From Acidimicrobiia bacterium (lineage in GTDB: Bacteria > Actinomycetota > Acidimicrobiia > Spongiisociales > JAHEDJ01): DNA of 64,000 nt. The stretch lies in the NCBI GenBank assembly GCA_029210695.1, contig JARGFH010000004.1:1-64000 (forward strand), read 5' to 3'. Made by a program: the position numbers and the translations under genes. Shown piece by piece: positions 1 to 64,000 of this stretch (the first letter of the stretch is position 1; each line of letters opens with the position of its first letter). The notes beneath the pieces are model-generated. The model was not told the origin of the DNA. It did not search any database and was given only the letters and a program-made list of their open reading frames with translations.

Positions 1-378
1 GACGACAGTCGCCGTTGGATCGTCCGAGCCGACAACTGTATCGCCCTGGGATTCTTGGAGACTCTTTACCTTGGAAGCGAGGATGGAGTTATGTCAAAGA
101 AACCCCGACTCGCCATCGGCCAGGCGGATCACCTTGGGATCACCGGTATTGCGTTGCGCGGTGATAAACGCCAACACATCCGCCGTGGTCACCGCATCAG
201 GATCCTTAGGAATCAGCGCAAAGAACACCTTCAGATCGAACCCGGCCGCCAACACCGTGTTCGATCGGCAGCGGGCCGCCAAGAACTCCAGATAGTCATC
301 AACCACCCGATGACCCAACTGCACACGCAGCCGTCCAGCCGGTGAAACAGACCGAATCAAACACGGGAACCAAGACAT
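1..378 (-). pseudogene. Tyrosine recombinase/integrase, N-terminal part, disrupted by an insertion at 37-100; continues beyond the left edge
   Basis: ATG at 378 gives MSWFPCL...VDDYLEFLAARCRSNTVLAAGFDLKVFF...RLADGESG; after the insert, bases 35->1 read LSARTIQRRLS, the expected continuation of an integrase core-binding domain. Confidence 0.75.
37..100 (+). mobile_element. Truncated IS3-family (IS6110/IS629-like) left end with the start of orfA
   Basis: TGTATCGCCCTGGGATTCTTGGAGACTC...CTTGGAA..GGATGGAGTTATGTCA resembles, from recall, the IS6110/IS629 left ends (TGAACCGCCCCGG...GGAGACT); flanked by AAC at 34-36 and 101-103. Confidence 0.7.
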
Positions 379-493
379 ACGGGCATCCTTTCCCGGCCCC
401 GGACGGGGCCACCACACAGAGTCCCAGACCCCCCACCCATCGTCCAAGAAACCCGCCCCCGATTACCCCCATATCCTCACATCGGAGTGCGGG

Positions 494-904
494 TTACGGG
501 CGTAGTTCGAGGAAGCCTGCCGCTGCGAAGTCCTGATCGAACGCCAGTGCTTCGCGGAGGCGGCGGTTGCGCATCACCTGAAAGCTTGTTGCATCGACGA
601 ACGAGTAGCTCCTCTCGTCGTGCTTCCGCAGCCAGGCCCACGCGTTGTTCTCTTGGTCGATGGTGACCCGGTGGACGGCGAGTTTGGATTGCTGTTGGAG
701 TGCGCCGATCCGGTCGAGGAAGGCTAGGGCAGTTCGGTGACCGTCCTTGCGGCGGAGAAACGTCCAGGTTTCTCCTACGACCAGATTGGTGGTTAGTACC
801 TGTTCGGCAGATCCAAGATGGGCGAGCATCGCCAACGCATCGGAGTGCCCTCCATCCCCGGGGAGGGACCACGCCACCCACCAGCTGGTGTCGGCGAACT
901 TCAC
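494..904 (-). CDS. vapC: PIN-domain toxin (VapC family)
   Basis: GTG start overlapping the antitoxin stop; FADTS...GET...SFVDATSF...AFDQDF PIN acidic motifs; 136 aa. Confidence 0.9.
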   Translation of the reverse strand: MKFADTSWWVAWSLPGDGGHSDALAMLAHLGSAEQVLTTNLVVGETWTFLRRKDGHRTALAFLDRIGALQQQSKLAVHRVTIDQENNAWAWLRKHDERSYSFVDATSFQVMRNRRLREALAFDQDFAAAGFLELRP

Positions 905-1131
905 GAGTCGTAGACCACCCGGTCGATCTCGCCCGGTTCGGTCGTGAATTCTTCGCCTGCGAAGCCGGCGAGCTGGTGCCACGGATCGTCAGCCGACCGG
1001 GTGTCCTGGTTGGGGAGGAGAGTGGCCAGGCCGCGGCGGATCAGCTCGGACTTGGAGATGCCCCGGCGTTTCGCTTCGGCTGCTGCTTCGGCGTCGAGTT
1101 CGTCGGGGATGGTGATCGTAATCGTCTTCAT
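901..1131 (-). CDS. vapB: Ribbon-helix-helix (CopG-type) antitoxin
   Basis: MKTITITIPDELD...AKRRGISKSELIRRGL RHH pattern; directly upstream of and coupled to the PIN toxin. Confidence 0.85.
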   Translation of the reverse strand: MKTITITIPDELDAEAAAEAKRRGISKSELIRRGLATLLPNQDTRSADDPWHQLAGFAGEEFTTEPGEIDRVVYDS

Positions 1132-1137
1132 GGAGTC

Positions 1138-1170
1138 ATTATACATAGGCGCTGTTGCGACGCCTACATA
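1138..1170 (-). promoter_or_regulatory. Leaderless promoter and putative operator of vapBC
   Basis: TATAAT (1143-1138) 6 nt before ATG; inverted repeat TAGGCG-N9-CGCCTA (1146-1166) adjacent. Confidence 0.65.
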
Positions 1171-1673
1171 GTGCTCCCCTCGCGGGTTGAGGTGCGCGGT
1201 CCCAGGTTCTAGACAAGTTCGGTCTGAGCCGACCTGCCAGCCAGGATGAGCGTCGAGCACGATGCTGTGGCCCAGAGCGAACCCGGTCTCGGCCAACTCC
1301 TGGATCTCGACTTCCGGGAGGCGTGGGTCGGTCCCGTCGCCTGGTGCACAGCTGGGCGGAGGCTCTGGCGCACTCCACGTGGACGGGGCGGTCAAGACGA
1401 AAGCGCTGTGTTTCTCAGTGGGCCAGGATCGCTATTGTCAGATCACGTGCACGACGTCCTCGACAATTGCGGGTTCTACGGCGAGAAGGCTCCCAGGATT
1501 TCGATGGCCGACCCCCGGGACACCCTCATTGAGCAACCTTCGTTGCTAAACGACAATCCGTGCTCCGGTCCGCTTGAGAACACCGACCGACCGGTGAAGT
1601 GTCCCGGCCCCGGCAGGCACCGTATCGCTCTGATACCACCGGCCGTCTCCTATACCCTTCCCCGGCACCCGCG

Positions 1674-2378
1674 ATGACTTCATCAGGAACACCAGGCCTC
1701 ACCGGCTGGGACTCGCCGTTTCCCCGTGGAGTCGGATTCGCCCAGGTGGACTTGGGTCACTTGAACATGGATGCCGTCGCCCACGACCCGATTGCCTCTC
1801 GTGAACTGAGCGCTCTCGGCGAGGGACCAACCGAGGCGAGACGCTTGGAGTTTGCAGCCGGGCGTGCGGCCGCCCGGCAAGCGCTGCGTGGTCTCGGTGT
1901 GGAAGAGACGCCTGTGCTGATCGGTGGTCGTCGGGAACCGATCTGGCCGACCGGAGCGATAGGGACGATCACGCACTCAGACGGGACGGCTCTGGCGGCT
2001 GTGGCCTGGCAGAAGCACTGGTCGGGGCTTGGCCTGGACATCGAGAGTCTCGATCGCTTCTTTCCCGACCTCATCACGATGATCACCTCGGCATCGGAAC
2101 GGGTCGGGTTGGAACCGCTGTTGAACAGCGCTCCCGAGCGCACGGCAGTAGCGGTCTTCGCTGCCAAAGAGGCCCTCTACAAGGCATTGTTCCCACGGGT
2201 TGGGAGGCTTTTCGGTTTCGACGCTGCATACGTTCGACCCGGTGCACATCCGAATCAGGTGACCCTCCAACTGCTCGACGATCTCGCAGCCGACGTTCGG
2301 GCAGGAACGGTTTACTCGGTCCAGACAATATGGCGCCAGCGCCTGGTGCTGGCTTCGCTGGCTATCGAGGCAGTGTGA
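1674..2378 (+). CDS. 4'-phosphopantetheinyl transferase (EntD-like)
   Basis: RRLEFAAGR, PIWP.G..GTITHS, GLDIE, FAAKEALYKA motifs; next to NRPS genes; start uncertain (1599 GTG possible). Confidence 0.9.
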   Translation: MTSSGTPGLTGWDSPFPRGVGFAQVDLGHLNMDAVAHDPIASRELSALGEGPTEARRLEFAAGRAAARQALRGLGVEETPVLIGGRREPIWPTGAIGTITHSDGTALAAVAWQKHWSGLGLDIESLDRFFPDLITMITSASERVGLEPLLNSAPERTAVAVFAAKEALYKALFPRVGRLFGFDAAYVRPGAHPNQVTLQLLDDLAADVRAGTVYSVQTIWRQRLVLASLAIEAV

Positions 2379-2404
2379 TGCTGCCGGATCGCTGGCGACC
2401 TACC

Positions 2405-4051
2405 TCAGCTCGATACGATGCGGCCGCCCTTGAGTTCGATGACTTCGTCAACCCCGCCGAGCACGGCCGGATCGTGGGTTATGAGTAGCACCGCAGGGCG
2501 TGGTTGAAGCGTGGCGATGTTACTGATGACGGCATGGAGAGCGTCACGGTCGAGGTGGTTCGTCGGCTCATCGAGGATCAGGATGCTTGGCCTGTGGATG
2601 ACGGCTCTCGCGATTGCGAGTCGTTGACGCTGACCACCCGAGAGAAAGACACCTTCATCACCGATGTCCGTGTCTAGTCCGTCCGGCAAGCTCTCAACGA
2701 ATGAGGCGTCCGCGACCTTGAGCGCCCGGTCGATATCGTCCCGATTCAGTCCGATACGACCATAAGTGATGTTGTCGACCACCGACCCGTGCAGGAGCAC
2801 CGTCTGCTGCGGGACCACACCCATCCTCCTGCGAAGCGAGATCATGTCAAGATCGGGATAGGGGATTGAGTCCGCCAAGAGCTGGCCTCGATCAGGGCGA
2901 TAGAACCCGAGTATGAGACTCACGAGCGTCGACTTCCCCGAGCCGTTCGGCCCCGTGATGGCGATGACGCTCCCTGGCTGCAGTTCGAGTGACACGCCTT
3001 CGAGCACGGGTTCCTCTCCGTATCCGAACGTGACATCCACCACTCGAAGGTGACCCGCGAATTGGATCTCGGTCGAGCCTTGATACGGTCGAGCATCCCC
3101 TTCTGTGAGTAATGCGTCGAGATGCGAGAGAGACGTTAAGCCTTCAATGACGGCGGGGACTCTCAGCGCTATTCCTCCAAGCGGGCCTCGCATCAGTGCG
3201 AACCCGGCATAGAACGAAATGAGATCCCCCAGCGTCAAGCTGCCCTGAGCCACGAAAATTCCGCCGACGATGAGGACGCTAGCTCCCGCGAGAGCCAGCA
3301 AAGTGGTCTGCGAAAGCGAATACGCCTTGTTCCACAAGGATTGCTGTACACCCGCTTCCTCCAATTCGCCCGCCCGCAGCGCGATCCGATCCATCTCCAT
3401 CTCTTCGGCTCCGTGGGTTCGGATCAAGTCCATGGTCCTGAGAATTCGTAGAACTTCACGACTGAAGTGTTCGAACATCCGGTGCTGATGCCGGACACGT
3501 TGTCGTAGGATCCGCCCCAACAGTCGACCCGTAAGCATGATGGCCGGGCCGAAGCCAAGCGTGATGGCCGCCAGAACTGGATTCATCTCGATCAGGACTG
3601 CGCCGATTCCCACAACGATCACGAACCCGGGAAGATAGGTATCAAAAACGGCCTTGGTACCGCGATCGATGCGCTCGGATTCCTGGACGATCTGATCATG
3701 GAGAACGGACGGTTCCTGTGATGTGACGAACCTCCGACTCACGAGGAACAGTTTCTCGACGGCATCCTGCCGAAGACGCTTGATAGCGTCGCGGACCACT
3801 GAAGCCGTGACATATCCGCCCCCTAATGAGAGCGCCGCGCCGAGGAGTGTCAAACCGAGGATCATGGCGCCGATCGTCAATAGCCGATCTATATCGCGAG
3901 CTGGTATCGCCTCGTCGATCGCGATCCTGACGAGTATGGGTATCGGAATCAGGGTGAGCGCGTTCAAGATCGAGAGGAGAACGCCTCCGAGAAGTCGACC
4001 TCGTGAGGAGCGATAGAGGCCGATGTAGCGCTTGAAAACTGGCCAACTCAT
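2405..4051 (-). CDS. ABC exporter, fused permease + ATPase
   Basis: N-terminal TM helices; GPNGSGKS, LSGGQRQR, ILDEPT; start overlaps the NRPS stop. Confidence 0.93.
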   Translation of the reverse strand: MSWPVFKRYIGLYRSSRGRLLGGVLLSILNALTLIPIPILVRIAIDEAIPARDIDRLLTIGAMILGLTLLGAALSLGGGYVTASVVRDAIKRLRQDAVEKLFLVSRRFVTSQEPSVLHDQIVQESERIDRGTKAVFDTYLPGFVIVVGIGAVLIEMNPVLAAITLGFGPAIMLTGRLLGRILRQRVRHQHRMFEHFSREVLRILRTMDLIRTHGAEEMEMDRIALRAGELEEAGVQQSLWNKAYSLSQTTLLALAGASVLIVGGIFVAQGSLTLGDLISFYAGFALMRGPLGGIALRVPAVIEGLTSLSHLDALLTEGDARPYQGSTEIQFAGHLRVVDVTFGYGEEPVLEGVSLELQPGSVIAITGPNGSGKSTLVSLILGFYRPDRGQLLADSIPYPDLDMISLRRRMGVVPQQTVLLHGSVVDNITYGRIGLNRDDIDRALKVADASFVESLPDGLDTDIGDEGVFLSGGQRQRLAIARAVIHRPSILILDEPTNHLDRDALHAVISNIATLQPRPAVLLITHDPAVLGGVDEVIELKGGRIVSS

Positions 4052-7000
4052 CGCAGCTCCGCCGTCTGAGCAGGCTCAGCGCGGAGTGCTGCCTGGATGT
4101 GCTTAGCCACCATCTGTGCATGCGGGGCACGCATCAATGATTGCTCGCCCCGATGGGTTCCCGGAACACCGACAACTTCGAGATTCGAGCCGGTTACCTC
4201 CCGCCAGGGAGTGAGGGCGGCGACCTTCGACGGATCGGTATTGTCGCCCGCCTGAATAAAGAGCACTCGTCCATCGTACGGTCCCGGCTTGTAGGTCGAA
4301 GCCGCCCTAGTCGCGGCACGGAACATCAGCCTCTCGACCAGCCGAGGGCTGAGAGGGCGACCGGTGACTCGCGCCATCACGGTTTTCGGTCCATGACGGA
4401 GGCGGCCGCCGAGTCGGCGAGCGTGAAGGGCCAGCTGCTTGCCAATCCGCCTTCGGTCGAGCGTTCCGTGGAGAAGACCCGACATTCGCTTGCTCACCGA
4501 GCTAGCCCGGCGTGCCCCGCCGGGCCGGAATCGGGCATCGATCAGGACGACGAGGTCCACGGGTTCTCCTTCGGAGCGGAGCCGCCTGGCGACCTCGAAC
4601 GCGATCAGACCCCCCAGGGAGTATCCGACGAGAACGTGGGGGCCGGTGCTACCTTCCGACTTCATCGCTGTGTGGCAGTGGACGGCCAGCGCGTCAATCG
4701 TTTTGAGCGGTGAGGACCTTCCGTCCAGGCCCACGGCCTCAATCCCGAGGATCGGGCGACCGGTCTTGAGGCTGCGGGCCATCAGTTCATACGTCATGAC
4801 ATTGCCTCCGGCGGGGGGCATGCAGACGATGGGACTGCCTTCGGTCCCATGCTTGATAGTGATGACGGGGCCGCCCGGCCGAGGCCCCTGCGCGCTGATG
4901 CGTTCCGTGAACGCGGCCAGCGTAGGTGCTTCAAACAAAACCGACAGGGGGAGGCGTCTGCCGTACTGCTTCTCTATCGCTGCCGTCAGTCGGATGGCCA
5001 GGAGCGAGTGTCCGCCGAGGTCGAAGAAGTTGGAGTCCGCTCCGATGTCTTGGACCTCGAGGGTCTGCTCCCACAGGCGGGCCATCCCTATCTGGGCGGC
5101 TCCCTGGGGCGGCTGGAAGGACCGCTGTGGAACTGTGGGCGAGGGGAGCGCTGCCTCATCCACTTTGCCGTTGGCCGTCAAGGGCAAGGCGTCGACGATG
5201 ACGACCGCCGACGGGATCATGAAGCCTGGTAGTAGCGGACCGAGATGGTCTATGGCCGTCTGTGACGTGATCTTCCCGACTACGTAGGCCACGAGTCGCG
5301 AGTCGGCTCCAGTCGACCGTACCGCGACGTGGGCTTGTTCGATGGCCGGGTGACTGCGGAGGTGGGCTTCTATTTCGCCCGGCTCGACTCGGAATCCGCG
5401 CAGTTTGACCTGTCGATCGATCCTTCCAAGGTACTCTATGTCGCCGTCGGGCCTGCGGCGCACGAGGTCTCCGGTTCGGTACACCCGTTGCCCTCCGAGG
5501 GTCACGAAGCGTTCGTTGGTGAGCTGCGGGTTCTTGCGATACCCGGCGGCGACGCCGAGCCCTCCGACAACCAACTCGCCGGGAGCACCGGCTGGAAGGG
5601 GGTTCATGTTCGCGTCTACCACGGTCGCCGTGGCCCCCGAGATCGGTGTGCCGATAGGGACGGTCCTGGCGCGACTTGGCACGTTCGTGACGAGTTTCCA
5701 CGTTGCAAAGGTGGTTGTTTCGGTCGGCCCGTAGACATTTACCAGCCTCCGCGGTGGCCCGGATTCGAGACACGAGCGCACGGCATCCGAGTCCGCGGCC
5801 TCGCCGCCGAACATGAGCGTGTCTAGCGATTCGAACGCGTCCGGCGCATGGCGTATTACGGCGTTGAACAGAGCGGTCGTCAGGAACATAACCGTGATAC
5901 CGCTTGCGCGGATTTCTCTTACAAGTGAATCCGGGGAGAGCAGGGTGGCACTGTCTATGACGTGGAGCGCCGCGCCGTTGAGAAGAGCCCCCCATATCTC
6001 GAACGTGGCTGCATCAAACCCTGTGTTGGAGGCGAATCCGATGACCGAATCGCTGGATAGGTCGACATAATTCGGGTCGCTGACGAGATTGACGATCGAT
6101 TGTTCTTCGATCTCGACGCCCTTCGGTGACCCGGTGGAACCCGAGGTATACATGATGTAGGCGATCCGGTCAGATGTTCCCGGGTCGGCCTCTCGCTGAA
6201 CTGCTCTGACCTCGATTCGTGGATCGTTGATGCCGTTGCCTTGGGACAGAATCGCCTTCAACCGGGCGTCCTGAGCGATCGTGTCGATTCTCGCCTGTGG
6301 ATAGGCGAGGTCGAGAGGAACGTAGACCGCTCCAGCGCGCAAGATCCCAACGATCGCCGCAACGATGCTTGATCCGCGCGCCATCTGTACGCCTACCGCG
6401 TCGCCGGGTTCGATGCCTGCAGCTTCCAAAGCGCTAGCGATCTGATGCGACGCCGCCGCGAGTTCGCCGAACGAATGGGGCTTCCTGCCATCCACTATGG
6501 CTGCCGACGACGGGGCGCGGTCGAACACCCGGTCTGCGAGGTCGATGAGTCGTGCTTTGGCGATAGATCTAGGCTCGGAAACTGGACGAGCAGGTTCGAG
6601 CTGAAGGGTGTCGATCCGTCGGTCGGTGTCCTCCCCTGTGGCTCGAAGCAGTTCTGTGTAGTGCTCGGCCATGGCAAGCACCGTTTCCTTGTCGAAGAGA
6701 TCGTTTCTGAACTCCATGAGGAAGCGAACACCATCGTCCCTCTTCGTGACATGGGTGCGAAGGTCGTACTTCGCCGGATGGGAGCCGAGGTCGACGCCGA
6801 GTGGAACGTTGGAGAGGTGCGGCAACGACAACGCCGACGATTGCCCAGATCTCATGTCGAACATCGTCTGAAAGATGGGCGTCCGGGACGTGTCTCTTGG
6901 TGCGTCGAGGTGCTCCACCACCGCATCGAAGGGGACGTGTCGATGCGCCAGAGCTTCGAGCATCGCCGAGCGGATACGATTGAGCAGGTCCCGGATGGTC

Positions 7001-10000
7001 AACTCTGGCCGGATTCGCACCCGGATCGGGAGTGGGTTGACGAAAAAGCCGACAACGTTCTCCAACTCGAGGTTGTTGCGTTCGGTACTCGGGATCCCGA
7101 TGACGAAGTCGTCCTGTCGGGTGAATCTGTGAATGAGCAGTGCATAGATGGCCAGGTAGGCCATGAACGGCGTCATTCCCTCGTCGCGGGCCACACGCTC
7201 GACCTCTCCGGAGACCTCCGCATCGATTTCCAATCGAACCACTCCGGCCTCTCCATCACTCTGCGGTGGACGGATCCGGTCGGTGGGCAGGTCCAGATTC
7301 GACGTGGAACCATCGAGCGTCTTCAGCCACCACTTCAAATCGGGGTCGGCGGCCGTTAGTTGCTGTTCCTGGCGCCGCGCAAAATCCGCGTAGGTCGTTG
7401 CTATGTCCGGGAGATCGGCAGAGCGACCTTCGACCCACGCCGTGTAGAGCGTCTCCAAATCGCCTCGAATGATCTGCATCGAATCTGCGTCCGTGGCGAT
7501 GTGGTGCGCCACGATCGAAAGAATGTGGTCGTCATCAGCAATCCGGAAGAGTTTGGTGCGAATCGGGTGGTCATTCGCCAGGTCGAACGGTGCCAGCGCC
7601 TCGTGACGAAGCGCGGCGGAGAGGTCCAGGGAGGTATCGACCTCGACGAGCTCGATGGCGTGCGGCCGTGGGCTATCGACGATCTGGAATGGGACACCAT
7701 TCTCTTCGCGTATTCTCGTTCTAAACACGGGATGCCGCGCAACGATGGTATCCATTGCATGCTGCACGGCCCGAAGTGAAAGCTCCCCGTACAGGCGCAC
7801 TCGCCAGGGGGTGTGGTAGTTGCCGGCTTCGGGTGTCAACCGGTGGAGGAACCACAACCGGCGTTGAGCGAACGACAGGGGAGATCGTTCATTCTGGTTG
7901 GTACGCGACTCGTGTTCGGCTGCCGGCTCGGCGCTTCGATAGCGCTCGAGCTCGCGCACGAACGCTCGTGGGGTTGGCGCTTCGAAGATGGTGCTGATGG
8001 GCAACCCCACATCCCATTCGGCATCGACTCGCGAGAACGCCCTGATCGCGGTCAACGAATGGCCGCCTAATTCGAAGAAGTTGTCATCGGGGCCGACGTC
8101 GATACCGATCACCTCGCCCCATATGTCGCACATGCGGGCGAGTAGGGCCGGATCGACCACGTCGGAACCCGGTGCCGGCTGAGGTGCCTCCGTCGCCAGG
8201 TTTGTCGGTCCTTCGACCTCACGAGGTCGGGTCTGGATCGGCGCATCGGGATTCGACACCAGGCGGTCGGCGAGTCGATCGAATTCATCGAGGAGTCCGA
8301 CGATGGTCGACTCGTCAAAGAGGTCGGTGTTGTAAACCAAGTTCCCGTTTAGCGATGTCTCGTCGTTTCCCAGGTACATCGTGAAGTCGAACTTCGAAGC
8401 CTCGGAGACCCTCTCGATGGATGCGGCTTCGACTCCGACGAAGGCCGGATCGGCGGCGAATGCCGAGACGCCGAACTGAAAGAAGACCTGGAACAGCGGC
8501 GTTCGATCGGCATGACGGGCCGGTGCAACGGCGCGGACCACTTGCTCGAATGGCACCTCGCGGTGATCGTAGGCGGCCAGCAGCGAGGATCGCACGGATC
8601 GGAGGACTTCGCGAAAGCTTGATCCCGGCTGAAGCGTGTGCCGGATGGCCAGCGTGTTGACCAAGAATCCGATCAGGCTCTGGGTGTCGCCGGAGGCCCG
8701 ATCGGCGCTTGGGATGCCAACGACGACATCATCGCTTCCTGAGCGCTCGTGAAGGTTCGAGATGAACAGGGCAAGCCCGACCATGAATGCCGTCGCGGAC
8801 TCCTCCCGGGCCAGAGCCAGGAATTGGTTCCTGTCGGTCTGGGTGAGTACGAACCTGTGATTGCGCCCGGTGAATGTCATGATGTCGGGCCGCGGCCGGT
8901 CCGGGTTGAGGTCGATGGCGTCCGGAGCACCAACCAGTTGACTCTGCCAGAACGCCAGGTCCCGATCGTAGGTTCCGTCGTCCAACGCCTGGCGCTGCGC
9001 TATCGCGTAGTCGGCGTATTGGATTGGCATCGAGTCGAGATCTGGTTCGGATCCCTCACGGAGTGCGTTGTACGCCGAGGAGAGTTCGCCGAACAAGATC
9101 GGCAACGACCACCCATCGCTGGCGATATGGTGCACAGCGCTGATCAGAATGTGTTCATCCGGCGACATCCGCAGGATCGTGGTCCGCCAAACCGGTTCGC
9201 CGGCCAGATCGAACGAGTACGACGCAGCCTCCTGGGTGATTCGTTCGGCCTCGCCTTGTCTATCTCCGTCCCAATCGCTGAGATCGATCACCGCCAACTG
9301 AACCGGGCCAGGATCGTCCACGATCTGGATAGGGTCCCCATCGTTTGCCACGTAGCGAGTGCGGAGGATCTCGTGGCGGGCCGCCACGACTTCGCAGGCC
9401 CGCCGGAGTATCTCGATGTCGAGCCGACCGCGGAGACGGTGAACCTTCGTGATGGTGTAGTTGGCACTCCCCGGGTACATGCGGTCCAGAACCCAGAGCC
9501 GCTCCTGTGCCGAAGATAGAGGGGCTTGCTTGACGCGAGGAGTGACCGCTGGCGGCACACCAGTCCTGGCCTCGAGCAGGGCGCGTTTGGCGGGTGACAA
9601 CCGGGCGATCCGACCGTCGGTGTCCCCTGGTGTGAGCCCCTGGTTCGGCGACCGCTGAGAGAAGCGCCGTTCCAATAAGGCTTGCTTGGCCGGTGAAAGC
9701 GCAGCTACCCGATCTTGGGTATCGGTGCTGCGATCGGTGGCCAATGCAGCGGACTTGTCGACGATCTCCGCGATCTCCGCCCGGTCGATTTTGCCGTTCG
9801 CATTGATCGGCATCGCGTCGACCACAACATATCGTGCTGGGATCGCCACCCGGGGGACCTTCGAGCGGAGATGCTCCCGCAGAGACGTGGTCGTCGGTGT
9901 CTCGGATTCTGTGACTATTGCGGCATCGAGACGGGTGATCCGACCGCCATGATGGACCGGGACTACTGCGGCGCGCTTGACGCCCGGGTGTTCTTCCAGG

Positions 10001-11280
10001 GTCGCCTCGATCTCCTCCGGCTCGACTCTTACGCCGAGGATCTTGATCTGAAGATCGGTCCTTCCCGACACGACGAGAGTCCCATCGTCCCGTCTCGAGC
10101 CGACGTCCCCGGTTCGATAGACGATGTCGTCGGGATCGTCCGTCAGCGGATTGGAGACGAAGCTCTGGTCGTCGTCGACGTTCACGTATCCGAGAGTGCC
10201 GAAGTCGGTCCGGATGACGATCTCACCGTTCTCAGCCTCCTGGCCGTGCTCGTCGAGGATGAGGATGTCGGTTCCCGGAAGGGGAGTTCCGACGGGAATG
10301 GGTTGGCCGGGCACAACGTCGCCTATTACATGGAAGGTGCGAATGAACGTGGTTTCGGTTGGGCCGTAGAAGTTCACGAGCGCGCCGGAGGGCTTCACGC
10401 GGGCTCGCCAGTCCATTACCAGGCGGGGGGTCACGATTTCGCCCGAGAAGAAGACCCATCGAAGGCTCGACGCGGATGCTTCCACACCCTCTAGCCACAG
10501 CTCAGCATGGGAAGGAGTGACATTCGTGATGGTTATCCGCTGCCGTCGGATCCAGGCTATGGCATCGTCTGGGTCCATGGGATCGGGGGCAACCACGATT
10601 CGCGCTCCACTGACCAGCGGCACGAAGATCTCTCGCATTACGGCATCGAATCCGAGATTGCGGCTCAGGGCTACACGATCGGCTTCGGCAATCTCGAACG
10701 TCTCCGCCATCCACTGCATGAACTGGTTGAAGCCTCCCCAAGAGCCGAGGATGCCCTTCGGTTTTCCGGTCGATCCTGAGGTGAAGAAGATGTACGCCGG
10801 ATCAACTGCGGAGCGGGCGATGACATCGAGTGAGTTTTTCTCGAACTCCTCTTCCGGCCAGGCGGGAATTCGAATCAGCGAAATCCCGTCGGCTTCGATG
10901 GCGGGTCCTTCGCCGATCTGGACGAGCAAGGTCGCCTCGGAGTCCTTGATCATGAGTCGCCGTCGTTCGGTAGGGGTGGACCAGTCGAGCGGGACAACGA
11001 CTCCGCCGTGAGACAGCGTCGCGAGCATGGCAGCTATTGCGGCGGGGCCGCGAGGACCGACGATCGCTACCCGGGTATTGGGAGACACTCCATGCTTGGC
11101 CAGGGAATCGGCGAGGTGTCCCGCCCAATCGAGAAGTTGTCGGTTGGTCATGGCCCGCCCGGAAGCTTCGATCGCAACCTGGTCCGGGTGTTGATGGGCG
11201 CGTTCAACGAACGTTTCGATGGGGGAGAGAACGTTTCCATTCTGCGCTTGGCCGCGAGAGCGGAGTCTGCTGCCCATCAC
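4048..11280 (-). CDS. Non-ribosomal peptide synthetase, A-C-T-C-A-T-TE
   Basis: A: FTSGSTGKPKG and YTSGSTGSPKG; C: HHIASDG and HHIATDA; T: two FFxLGGHSL; TE: GYSLG; no T motif between the first A and first C. Confidence 0.93.
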   Translation of the reverse strand: MMGSRLRSRGQAQNGNVLSPIETFVERAHQHPDQVAIEASGRAMTNRQLLDWAGHLADSLAKHGVSPNTRVAIVGPRGPAAIAAMLATLSHGGVVVPLDWSTPTERRRLMIKDSEATLLVQIGEGPAIEADGISLIRIPAWPEEEFEKNSLDVIARSAVDPAYIFFTSGSTGKPKGILGSWGGFNQFMQWMAETFEIAEADRVALSRNLGFDAVMREIFVPLVSGARIVVAPDPMDPDDAIAWIRRQRITITNVTPSHAELWLEGVEASASSLRWVFFSGEIVTPRLVMDWRARVKPSGALVNFYGPTETTFIRTFHVIGDVVPGQPIPVGTPLPGTDILILDEHGQEAENGEIVIRTDFGTLGYVNVDDDQSFVSNPLTDDPDDIVYRTGDVGSRRDDGTLVVSGRTDLQIKILGVRVEPEEIEATLEEHPGVKRAAVVPVHHGGRITRLDAAIVTESETPTTTSLREHLRSKVPRVAIPARYVVVDAMPINANGKIDRAEIAEIVDKSAALATDRSTDTQDRVAALSPAKQALLERRFSQRSPNQGLTPGDTDGRIARLSPAKRALLEARTGVPPAVTPRVKQAPLSSAQERLWVLDRMYPGSANYTITKVHRLRGRLDIEILRRACEVVAARHEILRTRYVANDGDPIQIVDDPGPVQLAVIDLSDWDGDRQGEAERITQEAASYSFDLAGEPVWRTTILRMSPDEHILISAVHHIASDGWSLPILFGELSSAYNALREGSEPDLDSMPIQYADYAIAQRQALDDGTYDRDLAFWQSQLVGAPDAIDLNPDRPRPDIMTFTGRNHRFVLTQTDRNQFLALAREESATAFMVGLALFISNLHERSGSDDVVVGIPSADRASGDTQSLIGFLVNTLAIRHTLQPGSSFREVLRSVRSSLLAAYDHREVPFEQVVRAVAPARHADRTPLFQVFFQFGVSAFAADPAFVGVEAASIERVSEASKFDFTMYLGNDETSLNGNLVYNTDLFDESTIVGLLDEFDRLADRLVSNPDAPIQTRPREVEGPTNLATEAPQPAPGSDVVDPALLARMCDIWGEVIGIDVGPDDNFFELGGHSLTAIRAFSRVDAEWDVGLPISTIFEAPTPRAFVRELERYRSAEPAAEHESRTNQNERSPLSFAQRRLWFLHRLTPEAGNYHTPWRVRLYGELSLRAVQHAMDTIVARHPVFRTRIREENGVPFQIVDSPRPHAIELVEVDTSLDLSAALRHEALAPFDLANDHPIRTKLFRIADDDHILSIVAHHIATDADSMQIIRGDLETLYTAWVEGRSADLPDIATTYADFARRQEQQLTAADPDLKWWLKTLDGSTSNLDLPTDRIRPPQSDGEAGVVRLEIDAEVSGEVERVARDEGMTPFMAYLAIYALLIHRFTRQDDFVIGIPSTERNNLELENVVGFFVNPLPIRVRIRPELTIRDLLNRIRSAMLEALAHRHVPFDAVVEHLDAPRDTSRTPIFQTMFDMRSGQSSALSLPHLSNVPLGVDLGSHPAKYDLRTHVTKRDDGVRFLMEFRNDLFDKETVLAMAEHYTELLRATGEDTDRRIDTLQLEPARPVSEPRSIAKARLIDLADRVFDRAPSSAAIVDGRKPHSFGELAAASHQIASALEAAGIEPGDAVGVQMARGSSIVAAIVGILRAGAVYVPLDLAYPQARIDTIAQDARLKAILSQGNGINDPRIEVRAVQREADPGTSDRIAYIMYTSGSTGSPKGVEIEEQSIVNLVSDPNYVDLSSDSVIGFASNTGFDAATFEIWGALLNGAALHVIDSATLLSPDSLVREIRASGITVMFLTTALFNAVIRHAPDAFESLDTLMFGGEAADSDAVRSCLESGPPRRLVNVYGPTETTTFATWKLVTNVPSRARTVPIGTPISGATATVVDANMNPLPAGAPGELVVGGLGVAAGYRKNPQLTNERFVTLGGQRVYRTGDLVRRRPDGDIEYLGRIDRQVKLRGFRVEPGEIEAHLRSHPAIEQAHVAVRSTGADSRLVAYVVGKITSQTAIDHLGPLLPGFMIPSAVVIVDALPLTANGKVDEAALPSPTVPQRSFQPPQGAAQIGMARLWEQTLEVQDIGADSNFFDLGGHSLLAIRLTAAIEKQYGRRLPLSVLFEAPTLAAFTERISAQGPRPGGPVITIKHGTEGSPIVCMPPAGGNVMTYELMARSLKTGRPILGIEAVGLDGRSSPLKTIDALAVHCHTAMKSEGSTGPHVLVGYSLGGLIAFEVARRLRSEGEPVDLVVLIDARFRPGGARRASSVSKRMSGLLHGTLDRRRIGKQLALHARRLGGRLRHGPKTVMARVTGRPLSPRLVERLMFRAATRAASTYKPGPYDGRVLFIQAGDNTDPSKVAALTPWREVTGSNLEVVGVPGTHRGEQSLMRAPHAQMVAKHIQAALRAEPAQTAELR

Positions 11281-14200
11281 CTGCCCCCGGCGTCGAGTCG
11301 TCGGAGCATTTCCTCGGCTTCCTCGTCTGTCATCTGTTCGAGGGCTGTCAAGAAACCGTCCATGTCCGGGTCAAAACCAGCCATTGAATCTGCGTGTTGC
11401 TCCGAGGTCCGAACAATCGGGGGCGAGACCACGCTGCCACTCGGGATGTCGGCTCGAGCTGTCGCCAGGACCATGTCCGAGAATGCTCCAAATGTCGGGT
11501 ATTCGAATAGATCTGTGAGTTCTACGGACACACCGAGACGCGCCTTGATTCGCGAGATCACTTTGATGGCAAGCAGTGAATGACCACCGAGATTGAAGAA
11601 ATCATCGGTTGCGTCAACGTCATCAGCCCCGAGAACTTCGCACCAGATTCGGGCCACCTCGCCGCGATCCGGAACCGTGGAGGTTGGGGCGACGATGTCG
11701 GCACGATCTCGCGGTGCCAATATCGTCGCGGCCGGTTCGAGAGAGCCACGGAGGAGAGCGTTCTTGTCCACCTTGCCGCTGATGGTCATCGGGATCTCCG
11801 AGACTGCAGTCAGGCTGGTCGGCACCATGAACTTCGGTACCCCGAGCGACCGTCGGACGGCTTGGAGGTCAATTGGCTGATGGTCGGTAAACGTGACGAA
11901 GCCGCGCAGTTCCATGTCGCCGTTCGGGGCCTCAGTTGCCAGGACGACGGCGGCATCGATTCCCGCCACCTTCCGAAGCGCCGTCTCGACCTCAGCCGGT
12001 TCAACTCGAAACCCGCGGATCTTGACCTGGCGATCGACCCTGCCGATCACCTCAAGCGTTCCATTTGGCAGCCAACGACCGATATCGCCCGAGCGGTACA
12101 TGCGGGTTCCGGCCAGTCGAGAGAACGGGTCTGGCGAGAATCGCTCTGCCGTGAGTTCCGGTGCGTTGAGATATCCACGAGCCACCAGTGGCCCGCTGAT
12201 ATACAGTTCGCCGTGAATTCCGATCGGAGCCAGGTTTCCGAGTCCATCGATGACGTGGACCCGGGAAGGAGCTCTGGGCGGGCCGATCGAGATCCATTCG
12301 TGTTCGGTTGGCGGGGGTTGGGTGAGGTCATTTGCCGTAACCCAGACCGTCGCCTCGGTTGGTCCATACGAATCGACGGTTTGGACGCTTCCTCCGGTGA
12401 GGGCGTGCCACAGATTGACGATGTCTGCCCGCACCTGTTCCCCGCCGAAGGCGACAAGTCGGAGCGTGTCCGGCAGCTTCGACCCGGTCGCGGCGAGCTC
12501 CTCGACCAGCACATGGAAGAAGCCTGCCGAGACGCGCAGGTGGCTGATCCGGTGGACCGTCAACCAGTCCACGAGGCGAGGAATCGAGTAGAACGATGCC
12601 TCGTCTCGGACGACGACCGTCGCGCCGCCGGCGAACGCCGCGTGCAGGCTGTTCATGTGGGCATCGAACGAGAGGCTGTGGAACCAGACGATCCGATCGC
12701 CCGGACTGAGGGGCTCGAAGTCGGCTGTTTGCTTGAGGAACCAAGCCACGTTGCCTTGCTCGACCATTACCCCCTTGGGAGGACCGGTGGATCCGGAGGT
12801 GTACAACACATAGGCGAGATCCTCCGGTTTTGGTCTTCCGGGGAACGGTCGCGCCTTGTCGTCTAGCAGTTGTGAAATCCCTCTAACCTCGAGTCCGTCA
12901 TCTCGTGTCCACGGTTCCAGGGTGGTCAGCACCAACGCTGGTTTTGTCTGTTCTATGACCGTGTTCATCCACTCGCTGGTCAGCTCTGAGTCGATCGGGA
13001 CGTAGGCCACTCCTGTCCGCAAGGCCCCGAACATCGCGGCTGCGGCATCGATCCCGCGATCGGCGCTGAGGATCACCACGTCTTCTGGCCCCAAGTTGCG
13101 ATCCATCAACGACCAGGCGATAGAGTCCACCATTCGGTCGAACTCGGCATATGTGACGTGACGGGTCCCCTCTTCCATGGCAACGAAATCGGGCCATTGG
13201 GTGGCTGCTGAACGCAGGCACTCGGATGCGAGTGGCGGTGATGGGAGGTAGGCGGCTTCGTCGGGATTGAATTCTTCAAGAGTGGTCCGCCGTTCCGCCT
13301 CGCCCATCAGCTCAATGTCGAGGATGGTCGGATCCGCCGTCCCGGCCACCGACTCGAGCAGGCGGACGTAGTGTTCGGACCAACGTTCAATTGTCGACCG
13401 ACGGAACCTTCCCGGGTGATAACCGAATGTGATCGCCGCTCCGGTCGGAGCGCGCGTCGCCCGGACGGTGAGATGGTTGGTAGCGCCGACCCGCGGCTCT
13501 ACGACTTCGACCTCAAGATGGGTCGATTGCCGGATGGCCTGGTGGAAGTCGCGCATCTGGAAATGCACGCGATGCAGGGGGATCCTGTCGGTCGACCATG
13601 GCCTGACCGCACCGAACACCTGACCGTACGGTACGGACGAATTATCGAGCGCCTCAAGCGTCGTTCGTCGGGTGTTCTCGATTACCTCCGAGAACCGCGG
13701 ATTATCTTGCAGGCTGGTTCGAATGGGCACCAGGTTGATGAAGCAACCGATCAGGTTTTCGGTTTCCGATCGCGGTCGGCCGGGAGTGGGGACCCCCACC
13801 ACTACGTCGTCCACCCCGGCGTGTCGAGCGATGAGAACCTGTAAGGCAGCGAGCAGAACCATGAAGAGTGTCGCACCATGACCTCTGGCGAGATCCTCAA
13901 GGCCGGACATCACCCCCGGTGGGATCTGGACGTGGACTGGATTCGCGACCGAATCTGGATCCATTTCTCTATCGAGCGGCAGCTTTAGGTCTGGCGGCAA
14001 ATCAGCCAACTGCCGTCGCCAGTACTGGAGCTGCTTCTCGAACGAATCCTCGGTGGTCGTTGCCCGCTCCCAGCGGGCGTGGTCGGCATAGTCGATTTTG
14101 AGGTCCGGCAATCCTGCCGGAACAGATCCCTCAAGTGCTGCGTCGTAATGGGCGATGAGCTCGTCGACGAAAAGCGGCTCCGACCACCCGTCGAACACGA

Positions 14201-14681
14201 TGTGGTGCATGGCAAACGCCAGAAGATGCTCGTTCGGTGACACCCGAATCAGCAGGGGGATGAACGGGACCTCGTTCTCGAGATCAAAGGATCGAGACGT
14301 GTGATCGTCGGCGAGTGACCTGGCGGCCGCCAATGGGTCCTTCTCTCCGGACACATCGCGTATCTCCATGGCCGGCCGCCGATTGCCGGATAGTTGCACC
14401 GGCTCGGCTCCTTGCAGTGGGAACGTAGAGACCAGGACGGGATGTCGACAAACGACGGAATCGATAGCCCCGCTGAGTGCTGCGCTATCGAGGTTGCCCG
14501 ACAACCTCAGTAGGAGTGGTCGGTTGTTCGCCCCCTCCTCGAGGTGTGAGGTCAGCCACAAGCTCTGCTGCACATGCGTCAGTGGGGCCACGGACGAGTC
14601 GACGTGCCGCACCGGAGTCGACCGTCCGAGCCGTTCGGCGATCAGCGCATCGATTGCCGAACGGCGGGCGGCTTCAGACAT
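11277..14681 (-). CDS. Non-ribosomal peptide synthetase, C-A-T
   Basis: HHIVFDG, YTSGSTGPPKG, YGPTE, FFNLGGHSL; acidic C-terminal tail LEQMTDEEAEEML; ATG 14681 overlaps the end of the upstream gene. Confidence 0.93.
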   Translation of the reverse strand: MSEAARRSAIDALIAERLGRSTPVRHVDSSVAPLTHVQQSLWLTSHLEEGANNRPLLLRLSGNLDSAALSGAIDSVVCRHPVLVSTFPLQGAEPVQLSGNRRPAMEIRDVSGEKDPLAAARSLADDHTSRSFDLENEVPFIPLLIRVSPNEHLLAFAMHHIVFDGWSEPLFVDELIAHYDAALEGSVPAGLPDLKIDYADHARWERATTTEDSFEKQLQYWRRQLADLPPDLKLPLDREMDPDSVANPVHVQIPPGVMSGLEDLARGHGATLFMVLLAALQVLIARHAGVDDVVVGVPTPGRPRSETENLIGCFINLVPIRTSLQDNPRFSEVIENTRRTTLEALDNSSVPYGQVFGAVRPWSTDRIPLHRVHFQMRDFHQAIRQSTHLEVEVVEPRVGATNHLTVRATRAPTGAAITFGYHPGRFRRSTIERWSEHYVRLLESVAGTADPTILDIELMGEAERRTTLEEFNPDEAAYLPSPPLASECLRSAATQWPDFVAMEEGTRHVTYAEFDRMVDSIAWSLMDRNLGPEDVVILSADRGIDAAAAMFGALRTGVAYVPIDSELTSEWMNTVIEQTKPALVLTTLEPWTRDDGLEVRGISQLLDDKARPFPGRPKPEDLAYVLYTSGSTGPPKGVMVEQGNVAWFLKQTADFEPLSPGDRIVWFHSLSFDAHMNSLHAAFAGGATVVVRDEASFYSIPRLVDWLTVHRISHLRVSAGFFHVLVEELAATGSKLPDTLRLVAFGGEQVRADIVNLWHALTGGSVQTVDSYGPTEATVWVTANDLTQPPPTEHEWISIGPPRAPSRVHVIDGLGNLAPIGIHGELYISGPLVARGYLNAPELTAERFSPDPFSRLAGTRMYRSGDIGRWLPNGTLEVIGRVDRQVKIRGFRVEPAEVETALRKVAGIDAAVVLATEAPNGDMELRGFVTFTDHQPIDLQAVRRSLGVPKFMVPTSLTAVSEIPMTISGKVDKNALLRGSLEPAATILAPRDRADIVAPTSTVPDRGEVARIWCEVLGADDVDATDDFFNLGGHSLLAIKVISRIKARLGVSVELTDLFEYPTFGAFSDMVLATARADIPSGSVVSPPIVRTSEQHADSMAGFDPDMDGFLTALEQMTDEEAEEMLRRLDAGGR

Positions 14682-16449
14682 CGGAGATGAGCAGTTCGTC
14701 GATGAGCTCGGCCTGGGCGGCGACCGTCGGTCGATCGAAGAACGCAACGATCGACGGATCTATCTGGAGACGTTCACGAACCCGAGTGAGCAGTCTGATG
14801 GCGAGCATCGAGTCCCCGCCGAGGTCTAGGAACCGGTCCTCGACCCCGATCGAATCCCGGTCGAGAACCTCCGACCAGATCTCGGCGACAACTTCCTCAG
14901 TGCGCGTCCTCGGCGCGACCCATTCGGCGCCGGCGCCGGCAACATCGTCTAGGTCGGAGAGCTCGAGCCGTTCGGCCATGCCGATGCGCTGTAGCTTGCC
15001 GGTTGGGCCCAGGGGTAGTGAGTCCATGAAGATGATGCGGCGCGGCACCTTCGCCGAGGACAGGCGCGCTTCGACCCACTTGCGCAACGAGAGCTCATCG
15101 ATGGCTGCGCCGGCTTCTAGGACGACTGCTGCGGCCGGCTGCTCTCCGAGACGGTGATCAGGGACGCCGAACGCCAGCGCCTGCCGCACAAGTTCGTGTT
15201 CGAGCAGGACCTCGTCGATTTCCCTCGGCGCGATGGTTTCGCCGGCTCGATTGATCATCTCTTTGGACCGACCGGTCAGGATCAGATATCCGTCCTCGTC
15301 GAATCGACCGAGATCGCCAGTCCGGAACCAGCCATCGATGAACGCATCCTCGGCTGGGGTCAGGTACCCCGCCGTCACATTGGGTCCCCGCACTACGACT
15401 TCGCCGATTTCGTGACGTCGCTGGTGTACCTCACCGGCCGTCAGAATGGACACCTCAGGACCTGCCGCAATACCAACCGATCCCGATTTGCGGCGCGCCG
15501 GCGGTAGCGGGTTGCATGACATCTGATGGGCGGCTTCGGTCATTCCGTATGCCTCAATTACCGGAGCGCCGAATGCCGACTCCAAGCCCTTCATCACTGC
15601 TGGCGGCAGCGATGCCGAGGACGAGCGAATGAAGCGAAGCGTCGGTAGTTCCATTTCTGGGGCAGATCGGACCCGTTCGACGATGGATTGATGGATCGTA
15701 GGGACGGCCGTGTACCAGGTTGGGGAGGTTGCGGTCATCCAGTCAAAGAACTGTGTGGCGATATACCCGGGTGTCGCGACAATCGATCCGCCCGAGTACA
15801 GAGGGGCAAGTAGGGCCGCTACGAGGCCGTGAATGTGAAACAGCGGCATCACATTCAATACCCGATCGTCGGGGGTGAGTTGCAGGGTCGTTGTCACATG
15901 AGCAGCGGACGCTGTCAGATTGGCGTGCGTGAGCGGAACCATCTTGGGTCGCGATGTCGTTCCCGAGGTGTGGAGAATGAGTGCAACATCGTCAGGGGCC
16001 GGCGATTGACTGGCCCCAACCGTGGTCGGAGGAGTGTCGATGATTGCCACGGAACCAGCCTTCAAACCAGGGCCGATCCGAAGAATTGGCACCCCGGCGT
16101 CTCTAGACGCTTCGACAAGATGCTCCGGAGCGTCTTCTGGGACGATCATCAGGCGGGGACGCAGATCTTCGAGGTAGAACGACAACTCCGCAGCCTTGAA
16201 CGCTGGATTGAGTGGGGCTGCAATGCCGGCGGCTGCCGACGCAAGGAATACAGTCACGGCTTCTGGCCCGTTGTTCACGAGTGACGCCACGACGTCGGTT
16301 CGGGAGACGCCAAGTCGGCTGACCGTGGAGGCGAGGTGGTCGACTGCGCGCTCAAGGTGATATCCAGAGGACGGATCCCGGGTTGGAGCCAGAAGAACGT
16401 CAGATGTCGACGAGCCCAATGCACGCACAATCTCGACAGTTGTTCTCAT
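14674..16449 (-). CDS. Acyl-AMP/CoA ligase (oxalate-CoA ligase-like) fused to a carrier protein; NRPS starter
   Basis: LHTSGTTSRPK, PLFHIHGL, WYTAVPTIHQ, RFIRSSSASL, EAYGMTEAAHQM.NPLPP; C-terminal FLDLGGDSM carrier motif; ORF extension to 17103 overlaps an opposite gene and was discarded. Confidence 0.85.
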   Translation of the reverse strand: MRTTVEIVRALGSSTSDVLLAPTRDPSSGYHLERAVDHLASTVSRLGVSRTDVVASLVNNGPEAVTVFLASAAAGIAAPLNPAFKAAELSFYLEDLRPRLMIVPEDAPEHLVEASRDAGVPILRIGPGLKAGSVAIIDTPPTTVGASQSPAPDDVALILHTSGTTSRPKMVPLTHANLTASAAHVTTTLQLTPDDRVLNVMPLFHIHGLVAALLAPLYSGGSIVATPGYIATQFFDWMTATSPTWYTAVPTIHQSIVERVRSAPEMELPTLRFIRSSSASLPPAVMKGLESAFGAPVIEAYGMTEAAHQMSCNPLPPARRKSGSVGIAAGPEVSILTAGEVHQRRHEIGEVVVRGPNVTAGYLTPAEDAFIDGWFRTGDLGRFDEDGYLILTGRSKEMINRAGETIAPREIDEVLLEHELVRQALAFGVPDHRLGEQPAAAVVLEAGAAIDELSLRKWVEARLSSAKVPRRIIFMDSLPLGPTGKLQRIGMAERLELSDLDDVAGAGAEWVAPRTRTEEVVAEIWSEVLDRDSIGVEDRFLDLGGDSMLAIRLLTRVRERLQIDPSIVAFFDRPTVAAQAELIDELLISDV

Positions 16450-16860
16450 GTTCCCGTGCCCCAGTATTTGCCCCAGGGTCAGGTTAGTTAGGCCAACGCC
16501 TGAGCTCAATGGGTTGCCAGCATTTTCAGGCAAGTGGGCGGCGACGATTTTCCCAGGAGATGGCCAGCCGTTTGAGCTGGTGGTGGCCGACTTGCCACGC
16601 ACGATGGCGAAGGGTTCGGGGTTCTTGTGACGGAGGAAGCCATCGCCAAGCCTCGTATCACCGAAATGCGACGCCTGAGACACCGGTATTGCCCTGCCGA
16701 CGAGATTGGCGCGCAAGCGGTCGGCCACACCACATACCCCTGGGCGCCTCACCTTCCGGCCGGCACAACCCGGCCCGCAATGCCGGGGCCGAGCTGTGAG
16801 GCGCCACCCGCAGAACTCAAAGTCGGCACCATGAAGGCCTCTTTCAGGTAGCCTGCCCCC

Positions 16861-18447
16861 ATGGACCTGGCCCTCTTGATCGTGGCCTTCGGGTTCGGGT
16901 TCGCCGCTAGCGTCGTCCGCCTCCCGCCACTCGTGGGTTACCTCGCGGCCGGGTTCCTCCTTCACGGCTTTGGCTACGAGCCGACCGCCAGCCTCGATGT
17001 CGTCGCAGAACTCGGCGTCCTGCTGCTGCTGTTCGGCATCGGGCTCAAGCTGCGGCTGCGGACATTGGGACGCCCGGTCGTGTGGGCGGGCGCCACCATC
17101 CACTTAGTGCTGACAACGGCGCTGCTCGGCGCTCTGTTCCTGGGTCTCGGTGCACTGGGCTTGCCACTCGCTTCGGGGCTCTCCCCCGCAGAGGCGGTGC
17201 TTGTCGGGTTCGCGTTCTCGTTCTCCAGCACGGTCTTCGCGGTGAAGGCTCTGGAGGAGCGCAACGAGGCGGCGTCCCTTCAGGGCCGGATAGCCGTCGG
17301 TGTTCTCATCGTTCAGGACATCTTCGCGGTCGCATTTCTGACCCTGGCCGTCGACGCACGCCCGTCGATCTGGGCGGTACCGGTCGTGGTGGCTGTCGTG
17401 GCCGCCCGACCCATCTACGGCTGGCTACTCGACCGAAGCGGTCACGGGGAGTTGCTGATCCTGCTGGGTTTGGCGCTGGCGATTGGTGTCGGTGCCGAGT
17501 CCTTCGATCAGGTCGGCCTGAAGCCCGATCTCGGCGCCCTGGTGATCGGACTCACGCTGGCCAACCACCGGCGTGCTCCGGAACTGGCCGACACGCTGCT
17601 CGGCTTCAAAGACATACTGCTGATCGGCTTCTTCCTTTCCATCGGCCTCGAGGGCGCCCCAGGGGCGGCAGAGTTGGTTGTCGCCTTCGTCGCGTTGCTC
17701 GTCCTGCCCTTGAAGGTGAGCGGGTTCGTGTGGCTGGTATCGCGCTTCCGCTTCCGTGCCCGTACGGCATGGCATTCATCGATCACCTTGGCGACTTACA
17801 GTGAGTTCGGGCTCATCGTCGCCGTCATCGGCGCGGACCAGGAGCTGATCGATCCGCGTTGGACATCCGCAATTGCCGTCGCCGCCGCAGCCTCCTTCGC
17901 GCTTGCGGCCCCTCTCAATACGGCCAGGTACACCGTCTACGCCCGCTGGTCGGGTCGCCTGTCACCGCTCCAACGGGAACCGATCCAAGCCGACGACGCG
18001 CTAATCGAGCCCCTGGATGCACAGATCATCGTCTTCGGCATGGGGCGGGTCGGAGCAGGGGCCTACGACGAGTTGATTCTGCGTCGCCCCGAATCGGTGC
18101 TCGGCGTCGATCGTCGTGATGACATAGTGGCCGCCAACACGGCTGCAGGGCGGAACATCATTCGAGGCGACGCCCTCGACTTGGAGTTCTGGGATCGGCT
18201 GCGCCTCCACCCGGGCGTCGAACTGGTAGTCCTCGCCATGGGAGATCAAGCCGCCAACCTCGAGGCTGTGCGTAGGGTGCAGGACTTCCTGCCCACCGTG
18301 CGAACCGCCGCCTCCGCGACATATCCCGACGAGGTCGGCGAACTCGAGGCCGCCGGCGTCGATGTAGCCCGCAACCTATTCGACGAAGCCGGTCAGGGCC
18401 TTGCCGACGACGCTTGCGATCTTCTCGACGGGAAGGGCCGGCAGTAG
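16861..18447 (+). CDS. CPA2-family cation:proton antiporter with TrkA-N domain (Kef-like)
   Basis: LPPLVGYLAAG, FSSTV, LIVQD, SEF; C-terminal VFGMGRVG Rossmann motif; TAGCCT 6 nt before ATG. Confidence 0.9.
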   Translation: MDLALLIVAFGFGFAASVVRLPPLVGYLAAGFLLHGFGYEPTASLDVVAELGVLLLLFGIGLKLRLRTLGRPVVWAGATIHLVLTTALLGALFLGLGALGLPLASGLSPAEAVLVGFAFSFSSTVFAVKALEERNEAASLQGRIAVGVLIVQDIFAVAFLTLAVDARPSIWAVPVVVAVVAARPIYGWLLDRSGHGELLILLGLALAIGVGAESFDQVGLKPDLGALVIGLTLANHRRAPELADTLLGFKDILLIGFFLSIGLEGAPGAAELVVAFVALLVLPLKVSGFVWLVSRFRFRARTAWHSSITLATYSEFGLIVAVIGADQELIDPRWTSAIAVAAAASFALAAPLNTARYTVYARWSGRLSPLQREPIQADDALIEPLDAQIIVFGMGRVGAGAYDELILRRPESVLGVDRRDDIVAANTAAGRNIIRGDALDLEFWDRLRLHPGVELVVLAMGDQAANLEAVRRVQDFLPTVRTAASATYPDEVGELEAAGVDVARNLFDEAGQGLADDACDLLDGKGRQ

Positions 18448-18853
18448 CGAACGGAATTGCCCTCTGCCCCTGCCCACCGCACGGGCGAACGGGAATGGTG
18501 GCGAATGAAGAGTGGTGATTAGGTGATCGCGGCGTCGGGCTTGCCAGAACCGGCTCGCTCCGGTCCGGATCGGACCGCACACACAAACCCAGGTTCGGGT
18601 CACTTACACGACGACCTGCGAGGAAACCGTCCCCTAGGAGTCCATCATCGGGACATGCCAGAGCCCGCTTGGGGTGCGTGCAGAGCCGAATCCAGCAATT
18701 CCAGCCGGCCGCGTTGCGAGGAGTCCGGGTATCCGCCCTGAATGAGCGCGAATCACTTACTCCGATCGAGGCGTCACTCTCCGCGTTGTTGTGCTAGAAA
18801 CGGTTCTACCGCCCCGGGCGCTTTGGGCGGAGGCTCTAGGAGGAGGATTCCCC

Positions 18854-20650
18854 ATGTCTTTACCCGCTGCTATTGCCGTGTTGGGCGGCCCGCGGACTGA
18901 GAGGCGGCGTCGCTTTCTCGCGCTGACGGCCGCCTTTGTGCTGGTTTTGACCGCGCTGGCGGCGTCTGCCGACCCGGCGTCGGCCGCCAAGAAGGAAGAT
19001 CCGCCAGGACAACTCGTCCAGGTTCAGTTGCTGGCGTTCAACGATTACCACGGCCATCTCCTGAATGGGACCGTGCCCGGCCAGGTCGACGGCCTCGATG
19101 CTGGTGGTTCGGAGTATCTGTCGACCAAGCTCAACGAGTTGCGGGCCGGCAACAAGTACAGCCTCACCGTGGCAGCCGGTGACTTGATCGGCGGCTCGCC
19201 GGCTTTCTCCGGGCTGTTCCACGACGAACCGTCGGTTGAATCGCTCAACGCGATGGGTCTCGACGTTTCGGGCGTCGGCAACCACGAGTTCGACGAGGGC
19301 GTCACGGAACTGCTCCGCATGCAGAATGGTGGCTGTCACCCAGTCGACGGCTGCTATTTCCCGGCCGAGCCGTTCGCCGGAGCCGATTTCCAGTGGCTGG
19401 CTGCCAACGTTGTTGACGAGGATGGTCAGACCCCGCTGCCGCCTTACTGGATCAAGAAGTTCGAGAGCGTCAAGGTCGGATTCATCGGGATGACACTGGA
19501 GGCAACAGATACCCTGGTCGCCGCCGCCGGCATCCAGGGGTGGGACTTCCTCGATGAAGCCGAGACGGCCAACGCACTAGTACCGATCCTGAAGGCGCAG
19601 GGTGTTGATGCCATCGTCGTGCTGTTGCACGAGGGTGGCTCGCAGACGCCGCCTCCCGGTGCGATCGACGCGTGCGTCGGGATCTCTGGACCCATCGTGG
19701 CGATCAACGACGCACTCGATCCTGCGATCGACGTGCTGATCACCGGTCACACCCACCTGCCCTACAACTGCTTGCTGCCCGACGCGGCGGGTAAGCCCCG
19801 CATCGTCACCAGCGCCTACTCGTACGGACGGGTGGTGTCGGAGTTTGACCTGGTCCTCGACAAGCGCACCAATGACGTTCGCCGTGATATGAGCACAGCC
19901 ACCAACCACGCCGTCATCCAGGTGGACCTGGAGCCGGACCCGGCCATGACCGCCATCATCGCCAAGTGGCAGCCGCTCTACGACCTGGCCGGCAACACCC
20001 CGGTCGGGACCATCACGGAGACGATCTTCCGTGGTGGCACGCCGCCGGGATCAGATCGTGGCGTCGAGTCGGCGGCCGGCAATCTGGTCGCCGATGCCCA
20101 GCTGTGGTGGACGTCGATCAACGCTTCTCAGATAGCGTTTATGAACCCCGGTGGGGTACGATCGGATCTCACCTACCTCCAGTCCCAAGACCCTCCGGAG
20201 GGCGACGGTGTGGTCACCTTCGGGGAGGCGTTCACGTTCCAGCCGTTTGGGAACACGCTGATTACCTACGAGATGACCGGAGCCGAGATCATTTCGGTGC
20301 TCGAAGAGCAGTGCCAACCGGCCGGGTCGAGCCGGGCGTTTCTGCACCTCGGGGTGTCCGACGGCTTCACGTACGACCTCGGCAAGACATTCGATGGCGT
20401 GACGGGCGACTGCACATCGGTGACGGTGAGCAATGTGCAGCTGAACGGCGTACCGCTCAACCCGGCCGTGACGTACAACGTCACGGTGAACACATTCCTG
20501 GCCGACGGCGGGGACAACTTCGGTACATTCGCCACGATCACCTCGCCGCGACTCGACGGAGGCAATGACCTCCAGGCCCTCATCAACTACCTGGGGACGT
20601 TCAGCCCGGTTGCTCCTCCGAGCATCGACCGGGTCAACGAACTGCCCTGA
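18854..20650 (+). CDS. Exported bifunctional metallophosphatase/5'-nucleotidase
   Basis: AGGAGG RBS; RRRRFL plus hydrophobic signal (possibly Tat); NDYHG, GD, GNHEFD, GHTH, NPGGVR, QPFGN. Confidence 0.92.
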   Translation: MSLPAAIAVLGGPRTERRRRFLALTAAFVLVLTALAASADPASAAKKEDPPGQLVQVQLLAFNDYHGHLLNGTVPGQVDGLDAGGSEYLSTKLNELRAGNKYSLTVAAGDLIGGSPAFSGLFHDEPSVESLNAMGLDVSGVGNHEFDEGVTELLRMQNGGCHPVDGCYFPAEPFAGADFQWLAANVVDEDGQTPLPPYWIKKFESVKVGFIGMTLEATDTLVAAAGIQGWDFLDEAETANALVPILKAQGVDAIVVLLHEGGSQTPPPGAIDACVGISGPIVAINDALDPAIDVLITGHTHLPYNCLLPDAAGKPRIVTSAYSYGRVVSEFDLVLDKRTNDVRRDMSTATNHAVIQVDLEPDPAMTAIIAKWQPLYDLAGNTPVGTITETIFRGGTPPGSDRGVESAAGNLVADAQLWWTSINASQIAFMNPGGVRSDLTYLQSQDPPEGDGVVTFGEAFTFQPFGNTLITYEMTGAEIISVLEEQCQPAGSSRAFLHLGVSDGFTYDLGKTFDGVTGDCTSVTVSNVQLNGVPLNPAVTYNVTVNTFLADGGDNFGTFATITSPRLDGGNDLQALINYLGTFSPVAPPSIDRVNELP

Positions 20651-20670
20651 ACTGAGGGTGATTGGCAACT

Positions 20671-20696
20671 GGACCCGACCCTACGGGGTCGGGTCC
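20671..20696. terminator. Hairpin between convergent genes, probable bidirectional terminator
   Basis: GGACCCGACCC-TACG-GGGTCGGGTCC perfect 11-bp stem. Confidence 0.7.
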
Positions 20697-20736
20697 AGCG
20701 CGACATCGACCTCCCGCAAATCCCGGTGCTCGAGGG

Positions 20737-21828
20737 TCAGCGGGGCAACCACATCGATACGGTGGTGCCCGCCGGGCCGCTCTCGAGGATTTCCATATCA
20801 CCACCATGCGCTCTCACCAGACCTCGGGCGATCGAAAGCCCCAGACCACTTCCCGGGGAGTCCTCGGACTTCACGAAGCGGCCGAAGACCTCCTCGAGTT
20901 GGGTGGGGTCGATGCCCGGGCCGGAGTCGACCACCTCGGTCGTGATTCGATCGTCCGCAACCTCGACCGTGATCATCAACCGACCCCCTCCGGGCATGGC
21001 CCGGATCGAGTTCACGACCAGGTTGGCGAGTGCTTGGCGGATTCGCACCGGGTCCATCTCTATCTCCGGCACGGTGGTGGGAGCATTCACCGAGATTTCC
21101 ACGGCCGAATTCGAGGCGATGGACTGGTACGAACTCGCCACCTCCTCGACCACCTTCATCAGGTCGGCATGCTCGGTTTGCAGCGGCAACTTCCCCGCCT
21201 CGGACAGGGTGAGGACCCGCAGATCTTCGATCAATCGCTCCAACACCTCGACCTCGTCGAGCAACGACTCCATGTGTGCGGGGCCACCGTCGTGGACCCC
21301 ATCGATCACAGCCTCGATCTCACCCCGGATGACCGCCAGCGGGGTCCTCAGTTCGTGACCCAGGTCGGACATCAACCGCCGGCGCTGTTCATCTGCCTCT
21401 TCGAGTCGCTCGGCCATCGAGTTGAACGAAGATCCGACCGCCCGCATCCCGGCGGAGGATCGCTCATCTACCCGGGCGCTGTAGTCACCGTCCGCTAATC
21501 GTCCGGCTGCCCCGATGAGATCCCGCACCGGCCGCCAGGTGCGCCGAACCAACGCACGTAGAAACCAGCCTCCCACCACCAGCACGAACAGCGTGGCTGC
21601 GACGATGCCGGGCCGCCCGGCCGACGCCACCCCCGCCACCGCAGTCGCGATGAGCGCCCCGAACAGCGCCGCTACCAGTGCCAGGAAGATCACAAACGCG
21701 AGTACACCTTTGAAGATCCGGCGCCCGAACCCTGCCCAATCCTGCTGACCCCGCCCGGCCCGCGGGGGCCAGTGCTCGCCTTCCGGCCACCACTGCGGCC
21801 CGCCGCGAAACTGCCTACCCGTCGGCAT
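20737..21828 (-). CDS. HAMP sensor histidine kinase
   Basis: Two TM helices, HAMP, HELRTPL, NLVVNS, DSGPG, GSGLGL. Confidence 0.93.
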   Translation of the reverse strand: MPTGRQFRGGPQWWPEGEHWPPRAGRGQQDWAGFGRRIFKGVLAFVIFLALVAALFGALIATAVAGVASAGRPGIVAATLFVLVVGGWFLRALVRRTWRPVRDLIGAAGRLADGDYSARVDERSSAGMRAVGSSFNSMAERLEEADEQRRRLMSDLGHELRTPLAVIRGEIEAVIDGVHDGGPAHMESLLDEVEVLERLIEDLRVLTLSEAGKLPLQTEHADLMKVVEEVASSYQSIASNSAVEISVNAPTTVPEIEMDPVRIRQALANLVVNSIRAMPGGGRLMITVEVADDRITTEVVDSGPGIDPTQLEEVFGRFVKSEDSPGSGLGLSIARGLVRAHGGDMEILESGPAGTTVSMWLPR

Positions 21829-22495
21829 ATTTGTACCCCACCCCGTACACGGTCAGCAGATACTGCGGATGCGACGGATCGGGTTCCAACTTGCGGCGCA
21901 AGTTCTTCACATGCGCGTCGATCGCCCGCTCGTACGACTCGAAAGCCACACCATGCAAGGCATCGAGGAGTTGAGCCCTCGTATACACCCGGCCTGGTGA
22001 GCGAGCGAAGTGCAACAGCAGGTCGAACTCGGTCGGAGTGAGATCGACGTATCGCCCGGCGACGGTCACTGTGCGTTTCGTCGTATCGATCTCGAGACCG
22101 CCCGCCCGCACCAACTCCGGCGCCTCTACTGAGGCGTCGACCCGGCGAAGCACTGCGCGGACCCGGGCGACCAGTTCTTTGGGGCTGAAGGGTTTGGCCA
22201 GGTAGTCGTCGGCGCCGAGTTCCAGGCCGACGATTCGATCGGCTTCTTCGGCCCTGGCGGTCAACATGATGATCGGCACATCCGACGACTTGCGCAGCAT
22301 GCGGGTCACGTCGAGGCCGTCGATGCCCGGCAACCCCAGGTCGAGCACGATCATGTCGGGCCGCTCGGAGCGGGCGGCGGCCAAAGCCGCCGGGCCGTCG
22401 GCGGCGGTGATGACGCGGAAGCCCGCCTGCTGCAGATAATCGCGCAGCAGGCGGGTGATCTTCATCTCATCGTCAACGACGAGGATCGTCTTCAT
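21815..22495 (-). CDS. OmpR/PhoB-family response regulator
   Basis: VVDDE, LDLGLP, GADDY..KPF, TVYGVGY. Confidence 0.95.
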   Translation of the reverse strand: MKTILVVDDEMKITRLLRDYLQQAGFRVITAADGPAALAAARSERPDMIVLDLGLPGIDGLDVTRMLRKSSDVPIIMLTARAEEADRIVGLELGADDYLAKPFSPKELVARVRAVLRRVDASVEAPELVRAGGLEIDTTKRTVTVAGRYVDLTPTEFDLLLHFARSPGRVYTRAQLLDALHGVAFESYERAIDAHVKNLRRKLEPDPSHPQYLLTVYGVGYKYADG

Positions 22496-22513
22496 GGCTC
22501 ATAGTGTGGTCGT

Positions 22514-22912
22514 TCAGTCTTCAACAGGTGGAGTGTGGTCGTCCACTTCTTGTCGGGCATGCGCCATCCGGTGCCATTCCTCGAAGCGATCGTCGTGCGC
22601 GGTTCCCTCGTCGCTCACCGGCCATCCCCTCCTGGAAACCCGCCGCGGGCGGGCCGCATCGGTTCCCCAGTCCTGTGATGGACCGCACCACCTCTTGCCC
22701 GGCTCGCCTCGCCCGCTGCGGCCGGCGAGCAGCCTGGCCGCCAGACCGAAGAGCATGAAGAACAGAACGATTTTGAATACGACGCCCAACACAATGAACG
22801 GTGCGGCCACCAGGCCGCCGACCGCTCCCGGGCCGCCGAACAGAGCGGCTCCCAACAGGACACCAATACCCAAAAGGATGAACACTCCGAACGGGCTTCG
22901 ACGCCTGAACAT
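22514..22912 (-). CDS. Small membrane protein upstream of the two-component system
   Basis: AAAGGA RBS; hydrophobic N-terminal half; C-terminal FEEWHRMAH. Confidence 0.7.
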   Translation of the reverse strand: MFRRRSPFGVFILLGIGVLLGAALFGGPGAVGGLVAAPFIVLGVVFKIVLFFMLFGLAARLLAGRSGRGEPGKRWCGPSQDWGTDAARPRRVSRRGWPVSDEGTAHDDRFEEWHRMAHARQEVDDHTPPVED

Positions 22913-22956
22913 ATCGATTCCTTTCTCGATTCGTTGACCACAGGATCTCGCCCTGA

Positions 22957-22985
22957 TGTGGAGAACTTGTGAACGCGGTGCGGAG
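22957..22985 (-). promoter_or_regulatory. Triple direct repeat with 11-bp period, putative OmpR-family binding site
   Basis: Minus strand CTCCGCA-N4-GTTCACA-N4-CTCCACA, 45 bp upstream of the 22912 start. Confidence 0.6.
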
Positions 22986-23110
22986 ACACGTGAGACATCG
23001 TTGATCCAGCGGTGCCGGCGGGCGGAGTCGGCATTTCCCGGTCTCAACTGAGCAGGCCGTTCGATAGGGTCCAGAATGTTGCCGAGAAGAACGACACGAA
23101 AGGCACGACC

Positions 23111-24121
23111 GTGGACGATATGAGCTTCATCGAAGGCATTCCGAAGGCCGAACTCCACCTTCACCTCGAGGGAACTCTCGAGCCGGAGTTGAAGCTCGCG
23201 CTGGCAGAACGAAATGACGTGGCGCTTCCGGCGAGGACGGTCGAGGCGATGCGAGCCGCCTACGATTTCCACGATCTGCCTTCGTTCTTGAGCGTGTACT
23301 ACGAAGGGATGAGCGTCCTGATCAGCGAGGAGGACTTCTTCGATCTGACCTATGCCTATTTGGTGAAGGCTCAGTCGCAGAACGTGCGGTATGCCGAGAT
23401 GTTCTTCGACCCGCAAGCGCACACGAGCCGTGGTCTTTCGTTCGAAACCGTGATCAGGGGGATTCATCGCGCCCAGGAACAGGGTCGTGCCGACCTGGGC
23501 ATCGAGACCCAGCTCATCATGTGTTTCCTGCGGGACATGACGGCCGGGTCGGCCTCCGAGGCGCTCGCTCAGTCGCTTCCCTACGGAGAGTGGATCGTGG
23601 GCGTCGGGTTGGATTCCGATGAGAAGGGCAATCCACCGGTCAAGTTCATCGATGTCTTCGCCGAGGCCCGCCGGAAGGGGTATCGCCTGACCATGCATTG
23701 CGATGTCGACCAGGACGACTCGGTCGAGCATATCTGGCAGTGCCTGGACGACGTTGGAGTCGAGCGGATCGACCATGGAGTGAACTCGCTCGAAGACGAT
23801 CGCCTAATCGACGAACTCCGCACTCGTGGTGTCGCCTTGACGGTTTGCCCGATTTCGAACAGCTATGTCACAGAGGGCACGAAGGCTTCTGCCATAAAGG
23901 AGATGCTCGACCGGGGCTTGAAGGTGACCATCAACTCAGATGATCCCGCCTACTTCCCCGGCTACATGACCGAGAACCTCATCGTCGCCCAACGCGAGGG
24001 CGGCTTGACGAGAGACGATCTGATCCAGCTGAGCCGGAACGCGTTCGAGGCTGCCTGGATTTCCGACGATCAGCGACGTCCCTACCTCGAGGAGTTGGCT
24101 GCGTATTCGACCCGGTTCTGA
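23111..24121 (+). CDS. add: Adenosine/adenine deaminase family enzyme
   Basis: PKAELHLHLEGTLE, EMFFDPQAH, RIDHG, CPISN, NSDDPAYF. Confidence 0.92.
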   Translation: MDDMSFIEGIPKAELHLHLEGTLEPELKLALAERNDVALPARTVEAMRAAYDFHDLPSFLSVYYEGMSVLISEEDFFDLTYAYLVKAQSQNVRYAEMFFDPQAHTSRGLSFETVIRGIHRAQEQGRADLGIETQLIMCFLRDMTAGSASEALAQSLPYGEWIVGVGLDSDEKGNPPVKFIDVFAEARRKGYRLTMHCDVDQDDSVEHIWQCLDDVGVERIDHGVNSLEDDRLIDELRTRGVALTVCPISNSYVTEGTKASAIKEMLDRGLKVTINSDDPAYFPGYMTENLIVAQREGGLTRDDLIQLSRNAFEAAWISDDQRRPYLEELAAYSTRF

Positions 24122-24126
24122 GGGAG

Positions 24127-25165
24127 TCAGCGATCGAGCATCTCTAGCTGGAAGCTGAATACCTGGTCGTAAGCCCGGCCCATTGCCACCCCAACGTTCC
24201 CGGTACTGGTGCTGTAGACGACTGAGTACTGGGTGTCGGGTTGGGACACGTCTTCCAGCAACAGAAAGGCTCCCGGGATGTCGAGCGCACCGCCGGCCCC
24301 TTCGAGTTGGCGCGCAACTGTGTCGTGCCGTCCGCACTGCCCTCCGGTCGACTCGACCGAGGACTCGAGGAAGTTGGTCGCCGCCTGCCATGCGGGGTCA
24401 CCACGAACCACCTGGATCTCGCCCTCGAAATGCTCAACGAGAGCCGAATCGCCATGCGAATCTGCTATCAGGTAATGGAGAGGGGGCCCACCCTCGAAGT
24501 CGATGTTGTAGGTCCCGAACAACTCGATCGCTTCTTCGACGGTACCTGCTTGTCCAACATCGCTCGAATGATCCCGAGCGATCCGATCGCCTCCTTGTCG
24601 GGGTCTATGGGTACCTCGCCTTGTGGAACCGCAGCCATGGCAATGGCGAAGCCTGCCTCGTTGAGGCCGTCGAAGGGAAGGTGATGGGCATCGAGAAGAC
24701 CGGCCAACTCCTCGATTGATCTGGAGGTCAAGTCCCCGGCCAGGTCACCGCGAAAACCCAGATACTCGATGTCGACGAACGTGACCGCCGCGTACCCGTC
24801 GGCCGGATCAGTGAAGAGCACCAGAGTCGGACTGAACCGCCAATCGAGGTTGCGGGCAAACAACCTCGACTCCGGGTCCGCCATGGCCGTGAAGAGGGTG
24901 CACGCCCAGACGCGATTACCTGAAGGAACAGCGGCATCGGGCCCCTTGTATTCCTGGAGTCGTACTCCGCGTAGTGGTGCATCCTGTAGAGCGGGTAATC
25001 GTCCACCTGCTCCAGGCTGAGGAGCGTGGCGGCTTCCGCATCTGACAGTCCGAGGTGGGAGTAGTCCTGGTCGGGGGCGGGAAAGGCCGGAGCACCGCAG
25101 GCCGCCAGGCCGACGATCGTTGCCAGCAGGAATGCCGTCCCTCTGCCCAGTCTCACCTTCACCAC
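24127..25165 (-). pseudogene. Lipoprotein Ntn-hydrolase (linear amide C-N hydrolase / C45-C59-like) with two frameshifts
   Basis: LAAC lipobox in one frame, ACTLF..RNLDW..DGLNEAG in a second, HYLIAD..ATNF..TQYSVVY in a third; shifts near 24915-24960 and 24550; may be sequencing error. Confidence 0.75.
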
Positions 25166-25260
25166 CCGATGCTCGCCACTTCACCATACGCCACCGACGG
25201 AGAGCGTGACCGGGTGTCCGTTGACATAACCGCGGTCGGCCGGGAGGCGACAGCTCGCCC

Positions 25261-26064
25261 TCAGCCGAGAACGGTTGCAGGACCAGGGTGAGCTAGGCCG
25301 TGATTGGCAATGGAGAGATGGGTATTTGTGTAGCGCTGGAGATTGGCGAGCTGCCGTCGATCGAGACGATCACAAACCCAGTCCCAATGGAGGGCAACCC
25401 ATTCCCCCGGACTGAAGCCACTCACGAACCCGTACCCCTCCAGGGTTGTGACGGCCAACTCCTCGATCTCAGCGCCGAGTGACAATGATCGACCATCCCA
25501 TTCGAGCGGTCGGCTACTAACCACCAGCTTTTCCCCGAGATCAGCCACAACCCGCCCCCACCGGATGCGACACCGGTCGAGGATCCGGAGCGGGTGGTCC
25601 CCGAGGTCGCCGTTCAACAGGCCAACCCACGGGTATACGCCGAGCACGTGAAATGAGTGGTGGGGAAGCGCTTTTGCCGGGATGGTCTCCTCGAGGTACT
25701 TCCACGATGCCCCTGCTCGAGGAGCGAAGCGATCACGCAGGGAATTGCCGAGTGCGGTTACGTCCAGTCCTTCGAGCAAAGGACTTCCGATCCAATACGC
25801 CTCGACGACTCTGGTGTCGAGTGGATCTCCGATGCCGGTTTCGGTGGCGATGAACTGGAGGTATGGCCATGCGCCGGAGAATCCCTTGGCCAACTCCCGT
25901 ATGCCGGGATCAACGACTTGCGCCGCACCGTACTCGAGCAAAGTGCGATGGTCCTCAGATCCGCAGTATCCCAGTTCGTTGGGTGGATAGGCGAAACGGG
26001 CAAACAGCAACGGTCCGGCGACCTCAGGCGAAAGGGTGCCGCGTGGATCGGGCGAGGCCTTCAT
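25261..26064 (-). CDS. DUF6390-like conserved protein
   Basis: FAYPPNELGYCG, EAYWIG, PHHSFHV, CRIRWG, VALHWDWVC motifs recognised from recall. Confidence 0.75.
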   Translation of the reverse strand: MKASPDPRGTLSPEVAGPLLFARFAYPPNELGYCGSEDHRTLLEYGAAQVVDPGIRELAKGFSGAWPYLQFIATETGIGDPLDTRVVEAYWIGSPLLEGLDVTALGNSLRDRFAPRAGASWKYLEETIPAKALPHHSFHVLGVYPWVGLLNGDLGDHPLRILDRCRIRWGRVVADLGEKLVVSSRPLEWDGRSLSLGAEIEELAVTTLEGYGFVSGFSPGEWVALHWDWVCDRLDRRQLANLQRYTNTHLSIANHGLAHPGPATVLG

Positions 26065-26363
26065 CGTGACCCAGCCAAGCGCATCGCCGACGCCGGGACG
26101 ATGAGCCAAAGGTCCTCATGATCGCGCACAAAGACCACAAGTGGCCCCAGCAGTATGCCCCTGATCATGGAGGCCGTGTTTACCCGCGTCTTCAACGATA
26201 TGGCTATCGACGCGCCGGGCTTGACCCCCGGGAGATCTCGCGGAGGCCGTCCTCAGCGCGGTGGGGATCGTCGGGTAGCCCGATCGTTCCGCCAACGGAG
26301 GGATCCCGGATCGCAGTAACCCGTTCGACCGACCGTCCACCCGAGGGCGGAGGCCGCCTCCGA

Positions 26364-26392
26364 CTCCACATAACCTTCACACAGCGCTCACT
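26364..26392 (+). promoter_or_regulatory. Triple direct repeat with 11-bp period, putative OmpR-family binding site
   Basis: CTCCACA-N4-CTTCACA-N4-GCTCACT, ~60 bp upstream of 26450. Confidence 0.6.
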
Positions 26393-26449
26393 ATGCCTGG
26401 ATGACCGTCTCCGATACTGCCCCTAGATGTTCAAGAAAGGAGCAACATC

Positions 26450-26857
26450 ATGAAGAAGACTCTCGGTCTTTTCCTGGCCGTGGCACTCCTGGTAGGAGCC
26501 ATGGCAACTGCCGCTCTGGCGGCGGCTCCCGGTGATGGAATCCGGGATTTCGACAACGTCGGCAACCAGGCCGGCAACGGCTACGCCTGGGGATTCATCG
26601 ACGAAGACGGTAATGGAGTCAGTGACAACTTCATCGACGCAGACGGCGACAAAATCTGCGACAACTACGTCGATGAGGACGGTGACGGTGTCAACGATCT
26701 GCGCGGGACCAGAGGTCTCGGTGGGCACGGCCCCAATGGCACCTGCGATGGAGAGAACTTCGTCGACGAGGATGGCGATGGTCTCTGCGACAACGCCGGA
26801 TCAGGCGGCGGCTCGCGCGGCATGAGCGGCGGTAACGGACACGGGCGGAACGGGTAG
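26450..26857 (+). CDS. Small secreted acidic protein with DxDGDG (Ca-binding-like) repeats
   Basis: AAGGAG RBS, Sec signal MKKTLG...ALA, four 12-aa units F/Y-I/V-D-x-D-G-x-x-x-x-D. Confidence 0.85.
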   Translation: MKKTLGLFLAVALLVGAMATAALAAAPGDGIRDFDNVGNQAGNGYAWGFIDEDGNGVSDNFIDADGDKICDNYVDEDGDGVNDLRGTRGLGGHGPNGTCDGENFVDEDGDGLCDNAGSGGGSRGMSGGNGHGRNG

Positions 26858-26870
26858 ATATCCGACTCCA

Positions 26871-26923
26871 CTCCCTCGTTTGTTCCCCCGTCATCGCGGC
26901 GGGGGAACGAACGCGAGGGGAGG
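26871..26923 (+). terminator. Long GC-rich hairpin after the secreted-protein gene
   Basis: CGTTTGTTCCCCCG...CGGGGGAACGAACG stem (one G-U pair). Confidence 0.6.
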
Positions 26924-26966
26924 AGCACGTCGATGAGTGCCGACACCCGCACCTACGATGACTTCC

Positions 26967-27662
26967 ATGCGAGCTGAACGGATTCTCGTGGTCGACGACG
27001 AAGACCGCATTCGGTCCACTGTCGTTTCCTATCTTCGTGAGGAGGGTTATCACGTCGATGAAGCGGCCACGGGGGAGGAAGCCGTCGCCAAAGCCCGCGA
27101 CAAGAGCCCCGACCTCGTGGTTCTCGACGTCCGCTTGCCGGGCATCGACGGTTTCGAGGTTCTACAGCAACTCCGCCGGACCTCCGACGTGTACGTCATC
27201 ATGCTGACTGCTCGCGCTGATGAGACCGACCGGTTGATCGGCCTCGAAGGCGGGGCCGACGACTACGTGACCAAGCCGTTCAGTCCGCGCGAACTCGTCG
27301 CCCGGGTCCGTACGGTTTTGCGCCGCAAGGGTATGACGAGTTCGGTCGACGAAGACGTTCTCGAGTTCGACGGTATCGCGGTGAACCTGGCCAGGAGGCA
27401 GGTCGGCGTGGACGGCCACGCGGTAGAGACCACCGCGCTCGAGTTCGACCTCCTCGCCGCGCTGGCCTCATCTCCGGGAAGGGTTTTCAGCCGCCGGCAG
27501 CTCATCGAACGCATCTGGGGCTGGGACTTCTTCGGAGACGAGCGGATCGTCGACACCCACATCAGCAACCTTCGCAAAGCGCTCGGTGACTCGGCCGACC
27601 CCCTGCGGTTCATCGGCACCGTGCGCGGCGTCGGATACAAGTTCCGCGGGGTCCGATCATGA
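26967..27662 (+). CDS. OmpR/PhoB-family response regulator
   Basis: VVDDE, LDVRLP, GADDYVTKPF, TVRGVGY; TACGAT 7 nt before ATG. Confidence 0.95.
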   Translation: MRAERILVVDDEDRIRSTVVSYLREEGYHVDEAATGEEAVAKARDKSPDLVVLDVRLPGIDGFEVLQQLRRTSDVYVIMLTARADETDRLIGLEGGADDYVTKPFSPRELVARVRTVLRRKGMTSSVDEDVLEFDGIAVNLARRQVGVDGHAVETTALEFDLLAALASSPGRVFSRRQLIERIWGWDFFGDERIVDTHISNLRKALGDSADPLRFIGTVRGVGYKFRGVRS

Positions 27663-28768
27663 GTATTTGGCGCCGTCTCCGCACCCGACTCTTTGTCTCC
27701 CATCTGCTGGTCATCGCGATCGGTGGGTTGGCGATGTTCGTGGTTGGGAGCGTCCTCACGAGGACGTTGTTCCAGGGCCGGCTAGGTCGGATGAATCGGG
27801 GCGCGGGCAGATTGAATAACGCAACGGCAGGCGAACTTCATGCGGCCCTCGGTGATTCGCTGAACATCGCGCTAGTGGTCGGCTTCGCAGTCGCCGTCCT
27901 GGCGGCCGGAGTGGTTGCGGCGTTCCTGGCCAGGAGGTTCATACGCCCGATCAGCGCCGTGCGGGAGGCGACCGACCGCATCGCCCGCGGCGAATACGAC
28001 GAGGAAATCGAGTTGCCCCAGGAGGAAGAGTTGGCGGCTCTGGCCGGGGACGTCAACACCCTGGCGCGGACCTTGTCGGCGACTGAGAGCCGACGGACAC
28101 GGCTCATCGGCGAGGTCACCCACGAACTCCGGTCACCGATCACCACCATCCGGGCGCTGATGGAAGGAGTCCTCGATGGAGTCACCGAGCCGACCAGTGA
28201 GTTGTTTGTGGCGGTAGCCGACGAAGCCTCCCGGATGCAACGCTTGGCCGACGACCTCGCGCTTTTGTCTCAGGCGGAAGAGGGGTCGCTGCCCATGGTT
28301 TTAGAACTCGCCGACCTGCGGGAACTGGGTGCCGGCGCGGCCGAGCGACTCCGGCTCCAGTTCGATCATCAGCAGGTGGCGCTCGAGGTTGAACCGGGCG
28401 TTGCTCTCCCGGTCTCCGTCGACCCCCTGCGCATCGGCCAGGTCTTCACCAATCTGCTGGGCAATGCCCTCATCCATACTCCCGCCGGCGGTGTCGTCGC
28501 CGTTCGATCGATCCGGGAGAGCGACATGGCCGTGGTAGAGGTCCTGGACTCGGGATCGGGTATCCAGCGCGACGAACTCGACCACATATTCGAGCGGTTC
28601 TACCGTCTGCCGGACTCGACCCAGCCGGCCGGACGCGGCATCGGGCTCACCATCGCCCGCAGCATCGCCCGAGCCCACGGTGGTGACGTCACTGCCGACT
28701 CGAGGGGCCCGGGCCAGGGGTCGACCTTCAGGATCTCGATTCCTCTCCACGAACTCGACCGGGGTTAG
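27659..28768 (+). CDS. HAMP sensor histidine kinase
   Basis: Two TM helices, HAMP, HELRSP, NLLGNA, DSGSG, GIGL. Confidence 0.93.
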   Translation: MSIWRRLRTRLFVSHLLVIAIGGLAMFVVGSVLTRTLFQGRLGRMNRGAGRLNNATAGELHAALGDSLNIALVVGFAVAVLAAGVVAAFLARRFIRPISAVREATDRIARGEYDEEIELPQEEELAALAGDVNTLARTLSATESRRTRLIGEVTHELRSPITTIRALMEGVLDGVTEPTSELFVAVADEASRMQRLADDLALLSQAEEGSLPMVLELADLRELGAGAAERLRLQFDHQQVALEVEPGVALPVSVDPLRIGQVFTNLLGNALIHTPAGGVVAVRSIRESDMAVVEVLDSGSGIQRDELDHIFERFYRLPDSTQPAGRGIGLTIARSIARAHGGDVTADSRGPGQGSTFRISIPLHELDRG

Positions 28769-28795
28769 AACGACCTTCCTGCCCGGACTTCCGGT

Positions 28796-30454
28796 CTAGC
28801 CCGTCTGGCGCAGGTCCCTCCGTTGGAAGAGAACGACCGACAGCGCGATGAGCCCGACGAAAATGCCGGACAGGATCGCCCCGTGGCCCCAGTGCATTCC
28901 CGTCAACAGAGGGTCGCTGGACAGGTAGTAGTAGAACGGTGTCGCCTTGGCCAGGCCGGCCAGGCTCTCGCTGAGCGGCAGGAAGGCGTTGATCACGAAG
29001 AGCACGATGGCGATGCCGATCGATCCGAAGATGGCCGGGCGCGGCTTTCCGGTGGCGGCGCTCAAGGCCAGCGCGACGGCACCGAACACCAGGCCTAGCA
29101 ACGTCAACAGCAAGCAAGTGGCGGCGATGTTGCCTATGTTCATCCCCAGGCCACCGATGACCGACCCGAGGGTCACTCCGGCAAACGTAGCGAAGCCGAC
29201 GACCACGCCTCCGACAACCATCGAGACAGTCTTCTCATAGACGATCTTTGACCGTTTGATCGGATTGGCCAACAGTATGCCCATCGTGCGATTGGCCTCT
29301 TCGCCCGCCAGCGCCCGTGCTCCAATGGCAATGGTCGCCACCATTACGGCAATGGGAGCCATCATCCCGAAGGTCTCGACCTGATAGAAGCCCTCGGCGG
29401 TGCTGAGATCACCGCCTCCGAACAATGCCAGCATTGCCTCCGGTAAGGCATCGGCGAAATCCAGGAGAAACTCATCGATGAAGGTGTACATCGGTCCGAT
29501 CAGGATTCCCATGATGAAGAACTCGATGTAGGCAACAATGATGATTAGGCCCTGGTGTTCGGTGAGGGTTTTGACCCAGATGTGGCTGACGCGTGCCGAT
29601 CCGGCCAACCGGTCGGCCACCTTCTTGGTTATCGGGTGAGTTCGCAAACGGTCGATCAACGAAACGCCTGTCGTCTGGCCCCGTAGATCTCGCCGGTTCA
29701 CCCCGACCACTGCGGCCGCGGCCAGCACAACCATCGCCGCGATTAGGACGGCGATCCCGCCCCAGTCGACTCCGTTGAGGGCTGGTTCGCCGTTTGAGTA
29801 GTGGTACCAGGGGAAGATCCGGGCCCACTCCTTCAACGCATCGATGAGCGGGAACAGGCCTACGCCGATGAACGAGATTGTCATGATCCCGGCGGTCACA
29901 CCTGAAGCCAGACCAGTCTTCCCGGTCCAGGCCCCGATCGCCATGGCGAGGAAGCCGTGGAAAATGGAGATCACGAACATGTGGAAGGCAAGCGCCGTGA
30001 TGTGCATGTCCCCGAGTTCGACACTCAAAAGGGCCGGGCTGAGCAGTCCGAACGCAAGCAGAACGAGCGTTCCGACGGCAGTCAAGCCCACCATCGACGT
30101 TGCCTTGGAGACCAGGATGCTGGTCCGGCTCTTGGGATTCCCGAGCAGCAGACCCAGCGTGCCATTGCGTTCCTCGCCGGCGATCGACGCGGACCCCATC
30201 GAAAGCGACAGGGCCGCCAGCGTAAGCGCCCCGTACGAGGCGTAGATGGCTCCGTAGGCCAACCCGCCTACATCGGTGTCCTCGGCGATCCCCACGAGGG
30301 CCCGCATTGCGGCCGGCATGCTGGTGTAGAGACCGAGATCGACACTGCGATACACCGACATGCCCATCAGAAGAAGTAGTCCGATGCTCCCGGCACCGAT
30401 GAGGATGCCCTTCCACCGGTCGAGGACGTTCTTCGTGGCGACGTTCGCCAGCAT
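28796..30454 (-). CDS. ABC-2 type permease with two tandem permease domains
   Basis: Two copies of (I/L)AGEE...G.LL.NP..R and two RRDL ends; many TM helices. Confidence 0.88.
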   Translation of the reverse strand: MLANVATKNVLDRWKGILIGAGSIGLLLLMGMSVYRSVDLGLYTSMPAAMRALVGIAEDTDVGGLAYGAIYASYGALTLAALSLSMGSASIAGEERNGTLGLLLGNPKSRTSILVSKATSMVGLTAVGTLVLLAFGLLSPALLSVELGDMHITALAFHMFVISIFHGFLAMAIGAWTGKTGLASGVTAGIMTISFIGVGLFPLIDALKEWARIFPWYHYSNGEPALNGVDWGGIAVLIAAMVVLAAAAVVGVNRRDLRGQTTGVSLIDRLRTHPITKKVADRLAGSARVSHIWVKTLTEHQGLIIIVAYIEFFIMGILIGPMYTFIDEFLLDFADALPEAMLALFGGGDLSTAEGFYQVETFGMMAPIAVMVATIAIGARALAGEEANRTMGILLANPIKRSKIVYEKTVSMVVGGVVVGFATFAGVTLGSVIGGLGMNIGNIAATCLLLTLLGLVFGAVALALSAATGKPRPAIFGSIGIAIVLFVINAFLPLSESLAGLAKATPFYYYLSSDPLLTGMHWGHGAILSGIFVGLIALSVVLFQRRDLRQTG

Positions 30455-31362
30455 TAGACGTTCACCTCCTCGTCGCGGTAATAGGTCAAGAAGATCTCTT
30501 CGAGGTCGGCTTCCTGCGTCGTGATGTCCATGACGTGGAACCGCTCGGTGACGACCTTCAAGAGCGTTTCCATCTGCCCGTCGAATGAGAGAGTGACGTG
30601 GTCGTTCTCTGTGGTGACTGCCCGGACTCCCGGCAGGCCCTCGAGCACCGTGCCGTCGACGGGAGCGTCGAAGAAGATACTGATCTTGCGGATGGCTTTC
30701 GACCGGAGATCAGCAACAGCCTCGACGGCAATCAGCTTGCCGTGGCGGATGATCCCGACCCGGTCTGCGACCCGCTGCACCTCTGACAGGGTGTGGCTGG
30801 AGAGGAACACGGCGCGCCCTTCGGCCGCCACCTCGCGCATCATCTTCTGGAACTCACGCTGTACGAGCGGGTCGAGGCCCGAACTCGGCTCGTCCATGAT
30901 CAATACGTCCGGCCTGTTCATGAATGCCTGGATCAGACCGACCTTCTGCCGGTTGCCCGAGGACAAGTCTCCTACCTTCTTCGAGAGGTCGGCATCGAGC
31001 CGCCCGGCCAGTTCATCGATGTAAGACCAGTCGACTCCGCCCCGCAGGTTGGCAAAGTAGGTGAGCGTGTCATGGCCGGTCAGGTTGGGATACATCGCCA
31101 GGTCGCCCGGTACGTACCCGATGTGCCTGCGAATCTCGACCGATTGCGCATGGGAGTCCATCCCGAGGATCGAAGCCTTCCCGGCAGTGGGCCGGATCTC
31201 GTCGAGGATCGTCCGGATCATGGTCGTCTTGCCCGCGCCGTTCGGTCCGAGAAATCCGAAGATCTCACCTGTGCGAACGTCCAGGTTCAGATCCACCAGA
31301 GCCTCTACGTCCCCGTAGTGCTTGGTGAGGCCTTCTGCGCGGATGGCGATCTGATCGGTCAT
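30454..31362 (-). CDS. ABC transporter ATP-binding protein
   Basis: GPNGAGKT, LSSGNRQK, MDEP, SSH. Confidence 0.95.
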   Translation of the reverse strand: MTDQIAIRAEGLTKHYGDVEALVDLNLDVRTGEIFGFLGPNGAGKTTMIRTILDEIRPTAGKASILGMDSHAQSVEIRRHIGYVPGDLAMYPNLTGHDTLTYFANLRGGVDWSYIDELAGRLDADLSKKVGDLSSGNRQKVGLIQAFMNRPDVLIMDEPSSGLDPLVQREFQKMMREVAAEGRAVFLSSHTLSEVQRVADRVGIIRHGKLIAVEAVADLRSKAIRKISIFFDAPVDGTVLEGLPGVRAVTTENDHVTLSFDGQMETLLKVVTERFHVMDITTQEADLEEIFLTYYRDEEVNV

Positions 31363-31536
31363 GGATGCTCCTCCGTCTCTCCGGTGTCGTTGACAAACGC
31401 CTCACTACTGATAGGAGTGGCAAAGCCGTGGATCGCGGCAGCACAGATGCGCGCCCCGCCCGTTCGGTCACGGCTTGCCGGCGAAACGCTGGGTTCCGTT
31501 TTGACTGAATGCACGGTCAGAAGTCTATGCGGGTGG

Positions 31537-32289
31537 TCAGCCGCTCGATGCCGTCAGGCGGGCGGCAGGATCCTGCCGGTAGAAAGCCCTGAGCAGTCCA
31601 TACAAATCCGGCTCATCCCGCTGCAGGCGTACCGGAATGTCGAAGAACGCTTCGGTGGCGACGGCCAGCAATTCGGCCGGATTCGTACCGCCGTACGCAT
31701 CGAGGCTCGCCGCGCCTCCCCGGCGGAGCCGTTGCAGGATCGACCGGAGTGCCGGCTCCCAGCGCAGTTTGAGTTCGGCGGACATCGGCGGAACACCATT
31801 GCCGCTTCCGTTTCGCATGTCCAGCTTGTGAGCGAACTCGTGAAAGACGACGTTGTGACCCCGGTCCGGATGAAGCGCCTGGTTGAACAACCTATCCCAG
31901 GCGATGAGGACCGGTCCGTGCAGCATCGCCTGTCCGGAAAGGGCGGCGTGGTCATCGCTGACGATCCCACCATCGAGGTGACGCGGCCCGTTGTGGTGAA
32001 CGACGGTGGGCGACACGATGATGGACGTCACATCGTCGTAGAAGTCGTAGTCGAGGCCGAGGATGAGGAGACAGGCCTGGGCGGCGATCTGGATCTTCAT
32101 CTCCTCTGATGGTTCAAAGCCCCGCGTTCCTTCAAACGACTTGTCGGCCAGGAACACCCTGATCAAGTCCTCCATGCGCTCCCGGTCACCGGCACCGAGC
32201 ATCGACCACCAGCGCAGCCTTTCACCGAGCAATGTCCGCCATGACTCAGGGAACGTGCCCCGGAGGGCCTTCTCGTGTTTCCGCTTCAT
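31537..32289 (-). CDS. M90-family (MtfA-like) zinc metallopeptidase
   Basis: IAAQACL, NVVFHEFAHKLD, YGGTNPAE..AVATEAFF. Confidence 0.88.
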   Translation of the reverse strand: MKRKHEKALRGTFPESWRTLLGERLRWWSMLGAGDRERMEDLIRVFLADKSFEGTRGFEPSEEMKIQIAAQACLLILGLDYDFYDDVTSIIVSPTVVHHNGPRHLDGGIVSDDHAALSGQAMLHGPVLIAWDRLFNQALHPDRGHNVVFHEFAHKLDMRNGSGNGVPPMSAELKLRWEPALRSILQRLRRGGAASLDAYGGTNPAELLAVATEAFFDIPVRLQRDEPDLYGLLRAFYRQDPAARLTASSG

Positions 32290-32328
32290 GTGGTGATCCG
32301 CCTGCCCGGCGCCGGCGCTGTTCCGGCG

Positions 32329-32964
32329 TTACTCCCAGGTTATGCCGGATATAAGCTCCTCGAGTTCTTGTTCGAATTGTGGCCAGAGATCCGCGCCTGC
32401 CAGGCCGATGATGGTGACGACCTCGCCATCGACGTCGACGATGTAGAGCCTGCCCACATCGCCTTTCTCGAATTGGAAGTTGTCCACTCCCGGCAGCGCG
32501 CCTCGCCCATCGACCGCGAAATCGACGGACGTTCCGGGCAAGCCACCGATCTCGATCTCGCCGATCTCATCCGAAAACGTGAGAGGAAGGTCGCGTTCCC
32601 GCCACTCCTCGACGGCGGAGGGGCCAAGGGTGGTGATGGTCACCCACATGTTCTTGCCGGACAGGTGCTTGAGCCAGTAGGAATCTGCGCTGACCTGCCA
32701 TCGAGTTAGGACCGTGCTCTCAGGCTTGATGATCGAGAACGGCACGGCAAATACGCCGGAATCGAACGTCTCCGGCCCTGCCTTCGTTGTGGTCGTGGCG
32801 GCCCCCAGGGTTGTTGAGGTTGCGACGGTGGGGGTTGTCGTTGGGACGGTGATCGGCGCTGCGACTGTTGTGATCGCCGCATCGGTTTCAGTGGTGCTCG
32901 ATGCCGCCCCCGTACCTCCGCAGGCAGCCAGGACGATTGACAGGACGGCCGCAGACATCCTCAT
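32329..32964 (-). CDS. Hypothetical lipoprotein with Thr-rich linker
   Basis: GGAGG RBS; LAACG lipobox; TTTT-rich stretch. Confidence 0.78.
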   Translation of the reverse strand: MRMSAAVLSIVLAACGGTGAASSTTETDAAITTVAAPITVPTTTPTVATSTTLGAATTTTKAGPETFDSGVFAVPFSIIKPESTVLTRWQVSADSYWLKHLSGKNMWVTITTLGPSAVEEWRERDLPLTFSDEIGEIEIGGLPGTSVDFAVDGRGALPGVDNFQFEKGDVGRLYIVDVDGEVVTIIGLAGADLWPQFEQELEELISGITWE

Positions 32965-33062
32965 GGTTCCTCCCCTCAGATTCGTAAAGCGCGAGCGCTT
33001 TTCGGACACTACCCAGGGGAACGTCGCCGTGTTCTCCGGTATGAGGATTTCTCAGGAGTCCC

Positions 33063-33674
33063 TTACAGCTCGAGCAACTCGGCCGCCTCCGCCCAGTTCT
33101 CACGGGCCTCGTTGGCGGCAACCGCACCGACGAGTAGCGCTGCAATCGGATCGGCCCACCACCACCCGAATACTGCGTTCAGTGCTAGTCCGACCATCGT
33201 GCCCGTGGCGAGGAGTCCATCGAGGAGCGTCATAGAGGCTTCCGACCGCAATGGAGCCGAGTCCAGGCGCGTTGCGATCCGCTTCTTCGAGCGGGCAAGG
33301 GCGAACATGACCACAGCGGTGACACCCAGATATGCGATCCCCCACGGCGATGCGTCCGGTCGGCGTCCCGTTGCGAGATCGCGAACACTCAACGACACGA
33401 GAACAACGGCCAACACTGCGAAGGCCAGGCCAACTAATCGGAGAGCGAGAGCGGTTCGGTCGGGGTGATCGAAGTCATGGCCAGGAATCAAATGCCAGAT
33501 CACGACCGCGGATGCGAACACCTCGATGATTGAATCCGATCCGAAACCGATCAGAGCCAGCGACCCGGCCACAATGCCGAGCCCGATGGTCAGCACGGCC
33601 TCTCCGACGTTCCACCCGATCGTTGCGTATTCGAGTTGCAGGGCTCTGCGATTGAGGTCTGATCGGTCGGTCAT
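33063..33674 (-). CDS. Cation-efflux (CDF-like) transmembrane protein
   Basis: WNVGEA, SLALIGFG.DS.IE, GWWWADPIAAL. Confidence 0.82.
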   Translation of the reverse strand: MTDRSDLNRRALQLEYATIGWNVGEAVLTIGLGIVAGSLALIGFGSDSIIEVFASAVVIWHLIPGHDFDHPDRTALALRLVGLAFAVLAVVLVSLSVRDLATGRRPDASPWGIAYLGVTAVVMFALARSKKRIATRLDSAPLRSEASMTLLDGLLATGTMVGLALNAVFGWWWADPIAALLVGAVAANEARENWAEAAELLEL

Positions 33675-33707
33675 GAAGGCCACATTGTGCCAGCCCGCTC
33701 ACCCTCT

Positions 33708-33765
33708 CTCGTTCTGGCGTCAGAAAGCGCGCACTTCTGACGGGTTCCTGACGCCAGAACGGGGT
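33708..33765. repeat. REP-like palindrome, copy 1
   Basis: CGTTCTGGCGTCAG...CTGACGCCAGAACG 14-bp arms; near-identical to 44966-45022. Confidence 0.85.
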
Positions 33766-33777
33766 AAGACGGTTGTT

Positions 33778-35379
33778 CTACGGGTTCTGGAACTCTGCTT
33801 TCGGGCCCAGGTAGTACCACCAATTCAAGAACAGGCAGATCGCGTAGAAGGCGGCGAATGCGTACAGGGCGATCTCCGGTGTTGTCTTCGTGATCTGCTC
33901 GCCGAACTCCTGAGGCACCACGAATGCTCCGTAGGCGGCGACGGCCGAGGTCCATCCGAGCACCGGTCCGGCTTGCTCCTGGTCGAACACGACGGCGATC
34001 GTGCGGAAGGTGGACCCGTTTCCGACTCCGGTCGCAGCAAACAAGACGAGGAAGAGCAGGAAGAACGGCAGGAAATGATCCTCCGGAGTTGCAGATTGGT
34101 ATGCCTGCTTCATGAAGTAGGCGACTCCGAGCGCACTGGCGATCATCACCACCGACACCCACTGCGTCACTCGCGCTCCACCGACTTTGTCGGCGATCCA
34201 GCCGCCGACCGGACGGATGAACGCCCCGATGAACGGGCCCATCCACGCAAACGTCAACGCCGAGGGGCCTCCGGGGTTCACGAGGTCATGGGTCATCACC
34301 CCATCCACCAGGACATGCTGAAAGCCGAAGATGACCTTGATCGCCAGGGCAAAGCCGGCCGAGTATCCGATGAAACTGCCGAACGTCATTGTGTAAATGA
34401 CGCTCATGATCCAGGTGTGCTTGTTGCCGAAGATCTTGAACTGTCGCTCGAGGTTGGGCTTGATCTCACCACGCAGAAGCTTGAGGAGCAGCACCGTTCC
34501 CCAGATCACCAGGATGATGATCGGGTACTTGGCCCACGTCCATCCCAAGCCGGTCGGGCTCGGCAGGATGAAGAAGAGGCCGATGGCGGCCGGAATGAAG
34601 GCCAATCCGAGCATCCCGCTGATCTTGGCGAACGAATTGAGGGGGGAGCCGATGTTTGGAGAGACGTGCTCGGCGCGGATGTTGTCCATCTTGAACCATG
34701 CGAAAAACGCCAGCGGAATCAGGATGACGAGCCACACGAAACCGGCGTTGTGGATCCAGGTCTCGGTACCGGCTGCGATCTGACCGATCAGGGTTCCAGA
34801 AGACGTCTCGAGAATCATCGATCCGCCACCGAAGAGCCCGAAGGTCATGACCAGAGGGATCAGCACCTGCATGGTCGTGACACCTGCGTTGCCGAGGCCG
34901 GCGTTCAAGCCGAGTGAGAGGCCCTGCATCTTCTTCGGATAGAAGAAACTGATGTTGGACATAGACGAAGCGAAGTTCCCACCACCCAGGCCCGAAAGGA
35001 ATGCGAGCGCCTGGAAGATCCACAGTGGCGTGTCCTGCGAGAGAAGAGCAAGACCGGTACCGACAGCCGGGATCATCAACAACGCAGTTGTGAAGAAGAT
35101 CGTGTTCCGACCACCCGCAATCCGGATCAGGAAGCTGCTCGGAATCCTGAAACTCGCCCCTGCCAGACCGGCGATTGCCGACAATGTGAAGAGCTGCGCG
35201 TTGGTGAAAGGAAAACCGAGGTTGAGCATCTGAACGGTGATGACGCTCCAGTAGAGCCATACCGCGAACCCACACAAGAGGCTTGGGATTGAGATCCAGA
35301 GGTTCCGCTTGGCGATCTTCTTTCCGGTGGTTTCCCAGAACGTCTCGTCTTCGACGTCCCAGTCGTAGATGTCAGCCAT
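33778..35379 (-). CDS. narK: MFS nitrate/nitrite transporter (NarK2-type)
   Basis: W..ED..FW...G..IA.RNLWIS, GGGNFASSM, GLNAGLGN, GVGNGSTF. Confidence 0.92.
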   Translation of the reverse strand: MADIYDWDVEDETFWETTGKKIAKRNLWISIPSLLCGFAVWLYWSVITVQMLNLGFPFTNAQLFTLSAIAGLAGASFRIPSSFLIRIAGGRNTIFFTTALLMIPAVGTGLALLSQDTPLWIFQALAFLSGLGGGNFASSMSNISFFYPKKMQGLSLGLNAGLGNAGVTTMQVLIPLVMTFGLFGGGSMILETSSGTLIGQIAAGTETWIHNAGFVWLVILIPLAFFAWFKMDNIRAEHVSPNIGSPLNSFAKISGMLGLAFIPAAIGLFFILPSPTGLGWTWAKYPIIILVIWGTVLLLKLLRGEIKPNLERQFKIFGNKHTWIMSVIYTMTFGSFIGYSAGFALAIKVIFGFQHVLVDGVMTHDLVNPGGPSALTFAWMGPFIGAFIRPVGGWIADKVGGARVTQWVSVVMIASALGVAYFMKQAYQSATPEDHFLPFFLLFLVLFAATGVGNGSTFRTIAVVFDQEQAGPVLGWTSAVAAYGAFVVPQEFGEQITKTTPEIALYAFAAFYAICLFLNWWYYLGPKAEFQNP

Positions 35380-35432
35380 GCGCTTTCCTCTTCCCGCGGG
35401 GCTCATCCCCGCACTGCCAAGTGATGTTTGAC

Positions 35433-37049
35433 CTATGCCTCCAGGCGCCCCTCTGCGTCGTGGACGAACTCCTCAACAAACGAATCCTTTGGTTCTTCGA
35501 GCATCAACAGGGTCACGACGAAGCTGAGCGCCGCTCCGGTCGCCAGGACGAAGAAGAACGTCTTGGAGTCAACCAGCGAGAAGAGAACCAGGTATATGAC
35601 CGCGCCGACGTTGCCGTAGGCCCCCGCCATTCCGGCGATTTGTCCCGTCATCCGCTTGTTGATCATCGGGATGATGGCGAACGTCGCGCCTTCCGCCCCC
35701 TGCACGAACACCGAGGCGAAGACGGTGATTGCCACGGAGGCGACCAACCACCAGAGCCCCCCGAACATCGGGACCACGGTCCTGAGGCCGTCGGCGTCTA
35801 CCCCGCTGCCCCATCGACCGATGAATGCCATCAGGAGGAACCCGACTGCGATCCCGACCATGTAGATCAGCATTGTTCGTTTGCGGTTGGCCATCCGGTC
35901 GGACAGGTACCCGCCCAGTGGCCGGGCTCCCAGGTTCACGAACGCGAAGGAGGCTGCCACCACCCCTGCGACGGTGGCCGTGACCAGCGGGCTGCCGCCA
36001 CTGTCTGTGAGAGGAACGAAGGTGTTCTCGAAGAACTTCGGCAGCATCGACACGACCGCCAGCTCTGCCCCGAAGTTGGCAAAATAAGTGCTGTTGAGAG
36101 CCGCGACACTGCCCCAGTGGTATTTCTCGTCGTCGGGAACCCCTGCTCGAAGGTACGGGAGATTGATCTGAAGGGTTTTGAAGACGTGGCCGACGTAGAC
36201 CGCCAGGAGAATGCCGTAGATGACAAACAGCGTTCCATCGGAGATGACCGCCTCACCGTCGATTTTCACGTTGCTGATTCGCCAGGCGAGGACCCCGAGG
36301 GCACCAACCAGCGGAAACGACCAGACGAGATACTGGGTCAGGTCACGGTACGACGTAACCATCATCGGCTCGGTCTTCTTGGCTTTGTGGAGTTGCTCGC
36401 CCGCCGGTACATCCCGGACCAGGAAGTAATACAGCACCCCGTAGGCACCCATGACGAAGCCGTTTACTCCGAGCGCCCAACGCCAGGCGTTGTCACCGAG
36501 TCCGAACCAGTTGTCCATGACTGTTATCGCAAACCAGGGGAGCGTCATAGCGGCGAACGCGGATCCGAAGTTTCCCCAACCTGCGTAGAACCCTTCTGCT
36601 CTACCGATGTACTTCGGAGGGAACCACTGAGCGACCATCTTGATCCCGATGACGAATCCGGCGCCGACCGAACTGAGCACGAGGCGGGCTATCAGCATCT
36701 GCATGAAGGAGTCGGCGAGAACGAAGGCCAGGGCGGGAAGCGCCATGAGGACCATCAACCCCGAGAAGACGACGCGTGCCCCGAAGCGGTCGATGAGGGC
36801 TCCGACCACGATGCGGGCCGGGATCGTCAGAGCGACGTTGGCGATCAACAGGATCTTCACGTGCTCGTCGGTCAACCAACCGACGGAATCCAACATGGTG
36901 GTCGCCATCGGAGCCATGTTGAACCAGACGTAAAAGGTCATGAAGAAGGCGATCCAGGTGTAGTGGAGTGTCCGGATTCGCTCCTGGCTGAAGTCGAGCA
37001 GTTTCGGCGGCGTATCAGCCGTGGACGGTGACCGATCGTCCTGACTCAT
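35433..37049 (-). CDS. narK: MFS nitrate transporter (NarK1-type)
   Basis: LHYTWIAFF..F..WF, AEGFYAGWGNFG, FGAELAVVSMLP, AGAYGNVG. Confidence 0.9.
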   Translation of the reverse strand: MSQDDRSPSTADTPPKLLDFSQERIRTLHYTWIAFFMTFYVWFNMAPMATTMLDSVGWLTDEHVKILLIANVALTIPARIVVGALIDRFGARVVFSGLMVLMALPALAFVLADSFMQMLIARLVLSSVGAGFVIGIKMVAQWFPPKYIGRAEGFYAGWGNFGSAFAAMTLPWFAITVMDNWFGLGDNAWRWALGVNGFVMGAYGVLYYFLVRDVPAGEQLHKAKKTEPMMVTSYRDLTQYLVWSFPLVGALGVLAWRISNVKIDGEAVISDGTLFVIYGILLAVYVGHVFKTLQINLPYLRAGVPDDEKYHWGSVAALNSTYFANFGAELAVVSMLPKFFENTFVPLTDSGGSPLVTATVAGVVAASFAFVNLGARPLGGYLSDRMANRKRTMLIYMVGIAVGFLLMAFIGRWGSGVDADGLRTVVPMFGGLWWLVASVAITVFASVFVQGAEGATFAIIPMINKRMTGQIAGMAGAYGNVGAVIYLVLFSLVDSKTFFFVLATGAALSFVVTLLMLEEPKDSFVEEFVHDAEGRLEA

Positions 37050-37181
37050 GTCCCTCTCCTTTGAACTGAGCTGTTGTCGGACCGGCTTCCCCGAACCCCC
37101 GGGTCGTTGGGGTCTGTTCCGGCACCAGTGTCGCGCCTTCGATGGACGCCCGCAGTTGTGTTTGTAGTCGGAATTCCACGT

Positions 37182-37231
37182 AACGTCAAGTGCAACTCTA
37201 AACGTTAAGTGCTATACTCAGCGTTATGCAG
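37182..37231 (+). promoter_or_regulatory. Divergent promoter region with 19-bp-period repeats and leaderless -10
   Basis: AACGTCAAGTGC (37182), AACGTTAAGTGC (37201), AGCGTTATGC (37220); TATACT 7 nt before the Rrf2 ATG. Confidence 0.55.
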
Positions 37232-37732
37232 GCGTCTCTCGGAAGAAAAGGCGACTACTCGGTGCGAGCTGTGCTCGACATCGCCCGCCACAATGGCGAT
37301 CGCCGCAAGGCCCGGGAGATCGCCGCGGAGATGGATATACCGAACCGGTATCTCACTCAGATCCTTGCCAATCTCGTTCAGCATGGCCTGCTCGAGGCCG
37401 TTGCCGGCCCCACCGGCGGATACGTTCTCGCCCGGCAACCAGGTCAGGTCTCGCTCCTCGAGGTTGTCGAAGCCGCTGAGGGGCCGATCGCTCTCGACGT
37501 ATGCGTGCTGCAGGGAGGACCGTGCTCATGGGAGAACAACTGCCCGGTGCATGTCCCTTGGGCGCGCGCCCAGAACGCCATGGCCGAGCAACTGTCGACC
37601 ACGTCGTTCGCGGATCTGGTAAGTATTGATGAAGAACTTGCTGCCGGCACCCATCAGATTCCCGAGGACACACCACCTCACAAGATTCCAACTCCCCGGC
37701 TGCCGAGGAAGTCGGACAATAGGAAGAGATAG
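37226..37732 (+). CDS. Rrf2-family transcriptional regulator with three Cys
   Basis: DYSVRA, YL.QIL..L...GL, G..GGY.L, C-x5-C-x5-C then PVH. Confidence 0.92.
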   Translation: MQASLGRKGDYSVRAVLDIARHNGDRRKAREIAAEMDIPNRYLTQILANLVQHGLLEAVAGPTGGYVLARQPGQVSLLEVVEAAEGPIALDVCVLQGGPCSWENNCPVHVPWARAQNAMAEQLSTTSFADLVSIDEELAAGTHQIPEDTPPHKIPTPRLPRKSDNRKR

Positions 37733-37810
37733 CAAGTCGGATCGATTGGATCTCGGAAGGCATCGGGGAGAGAAGTGCACTTCATAGATCGAGAGAGGGA
37801 AGGAAAGGGC

Positions 37811-38604
37811 ATGAGACGGTCACTGTGCCTGGCGCTGATCGTGGGAGGTACCGCAGTCGTCATGCTGTTTCCGCCCGCAGTCGGCGCACAGGAGGAAGTC
37901 GACGGCCGAGAGGTGTTCCTCGCCAGCTGCGCGGCCTGTCACCAGGGTACCGGTGTAGGCGTGAGTGGATCGTTCCCTCCTTTGGTCGGCAACGACCGTG
38001 TGCAGGACACCGAATACGTCAAGACCGTATTGGCAGAAGGCAAGTCCGGCCCACTTGATGTTCTCGGAGTCTCATACGACGGAGAGATGCCTTCCTTCCC
38101 GGATCTCTCGGGTCCCGAGATCGATGCGGTGATCGGCTACATCCAGGCCGGCGTGTTCATTCCTGCTGAGACCGGGGGACTCGAACCCGGTGACGCAGCC
38201 AGAGGGAAGGACCTCTTCACGGGAGGCGAACGTCTGGAGAACGGGGCTCCTGCGTGTGCTTCGTGCCACACCGCAGCCGGCTTCCAGGCTCTAAACGGAC
38301 CGGCCCTCGGGCCCGATCTCACTGATCTGTCCAACCGGTACGGCGGCGAAGAAGCTGTAGCAGCCGCATTGGTCAGCCCTCCGTCGGCAACCATGCAGCC
38401 GCTCTTTTCCGACAGCCCCATCGCCGACCAGGAGAGGTCAGACCTGGCCGCCTACTTCGCCTCCCTCTCGAATGTGCAGCCATCCGGGGGGCCCGACGTA
38501 CTGGTTTTGGGCGGCGCCCTCGGCGTTGTTGCTCTGTTCGCATTGATGTTGCTGGCGCCGCGCAGTCGGCGGCCGGGATTCGCACGGCAGTTGAGGAGCC
38601 AACG

Positions 38605-38608
<4 letters not shown>
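37811..38608 (+). CDS. Membrane-anchored diheme c-type cytochrome (NarC-like)
   Basis: Signal peptide, CAACH and CASCH, distal Met motifs (EMP, TMQP), C-terminal TM helix; stop overlaps narG start. Confidence 0.88.
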
Positions 38609-42222
<3,614 letters not shown>

Positions 42223-42233
42223 GAGGAGGAACC

Positions 42234-43741
<1,508 letters not shown>

Positions 43742-43745
<4 letters not shown>

Positions 43746-44254
43746 TGTGGGACTTCGCGCCGCTGGCCGAGGGATTCGAATACCCCCGTCCGGGCCGCCT
43801 CGAAGAACTGCGGGCGGCGATGGCGAAGCTCGACTCGGCCGGGGTGCGTAGGCACTTCAGCCACTTCATCGAATCGGTCGGCGATCTCAGTCTCGCCGAG
43901 TGGGAAGAGCTGCACACACGAACGCTGGATCTCGGGCCCTTGTTCGTGCCGTACGTCGGCTGGGTGATTTGGGGGGACAACTATCACCGGGGGGAGTTCA
44001 TGGCGGAGCTCAAGGTGGCGCAGGAGGAGGCGGGCGTCGACGCCGGTGGCGAGTTGCCCGACCATCTTGCTCCCGTGCTCCGACTCCTGGCGGTTGCCGG
44101 CCCGGTGCCGGCGACCCTCCTCGAGGTGTTGCCCACCGCGGTGGCAAAGATGCGTGGTGAGTTGAAAGAGGCAGAACGCGACAACCCGTACCGGCACCTC
44201 CTGAAAGCAATTTCCGAGGTCGATGTCCCGTCCACGGTTGGAGGTGAGCAATGA
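43742..44254 (+). CDS. narJ: Nitrate reductase assembly chaperone
   Basis: ELPDHL, NPY..LL; position between narH and narI. Confidence 0.9.
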
Positions 44255-44955
44255 GCGATGGCGTCCTGTTGTTTGTCGTGCTCCCGTATGTCGCGTTGGC
44301 GCTCGCGATTGTGGGCACGGTTTACCGGCTCAAATTCCGGAAGTTCTCTGTGTCTTCGCTGTCGACCCAGCTGCTGGAGAATCGTCAGCTCTTCTGGGGC
44401 TCGATCTCGTTTCATTGGGGGGTCCTGGCGATCCTCGTCGGTCACCTCCTGGCCCTTCTCGTCCCGGTCGGATTTCAGGCGTGGAATGGCGCCCCGGTGC
44501 GGTTGTATCTCCTCGAGATCACGGGATTCTCCCTCGGTCTGTGGGCGCTGGCGGGGCTGGTGGTGCTGATCCACCGGCGCCTTACCTCGCGGCGGGTGCG
44601 GGTGGTTACGACGCCGATGGATTTCGTAGTGCTCACGCTTCTACTCGCGCAGATCATCACCGGCCTATGGATCGCCGTCGGCTATCGCTGGGGTTCGTTC
44701 TGGGGTACCGGCGTGTTTGTGCCGTGGATCTGGTCGTTGTTGACCTTGCGGCCCCGACCGGAACTGGTGGTCAACGTCCCGCTCGTGCTGCAGACGCACG
44801 CCACCCTCTTCTGGTTGTTCCTGGTGGCGTTCCCGTTCTCAAGGTTGGTGCACATCATCACGGTGCCGTTCCAGTATCTAATCCGACCGTGGCAGTTGGT
44901 CACCTGGGTACGGCGCGACCAGAAGACCCCGACCAGGGTCGGAACCGGCGTCTGA
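44251..44955 (+). CDS. narI: Respiratory nitrate reductase gamma subunit (cytochrome b)
   Basis: PY.AL, FHWG...GH, H....FPFSRLVH heme ligands. Confidence 0.95.
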   Translation: MSDGVLLFVVLPYVALALAIVGTVYRLKFRKFSVSSLSTQLLENRQLFWGSISFHWGVLAILVGHLLALLVPVGFQAWNGAPVRLYLLEITGFSLGLWALAGLVVLIHRRLTSRRVRVVTTPMDFVVLTLLLAQIITGLWIAVGYRWGSFWGTGVFVPWIWSLLTLRPRPELVVNVPLVLQTHATLFWLFLVAFPFSRLVHIITVPFQYLIRPWQLVTWVRRDQKTPTRVGTGV

Positions 44956-44965
44956 CCCTTCCCCA

Positions 44966-45022
44966 CTCGTTCTGGCGTCAGAAAGCGCGCAATTCTGGCC
45001 GGTTCCTGACGCCAGAAGGGGT
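44966..45022. repeat. REP-like palindrome, copy 2
   Basis: Differs from 33708-33765 by 3 substitutions and a 1-nt deletion; same orientation. Confidence 0.85.
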
Positions 45023-45128
45023 TACCTGCCACAAAGTACCTCTTGCGCATTGCTAACCGCCCGGTAAGCTGCGCGCGGCTTCGACCGTCCCGGCTCAAGA
45101 TCCGGGGCGCTCGTGCCGATTCCTTTCT

Positions 45129-45797
45129 ATGAACGCCCCCACCTTCCAACCCCCCTCGCTTCGTTCGCTCGCGCGACATGCCATCCGCCCACTGCTCGAG
45201 GGTGTGGTTATTCCGCTGGCTTTGTTCTATGTCTTCCTGTGGATTGTCGGGATTTGGGGAGCGATCGGAGTTGCCCTCTTCTGGTCGTGGGGAGCGGTTG
45301 CATATCGAGTGCACCGACGCCAGCGCGTCCCCGGGATCCTCTTGCTGGGCGCACTTGGGATGACTGTGCGCACCGTGCTGGCAATCTCGACCCGGTCGGT
45401 GTTCTTCTACTTCCTCCAGCCGACGCTCGGTACCGTCGTCGTGGCTGCCGCCTTCTTGCTCTCCGTTCCGGCCGGTCGACCGCTGGCCGCCCGGCTCGCC
45501 GAGGACTTTCTGCCGATGCCGGACGCCTTTCGGAGTCATCCGGCTGTGCGAAGCTACTTCCTCCGCATCACCCTCTTGTGGGCGCTGGTGCAACTCGCCA
45601 ACGCCGCTCTGGGGTTCTGGTTGCTCGTCAGTCAGCCGGTTCCCGTCTTTCTGGCTGCCAAAACGGCCGGAACGCTCGCACTCACTGCGGCGGCCATCGG
45701 CGTTTCAACCTCTGTGTTCTTCCGATCGATGCGCCGTCACGGACTGCTCGCAACCGCCATCCCGGCATTGCCCGTCAGCACGCATATCGTGGTTTGA
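45129..45797 (+). CDS. VC0807/septation-family-like membrane protein
   Basis: Several TM helices; FLQP, S...GRPL..RLA.DF, F.RITLLW. Confidence 0.7.
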   Translation: MNAPTFQPPSLRSLARHAIRPLLEGVVIPLALFYVFLWIVGIWGAIGVALFWSWGAVAYRVHRRQRVPGILLLGALGMTVRTVLAISTRSVFFYFLQPTLGTVVVAAAFLLSVPAGRPLAARLAEDFLPMPDAFRSHPAVRSYFLRITLLWALVQLANAALGFWLLVSQPVPVFLAAKTAGTLALTAAAIGVSTSVFFRSMRRHGLLATAIPALPVSTHIVV

Positions 45798-46534
45798 TGC
45801 AAGGTCTGCAATTCGTCACTCGCGACGGCTTCACGTTGCAGGGTCGCTGGTTGCCGGCAACCTCTAATCCTCGTGGAACCGCCGTAGTCATTGCCCACGG
45901 GTTCACTGCGTCGAAGGACGATCCAGAGGTTGACGAGTTCGCTCGCGGATTGGCCGATGCCGGCCACGACGTGCTGACGTACGACTCCCGGGGTCACAAC
46001 GATTCTGAAGGCCTGTGCACTTTGGGAGACAGCGAGCAGTTCGATGTGGAGGCAGCTGTGCGAGAGGCCAGGTTGAGATCCGGCACGGTGGTGGTGTTCG
46101 GTGCATCGATGGGAGCCATCGCCGCCTTGCGTTATGCCGCCACTGACCATGGGCTGGCCGGCGCCGTGAGCCTCAGTTCACCGGCGCGGTGGCGAGTCCC
46201 GAGGAGTGCCTCGGCAGTTCTGGCGATACTCATGACCCGGACGAAACTCGGCCGCTACCTGGCCGCCCGGTTTCTGCGGGTTCGCATCCACCCGCTATGG
46301 ACGAATCCACCTCCCCCCGAGGCTCTGGTCTCGAGTATCAGGGTGCCTCTCGCCGTGGTCCACGGACAGGCCGATTCTTTCATCCACACCGGCGAGGCGA
46401 GACGACTGGTGCTGGCGGCGGTCGGACCAACTCGCCTCGAGCTTGTCCCACGCATGGGGCATGCATTCGACAGGAGGGGCATCCCCTCAATTCGTCGGGC
46501 AATCGATTGGGCACTGGCGACGGCTCCAGCCTGA
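45797..46534 (+). CDS. Alpha/beta-fold hydrolase
   Basis: AHGF, D.RGH.DS.G, GASMG nucleophile elbow, HG.AD, GH; TGATG coupling. Confidence 0.9.
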   Translation: MQGLQFVTRDGFTLQGRWLPATSNPRGTAVVIAHGFTASKDDPEVDEFARGLADAGHDVLTYDSRGHNDSEGLCTLGDSEQFDVEAAVREARLRSGTVVVFGASMGAIAALRYAATDHGLAGAVSLSSPARWRVPRSASAVLAILMTRTKLGRYLAARFLRVRIHPLWTNPPPPEALVSSIRVPLAVVHGQADSFIHTGEARRLVLAAVGPTRLELVPRMGHAFDRRGIPSIRRAIDWALATAPA

Positions 46535-46575
46535 AACCGCAACTCGCGACTAGAAACTCGCGACCCGCGACTACC
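46535..46575. repeat. Degenerate heptamer tandem repeat
   Basis: AACCGCA ACTCGCG ACTAGAA ACTCGCG ACCCGCG ACTACC between convergent genes. Confidence 0.6.
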
Positions 46576-47404
46576 TCTCATCCCACCACCAGGCGAGGCC
46601 CGTAAGGCTTGGTCCGGAATGCATCACCATTACGGTGCCGAAATAGCCCATGAACTCGGTTTCCGGTTCAACTTCCGACCGGACCGCGTCCAGCAGACGA
46701 ACGGCGGTCTCTGCTCCCAGGGCGTGCAGGCCGGCGATGTGGAGGCGGGCGTTGCCAGGATTCGATGACCGCCAGATATCCAACAAGCGTTCACTGGCAG
46801 ACTCGTCGCTCAGAGCCGGGCGGAGAGCATGCACCTTCCCGTGGCGAACCTCGACCAGAGGCTTGACCCCCACCATGTCTCCCGCCCGGGCGGCGATGTA
46901 CGGGACGTGGCCTCCTCGTGCCAACCAGCCCAGATCGTCCAGTCGAGCGACCAGCCGGACCCGCCCGGCGATGTACTCAGCCTCGCCGGCTACCGCATCG
47001 AGCGACCAGCCGAGGTTGGCGCATCGAGTGGCGCCGAGGACGGCCAGCCCCTGCGCGCCGGCTGCCGTCCGCGAGTCGAGGACCCGTGTAGGGACCGATG
47101 AGAGCCGCGACGCAGTGTGGGCGCTGTCGTGGGTTCCGGAGGCGAGCCCACAAGAGACGGTGACGATCAGCACGCCGTCATCGGTTCCGTGCTCCTCGAT
47201 CGCTTGCAGGAAGTCACCCGGCGACGGTCCTGAAGTCGTGAAGCCTTCATCGATGCGCTCTACAACCTCCTCGAGGCCCATTTCGCCGTCGAGGTAAGAC
47301 TTTTCCCCGAGCGTGAATCGCTCGGGGACGACGATCACTCCCGTCTCATTCGCTACCCCGGAGGGGATGGTGGCAACGCTGTCGGTGATAACGGTGACGG
47401 TCAT
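46571..47404 (-). CDS. DegV-family fatty acid-binding protein
   Basis: VITDS, TTS.PSPG, DSRT...AQG, L.RGG, VKPL, HSGP. Confidence 0.9.
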   Translation of the reverse strand: MTVTVITDSVATIPSGVANETGVIVVPERFTLGEKSYLDGEMGLEEVVERIDEGFTTSGPSPGDFLQAIEEHGTDDGVLIVTVSCGLASGTHDSAHTASRLSSVPTRVLDSRTAAGAQGLAVLGATRCANLGWSLDAVAGEAEYIAGRVRLVARLDDLGWLARGGHVPYIAARAGDMVGVKPLVEVRHGKVHALRPALSDESASERLLDIWRSSNPGNARLHIAGLHALGAETAVRLLDAVRSEVEPETEFMGYFGTVMVMHSGPSLTGLAWWWDER

Positions 47405-48066
47405 TGGCCACTGCTCCCCGGTTGGCGACGTGCCCATTCGATCGGCGGAGGTGAATCCTGGTCGAACACGAGGCGGATGAACCTCGTCTTCCAGGGCTTC
47501 GCACCCCCCGCTGGTTGATTACCTGCGATGCGCTTGGCCAGGATCGGGAGAACGACGGCGACGGCGGCGATTGCTCCGCCGCGCCCGCGCTTGGCTGCCA
47601 GCACCGGGATGAGAGCCAGGTAGGAAAAGAGTGCGCCCACCGAAGTCAGCCGCGCCATACGGCCGACGGTGACCCCTCCCAACAGAACGAGGCTCCCCTG
47701 CCATCCGTTAACGAGGAGGGCACCCATGGCGGGGGATATGCCCCTGCCGCCTGCCCCGCCAAGGAAGATCGACCAATTGTGACCGATCACCGCGGCCCCA
47801 CCTGCGAGGGCTGCCAGCATCGGGCTGGCGCTCCCTGCCACGAGCGGACCGGTCGTTCCCTTGGCGACATCGAGGATGCCGCCGACGAGCAACGGCCCAA
47901 GGCCGGCCTCGTAGTACAGCCCCGAACCTGAAACGGTCCCCGTGCCGACCTCGCGCAAGTCAACGCCCTTCGTCCTACGAGCCACGAGATTCGAAAACGG
48001 GACGGAACCGGCCAGGTACCCGAGACCGATGGCTGCGACGGGCCGGAAGCAGGCTCTCAATCCCAT
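47401..48066 (-). CDS. plsY: Glycerol-3-phosphate acyltransferase
   Basis: GYL.GS.PF, DLR..GTG, D.AKG, GHNW..FL...GGRG; TAGTCT 6 nt before ATG. Confidence 0.82.
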   Translation of the reverse strand: MGLRACFRPVAAIGLGYLAGSVPFSNLVARRTKGVDLREVGTGTVSGSGLYYEAGLGPLLVGGILDVAKGTTGPLVAGSASPMLAALAGGAAVIGHNWSIFLGGAGGRGISPAMGALLVNGWQGSLVLLGGVTVGRMARLTSVGALFSYLALIPVLAAKRGRGGAIAAVAVVLPILAKRIAGNQPAGGAKPWKTRFIRLVFDQDSPPPIEWARRQPGSSGQ

Positions 48067-48134
48067 GGACTCAGACTATGCGATTGAGCAGCGGGCATTC
48101 GCAAATGCCCGGGATCACCGGGGGTCGACGACGT

Positions 48135-48329
48135 TCAAACCAGAAGGACGATTCCGATGACGATGGCGGCGATACCCCAGACGATGAAGAAGATCACCGT
48201 ACCGGTTTCGGTCAGAGCACTCACAAAACCCTGGATCTTCTTGATGTTCCAAATGGCCGGCGGCTTCATGAAGGCTATGGCCACCACCGCGATGCCGTAG
48301 ACGATGAGGACGATGCCGAGTGCCGTCAT
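48135..48329 (-). CDS. Small two-TM hypothetical protein
   Basis: 64 aa, two hydrophobic helices; TATGCT 6 nt before ATG. Confidence 0.7.
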   Translation of the reverse strand: MTALGIVLIVYGIAVVAIAFMKPPAIWNIKKIQGFVSALTETGTVIFFIVWGIAAIVIGIVLLV

Positions 48330-48400
48330 GCTGCGAGCATATCCGCCCGGTTCAACTCCATCCAGGGCCGAGAGTCCCAGTTGGCCGGCGAACGACCCCG

Positions 48401-48440
48401 GTCTCACCAGATCTTCAAGTCGTCTTCAGGGGCTTCTTAC
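48401..48440 (+). promoter_or_regulatory. Direct repeats with 11-bp period upstream of the SHOCT-like gene
   Basis: GTCTCA (48401), TCTTCA (48412), TCTTCA (48423), TTCTTA (48434). Confidence 0.5.
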
Positions 48441-48482
48441 ACCCCTGGACCACACTTCATAGCGACATGCAAGGAGAAAGCG

Positions 48483-48788
48483 ATGGTGTTGGCTGATCTC
48501 GGTCGAAGAGGTTTTGTGAGTGGTCACATGGACGGTTTCGGGTACTGGTACCTCGTTCCGATCCTGGTGGTTCTTGCGGTGATCGTGACTCTCGGCGTGG
48601 TGCTCTTCAACCAACGCGGCCGGTTCGCTACAGAAGATCCCCTTCGGCGGGTGGCTGGTCGATATGCAGCCGGAAAGATCGAACGAGTCGAGTTCGAACG
48701 AGTCCAGCGCGATCTACTCGCAATGGAGGCGGGCCGCTTGCCTGGAAACGAGCATGAAGGTGATGGAGGCGACTCACCGGCAAGTTGA
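48483..48788 (+). CDS. Small membrane protein with SHOCT-like domain
   Basis: AAGGAG RBS; one TM helix; DPL....RYAAGKI...EFER. Confidence 0.72.
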   Translation: MVLADLGRRGFVSGHMDGFGYWYLVPILVVLAVIVTLGVVLFNQRGRFATEDPLRRVAGRYAAGKIERVEFERVQRDLLAMEAGRLPGNEHEGDGGDSPAS

Positions 48789-48794
48789 GATCGG

Positions 48795-50597
48795 CTAGGC
48801 CGATTCCGGTTCGGAAACTGTCAGCCAGATGAGCGTGTCGCCTCCTCGAAGTCCGGACAGGGTCCGCTCGGAAGTATCTGCGGTCACCACGCTCAATCGT
48901 TCCTTGCGGACCACGAAGGCAGGACGGACCCCACCCTCCTGCTCCATGAGATCATCAGCGCCGAATGAATCGGACAACTCCGTCCGACGGAGTACAACCC
49001 CGGATTCGAACTCATGACGGAGTGTCTCGTAGTCGAAGTCATCGCCGAACAACGTGCGGCCGCCGAGGTGGGCTCCGCTGATCTCGATTCCGGCCGGTAG
49101 CGCGGCGGCGGGCAGCTGATACGTTTCCGCACCGCCGAAAACATCGGTGAATCGTTGACAGGCCAGCGTGTTGACTTCATCGTTTGGAGTCAGCGCCAGG
49201 AGTCGACCGATACCGGACAGTTCGAGTTCGAGATCGATGTCCTCGTCGAGAACGTTGCCGTAGAAGGTTGTGAGCCCGTCCATTCTCGCCCAGTACTCGT
49301 CGGTGCGGTTGGTGGTCGCCATGACGATCGAAATCCCGGAGTCGTGCAACGCTCGGGCGATTGAGTGCTCGACGACTCCGGCACCAACGATCAGGATGCC
49401 CTGCTGGTTGCGTTCGGCCAATCCGAGCCGCCTGGCAAGCGGCCCGGTGCCGAGGCCGTAGAGAATGACGGTGGCCATGATCACCGCGAACGTGAGAGGC
49501 ACCAGCTTCTCAGCTCCGGCATAGCCCCTGGACTCTAATTCGAGTGCGAACACGGACGCGATCGAAGCTGCCACGATCCCGCGCGGTGCCACTCCGGCCA
49601 GCAGCCAGCGCTCGGCCCTCGAGAGATCAGATCGCCAGGTCGCTACGGCGACGGCGAGAGGACGTCCGATCATGACCAGCGCGGCGATGAGACCGACGGT
49701 TCCGAATCCGAGCAGGGCGAGATCGTCGGTGGTGAGACGGGCGCTGAGGATGATGAAGAGCGCTCCGATCAGCAAGACCCGCACGACCTCCGAGAAACGG
49801 AGTATCTGTTCGGTGCGGATCGGACGGTGATTCGCCAGGATCAGCCCCAGGACGGTGGTGGCGAGCAACCCGGACTCGTGGATGAACGCGTTCGAGATGG
49901 TGAATGCGGCGAGGGCCGCGGCAATGCCTACCAGTGAGAGGAGTTGCTCCGGCACCCAGTGCCGTCGCAGCGGGATGATGGTGAGTACCGCCATAATGCC
50001 GCCGGCCAGGACTCCTACGACGACGAACATCAGAACGTCCGCTCCGATCGACAGCGGAGAGCTCTCGTCGAAACCGATCAGCAAGAAATCGTAAGTGAGT
50101 ACGGCCACCATCGCACCGATACCGTCGATGAAGATGCTCTCCCACTTGAGGATCGACGAGACAGAACGGCTCGGTCGAACACTGCGCAGGATCGGCCCCA
50201 CGACCGTCGGTCCGGACACCACCAGGATTGAACCGAGGAGGAATGCTGCACCGGTCGGGAGGTCTGTGAACAGCAGTGCCGCACCGCTTCCGACCATCCA
50301 TGTGATCAGCACGCCCGCCGACACCAGAAGCCAGATGACGCGTTGCTGGCCCTCGATTTCTCTCAGGCGGAGGCTCAACCCTCCCTCGAAGAGAATGATG
50401 CCGACTGCCAAAGACACGACCGGAGTGAGGATCTCGCCGAATAGAGCATCGGGATCGATGAGTCCGAATCCGGGGCCGGCAATGAGCCCGACCGCCATGA
50501 GCAGCAGAATCGAGGGTATGTGGAGCCGCCCGGCGAGCCATGTAGCGCCAACCGCGACGATGACCAGTAGTGCGATCTGAACGGACGGGTCTTTCAC
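48795..50597 (-). CDS. CPA1-family (NhaP-type) Na+/H+ antiporter with C-terminal Rossmann-like domain
   Basis: IILFEGGL, GPTVV.P.L, LKWE.I.ID, APRGIVAAS. Confidence 0.9.
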   Translation of the reverse strand: MKDPSVQIALLVIVAVGATWLAGRLHIPSILLLMAVGLIAGPGFGLIDPDALFGEILTPVVSLAVGIILFEGGLSLRLREIEGQQRVIWLLVSAGVLITWMVGSGAALLFTDLPTGAAFLLGSILVVSGPTVVGPILRSVRPSRSVSSILKWESIFIDGIGAMVAVLTYDFLLIGFDESSPLSIGADVLMFVVVGVLAGGIMAVLTIIPLRRHWVPEQLLSLVGIAAALAAFTISNAFIHESGLLATTVLGLILANHRPIRTEQILRFSEVVRVLLIGALFIILSARLTTDDLALLGFGTVGLIAALVMIGRPLAVAVATWRSDLSRAERWLLAGVAPRGIVAASIASVFALELESRGYAGAEKLVPLTFAVIMATVILYGLGTGPLARRLGLAERNQQGILIVGAGVVEHSIARALHDSGISIVMATTNRTDEYWARMDGLTTFYGNVLDEDIDLELELSGIGRLLALTPNDEVNTLACQRFTDVFGGAETYQLPAAALPAGIEISGAHLGGRTLFGDDFDYETLRHEFESGVVLRRTELSDSFGADDLMEQEGGVRPAFVVRKERLSVVTADTSERTLSGLRGGDTLIWLTVSEPESA

Positions 50598-50803
50598 CTG
50601 TGCCTCTCGAGTGTGGGCCTAGAAGATACTCGCTCGAGCGGATGACGGAAACAGGCTCAGCCGGGAGCGAACTCGGTGGATTTTCTGGTCGGCTGCCCGT
50701 CTGTGTCGCTATGTTGAAGCGATGTTCGGCCGAATTCCGGACTGGAGGGAGGATCAGCAGTGTTTCTAATGCTCACGGCGTGTGTCTGTCTCCGGGAGAG
50801 ACG

Positions 50804-52462
50804 ATGAGCAAACCGGCAATTGTCGCAGTCGATGACGATCCGCAAGTGCTTGCCTCGGTCGCCCGTGATCTGAGACGTCACTACGGTGAGGACTACCGGA
50901 TTGTGCGGGCGTCGTCCGGCGTGGACGCACTCCAGACGGTGCGTGAACTGCAGAGCCGCGGGGATGTCGTGGCCCTGTTCCTCGTGGACCAACGGATGCC
51001 GGAGATGAGCGGCACGGAGTTCCTCGCCGGGGCAATCGCCTTCTATCCAGATGCCGGAAAGGTGCTGCTCACCGCCTACGCGGACACCGAGGCTGCGATT
51101 GCCGCCATCAATGACGTGGGCCTTGATCACTATCTGATGAAGCCGTGGGATCCACCGGAGGAACATCTCTATCCGATACTCGACGACCTGCTTGATGACT
51201 GGCAGGCGGATAATCCGGCCCCCTACGACGGCATCCGGGTGATCGGTGCCCGCTGGTCACCGGACAGCTACGACGTCAAGGACTTCTTGTCACGGAATCA
51301 GGTGCCCTATCGGTTCATGGATATCGAAGAGGATCCGGACGCCCGGGCTGTGGTATCCGCCGGGGAGGCCGTAGCCCGGCTGCCGCTGGTCTTGTTCCCG
51401 GACGGGACGAGACTCGAGCAACCCGACCACCGCCTGCTTGCCGAACACGCCGGATTGCACACGTCGCCGTCCACCACTCATTACGACCTGGTGATCATCG
51501 GGGCCGGTCCGGCCGGTCTCGGTGCCGGGGTGTACGGGGCATCCGAAGGTCTCCACACCGCCCTGATCGAGCGACACGCAACGGGAGGTCAAGCAGGAAC
51601 CTCTTCCCGGATCGAGAATTATCTGGGTTTTCCTAAGGGGATCAGTGGGGCCGATCTGGCCCGTCGGGCCACGGCGCAAGCCGAGCGCCTCGGCGCGGAG
51701 ATCCTCACGGCCGTAGAGGCGACCTCGGTTCGGGTTGAAGACCCGACGAAGATCGTGACGCTCAACGATGGCACGGAACTCAGCTGCCGTGCCCTATTGA
51801 TCGCCACCGGTATGACCATTCGTACCCTCGACGTACCCGGTGCCGGGCCTCTGATTGGTGCCGGCATCTGGTACGGCGCCGCCGTGTCGGAAGCTGTTAC
51901 ATATCGCGGAGAGGACGTCTTCGTCATCGGTGGTGCCAACTCTGCCGGTCAGGCGGCGATGATGCTGTCCAAGTTCGCCGGGACCGTGACCATCATCGTC
52001 CGCGGCGACTCCCTGGAGGCCCGAATGTCGCAGTACCTGGTTGATCAGATTGCCGCCACTGAGAACATCCGGGTTCTATTGAGCAGCGAAGTAGCAGGGG
52101 TCGAAGGTAGCGGGCGCCTGCAGGGACTTACCACTCGCAACCGGGTCGATGGGAACGAACAGAACCATGAGGCTGCCGGCCTCTTCGTCTTCATCGGTGC
52201 CGTCCCCCACTCGGGGTTCGTGGAGGGAGTCGTCGAACGAGACGCCAAGGGGTTCATCCTGACGGGGACCGACCTCATGGTCGACGGTGTGAGACATCCA
52301 GCCTGGCCACTTGCCCGTGATCCATTTCTCCTGGAAACCAGCGTTCCCGGCATCTTCGCCGCAGGAGACGTCCGCGCCAATGTGATCCGCCGGGTCGCCT
52401 CAGCTGTCGGGCAGGGGGCTACCGGGGTGAGCTTCATTCACAAGTACCTCGAGACTGCATGA
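50804..52462 (+). CDS. Response-regulator receiver fused to thioredoxin-reductase-like flavoprotein
   Basis: VDDD, DQRMP, KPW receiver; GAGPAG, GGANSAGQ, TSVPGIFAAGD; CxxC position reads YGAA. Confidence 0.9.
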   Translation: MSKPAIVAVDDDPQVLASVARDLRRHYGEDYRIVRASSGVDALQTVRELQSRGDVVALFLVDQRMPEMSGTEFLAGAIAFYPDAGKVLLTAYADTEAAIAAINDVGLDHYLMKPWDPPEEHLYPILDDLLDDWQADNPAPYDGIRVIGARWSPDSYDVKDFLSRNQVPYRFMDIEEDPDARAVVSAGEAVARLPLVLFPDGTRLEQPDHRLLAEHAGLHTSPSTTHYDLVIIGAGPAGLGAGVYGASEGLHTALIERHATGGQAGTSSRIENYLGFPKGISGADLARRATAQAERLGAEILTAVEATSVRVEDPTKIVTLNDGTELSCRALLIATGMTIRTLDVPGAGPLIGAGIWYGAAVSEAVTYRGEDVFVIGGANSAGQAAMMLSKFAGTVTIIVRGDSLEARMSQYLVDQIAATENIRVLLSSEVAGVEGSGRLQGLTTRNRVDGNEQNHEAAGLFVFIGAVPHSGFVEGVVERDAKGFILTGTDLMVDGVRHPAWPLARDPFLLETSVPGIFAAGDVRANVIRRVASAVGQGATGVSFIHKYLETA

Positions 52463-53850
52463 CCCTCGTCGAGCGCCTTCGGACCGTACCGCTCTTCTCA
52501 GACCTCCGGGACGAGGACCTCGAACGTCTTTGTGTAGGCACCGAGCAGCTCGAACTGCCGGCCGGCGTAGTCCTGTTCGCAGAGGGCGATCCGGGCGATC
52601 GGGCATTCGTGGTCCTCGACGGTCAGATCGAGATCGTGAAGGCAGCCGCTGGAGGCGAGGTGCTGCTGGCCGTCCAGTCGGATGGAGTGGTCGGTGAAAT
52701 GGCCCTGTTGGAAGACGCGCCGAGAAACGCGTCCGTTCGAGCCAGGACGGATACAACGCTGCTCGCCATTCCAAAAGCACAACTCGACCAGCTTCTCGAT
52801 TCCAGCCCATCGGCGGCACGGGCGTTCTTCGAGGTGATGCTCGACCGGTGGCGGGACACGCAATCGAGCCTGCAACAGTCGGAACGAATGGCACAGCTCG
52901 GTACCCTGACCGCCGGGCTCGCTCACGAACTGAACAACCCCGCCGCGGCAGTCAATCGGAGTGCCGGCCAGTTGATGGAGGCAATGGTGCGCTACGGGGA
53001 TGCGCGGTCTGCCACTGCTGCCAGCCTCGACCCGACCGAACTCGAATTCGTTGCGGCGACCCTCGAGGCGCTCCACGAGAGAAAGGGGGTTGGCTCGTCC
53101 CTCTCGGCGATGGATCGAACCGATCGCGAAGACGCCATCGAGGAGTGGCTGGTCGAGCACGGCGTCGATCGAAGCTGGGAGCTGGCGCCCGGCCTGACCG
53201 AGGCCGGCATCTCGGTGGAACAGCTGACGGCTCTGGCCGATCGGGTCGATGCCGGCCGGCTTGCCGCCGTGATCGGTCTGCTCGACGCGGCCCAGGATCA
53301 GCTCTCGATGCTGCATCAGATCGAAGAAGGGACCCGTCGGATGTCCGCCATCGTCAAGGCTCTGAAATCGTACGCTTATCTGGATCAAGCGCCGGTTCAG
53401 AACGTAGATGTGACGGCGGGCCTCGACGACACTCTCCTGTTGCTCGCCCACAAGGCCAAAGGCGTCGACGTGCAGCGTGACTACGCAGTGGAACTGCCTC
53501 ACATCGAGGCGCTCGGTGGCGAACTGAATCAGGTGTGGACCAACTTGATCGACAACGCGCTCTATGCGCTCGCAGGGCGAGAGGACGGGCGGCTCATCGT
53601 GCGGGCCCGGCCTTCCGAGTCGGGGGTGGTGGTCGAGATCGAAGACAACGGCCCGGGAATTCCCGCAGATATCCAGTCGCGCGTTTTTGACTCGTTCTTC
53701 ACAACCAAGCCGCCGGGGTCCGGGACGGGCCTGGGGCTCGACATCAGCCGCAACATCATCATCCACCACCACGGGGGAAACCTCACGGTTGAATCCGAGC
53801 CGGGCCGGACGGTCTTCAGGGTGGAGCTGCCGCTGACGCAGGGGAAATAG
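52459..53850 (+). CDS. Cyclic-nucleotide-binding-domain sensor histidine kinase (soluble)
   Basis: PLF, EGD.G, GEMALL...PRNASVRA; AHELNNP, NLIDNA, FFTTK, GTGLGL. Confidence 0.92.
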   Translation: MTLVERLRTVPLFSDLRDEDLERLCVGTEQLELPAGVVLFAEGDPGDRAFVVLDGQIEIVKAAAGGEVLLAVQSDGVVGEMALLEDAPRNASVRARTDTTLLAIPKAQLDQLLDSSPSAARAFFEVMLDRWRDTQSSLQQSERMAQLGTLTAGLAHELNNPAAAVNRSAGQLMEAMVRYGDARSATAASLDPTELEFVAATLEALHERKGVGSSLSAMDRTDREDAIEEWLVEHGVDRSWELAPGLTEAGISVEQLTALADRVDAGRLAAVIGLLDAAQDQLSMLHQIEEGTRRMSAIVKALKSYAYLDQAPVQNVDVTAGLDDTLLLLAHKAKGVDVQRDYAVELPHIEALGGELNQVWTNLIDNALYALAGREDGRLIVRARPSESGVVVEIEDNGPGIPADIQSRVFDSFFTTKPPGSGTGLGLDISRNIIIHHHGGNLTVESEPGRTVFRVELPLTQGK

Positions 53851-53858
53851 ACACTCTC

Positions 53859-53900
53859 AGGTCTTAGGTTCTAGGTTTTGGGTTCTGGGTTGCAGGTGTC
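53859..53900. repeat. Heptamer tandem repeat (RGGTYYT-like, six units)
   Basis: AGGTCTT AGGTTCT AGGTTTT GGGTTCT GGGTTGC AGGTGTC between convergent genes. Confidence 0.65.
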
Positions 53901-53903
53901 CGA

Positions 53904-54731
53904 CTACAACTCGAGTTGCATGCCTTCATAGGCGGCGGTGGTGTCTGCGAATTCCCCTCGTGCCCGCTCGACGAGAGCATCGATCTCGTCGTCGTTTCTG
54001 GCCGGATCGTGACTGACGAGAATGAGTCGCTTGACCCCGGCGTCTTGGGCCGCCTGGACCGCCTGCGCCCAGGTGCTGTGGCCCCAGCCGACGTAGTGGT
54101 CCTCGTACTCGGCCGGGCTGTACTGGGCGTCGTGGATGAGCGTATCGGCGCCGGTCGCCAGTCGCCGGAGAGTCTCGTCCGCCTCTTGGTCTCCGCGTTC
54201 ACAATCGGTCGCCACCACCACCGAGTGCTTGGGACCGTCGATGCGGTAGGCCGTGACACCCTGCGGATGGTGCAGAGGGGCAGCGGTGATCTTGAGGTCG
54301 CCGACCTCGAGGACCGTGTCTGAGATCGTCACATAGGTCTTGTGAGCGGCGGTGTCCTGGATTGAGACGGGGAACCATGGCGGTCGTAGAGCTCCCTCGA
54401 TGGCGTCCTTGCTGCTCATCGTGTCCCATTGGTGCCCGTAGAAGGTGAAGGTGTTGGACTCGTCGTAGAGCGGGCGGAAGAACAGCAGTCCCTGGATGTG
54501 GTCCCAGTGATAGTGCGTGAGGAAGACGTGATACTCGGTTGCGCCACCAGTTGCACCGTTCCGGTGGAGGCGGGTGATTCCGGTTCCACCATCGATCAAC
54601 ACAACCGAGCGATCGGCCGACGTGACCTCGATACAGAGTGTGTGCCCACCGTGCCGGTTCGTGTTGCCACCAGAAACGGGCATTGAGCCGCGCACACCTC
54701 TGAAGGTGAGGATTGGTCGGGGATCGGTCAC
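53904..54731 (-). CDS. MBL-fold metallo-hydrolase (RNase Z/phosphodiesterase-like)
   Basis: GVRGS.P, GG.T.C, THYHWDHIQG, HP, DAQY, WGHS. Confidence 0.88.
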   Translation of the reverse strand: MTDPRPILTFRGVRGSMPVSGGNTNRHGGHTLCIEVTSADRSVVLIDGGTGITRLHRNGATGGATEYHVFLTHYHWDHIQGLLFFRPLYDESNTFTFYGHQWDTMSSKDAIEGALRPPWFPVSIQDTAAHKTYVTISDTVLEVGDLKITAAPLHHPQGVTAYRIDGPKHSVVVATDCERGDQEADETLRRLATGADTLIHDAQYSPAEYEDHYVGWGHSTWAQAVQAAQDAGVKRLILVSHDPARNDDEIDALVERARGEFADTTAAYEGMQLEL

Positions 54732-54814
54732 AGATGCCGCCCTTGCCGGGGAGGGACCGTTGGAGATGTTTCTCGATGGCTCAAGCGCGTCTTCCTTGGC
54801 GATAGAGGATCCAT

Positions 54815-56647
54815 TCAGTGACTCAGAATCGACTCTGTCAAACGTTCGCTTGCCTCATTCTGTTCCAGGACCTGCAACGCGTGCCGGTAGCCGACCTCTA
54901 TGAGTTGCTCATAGGACGCGAACGCCATTAGCGAAAAGTCGGATACGGGAGGGCGGAATACCAGATCAGCCCTCTGCTCAAAAACCTTCGATGAGATGAC
55001 ACTGCCGATCTCCGACGTGCGGAGAAGCGTCTGTACCATTCCCGGAACAGCCGACTTCTTTCGCCATGGTGCGAAGTGGTGACGCAAGGCTCTCCACCCG
55101 GAGAGTGCCCCATCCCGCGGCAGGTCGTGAGCCGCGATGTCGGCCGGGCTTCGCAGATTGACTGCCAGTATCGGGCCCGGTTCGCCGAGGGTTTCCGCGA
55201 CATCGACGGGGAGGTTGTTCATCACCGCCCCGTCGACCAGTACGTCACCGTCTTGTGAGCGCATCGGCGGAAATACTCCAGGGATAGAGATACTGGCGCG
55301 CAGCGCCTCCCACAGAGCTCCGGTTTGGTGGACCTGGACTTCCCCGCGGGTCAAGTTGCTGGAAACGCAGAAGAAACGGATCCATAGATCTTCGATGTTG
55401 ACTTCACCGAATGTGCCTCTCAGTTGATGCCTCACTTTGGCGCCCCTGGCAAGGGCAACGAGGGGCGGAGTGAGGTCGACGGGGGATCCCAGATCGACGA
55501 GATGCTTGACCATCTGTTCCCTGGTCTCTTCCCAGCCGCGGCCCATCGCCTTGTGGGCGGCTGTAATCGAACCGAAGCTGGCACCTCCGACGAAGTCGAT
55601 GGGTACGCCGCTCTCTTCCAACGCTCGCAGAACACCTATCTGTGCAAGGCCGCGCGCTCCGCCGCCGCTGAGAACGAGATTGACGGCCGTACCCGTCAGA
55701 ATCCGGGCAAGCCTCTGGAATCCCGCATCCGTTCCAGGGCGAAGGTTGTAGTGCCGGATCCCGGGCCGATGCTCTATCCATGATGAGACTGGCGCCGGAA
55801 TCGGGCCGTCGGCACCATGCACCATCACCAGGTCGACGCGTGTGTGTGCCCGGGTCGCCATCTCGTGGAGGAGGCCCTCTTCCACGGAGTTCGGCCAAGG
55901 ATCTCCGGAGGGCTCCCCGATGAGCAACACTCGATCGGCTTGTCCGATGCATCGCCGGGTCCACTCAGGCGACGCGTGGTCTGTAATCAAGAGTACCTTG
56001 TCGTGTGCGGCTCCAAGCTCTTCAACCATTCGGCCAAGATCCATGGATTGCTGTCCATTCGCGACCAGCTCGAATCGATTGGAGTCCACCACCGCTACCG
56101 TTCCGTGTTTGGACAGAGCGTCCTCCAGCAGGCCGGCCGCTTGCATGATGTCCCGGGTCTGGCCGGCTGCGACTAGCGCGACTATTCGTACCTCCCCTGA
56201 TCGGCCGCCTGAGTGAATCGACCGGCCGAGTCTTGCAACAATCATCCGTGCGATCGCCGCGAGGGCGGCCGGTTCGCGAGAGACGAGATCGTGGAAAACC
56301 TCTCTGGAAAGTTCGATCAGGTTGGAGTCTCTGACCGCCCGGACCGTGGCCGACCTCGGGTGATCTGACAGAAGCGCCATTTCGCCGACGGTTTCGCCCG
56401 CCGATATTTCACCGACGACGGTCGACGACCCGTCGCCGGCGAGAACGTCGGCGCGGAGCCGGCCGTTCACAACTACAAACATAGAGTCTCCGGCTTCCCC
56501 CTCTCGCATGAGAATCTCACCGCCCACCAGGCGGCGGTCGGACGAGCAGTCGACCAACTCCTTGAGCGTTGCCTCTGAGAGCGCGCTGAACAACGGGATT
56601 GTTGAAATCAACTTCAGATTCGCTTCGCGACTCCGGCGTTGGCCCAT
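54815..56647 (-). CDS. cNMP-binding patatin-like phospholipase
   Basis: GEMALL..HPRSATVRA; GGGARG, GASFG, S.S.PG..PP, DGA. Confidence 0.9.
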   Translation of the reverse strand: MGQRRSREANLKLISTIPLFSALSEATLKELVDCSSDRRLVGGEILMREGEAGDSMFVVVNGRLRADVLAGDGSSTVVGEISAGETVGEMALLSDHPRSATVRAVRDSNLIELSREVFHDLVSREPAALAAIARMIVARLGRSIHSGGRSGEVRIVALVAAGQTRDIMQAAGLLEDALSKHGTVAVVDSNRFELVANGQQSMDLGRMVEELGAAHDKVLLITDHASPEWTRRCIGQADRVLLIGEPSGDPWPNSVEEGLLHEMATRAHTRVDLVMVHGADGPIPAPVSSWIEHRPGIRHYNLRPGTDAGFQRLARILTGTAVNLVLSGGGARGLAQIGVLRALEESGVPIDFVGGASFGSITAAHKAMGRGWEETREQMVKHLVDLGSPVDLTPPLVALARGAKVRHQLRGTFGEVNIEDLWIRFFCVSSNLTRGEVQVHQTGALWEALRASISIPGVFPPMRSQDGDVLVDGAVMNNLPVDVAETLGEPGPILAVNLRSPADIAAHDLPRDGALSGWRALRHHFAPWRKKSAVPGMVQTLLRTSEIGSVISSKVFEQRADLVFRPPVSDFSLMAFASYEQLIEVGYRHALQVLEQNEASERLTESILSH

Positions 56648-56788
56648 CGGATACTCCCCTCGGGGGGGCACGCTACCGGGTTTCCACCGGTTCTGTGTAC
56701 AGACAGGCAGAGACCCTGCTGAACGGCATGTCCTGGGCATTCTGCGTAATCAACATGTAGGCTGCTGGCCGCTGAGGAGGGAGACTCG

Positions 56789-57967
56789 ATGAGTATGACG
56801 AAGCTTCGTCCGCCGCGCCTTCGTACCGTGGAGGGCGAAGCAGAGGAACGCAAGGTCACCTGGACCGAGCTGTTCTACGATCTCGTGTTCGTTGTTGCCG
56901 TGGCGGGACTCGGCCACCGGCTTCTGGAAGACTCGACGTGGTCGGGGTTCTTGTCGTTCACCGGTCTGTTCATTCCGTTGTGGTGGGCGTGGGCGGGTTT
57001 CACGTTTTATGCCGATCGGTACGACACCGATGATCTCGGCCAGCGACTGCTGGCGGTTGCGCAGATGGTGGCCGTGGCGCTGATGGCGGCGAGTATCTCG
57101 GGTGGAGAGACGGAGTCGTTGACCGCCTACGCACTTGCCTTCGTAACCGCCCGGGTGATTCTCATCATCATGTATCTTCGGGCCCGCCGCCACGTTCCGG
57201 AGACCCGGGAACTGGTGTCTGGTTACACGAGGGGGATGGCTCTGGCCGCGCTGCTCTGGCTGGTGTCGGTCGTTGTGCCGGAACCGGCCAGATTCGTGCT
57301 GTGGACCGTCGGGTTGCTGGTGGACTTCGCCACTCCGTACCGCATGCGCCGGGTTCAGGCGACCGTCCCGCTGGATGTCGCCCACCTGCCCGAACGGTTC
57401 GGTCTGTTCACGATTCTTGTGCTCGGCGAATCCGTTGCCGCGGTCGTGGCCGGCCTTGATCACGAGGGATGGACGACGGGTGCAACGGCGCTGTCGGTTC
57501 TGGCCGTGCTGATCACCTCAGCCCTGTGGTGGGTCTACTTCGACAACCTCGACGGAACCGTTGTCCGCCGGCGGACCGACCAGAAGAAGGCATGGAAGCC
57601 GACGGTGTGGATCTACAGCCACCTCTTGCTGGTGATCGCTCTGATGATGACGGCCATCGGTCTCGAGCATGCCATCACCGCGGTGGACCATGACTCGCTG
57701 CAGACCGGCGAGCGCTGGCTGCTCGTCGGCGGCCTGGCCGCCGCCTTCGCCGTCCTCGGGTTGATTCAGTTGGCCACCGACAGCAACGGTGGCGGCATTC
57801 GGCAGTCCTGGATCACCCGACTGCGGTTCGCCGGGGCGCCGCTGGTCGTGCTGGTCGGAGTGGCGTTCGCAGGGTCGGGGGTCATGACCCTCGTCATCGC
57901 GCTGGCACTGGTCTGTGCGATCCAGGTGGCGGGCGACGTCTTGATCACCGATCAGGTCCCGGTGTGA
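56789..57967 (+). CDS. ltrA: Low temperature requirement protein A family membrane protein
   Basis: VTW.ELFYDLVFV, WWAW, HLPERFGLFTI.VLGE, LWW.YF. Confidence 0.88.
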   Translation: MSMTKLRPPRLRTVEGEAEERKVTWTELFYDLVFVVAVAGLGHRLLEDSTWSGFLSFTGLFIPLWWAWAGFTFYADRYDTDDLGQRLLAVAQMVAVALMAASISGGETESLTAYALAFVTARVILIIMYLRARRHVPETRELVSGYTRGMALAALLWLVSVVVPEPARFVLWTVGLLVDFATPYRMRRVQATVPLDVAHLPERFGLFTILVLGESVAAVVAGLDHEGWTTGATALSVLAVLITSALWWVYFDNLDGTVVRRRTDQKKAWKPTVWIYSHLLLVIALMMTAIGLEHAITAVDHDSLQTGERWLLVGGLAAAFAVLGLIQLATDSNGGGIRQSWITRLRFAGAPLVVLVGVAFAGSGVMTLVIALALVCAIQVAGDVLITDQVPV

Positions 57968-57971
57968 ATAT

Positions 57972-58028
57972 CCCCGTTCTTGCGTGAGTTCCGGGCGCTC
58001 AGCGCATCAAACTCACGCAAGAACGGGG
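57972..58028. repeat. REP-like palindrome / bidirectional terminator, divergent third copy
   Basis: Perfect 19-bp arms CCCCGTTCTTGCGTGAGTT / AACTCACGCAAGAACGGGG; shares GTTCT..CGT...ACG..AGAAC frame and length with copies 1-2. Confidence 0.75.
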
Positions 58029-58034
58029 TTTCGT

Positions 58035-58382
58035 CTAGGCGGCCCGGAAGATGAATCCCCAGTACCGGTTGTAGGGCTCCTCGCGGACGACTCCGACATC
58101 GCCGAGGAGGTCCATTCCGATCGTCGGGTCGTCCACCTCGAGTTGGCCGGTTACCCGGACGCCGTTTTCGAGTTCGACGATGGCGATCCCGAGTGTCGCC
58201 ACTTCATATGCGGCCGGAAGGTTGTAGACCTTGGTGAACGTGAGCAGCTTGCCCCGCTTCGGTAGCGGCACCGTCTTGAACTTGAACGGTTCGAGCTCGC
58301 CGCAGTTCCGACAGCGCATCTTGAACGGATAGTGGAGCGTTCCGCACTCGGTGCACTCGTAGGCGTAGATCTCGCGGGCCAT
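58035..58382 (-). CDS. DUF35-type Zn-ribbon/OB-fold protein
   Basis: CTEC...CRNC, G.L.TFT, IVELENG.R..G. Confidence 0.9.
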   Translation of the reverse strand: MAREIYAYECTECGTLHYPFKMRCRNCGELEPFKFKTVPLPKRGKLLTFTKVYNLPAAYEVATLGIAIVELENGVRVTGQLEVDDPTIGMDLLGDVGVVREEPYNRYWGFIFRAA

Positions 58383-58383
58383 G

Positions 58384-59559
58384 TCAGTTCTCCCTCACGA
58401 AGGTCAGGCAGATGACGTTGTTGCCGAACCCACCAAAGTTGCAGGTGAATCCGACCCGGGCATCGGCAACCTGCCGCGCTCCGGCTTCCCCCCGCAGTTG
58501 GTGCACGATTTCGTGGGCCTGGCCGACGCCGGTGGCGCCGACCGGGTGCCCCTTCCCCTTCAAACCGCCGGACGGGTTGATGGGAAGCCGGCCGTCGAGG
58601 GCCGTCTCGCCTTTCTCGAGCGCGATGTGCCCCTCGCCCTTGGCGAAGAAACCGACTTCTTCACTCTCGGCGATCTCGAGGATCGTGAAGGCGTCGTGAA
58701 GTTCGGCTACGTCGACGTCTGATGGGGTGAGGCCGGCCATTCCGAAAGACAACTCTGCGGCTCGCCGAACGGCCAGCAGGTCGGTCGGGTTCTCTCGTTC
58801 GTGGACGGCATGCGTGTCCGTGGCTTGACCGACTCCGGCGATGCGAACGAGCGGCCGGTCGATGCTCTTGGCGACCTTTTCGGACACGAGGATCACCGCC
58901 GCGCCACCGTCCGATACGGGACAGGCGTCGAAGAAACGCAGGGGCTCGGCCACGTACGGATTGTTCGTCATGGCCTCGGGCGAGTCCAGGATGCCTTCGA
59001 TCGTGATCGGCTGGTGCAGATGAGCGAACTCGTTGAGCATCGCATTGTTCTGATTCTTGACCGCCACCATCGCCAGATGTCGCTCGGTTACGCCGTACTT
59101 CTCCATGTAGAGGCGGGTGAACATCGCGGCATGCGACGGCAGCGTGACGCCGTAGATGTACTCGGCAAGTGGATGGGTCAGGGTGGCGATGAAGTCGGTT
59201 GCTTCCAGGTTGTTGACCTCGCGCATCCGTTCGGCGCCCGTCACCAGCACGATGTCGTGCATACCGGAGGCCACCGCCAGGAAGCCTTCCTTGATGGCGG
59301 CCGAACCCGACGCCGGGCCGTTCTCGATGGAGGCTGCACCGGCCGGAGTCAGGCTCAGGCTGTCGACCACCGCCGAGGCAAGGGCCGTTTGATGGTTGAC
59401 GCGGGCGGCGCCCATGTTGGCGACGTAGACCTGCTCGATGTCGGTCAACCCCGAGTCCTTCATGGCGAGCATCGCCGGGAAGGCAGCAATCTCGGCCAGA
59501 GGGTATTCGAGGCGGGTGAACGACGTAATGCCGATCCCGGCAACGTATACGTCACGCAT
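58384..59559 (-). CDS. Thiolase-fold protein (SCP-x/archaeal type) lacking the canonical nucleophilic Cys
   Basis: VAVKN, P.SDG.AA, ELHDAF, NPSGGL..KGHPVGATG; ENGPASG where ENACASG is usual. Confidence 0.88.
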   Translation of the reverse strand: MRDVYVAGIGITSFTRLEYPLAEIAAFPAMLAMKDSGLTDIEQVYVANMGAARVNHQTALASAVVDSLSLTPAGAASIENGPASGSAAIKEGFLAVASGMHDIVLVTGAERMREVNNLEATDFIATLTHPLAEYIYGVTLPSHAAMFTRLYMEKYGVTERHLAMVAVKNQNNAMLNEFAHLHQPITIEGILDSPEAMTNNPYVAEPLRFFDACPVSDGGAAVILVSEKVAKSIDRPLVRIAGVGQATDTHAVHERENPTDLLAVRRAAELSFGMAGLTPSDVDVAELHDAFTILEIAESEEVGFFAKGEGHIALEKGETALDGRLPINPSGGLKGKGHPVGATGVGQAHEIVHQLRGEAGARQVADARVGFTCNFGGFGNNVICLTFVREN

Positions 59560-60304
59560 GCTCGACCTCCTGGCGCCAGCGTTGCGCCATCAGTGCCGTA
59601 CCCGTGGAGTCGTACATCGATCGGGTGGCGGCGAGCAGATCGGCCGGCGGGGTGGGAGGGTCGGAGGGCGGCAGGATGCCCGCCTTGGCTTTGGCGAGGA
59701 GTTCGTCTGGCACGGGCCTCCGCCCGACGACCAGGGTGTCACGAGCTCTATCAAACAGTTCCCTGGTCAGCGACCACGATGGAACACCGCCCAACTCGTG
59801 AGGAGTGTCGAACCGCTTCTCGAGTTGGTATTCGATCATCCAGCGACGGAACCCGATCGGGGACTCAGCAACGATGAGGACCTCGTCGTGACCGAGAACA
59901 TCCATGTGGTATTCCATTTTGGTGGCGAAGGCATGGGCCCCGATTCGAAGGCCCCGGCGCAGAGCAACCGTGTGGAGCGACATGCCGAGCTTCGGTGTGA
60001 CCTGGCGCCCGTTGACAACGGCGGCGATCTCCCCGTCGACCTGGGCGACGAGCACGTATTGGTCCTGATAGCGGTGGCGGGAATAGGCGAGGATCTCTGA
60101 GTAGAGCCGGGCCGCCACCACGTCGTAGAAGTCGCGTTCAACGTTGACCAGGGGTGCAACGTATTGCAGGATGTCCGGGATCTCGTCGCGGTCCACCTGG
60201 CGGATCACCATCTGTTCCCCGCTCGCCAGCGTCATGTATTTCGCCGGGAACGGGGGCATAGGGTGATCCTCCGGACGGAGGATCTTCTCGAGGTCGACGG
60301 CCAT
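59552..60304 (-). CDS. Putative GNAT-fold protein
   Basis: LASGEQMVIRQV, VLVAQVDGEI, RRGLRIG resembling the acetyl-CoA-binding motif; coupled to both neighbours. Confidence 0.6.
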   Translation of the reverse strand: MAVDLEKILRPEDHPMPPFPAKYMTLASGEQMVIRQVDRDEIPDILQYVAPLVNVERDFYDVVAARLYSEILAYSRHRYQDQYVLVAQVDGEIAAVVNGRQVTPKLGMSLHTVALRRGLRIGAHAFATKMEYHMDVLGHDEVLIVAESPIGFRRWMIEYQLEKRFDTPHELGGVPSWSLTRELFDRARDTLVVGRRPVPDELLAKAKAGILPPSDPPTPPADLLAATRSMYDSTGTALMAQRWRQEVEHA

Positions 60305-62685
60305 CAGGCTTCTCCTTCCCAAAGGGACAGCGCCACCTTCTCGGCGGTGACGGGCATTGACGTGATCCGTATCCCCAGTGCATCTTCGACCGCGTTGGCG
60401 ATCATCGGCGCAGCAGGAATCATGGTGTGCTCCCCGACGCCGCGCGCCCCGAACGGTCCGTCCGGTTGGGGAACCTCGACGATGATCGGAATGATCTCAT
60501 CCGGGATGTCGAGGGACGTAGGGATCTTGTAGTCGGTGAACGTCGGGTTCAGTAGACGACCGTCTTCGCCCCAGCGCATATCCTCGTACAAGACGGTTGC
60601 CAGGCCCTGGACGAGACCGCCGACAATCTGACCGATGACGAGATCGGGGTTGATCGCCTTGCCGGCGTCCACGGCGAGGGCCGTCTTCCGGATGTGCATC
60701 TTGCCGGTCTGGCGGTCGATCTCGAGTACTACCCCGGCGGCACCGACGGTGTAGTGAACGTTCGGGTGTCCGCCCTGGCTGGTTTCCGGGTCGCTCTTGG
60801 CCGAGGTGAACTCCGGCATGAACATGCCCGAACCGACGATCGGGCCGCCCCGGTAGGAACCGTCGTCGGTCTCGAGCCCGGCGATCACGAAGTCACGCAG
60901 CGGCAACTCGAAGTCCGGATCGGTCGCACAACGTACGGCCTCGTTGCGGAGGAACAGGGAGTCCTCTTCGTAGCCGTGGACGCGGTGGACCACCTCGAAG
61001 ATCTTCTCGCGTGCTTCGACGGCGGCGGCTTCGACTGCTTGCCCGCAGCCCCACGTGACATGGGAGGCGACCGTTTGCCATTCGTACGGGTTGCGGTCGG
61101 TGTCCGGCGTCTCGATCCTGATCTTCTCGGGAGGGACGGACAACACCTCTGCGACGATCTGCGCCATGACGGTGAGGTAGCCCTGACCGAGTTCCATTCC
61201 CGACACGGTCACATTGATGGAGCCGTCCTCGTTGAACTTCAGGAACGATGACGAGGAGGCGTTGGGTGGCATGGCCGGCGCCTTCCACATCAGTGCGAAC
61301 CCCTTGCCGACGACTTTGTGGGGGTCGTCGGAGGTCTCCTTCGTGCCCCAGTCGATGGCCGCAGCCACCTTGTCGATGCATTCGAGCAGGCCCGACGGAT
61401 TCATCTTCTCGCCGTAGGCAAGGGTGTCCCCTTCGACGATGGCGTTCTTGCGCCGGAAGGCGACCGGGTCCATGCCCAGCCGGCGGGCGATGCGATCCAT
61501 GTGCGATTCGAGACCGAAGTTGAACTCGGAATAGCCGAAGCCTCGATAGGGCCCGCCCGGCGGGAGGTTCGTATAGACGCACAGCGCGTCGATCTTGATG
61601 TTCGGCACCCGGTAGGGCCCGCTCGCCGAGAGTCCGGCGGCGTTGACGACGTTGGCGCCGTACTCCACGTAGGCACCGGCGTCCCAGTGCATGGTGTGTT
61701 CGACGGCCAGGATCGTGCCGTCGTTCTTCACCCCGACCTTGATCCGGGCTTTGAGGCCCTGGCGCTGGTAGGTGTTGTAGAACTCCTGCTCACGGGTGAA
61801 CCGCAGTTTGACCGGATGCCCCTGGACGGCCGTGGCCAGCGCTGCCCCCATGATCTCCATAGAAACCCCGGCTTTTCCGCCGAAGCCCCCACCGACGTAC
61901 GGTGTGATGACTCTGATCTGCTGGTGGGTCAATCCCAGCGGTGCGAGCGCCTCGGCGATAACGTGCCGCTGTGTGTACGGCGATTGCGAAGCCGACCACA
62001 TCGTCAGACGCCCGGCCCGGTCGTACAGCGAAACCACCACATGCGGTTCGATCGCGCAGTGCGCGTAGCGGGGCACCTCGTAGGTGTCTTCGAGGACCAG
62101 GTCGGCCTCGGCGAAACCTTCCTCGACGTCGCCTTTGCGCGTCTTCCGCCAGTGGGCGATGTTCGTGCCTTCGTGCGGGAAGAACCATGGGACATGCGGG
62201 TAGTCCGCCAGGTCGGGGTGGAGAAGTGGAGCTTCCTCGGTGGCGGCAAACACCGGATCGAAGACCGGAGGCAGAACCTCGTATTCGACCTCGACGAGTT
62301 TGGCTGCTCGCTTGGCGATCCCCTCGTCACGGGCCACGACGGCCGCCACCTGTTCGCCTACAAAGCGGACGCGGTCCTGGGCGAACACGAAGCGGTCCTT
62401 CATGTAGAGGCCGAACCCGAACGGGAAGTCGGCGCCGGTGACGACCTTCACGACACCCGGAACGGCTTCTGCCCTGGCAGTATCGATCCGCTTGATCAGG
62501 GCGTGCGCATGCGGTGCTTCCACGATTTCAGCAAACAGCAGGTCGGGGCCGAAGTCGAAGTCGTCGACGTATCGGGCGGCTCCACTCACCTTTTCGAGAC
62601 CGTCGATGCGGGTAGGGGATTTGCCGACGAAGGTGAGTTCCCGTTCATCGGTATCGGTTTCGAACGGCCGGCGGGTGATCGTCAT
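60304..62685 (-). CDS. Xanthine dehydrogenase-family molybdopterin-binding large subunit
   Basis: RIDG.EKV.G, H..IEP, VGGGFGGK, YRGFG, ELGQG, GQIVGG..QG, GARGVGE. Confidence 0.93.
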   Translation of the reverse strand: MTITRRPFETDTDERELTFVGKSPTRIDGLEKVSGAARYVDDFDFGPDLLFAEIVEAPHAHALIKRIDTARAEAVPGVVKVVTGADFPFGFGLYMKDRFVFAQDRVRFVGEQVAAVVARDEGIAKRAAKLVEVEYEVLPPVFDPVFAATEEAPLLHPDLADYPHVPWFFPHEGTNIAHWRKTRKGDVEEGFAEADLVLEDTYEVPRYAHCAIEPHVVVSLYDRAGRLTMWSASQSPYTQRHVIAEALAPLGLTHQQIRVITPYVGGGFGGKAGVSMEIMGAALATAVQGHPVKLRFTREQEFYNTYQRQGLKARIKVGVKNDGTILAVEHTMHWDAGAYVEYGANVVNAAGLSASGPYRVPNIKIDALCVYTNLPPGGPYRGFGYSEFNFGLESHMDRIARRLGMDPVAFRRKNAIVEGDTLAYGEKMNPSGLLECIDKVAAAIDWGTKETSDDPHKVVGKGFALMWKAPAMPPNASSSSFLKFNEDGSINVTVSGMELGQGYLTVMAQIVAEVLSVPPEKIRIETPDTDRNPYEWQTVASHVTWGCGQAVEAAAVEAREKIFEVVHRVHGYEEDSLFLRNEAVRCATDPDFELPLRDFVIAGLETDDGSYRGGPIVGSGMFMPEFTSAKSDPETSQGGHPNVHYTVGAAGVVLEIDRQTGKMHIRKTALAVDAGKAINPDLVIGQIVGGLVQGLATVLYEDMRWGEDGRLLNPTFTDYKIPTSLDIPDEIIPIIVEVPQPDGPFGARGVGEHTMIPAAPMIANAVEDALGIRITSMPVTAEKVALSLWEGEA

Positions 62686-63152
62686 GATCGGGCCTCCTCG
62701 GCGGCTGCCATTACCGCGTCGAGGATCGGCTCGTACCCGGTGCACCTGCACAGGTTGCCGGCCAGAGCGTGCTGGACGTCGTGGCGCGACGGATTCGGGT
62801 TGTCGCGCAGGAGTTCGTGTGCACCGAGCACGATGCCTGGTGCACAGAATCCGCACTGGAAGGAGTTGTGGCTGATGAACAGATCCTGAAGGTTGCTCAG
62901 GACGCCGTTCTCCGGAATGCCCTCCACTGTGATGATCTCGTGGCCGTCGGCCTCAACCGCGAGCATGAGGCAGGAACGGATGCTGCGGCCGTCGAACAGC
63001 ACGGTGCAAGTTCCGCAGTCTCCACGTTCGCAGCCGATCTTGGCGCCTTTTGCGCCGACCCTGTTGCGGATTACGTCGAGTAGAACTTCGTTCGGTTCGA
63101 CGTCCAGGGGCCATGTTTCACCGTTGACGATCATCGTGATCGGTAGCTTCAT
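62682..63152 (-). CDS. Mo-hydroxylase 2x[2Fe-2S] small subunit
   Basis: GCERGDCGTCTV, QCGFC.PG, NLCRCTGY. Confidence 0.95.
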   Translation of the reverse strand: MKLPITMIVNGETWPLDVEPNEVLLDVIRNRVGAKGAKIGCERGDCGTCTVLFDGRSIRSCLMLAVEADGHEIITVEGIPENGVLSNLQDLFISHNSFQCGFCAPGIVLGAHELLRDNPNPSRHDVQHALAGNLCRCTGYEPILDAVMAAAEEARS

Positions 63153-63161
63153 GTCATCCCC

Positions 63162-64000
63162 TCAGATCAGCCGGGTTCCGTAGGCCGGGCCGGTTCCGTC
63201 GCGCCTGGCGACGGCTGCGGGGAGCCCTCGCTCCAGCATCACTTCGCAGATGCGAGCCCGGTATTCCTTGGTGGCCCGCATGTCGGTGATGGGGGAGATC
63301 GCGCCGGGGACCAGGCCGACCGCTGCCGCGATCAGCTCATCGGTGAGTTCTCTCCCGTTGAGCGTCTCTTCGACGGCGTGGGCGCGGGCCGGGATCGGCC
63401 CGACTGCTCCGAACGCCACACGGAAGTCGTTGTCTCCCGTCACCAGGACGGTGACGCCGGCCTGTGATAGATCCTCACCCTGATACCGCTGCAGTTTGAG
63501 GTAGATCGCACCGTGCGGAGGCGGGGGAATCGGGATGGATAGGCCAGTCACGATCTCTCCTCCGGCCAGTGCCGTCTTGTGCGGACCAAGGAACCACTCT
63601 TCGATCGGGACGGTCCGGGCCCCGGCCGGTCCCAGCACCGCCACGGAGGTGTCCAGCACTAGAAGCGTAGGACCGGCGTCACAGGACGGGACGGCCGAAC
63701 AGATGTTGCCGATGACGGTGGCCCGGTTGCGAATGCCGGGGGAGGCGACGGTGTCTGCCATCTCGAAGAGGATGGGGAGGTGGTCGTGAACGAGATCGGA
63801 GGTGAGGAGATCAGAGAATGTGACGAGGGGGCCGAGGAAGATGTGGTCGCCTTCGAGCGAGATTGTGTTGAGTCCGTCGATGGCCTTGATGTCGACGACG
63901 AGATCCGGGTGGATGGCATCGTCACGCAGCCATGGGACGAGATCGGTTCCGCCGGCGAGTATTCGGGCATCGGGTCCGGCGCGGGTGATGGCCTCGACCG
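63162..64000 (-). CDS. Mo-hydroxylase FAD-binding medium subunit, 5' end beyond the window
   Basis: Open frame from the right edge: ILAGGTDL, IRNRAT.IGN, PITDMRAT.EYR. Confidence 0.92.
   Translation of the reverse strand, partial: VEAITRAGPDARILAGGTDLVPWLRDDAIHPDLVVDIKAIDGLNTISLEGDHIFLGPLVTFSDLLTSDLVHDHLPILFEMADTVASPGIRNRATVIGNICSAVPSCDAGPTLLVLDTSVAVLGPAGARTVPIEEWFLGPHKTALAGGEIVTGLSIPIPPPPHGAIYLKLQRYQGEDLSQAGVTVLVTGDNDFRVAFGAVGPIPARAHAVEETLNGRELTDELIAAAVGLVPGAISPITDMRATKEYRARICEVMLERGLPAAVARRDGTGPAYGTRLI

Follow-up and report, generated by a model that had tools for sequence, protein, structure and literature searches.

A block of five genes in an Acidimicrobiia genome probably encodes a mobile NRPS island in which a ligase of the AAE3 type puts oxalate on its own carrier domain and a three-module assembly line makes an exported N-oxalyl tripeptide. 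The initial annotation had proposed an oxalate-CoA-ligase-like starter priming a three-module NRPS; as far as sequence goes, the proposal is supported by the similarity of the ligase, by its residues Ser289 and His319 and by the gene neighbourhoods of its relatives. It knew of no characterised cluster of such layout, and the literature that we searched likewise contained no oxalyl-primed NRPS. The starter units known so far for NRPSs comprise amino, aryl and fatty acids together with a few keto or hydroxy acids; if true, an oxalyl cap attached by a recruited oxalate-ligase domain would be a new NRPS priming chemistry.

Layout of the five-gene block

The window, i.e. the whole stretch of 64,000 nt that was analysed, comprises positions 1 to 64,000 (forward strand) of contig JARGFH010000004.1 from Acidimicrobiia bacterium assembly GCA_029210695.1. 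At 1674-16449 the ORF map and Pfam searches revealed four overlapping minus-strand genes and a convergent gene of an Sfp-type phosphopantetheinyl transferase (PPTase), with four adenylating (A) domains, four carriers (T), three condensation (C) domains and one thioesterase (TE) in total. Both the coupled genes and the domain counts given in the initial annotation were thus recovered in full. The features are as follows (~ marks approximate boundaries).

1674..2378, plus strand: Sfp/EntD-type 4'-phosphopantetheinyl transferase, convergent with the operon (Pfam 4PPT_N 4.5e-20, ACPS 1e-11)
2405..4051, minus strand: gene 4, half-size ABC exporter, transmembrane domain and ATPase (ABC_membrane 8.6e-25, ABC_tran 2.9e-32)
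4048..11280, minus strand: gene 3, NRPS modules 2 and 3 and release, 2410 aa (Pfam: two Condensation, two AMP-binding, two PP-binding stretches, Thioesterase 9.5e-23)
~4081-4833, minus strand: TE of gene 3, motif GYSLGG
6598-7887 (C3), ~5131-6525 (A3) and ~4897-5079 (T3), minus strand: module 3 in gene 3
~9760-11220 (A2), a linker, 8230-9528 (C2) and then T2, minus strand: module 2 in gene 3
11277..14681, minus strand: gene 2, NRPS module 1 with an acidic C-terminal tail (Pfam: Condensation 5.2e-77, AMP-binding 1.9e-70, PP-binding 8.3e-18)
13287-14591 (C1), ~11748-13214 (A1) and ~11469-11657 (T1), minus strand: parts of gene 2
14674..16449, minus strand: starter gene, 591 aa, AAE3/Pcs60-like carboxylate ligase (aa 1 to ~500) with a fused carrier (PDB matches; Pfam AMP-binding 8.4e-69, AMP-binding_C 4e-15, PP-binding 3e-14)
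14701-14892, minus strand: starter carrier domain, aa 520-583, Ser in LGGDSM
16450..16860, no strand: intergenic region between the ligase gene and a divergent Na+/H+ exchanger gene (ORF map), presumed promoter region of the operon

The minus-strand genes run in the order ligase-carrier, C-A-T, A-C-T-C-A-T-TE and ABC exporter. An RBS-like GGGAA precedes the ligase ATG at 16449; the ATG of gene 2 at 14681 overlaps the ligase stop (14674-14676) by 8 nt, and the following genes overlap at GTGA (11277-11280) and at ATGA (4048-4051), where the exporter starts at the NRPS stop. All reading frames of the block are open, and core motifs are intact, HHxxxD being present in each of the three C domains, GGxS in each of the four carriers and GYSLGG in the TE. 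With collinear C, A, T and TE domains that carry their catalytic motifs, the NRPS genes are of modular type I. In gene 3 a linker of 77 aa devoid of any carrier motif separates the A2 domain (aa 21-507) from the C domain after it (aa 585-1017); the order A-C-T-C-A-T-TE is therefore right. The PPTase has both Sfp-type domains, while its matches to the NCBIfam models Npt, PptT and EntD are below cut-offs; the nearest NCBIfam models of gene 4, MsbA/CydD-type exporters, are all under cut-off as well.

The claim that tailoring enzymes are missing held for the block as well as for its flanks. Flanking genes encode a Na+/H+ exchanger-TrkA_N protein, a 5'-nucleotidase and two-component systems. The window has no match to Rfam families, and no oxalate-producing or oxalate-related genes occur in the island or in the rest of the window. 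The NRPS of the island is the only one in the genome.

The starter ligase and its substrate

When the ligase was compared with PDB sequences by phmmer, the best matches were AtAAE3 (5ie0; 382 bits, E 3.4e-113), LsOCS (6qjz; 371 bits) and yeast Pcs60 (8aff; 332 bits), vs 210 bits for malonyl-CoA synthetase, the runner-up class, and 196 bits for FadD13. The initial annotation had named grouping with fatty-acyl or aryl ligases as the finding that would speak against it; oxalate-CoA ligases clearly outscored both. Its five quoted motifs (HTSGTTSRPK, PLFHIHGL, WYTAVPTIHQ, RSSSASL and MTEAAHQM) were all located in the translation.

Eight residues of the AAE3 pocket are listed in PMC8905533, where Ser289 and His319 are reported as conserved only among oxalyl-CoA synthetases. 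By alignment with this list, five of the eight residues (Ser289, His319, Lys500, His216 and Met314) are identical in the ligase, including all three oxalate-contacting ones, Ser289, His319 and Lys500 (AAE3 numbering). The remaining three positions show conservative changes, V215I, C288S and A313G; the pocket signature reads HIHSSGMHK. Among aligned homologues, 204 of 205 retain Ser289 and His319, carrier-fused and free-standing forms alike.

AAE3 (PDB 5IE0-5IE3), LsOCS of Lathyrus sativus (6QJZ) and Pcs60 (8AFF) thus share with the island ligase the fold, the core motifs and Ser289/His319/Lys500. These enzymes, however, are free-standing and supply oxalyl-CoA to the breakdown of oxalate or the synthesis of ODAP, while the island ligase, which also differs from the plant enzymes at the three changed pocket positions, carries a fused C-terminal PP-binding domain and heads an NRPS operon. 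We therefore call it an oxalate-ligase-type domain rather than an oxalate-CoA ligase.

The two top-ranked NCBIfam models of the ligase, first 'FadD7 family fatty acid-CoA ligase' (394 bits) and then long-chain-fatty-acid-CoA ligase (318 bits), would suggest a lipopeptide line with a fatty-acyl ligase loading a fatty acid on the carrier, and ligase-carrier starters are indeed typical of lipopeptide NRPSs. Both scores, however, are under the curated cut-offs (650 and 476, respectively), solved fatty-acyl ligases reach at most 196 bits, about half of the oxalate-ligase scores, and the small polar pocket is conserved. Fatty acyl-AMP ligases have a large insertion in the N-terminal domain; the alignment with AAE3 (residues 33-493) has short gaps only, so the island ligase lacks such an insertion, and fatty-acyl ligases are not its closest relatives in sequence. 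We consider a lipopeptide product very improbable. The N-terminal module of PvdL (PDB 9LCP; 125 bits) has a similar plan, an ANL ligase with a carrier priming the first C domain with a non-amino acid. Lipopeptide and siderophore modules of this kind load fatty acids; unlike them, the island starter is a member of the oxalate-ligase family with a small polar pocket.

The same line could also start from a small acid other than oxalate, such as glyoxylate, oxamate, malonate or pyruvate, which would give a different C2-C3 acyl cap. LsOCS turns over glyoxylate (1.8e3 M-1 s-1, 61-fold less efficiently) and malonate (12 M-1 s-1) in addition to oxalate (1.1e5 M-1 s-1), three pocket residues are unlike those of AAE3, and in the literature searched there is no assayed member of the family that is bacterial or loads a carrier, all assayed members making CoA thioesters. 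This alternative nevertheless appears rather unlikely given the retention of the residue pair reported for oxalyl-CoA synthetases alone, the lower score of malonyl-CoA synthetases (210 vs 382 bits) and the neighbourhoods of relatives, which point to oxalyl thioesters.

In a further known system, fumonisin Fum10/Fum14, an enzyme of acyl-CoA-synthetase type activates a small polycarboxylic acid and a carrier-condensation NRPS transfers it (PMC7711896). The fumonisin system differs in being fungal, in having separate proteins and in making an ester on a polyketide with tricarballylate as the acid. From CDD naming, we take Fum10 to be in the same subfamily as AAE3.

Relatives of the ligase and distribution of the island

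The genes around relatives of the ligase are indicative of oxalate chemistry. In 8 of the 17 loci inspected, and in L092 too, a free-standing homologue that has the same pocket adjoins a gene of the PanE/ApbA family, whose M. extorquens member PanE2 acts as an oxalyl-CoA reductase (PMC8411744). In L032 the ligase gene is followed by a gene of a TPP enzyme, with oxalyl-CoA decarboxylase as the best NCBIfam model (342 bits, below the cut-off of 557). A PEP-mutase/isocitrate-lyase-family gene is located directly upstream of the ligase in L074, the only such case in the five relatives' genomes checked. The island's own genome has two matches to this family elsewhere, but the family is present in 11 of 14 control genomes as well, so these matches are uninformative on oxalate supply.

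The ligase was detected in 2183 long NRPS proteins at E<=1e-60. Of the best 120 of the 2183, 116 have the ligase-T unit at the N-terminus, which marks it as a genuine loading module; 111 retain Ser289 and His319, and in most of the 120 the unit is fused to C-A-T in one polypeptide. In a tree of C domains, C1 falls within a clade of 46 post-ligase domains (support 0.96). One could argue that ligase-T serves another pathway and that C1 uses an acyl-CoA from primary metabolism, as ligase-T or ligase-T-TE genes stand alone, with no NRPS nearby, in L014, L025, L046, L079 and L080. Such a role is the least probable of the readings: the 8-nt overlap ties the ligase gene to gene 2, ligase and NRPS stay together in all three island copies, the fusion with C-A-T is common in the long proteins, and the genome has no second NRPS. 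The tree of 205 ligase domains does not separate carrier-fused and free forms (9 parsimony changes); thus, we do not claim a single fusion event.

The ligase-carrier starter is widespread in bacteria, and as a class the layout has counterparts elsewhere. Uncultured Acidimicrobiia, Acidobacteriota, Gemmatimonadota and others are rich in members of this class; the simplest ones consist of a single protein of ~1,850-1,950 aa with the order ligase-T-C-A-T-TE, and in many of these the A domain bears a glycine-like signature, as in P0166 and in the L030 ORF at 9917-15598. Tentatively, AAE3-type ligase-carriers may define a large unstudied class of oxalyl-primed NRPSs across many phyla, with the simplest members being dedicated N-oxalylglycine synthetases and the island product being an exported N-oxalyl tripeptide antimetabolite or a carrier form of an N-oxalyl amino acid. 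If the simplest members do make N-oxalylglycine, they would be bacterial producers of the classic inhibitor of 2-oxoglutarate oxygenases. Because N-oxalyl amino acids are mimics of 2-oxoglutarate, enzymes that depend on 2-oxoglutarate could be inhibited by the natural products of this class. Since the class is abundant, one assay of the five-gene, 15-kb island could annotate thousands of genes; the island brings along a PPTase and an exporter and lends itself well to heterologous expression as a test case.

The block is absent from all six same-genus genomes; one relative of another family has it, set between unrelated flanks. Complete copies occur in G037 and L013; similarity to the G037 island starts exactly at 1674, the PPTase start. 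The best explanation appears to be that the five genes form a self-contained, horizontally mobile NRPS island. The patchy distribution (none of six same-genus genomes), a search for RNA or DNA sequencing runs on 11000-16900 that listed none, and the absence of an MbtH gene from the genome (97.85% complete) might also indicate a decaying or silent acquired island with no product. This seems improbable, as the frames are open, the core motifs are intact, and the proteins are 73-88% identical to those of the G037 block with the same architecture, which argues for purifying selection.

Amino-acid modules and the predicted product

To the observed domain content, gene order, ligase family, pocket residues and block conservation we add a predicted scheme for the oxalyl-primed line. 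The PPTase would turn the four carrier domains to the holo form. The ligase would adenylate a substrate, presumably oxalate, and load it directly as a thioester on its own fused carrier instead of CoA. C1 would join the oxalyl unit to the amino group of residue 1, loaded by A1 on T1; C2 would add residue 2, with T2 charged by A2 located upstream of C2; and C3 would append residue 3, predicted to be Val/Ile-like. The TE would free the product, presumably by hydrolysis and in the simplest case as a linear N-oxalyl tripeptide acid, for export through the ABC half-transporter.

The most likely product is thus an N-oxalyl tripeptide ending in a Val/Ile-like residue. The A-domain signatures are DANRAGSVWK (A1), DARNFSFFIK (A2) and DAFFMGVTFK (A3). 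Those of A1 and A2 matched no nameable substrate; Arg at pocket positions 278 (A1) and 239 (A2) only hints at anionic side chains. The best PDB matches of the A1 core were ApnA A1 and CmnG. A1 has no glycine-like signature, so the product would not be N-oxalylglycine itself. No metal-uptake genes (binding protein, permease or receptor) were found among 16 flanking and 26 further ORFs of the window; with no linked uptake genes of the kind that mark siderophore or metallophore clusters, a metallophore role has no support.

The order A-C-T of module 2 is unusual. In vibriobactin synthetase VibF, an A domain likewise precedes its cognate C-T pair, although VibF belongs to another pathway and has heterocyclisation domains. 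In C3, the motif HHIATDA ends in Ala, whereas the corresponding motifs of C1 (HHIVFDG) and C2 (HHIASDG) end in Gly.

Organization of the island

The initial annotation described four translationally coupled genes and a convergent PPTase gene, a layout borne out by the ORF map, the translations and the Pfam matches:

1674-2378, + strand, convergent: 4′-phosphopantetheinyl transferase, PPTase (4PPT_N, ACPS)
2405-4051, − strand: ABC exporter (ABC_membrane, ABC_tran)
4048-11280, − strand: gene 3 (two stretches each of Condensation, AMP-binding and PP-binding; Thioesterase)
11277-14681, − strand: gene 2 (Condensation, AMP-binding, PP-binding)
14674-16449, − strand: ligase-T (AMP-binding, AMP-binding_C, PP-binding)

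All junctions of the minus-strand genes overlap in the ORF map and translations: gene 2 starts with an ATG at 14681, giving an 8-nt overlap with the ligase stop, and the remaining junctions consist of a GTGA and an ATGA. Gene 3 opens with an A domain (A2, aa 21-507), followed by a 77-aa linker lacking a carrier motif and then C-T-C-A-T-TE; therefore the domain order initially proposed (A-C-T-C-A-T-TE) matches Pfam and translation exactly. The translated catalytic motifs are intact, with HHxxxD in all three C domains (HHIATDA in C3, whose final Ala stands in place of the Gly of C1 and C2), GGxS in all four carriers, GYSLGG in the TE, and motifs A3, A5, A7, A8 and A10 in all four adenylating domains. 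Between A2 and C2, the linker (window 9529-9759; gene 3 aa 508-584) carries a short motif twice, LSPAKQALLE and LSPAKRALLE, possibly for docking or as a hinge related to the unusual order A-C-T. Docking may also be the role of gene 2's acidic tail and gene 3's basic N-terminus. The three C domains of the island are the only ones in the 3.9-Mb genome, and a search of the host genome for an MbtH gene found none.

The starter ligase as a probable loading module

A search of all PDB sequences with ligase-T returned three solved oxalate-CoA ligases as top matches: Arabidopsis AAE3 (382 bits, E 3.4e-113, query residues 33-493), Lathyrus OCS (371 bits) and yeast Pcs60 (332 bits). Malonyl-CoA synthetase (210 bits) and FadD13 (196 bits) followed. 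The best NCBIfam model was ‘FadD7 family fatty acid-CoA ligase’; as its 394 bits are far below the cut-off of 650, we treat this label as a name only. The oxalate pocket of AAE3, as given in PMC8905533, consists of Val215, His216, Cys288, Ser289, Ala313, Met314, His319 and Lys500. At these sites the alignment gives Ile, His, Ser, Ser, Gly, Met, His and Lys in ligase-T, so that both specificity residues (Ser289 and His319, AAE3 numbering) are retained. According to PMC8905533, LsOCS has a preference for oxalate (1.1e5 M-1 s-1) over glyoxylate (1.8e3) and malonate (12).

Fusion to a carrier is widespread. A search for homologues of similar length gave at least 8000 matches; among the best 120 listed (49-83% identity, many phyla), 118 contain PP-binding. 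The pocket string HIHSSGMHK was found in 185 of 205 aligned ligase sequences, carrier-fused and free-standing, and Ser289 with His319 in 204. A search for longer proteins gave 2183 matches at E<=1e-60. In the best 120 of these, mostly NRPSs of 1.6-2.9 kaa that contain C, A and T domains and in some cases a TE, the ligase is N-terminal in 116 and both specificity residues are retained in 111. Loci L030 and L075 encode ligase-T-C-A-T-TE as a single ORF; in L033 the same set is split over two genes.

In a tree of 145 C domains (79% of them post-ligase C domains, with relatives not independent), C1 falls in a 47-member clade (support 0.96) whose other 46 members all directly follow an oxalate-type ligase-T, and C2 groups with elongation C domains. 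The loading chemistry predicted for this NRPS is an unstudied one. The nearest published logic that we found is that of Fum10/Fum14 in fumonisin synthesis, in which tricarballylate reaches a condensation-domain NRPS after activation by an enzyme of the acyl-CoA-synthetase type (PMC7711896). Searches of full-text literature, with subscription journals largely outside their coverage, found neither an oxalate-primed NRPS nor a bacterial route to N-oxalylglycine. The island is distinctive in being complete with its own PPTase and exporter, in the A-C-T order of module 2, and in two signatures (A1 and A2) that lack a substrate match.

Predicted substrates and product

The ten specificity positions were read from MAFFT alignments at the GrsA anchor positions. 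Several of the signatures returned were canonical strings of domains for Gly, Ser, Val, Asp, Asn, Gln and Ala, which gives some confidence in the chosen columns. The signatures of A1, A2 and A3 are DANRAGSVWK, DARNFSFFIK and DAFFMGVTFK, with near-identical strings in two orthologous islands. The A3 string resembles branched-chain (Val/Ile) signatures; those of A1 and A2 matched no signature with a nameable substrate. Arg at pocket position 278 (A1) and 239 (A2) hints at acidic substrates. Strings similar to that of A2 occur in other ligase-T NRPSs (DARHFSFLIK in L032, DVRHFALMVK in L074).

Among 94 long proteins in which the first module after the ligase could be read, its signature begins DILQ in 13 and DI[LVIWAM]Q in 22, e.g. 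DILQLGLIWK (P0166) and DILQLGCIWK (L030), a type typical of glycine. Many of these proteins are single-module, TE-terminated enzymes; ligase-T-C-A-T-TE proteins with this signature include L030:9917-15598 (Bryobacterales MAG), P0166, P0217 and others. Provided that oxalate is what their ligase loads, such proteins would act as N-oxalylglycine synthetases.

For the island, the PPTase would prime four carriers, and the ligase would adenylate oxalate and thioesterify its own fused carrier. C1 would then form an N-oxalyl amide with residue 1, C2 and C3 would extend the chain, the TE would release an N-oxalyl tripeptide and the ABC half-transporter would export it. The initially proposed oxalyl starter is supported in silico; we consider the full oxalyl-tripeptide mechanism, as read from sequence, somewhat probable. 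PEP-mutase-family genes of the host genome lie elsewhere than the island and are not diagnostic of an oxalate supply.

Spread of the island and free-standing ligases

Genes flanking the island code for a divergent Na+/H+ exchanger-TrkA_N protein, a 5′-nucleotidase and two-component systems. The absence of tailoring enzymes noted initially extends to these flanks, where none was found, and a search of the rest of the 64-kb window detected no oxalate-related genes. Among 40 relatives (a tally including the unpublished G010 and G021, both with distant matches only), G037 alone, of the same order as the host and a different family, has a ligase-T orthologue (80% identity). The form in G036 is 48% identical and lacks the carrier part, and in all six genomes of the same genus the nearest ANL enzymes reach no more than 31% identity. 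G037 has the entire block in the same gene order (73-88% protein identity); similarity runs from exactly the PPTase ATG (window 1674) to the ligase start, with unrelated flanks. The block occurs a third time on L013, a contig from uncultured Acidimicrobiia that is cut at both ends. The five genes therefore act as a single transferable island.

A species-genome scan gave 80 loci with ligase homologues, about 14 of them carrier-fused; the rest are free-standing ligases (~46-53% identity), mostly from Proteobacteria. The two forms are intermixed on a tree of the 205 aligned ligase sequences. In a neighbour scan covering 62 of 129 ORFs, the free ligase adjoins a PanE/ApbA-family gene in 8 of 17 loci, as it does in L092 (pairs: L015, L026, L027, L037, L045, L062, L063, L086, L092); these neighbours may be either PanE2 orthologues or ketopantoate reductases. 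PanE2 of Methylobacterium extorquens has been characterized as an oxalyl-CoA reductase (PMC8411744, PMC12686821). The pairs suggest that many Proteobacteria and Terriglobia convert oxalate to glyoxylate by a two-gene route with oxalyl-CoA as the intermediate.

Two carrier-fused loci have neighbours that hint at oxalate chemistry. The next gene in L032 encodes a TPP enzyme; among NCBIfam models it scores highest with oxalyl-CoA decarboxylase (342 bits, short of the cut-off of 557) and only slightly lower with acetolactate synthase (336 bits). In L074 the ligase is directly preceded by a gene of the PEP-mutase/isocitrate-lyase family, the only such adjacency in five genomes checked. Four Acidobacteriota genes encode oxalate-type ligase-T-TE proteins with no C or A domains in them or nearby:

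L025:9938-12655, ligase-T-TE
L046:1513-4149, ligase-T-TE
L079:9962-12481, ligase-T-TE
L080:6965-9640, ligase-T-TE

These may transfer the acyl group to some other acceptor or take part in a proofreading cycle. In another Acidimicrobiia MAG (L014:7050-11701), the genes preceding ligase-T are those of a DegT/DnrJ-type aminotransferase and a glycosyltransferase-like protein rather than of an NRPS, a context that hints at oxalylation of an amino sugar.

Elsewhere in the window, a DUF6390 gene (25261-26109, − strand; Pfam 1.6e-93), among ORFs matching no family, sits between two OmpR-type two-component systems (20737-22495 and 26937-28768). At 37226-42222 (+ strand), consecutive genes encode an Rrf2 regulator, a cytochrome c and a 1205-aa molybdopterin oxidoreductase, and a xanthine-dehydrogenase-type molybdoenzyme is encoded at 60304-63761.
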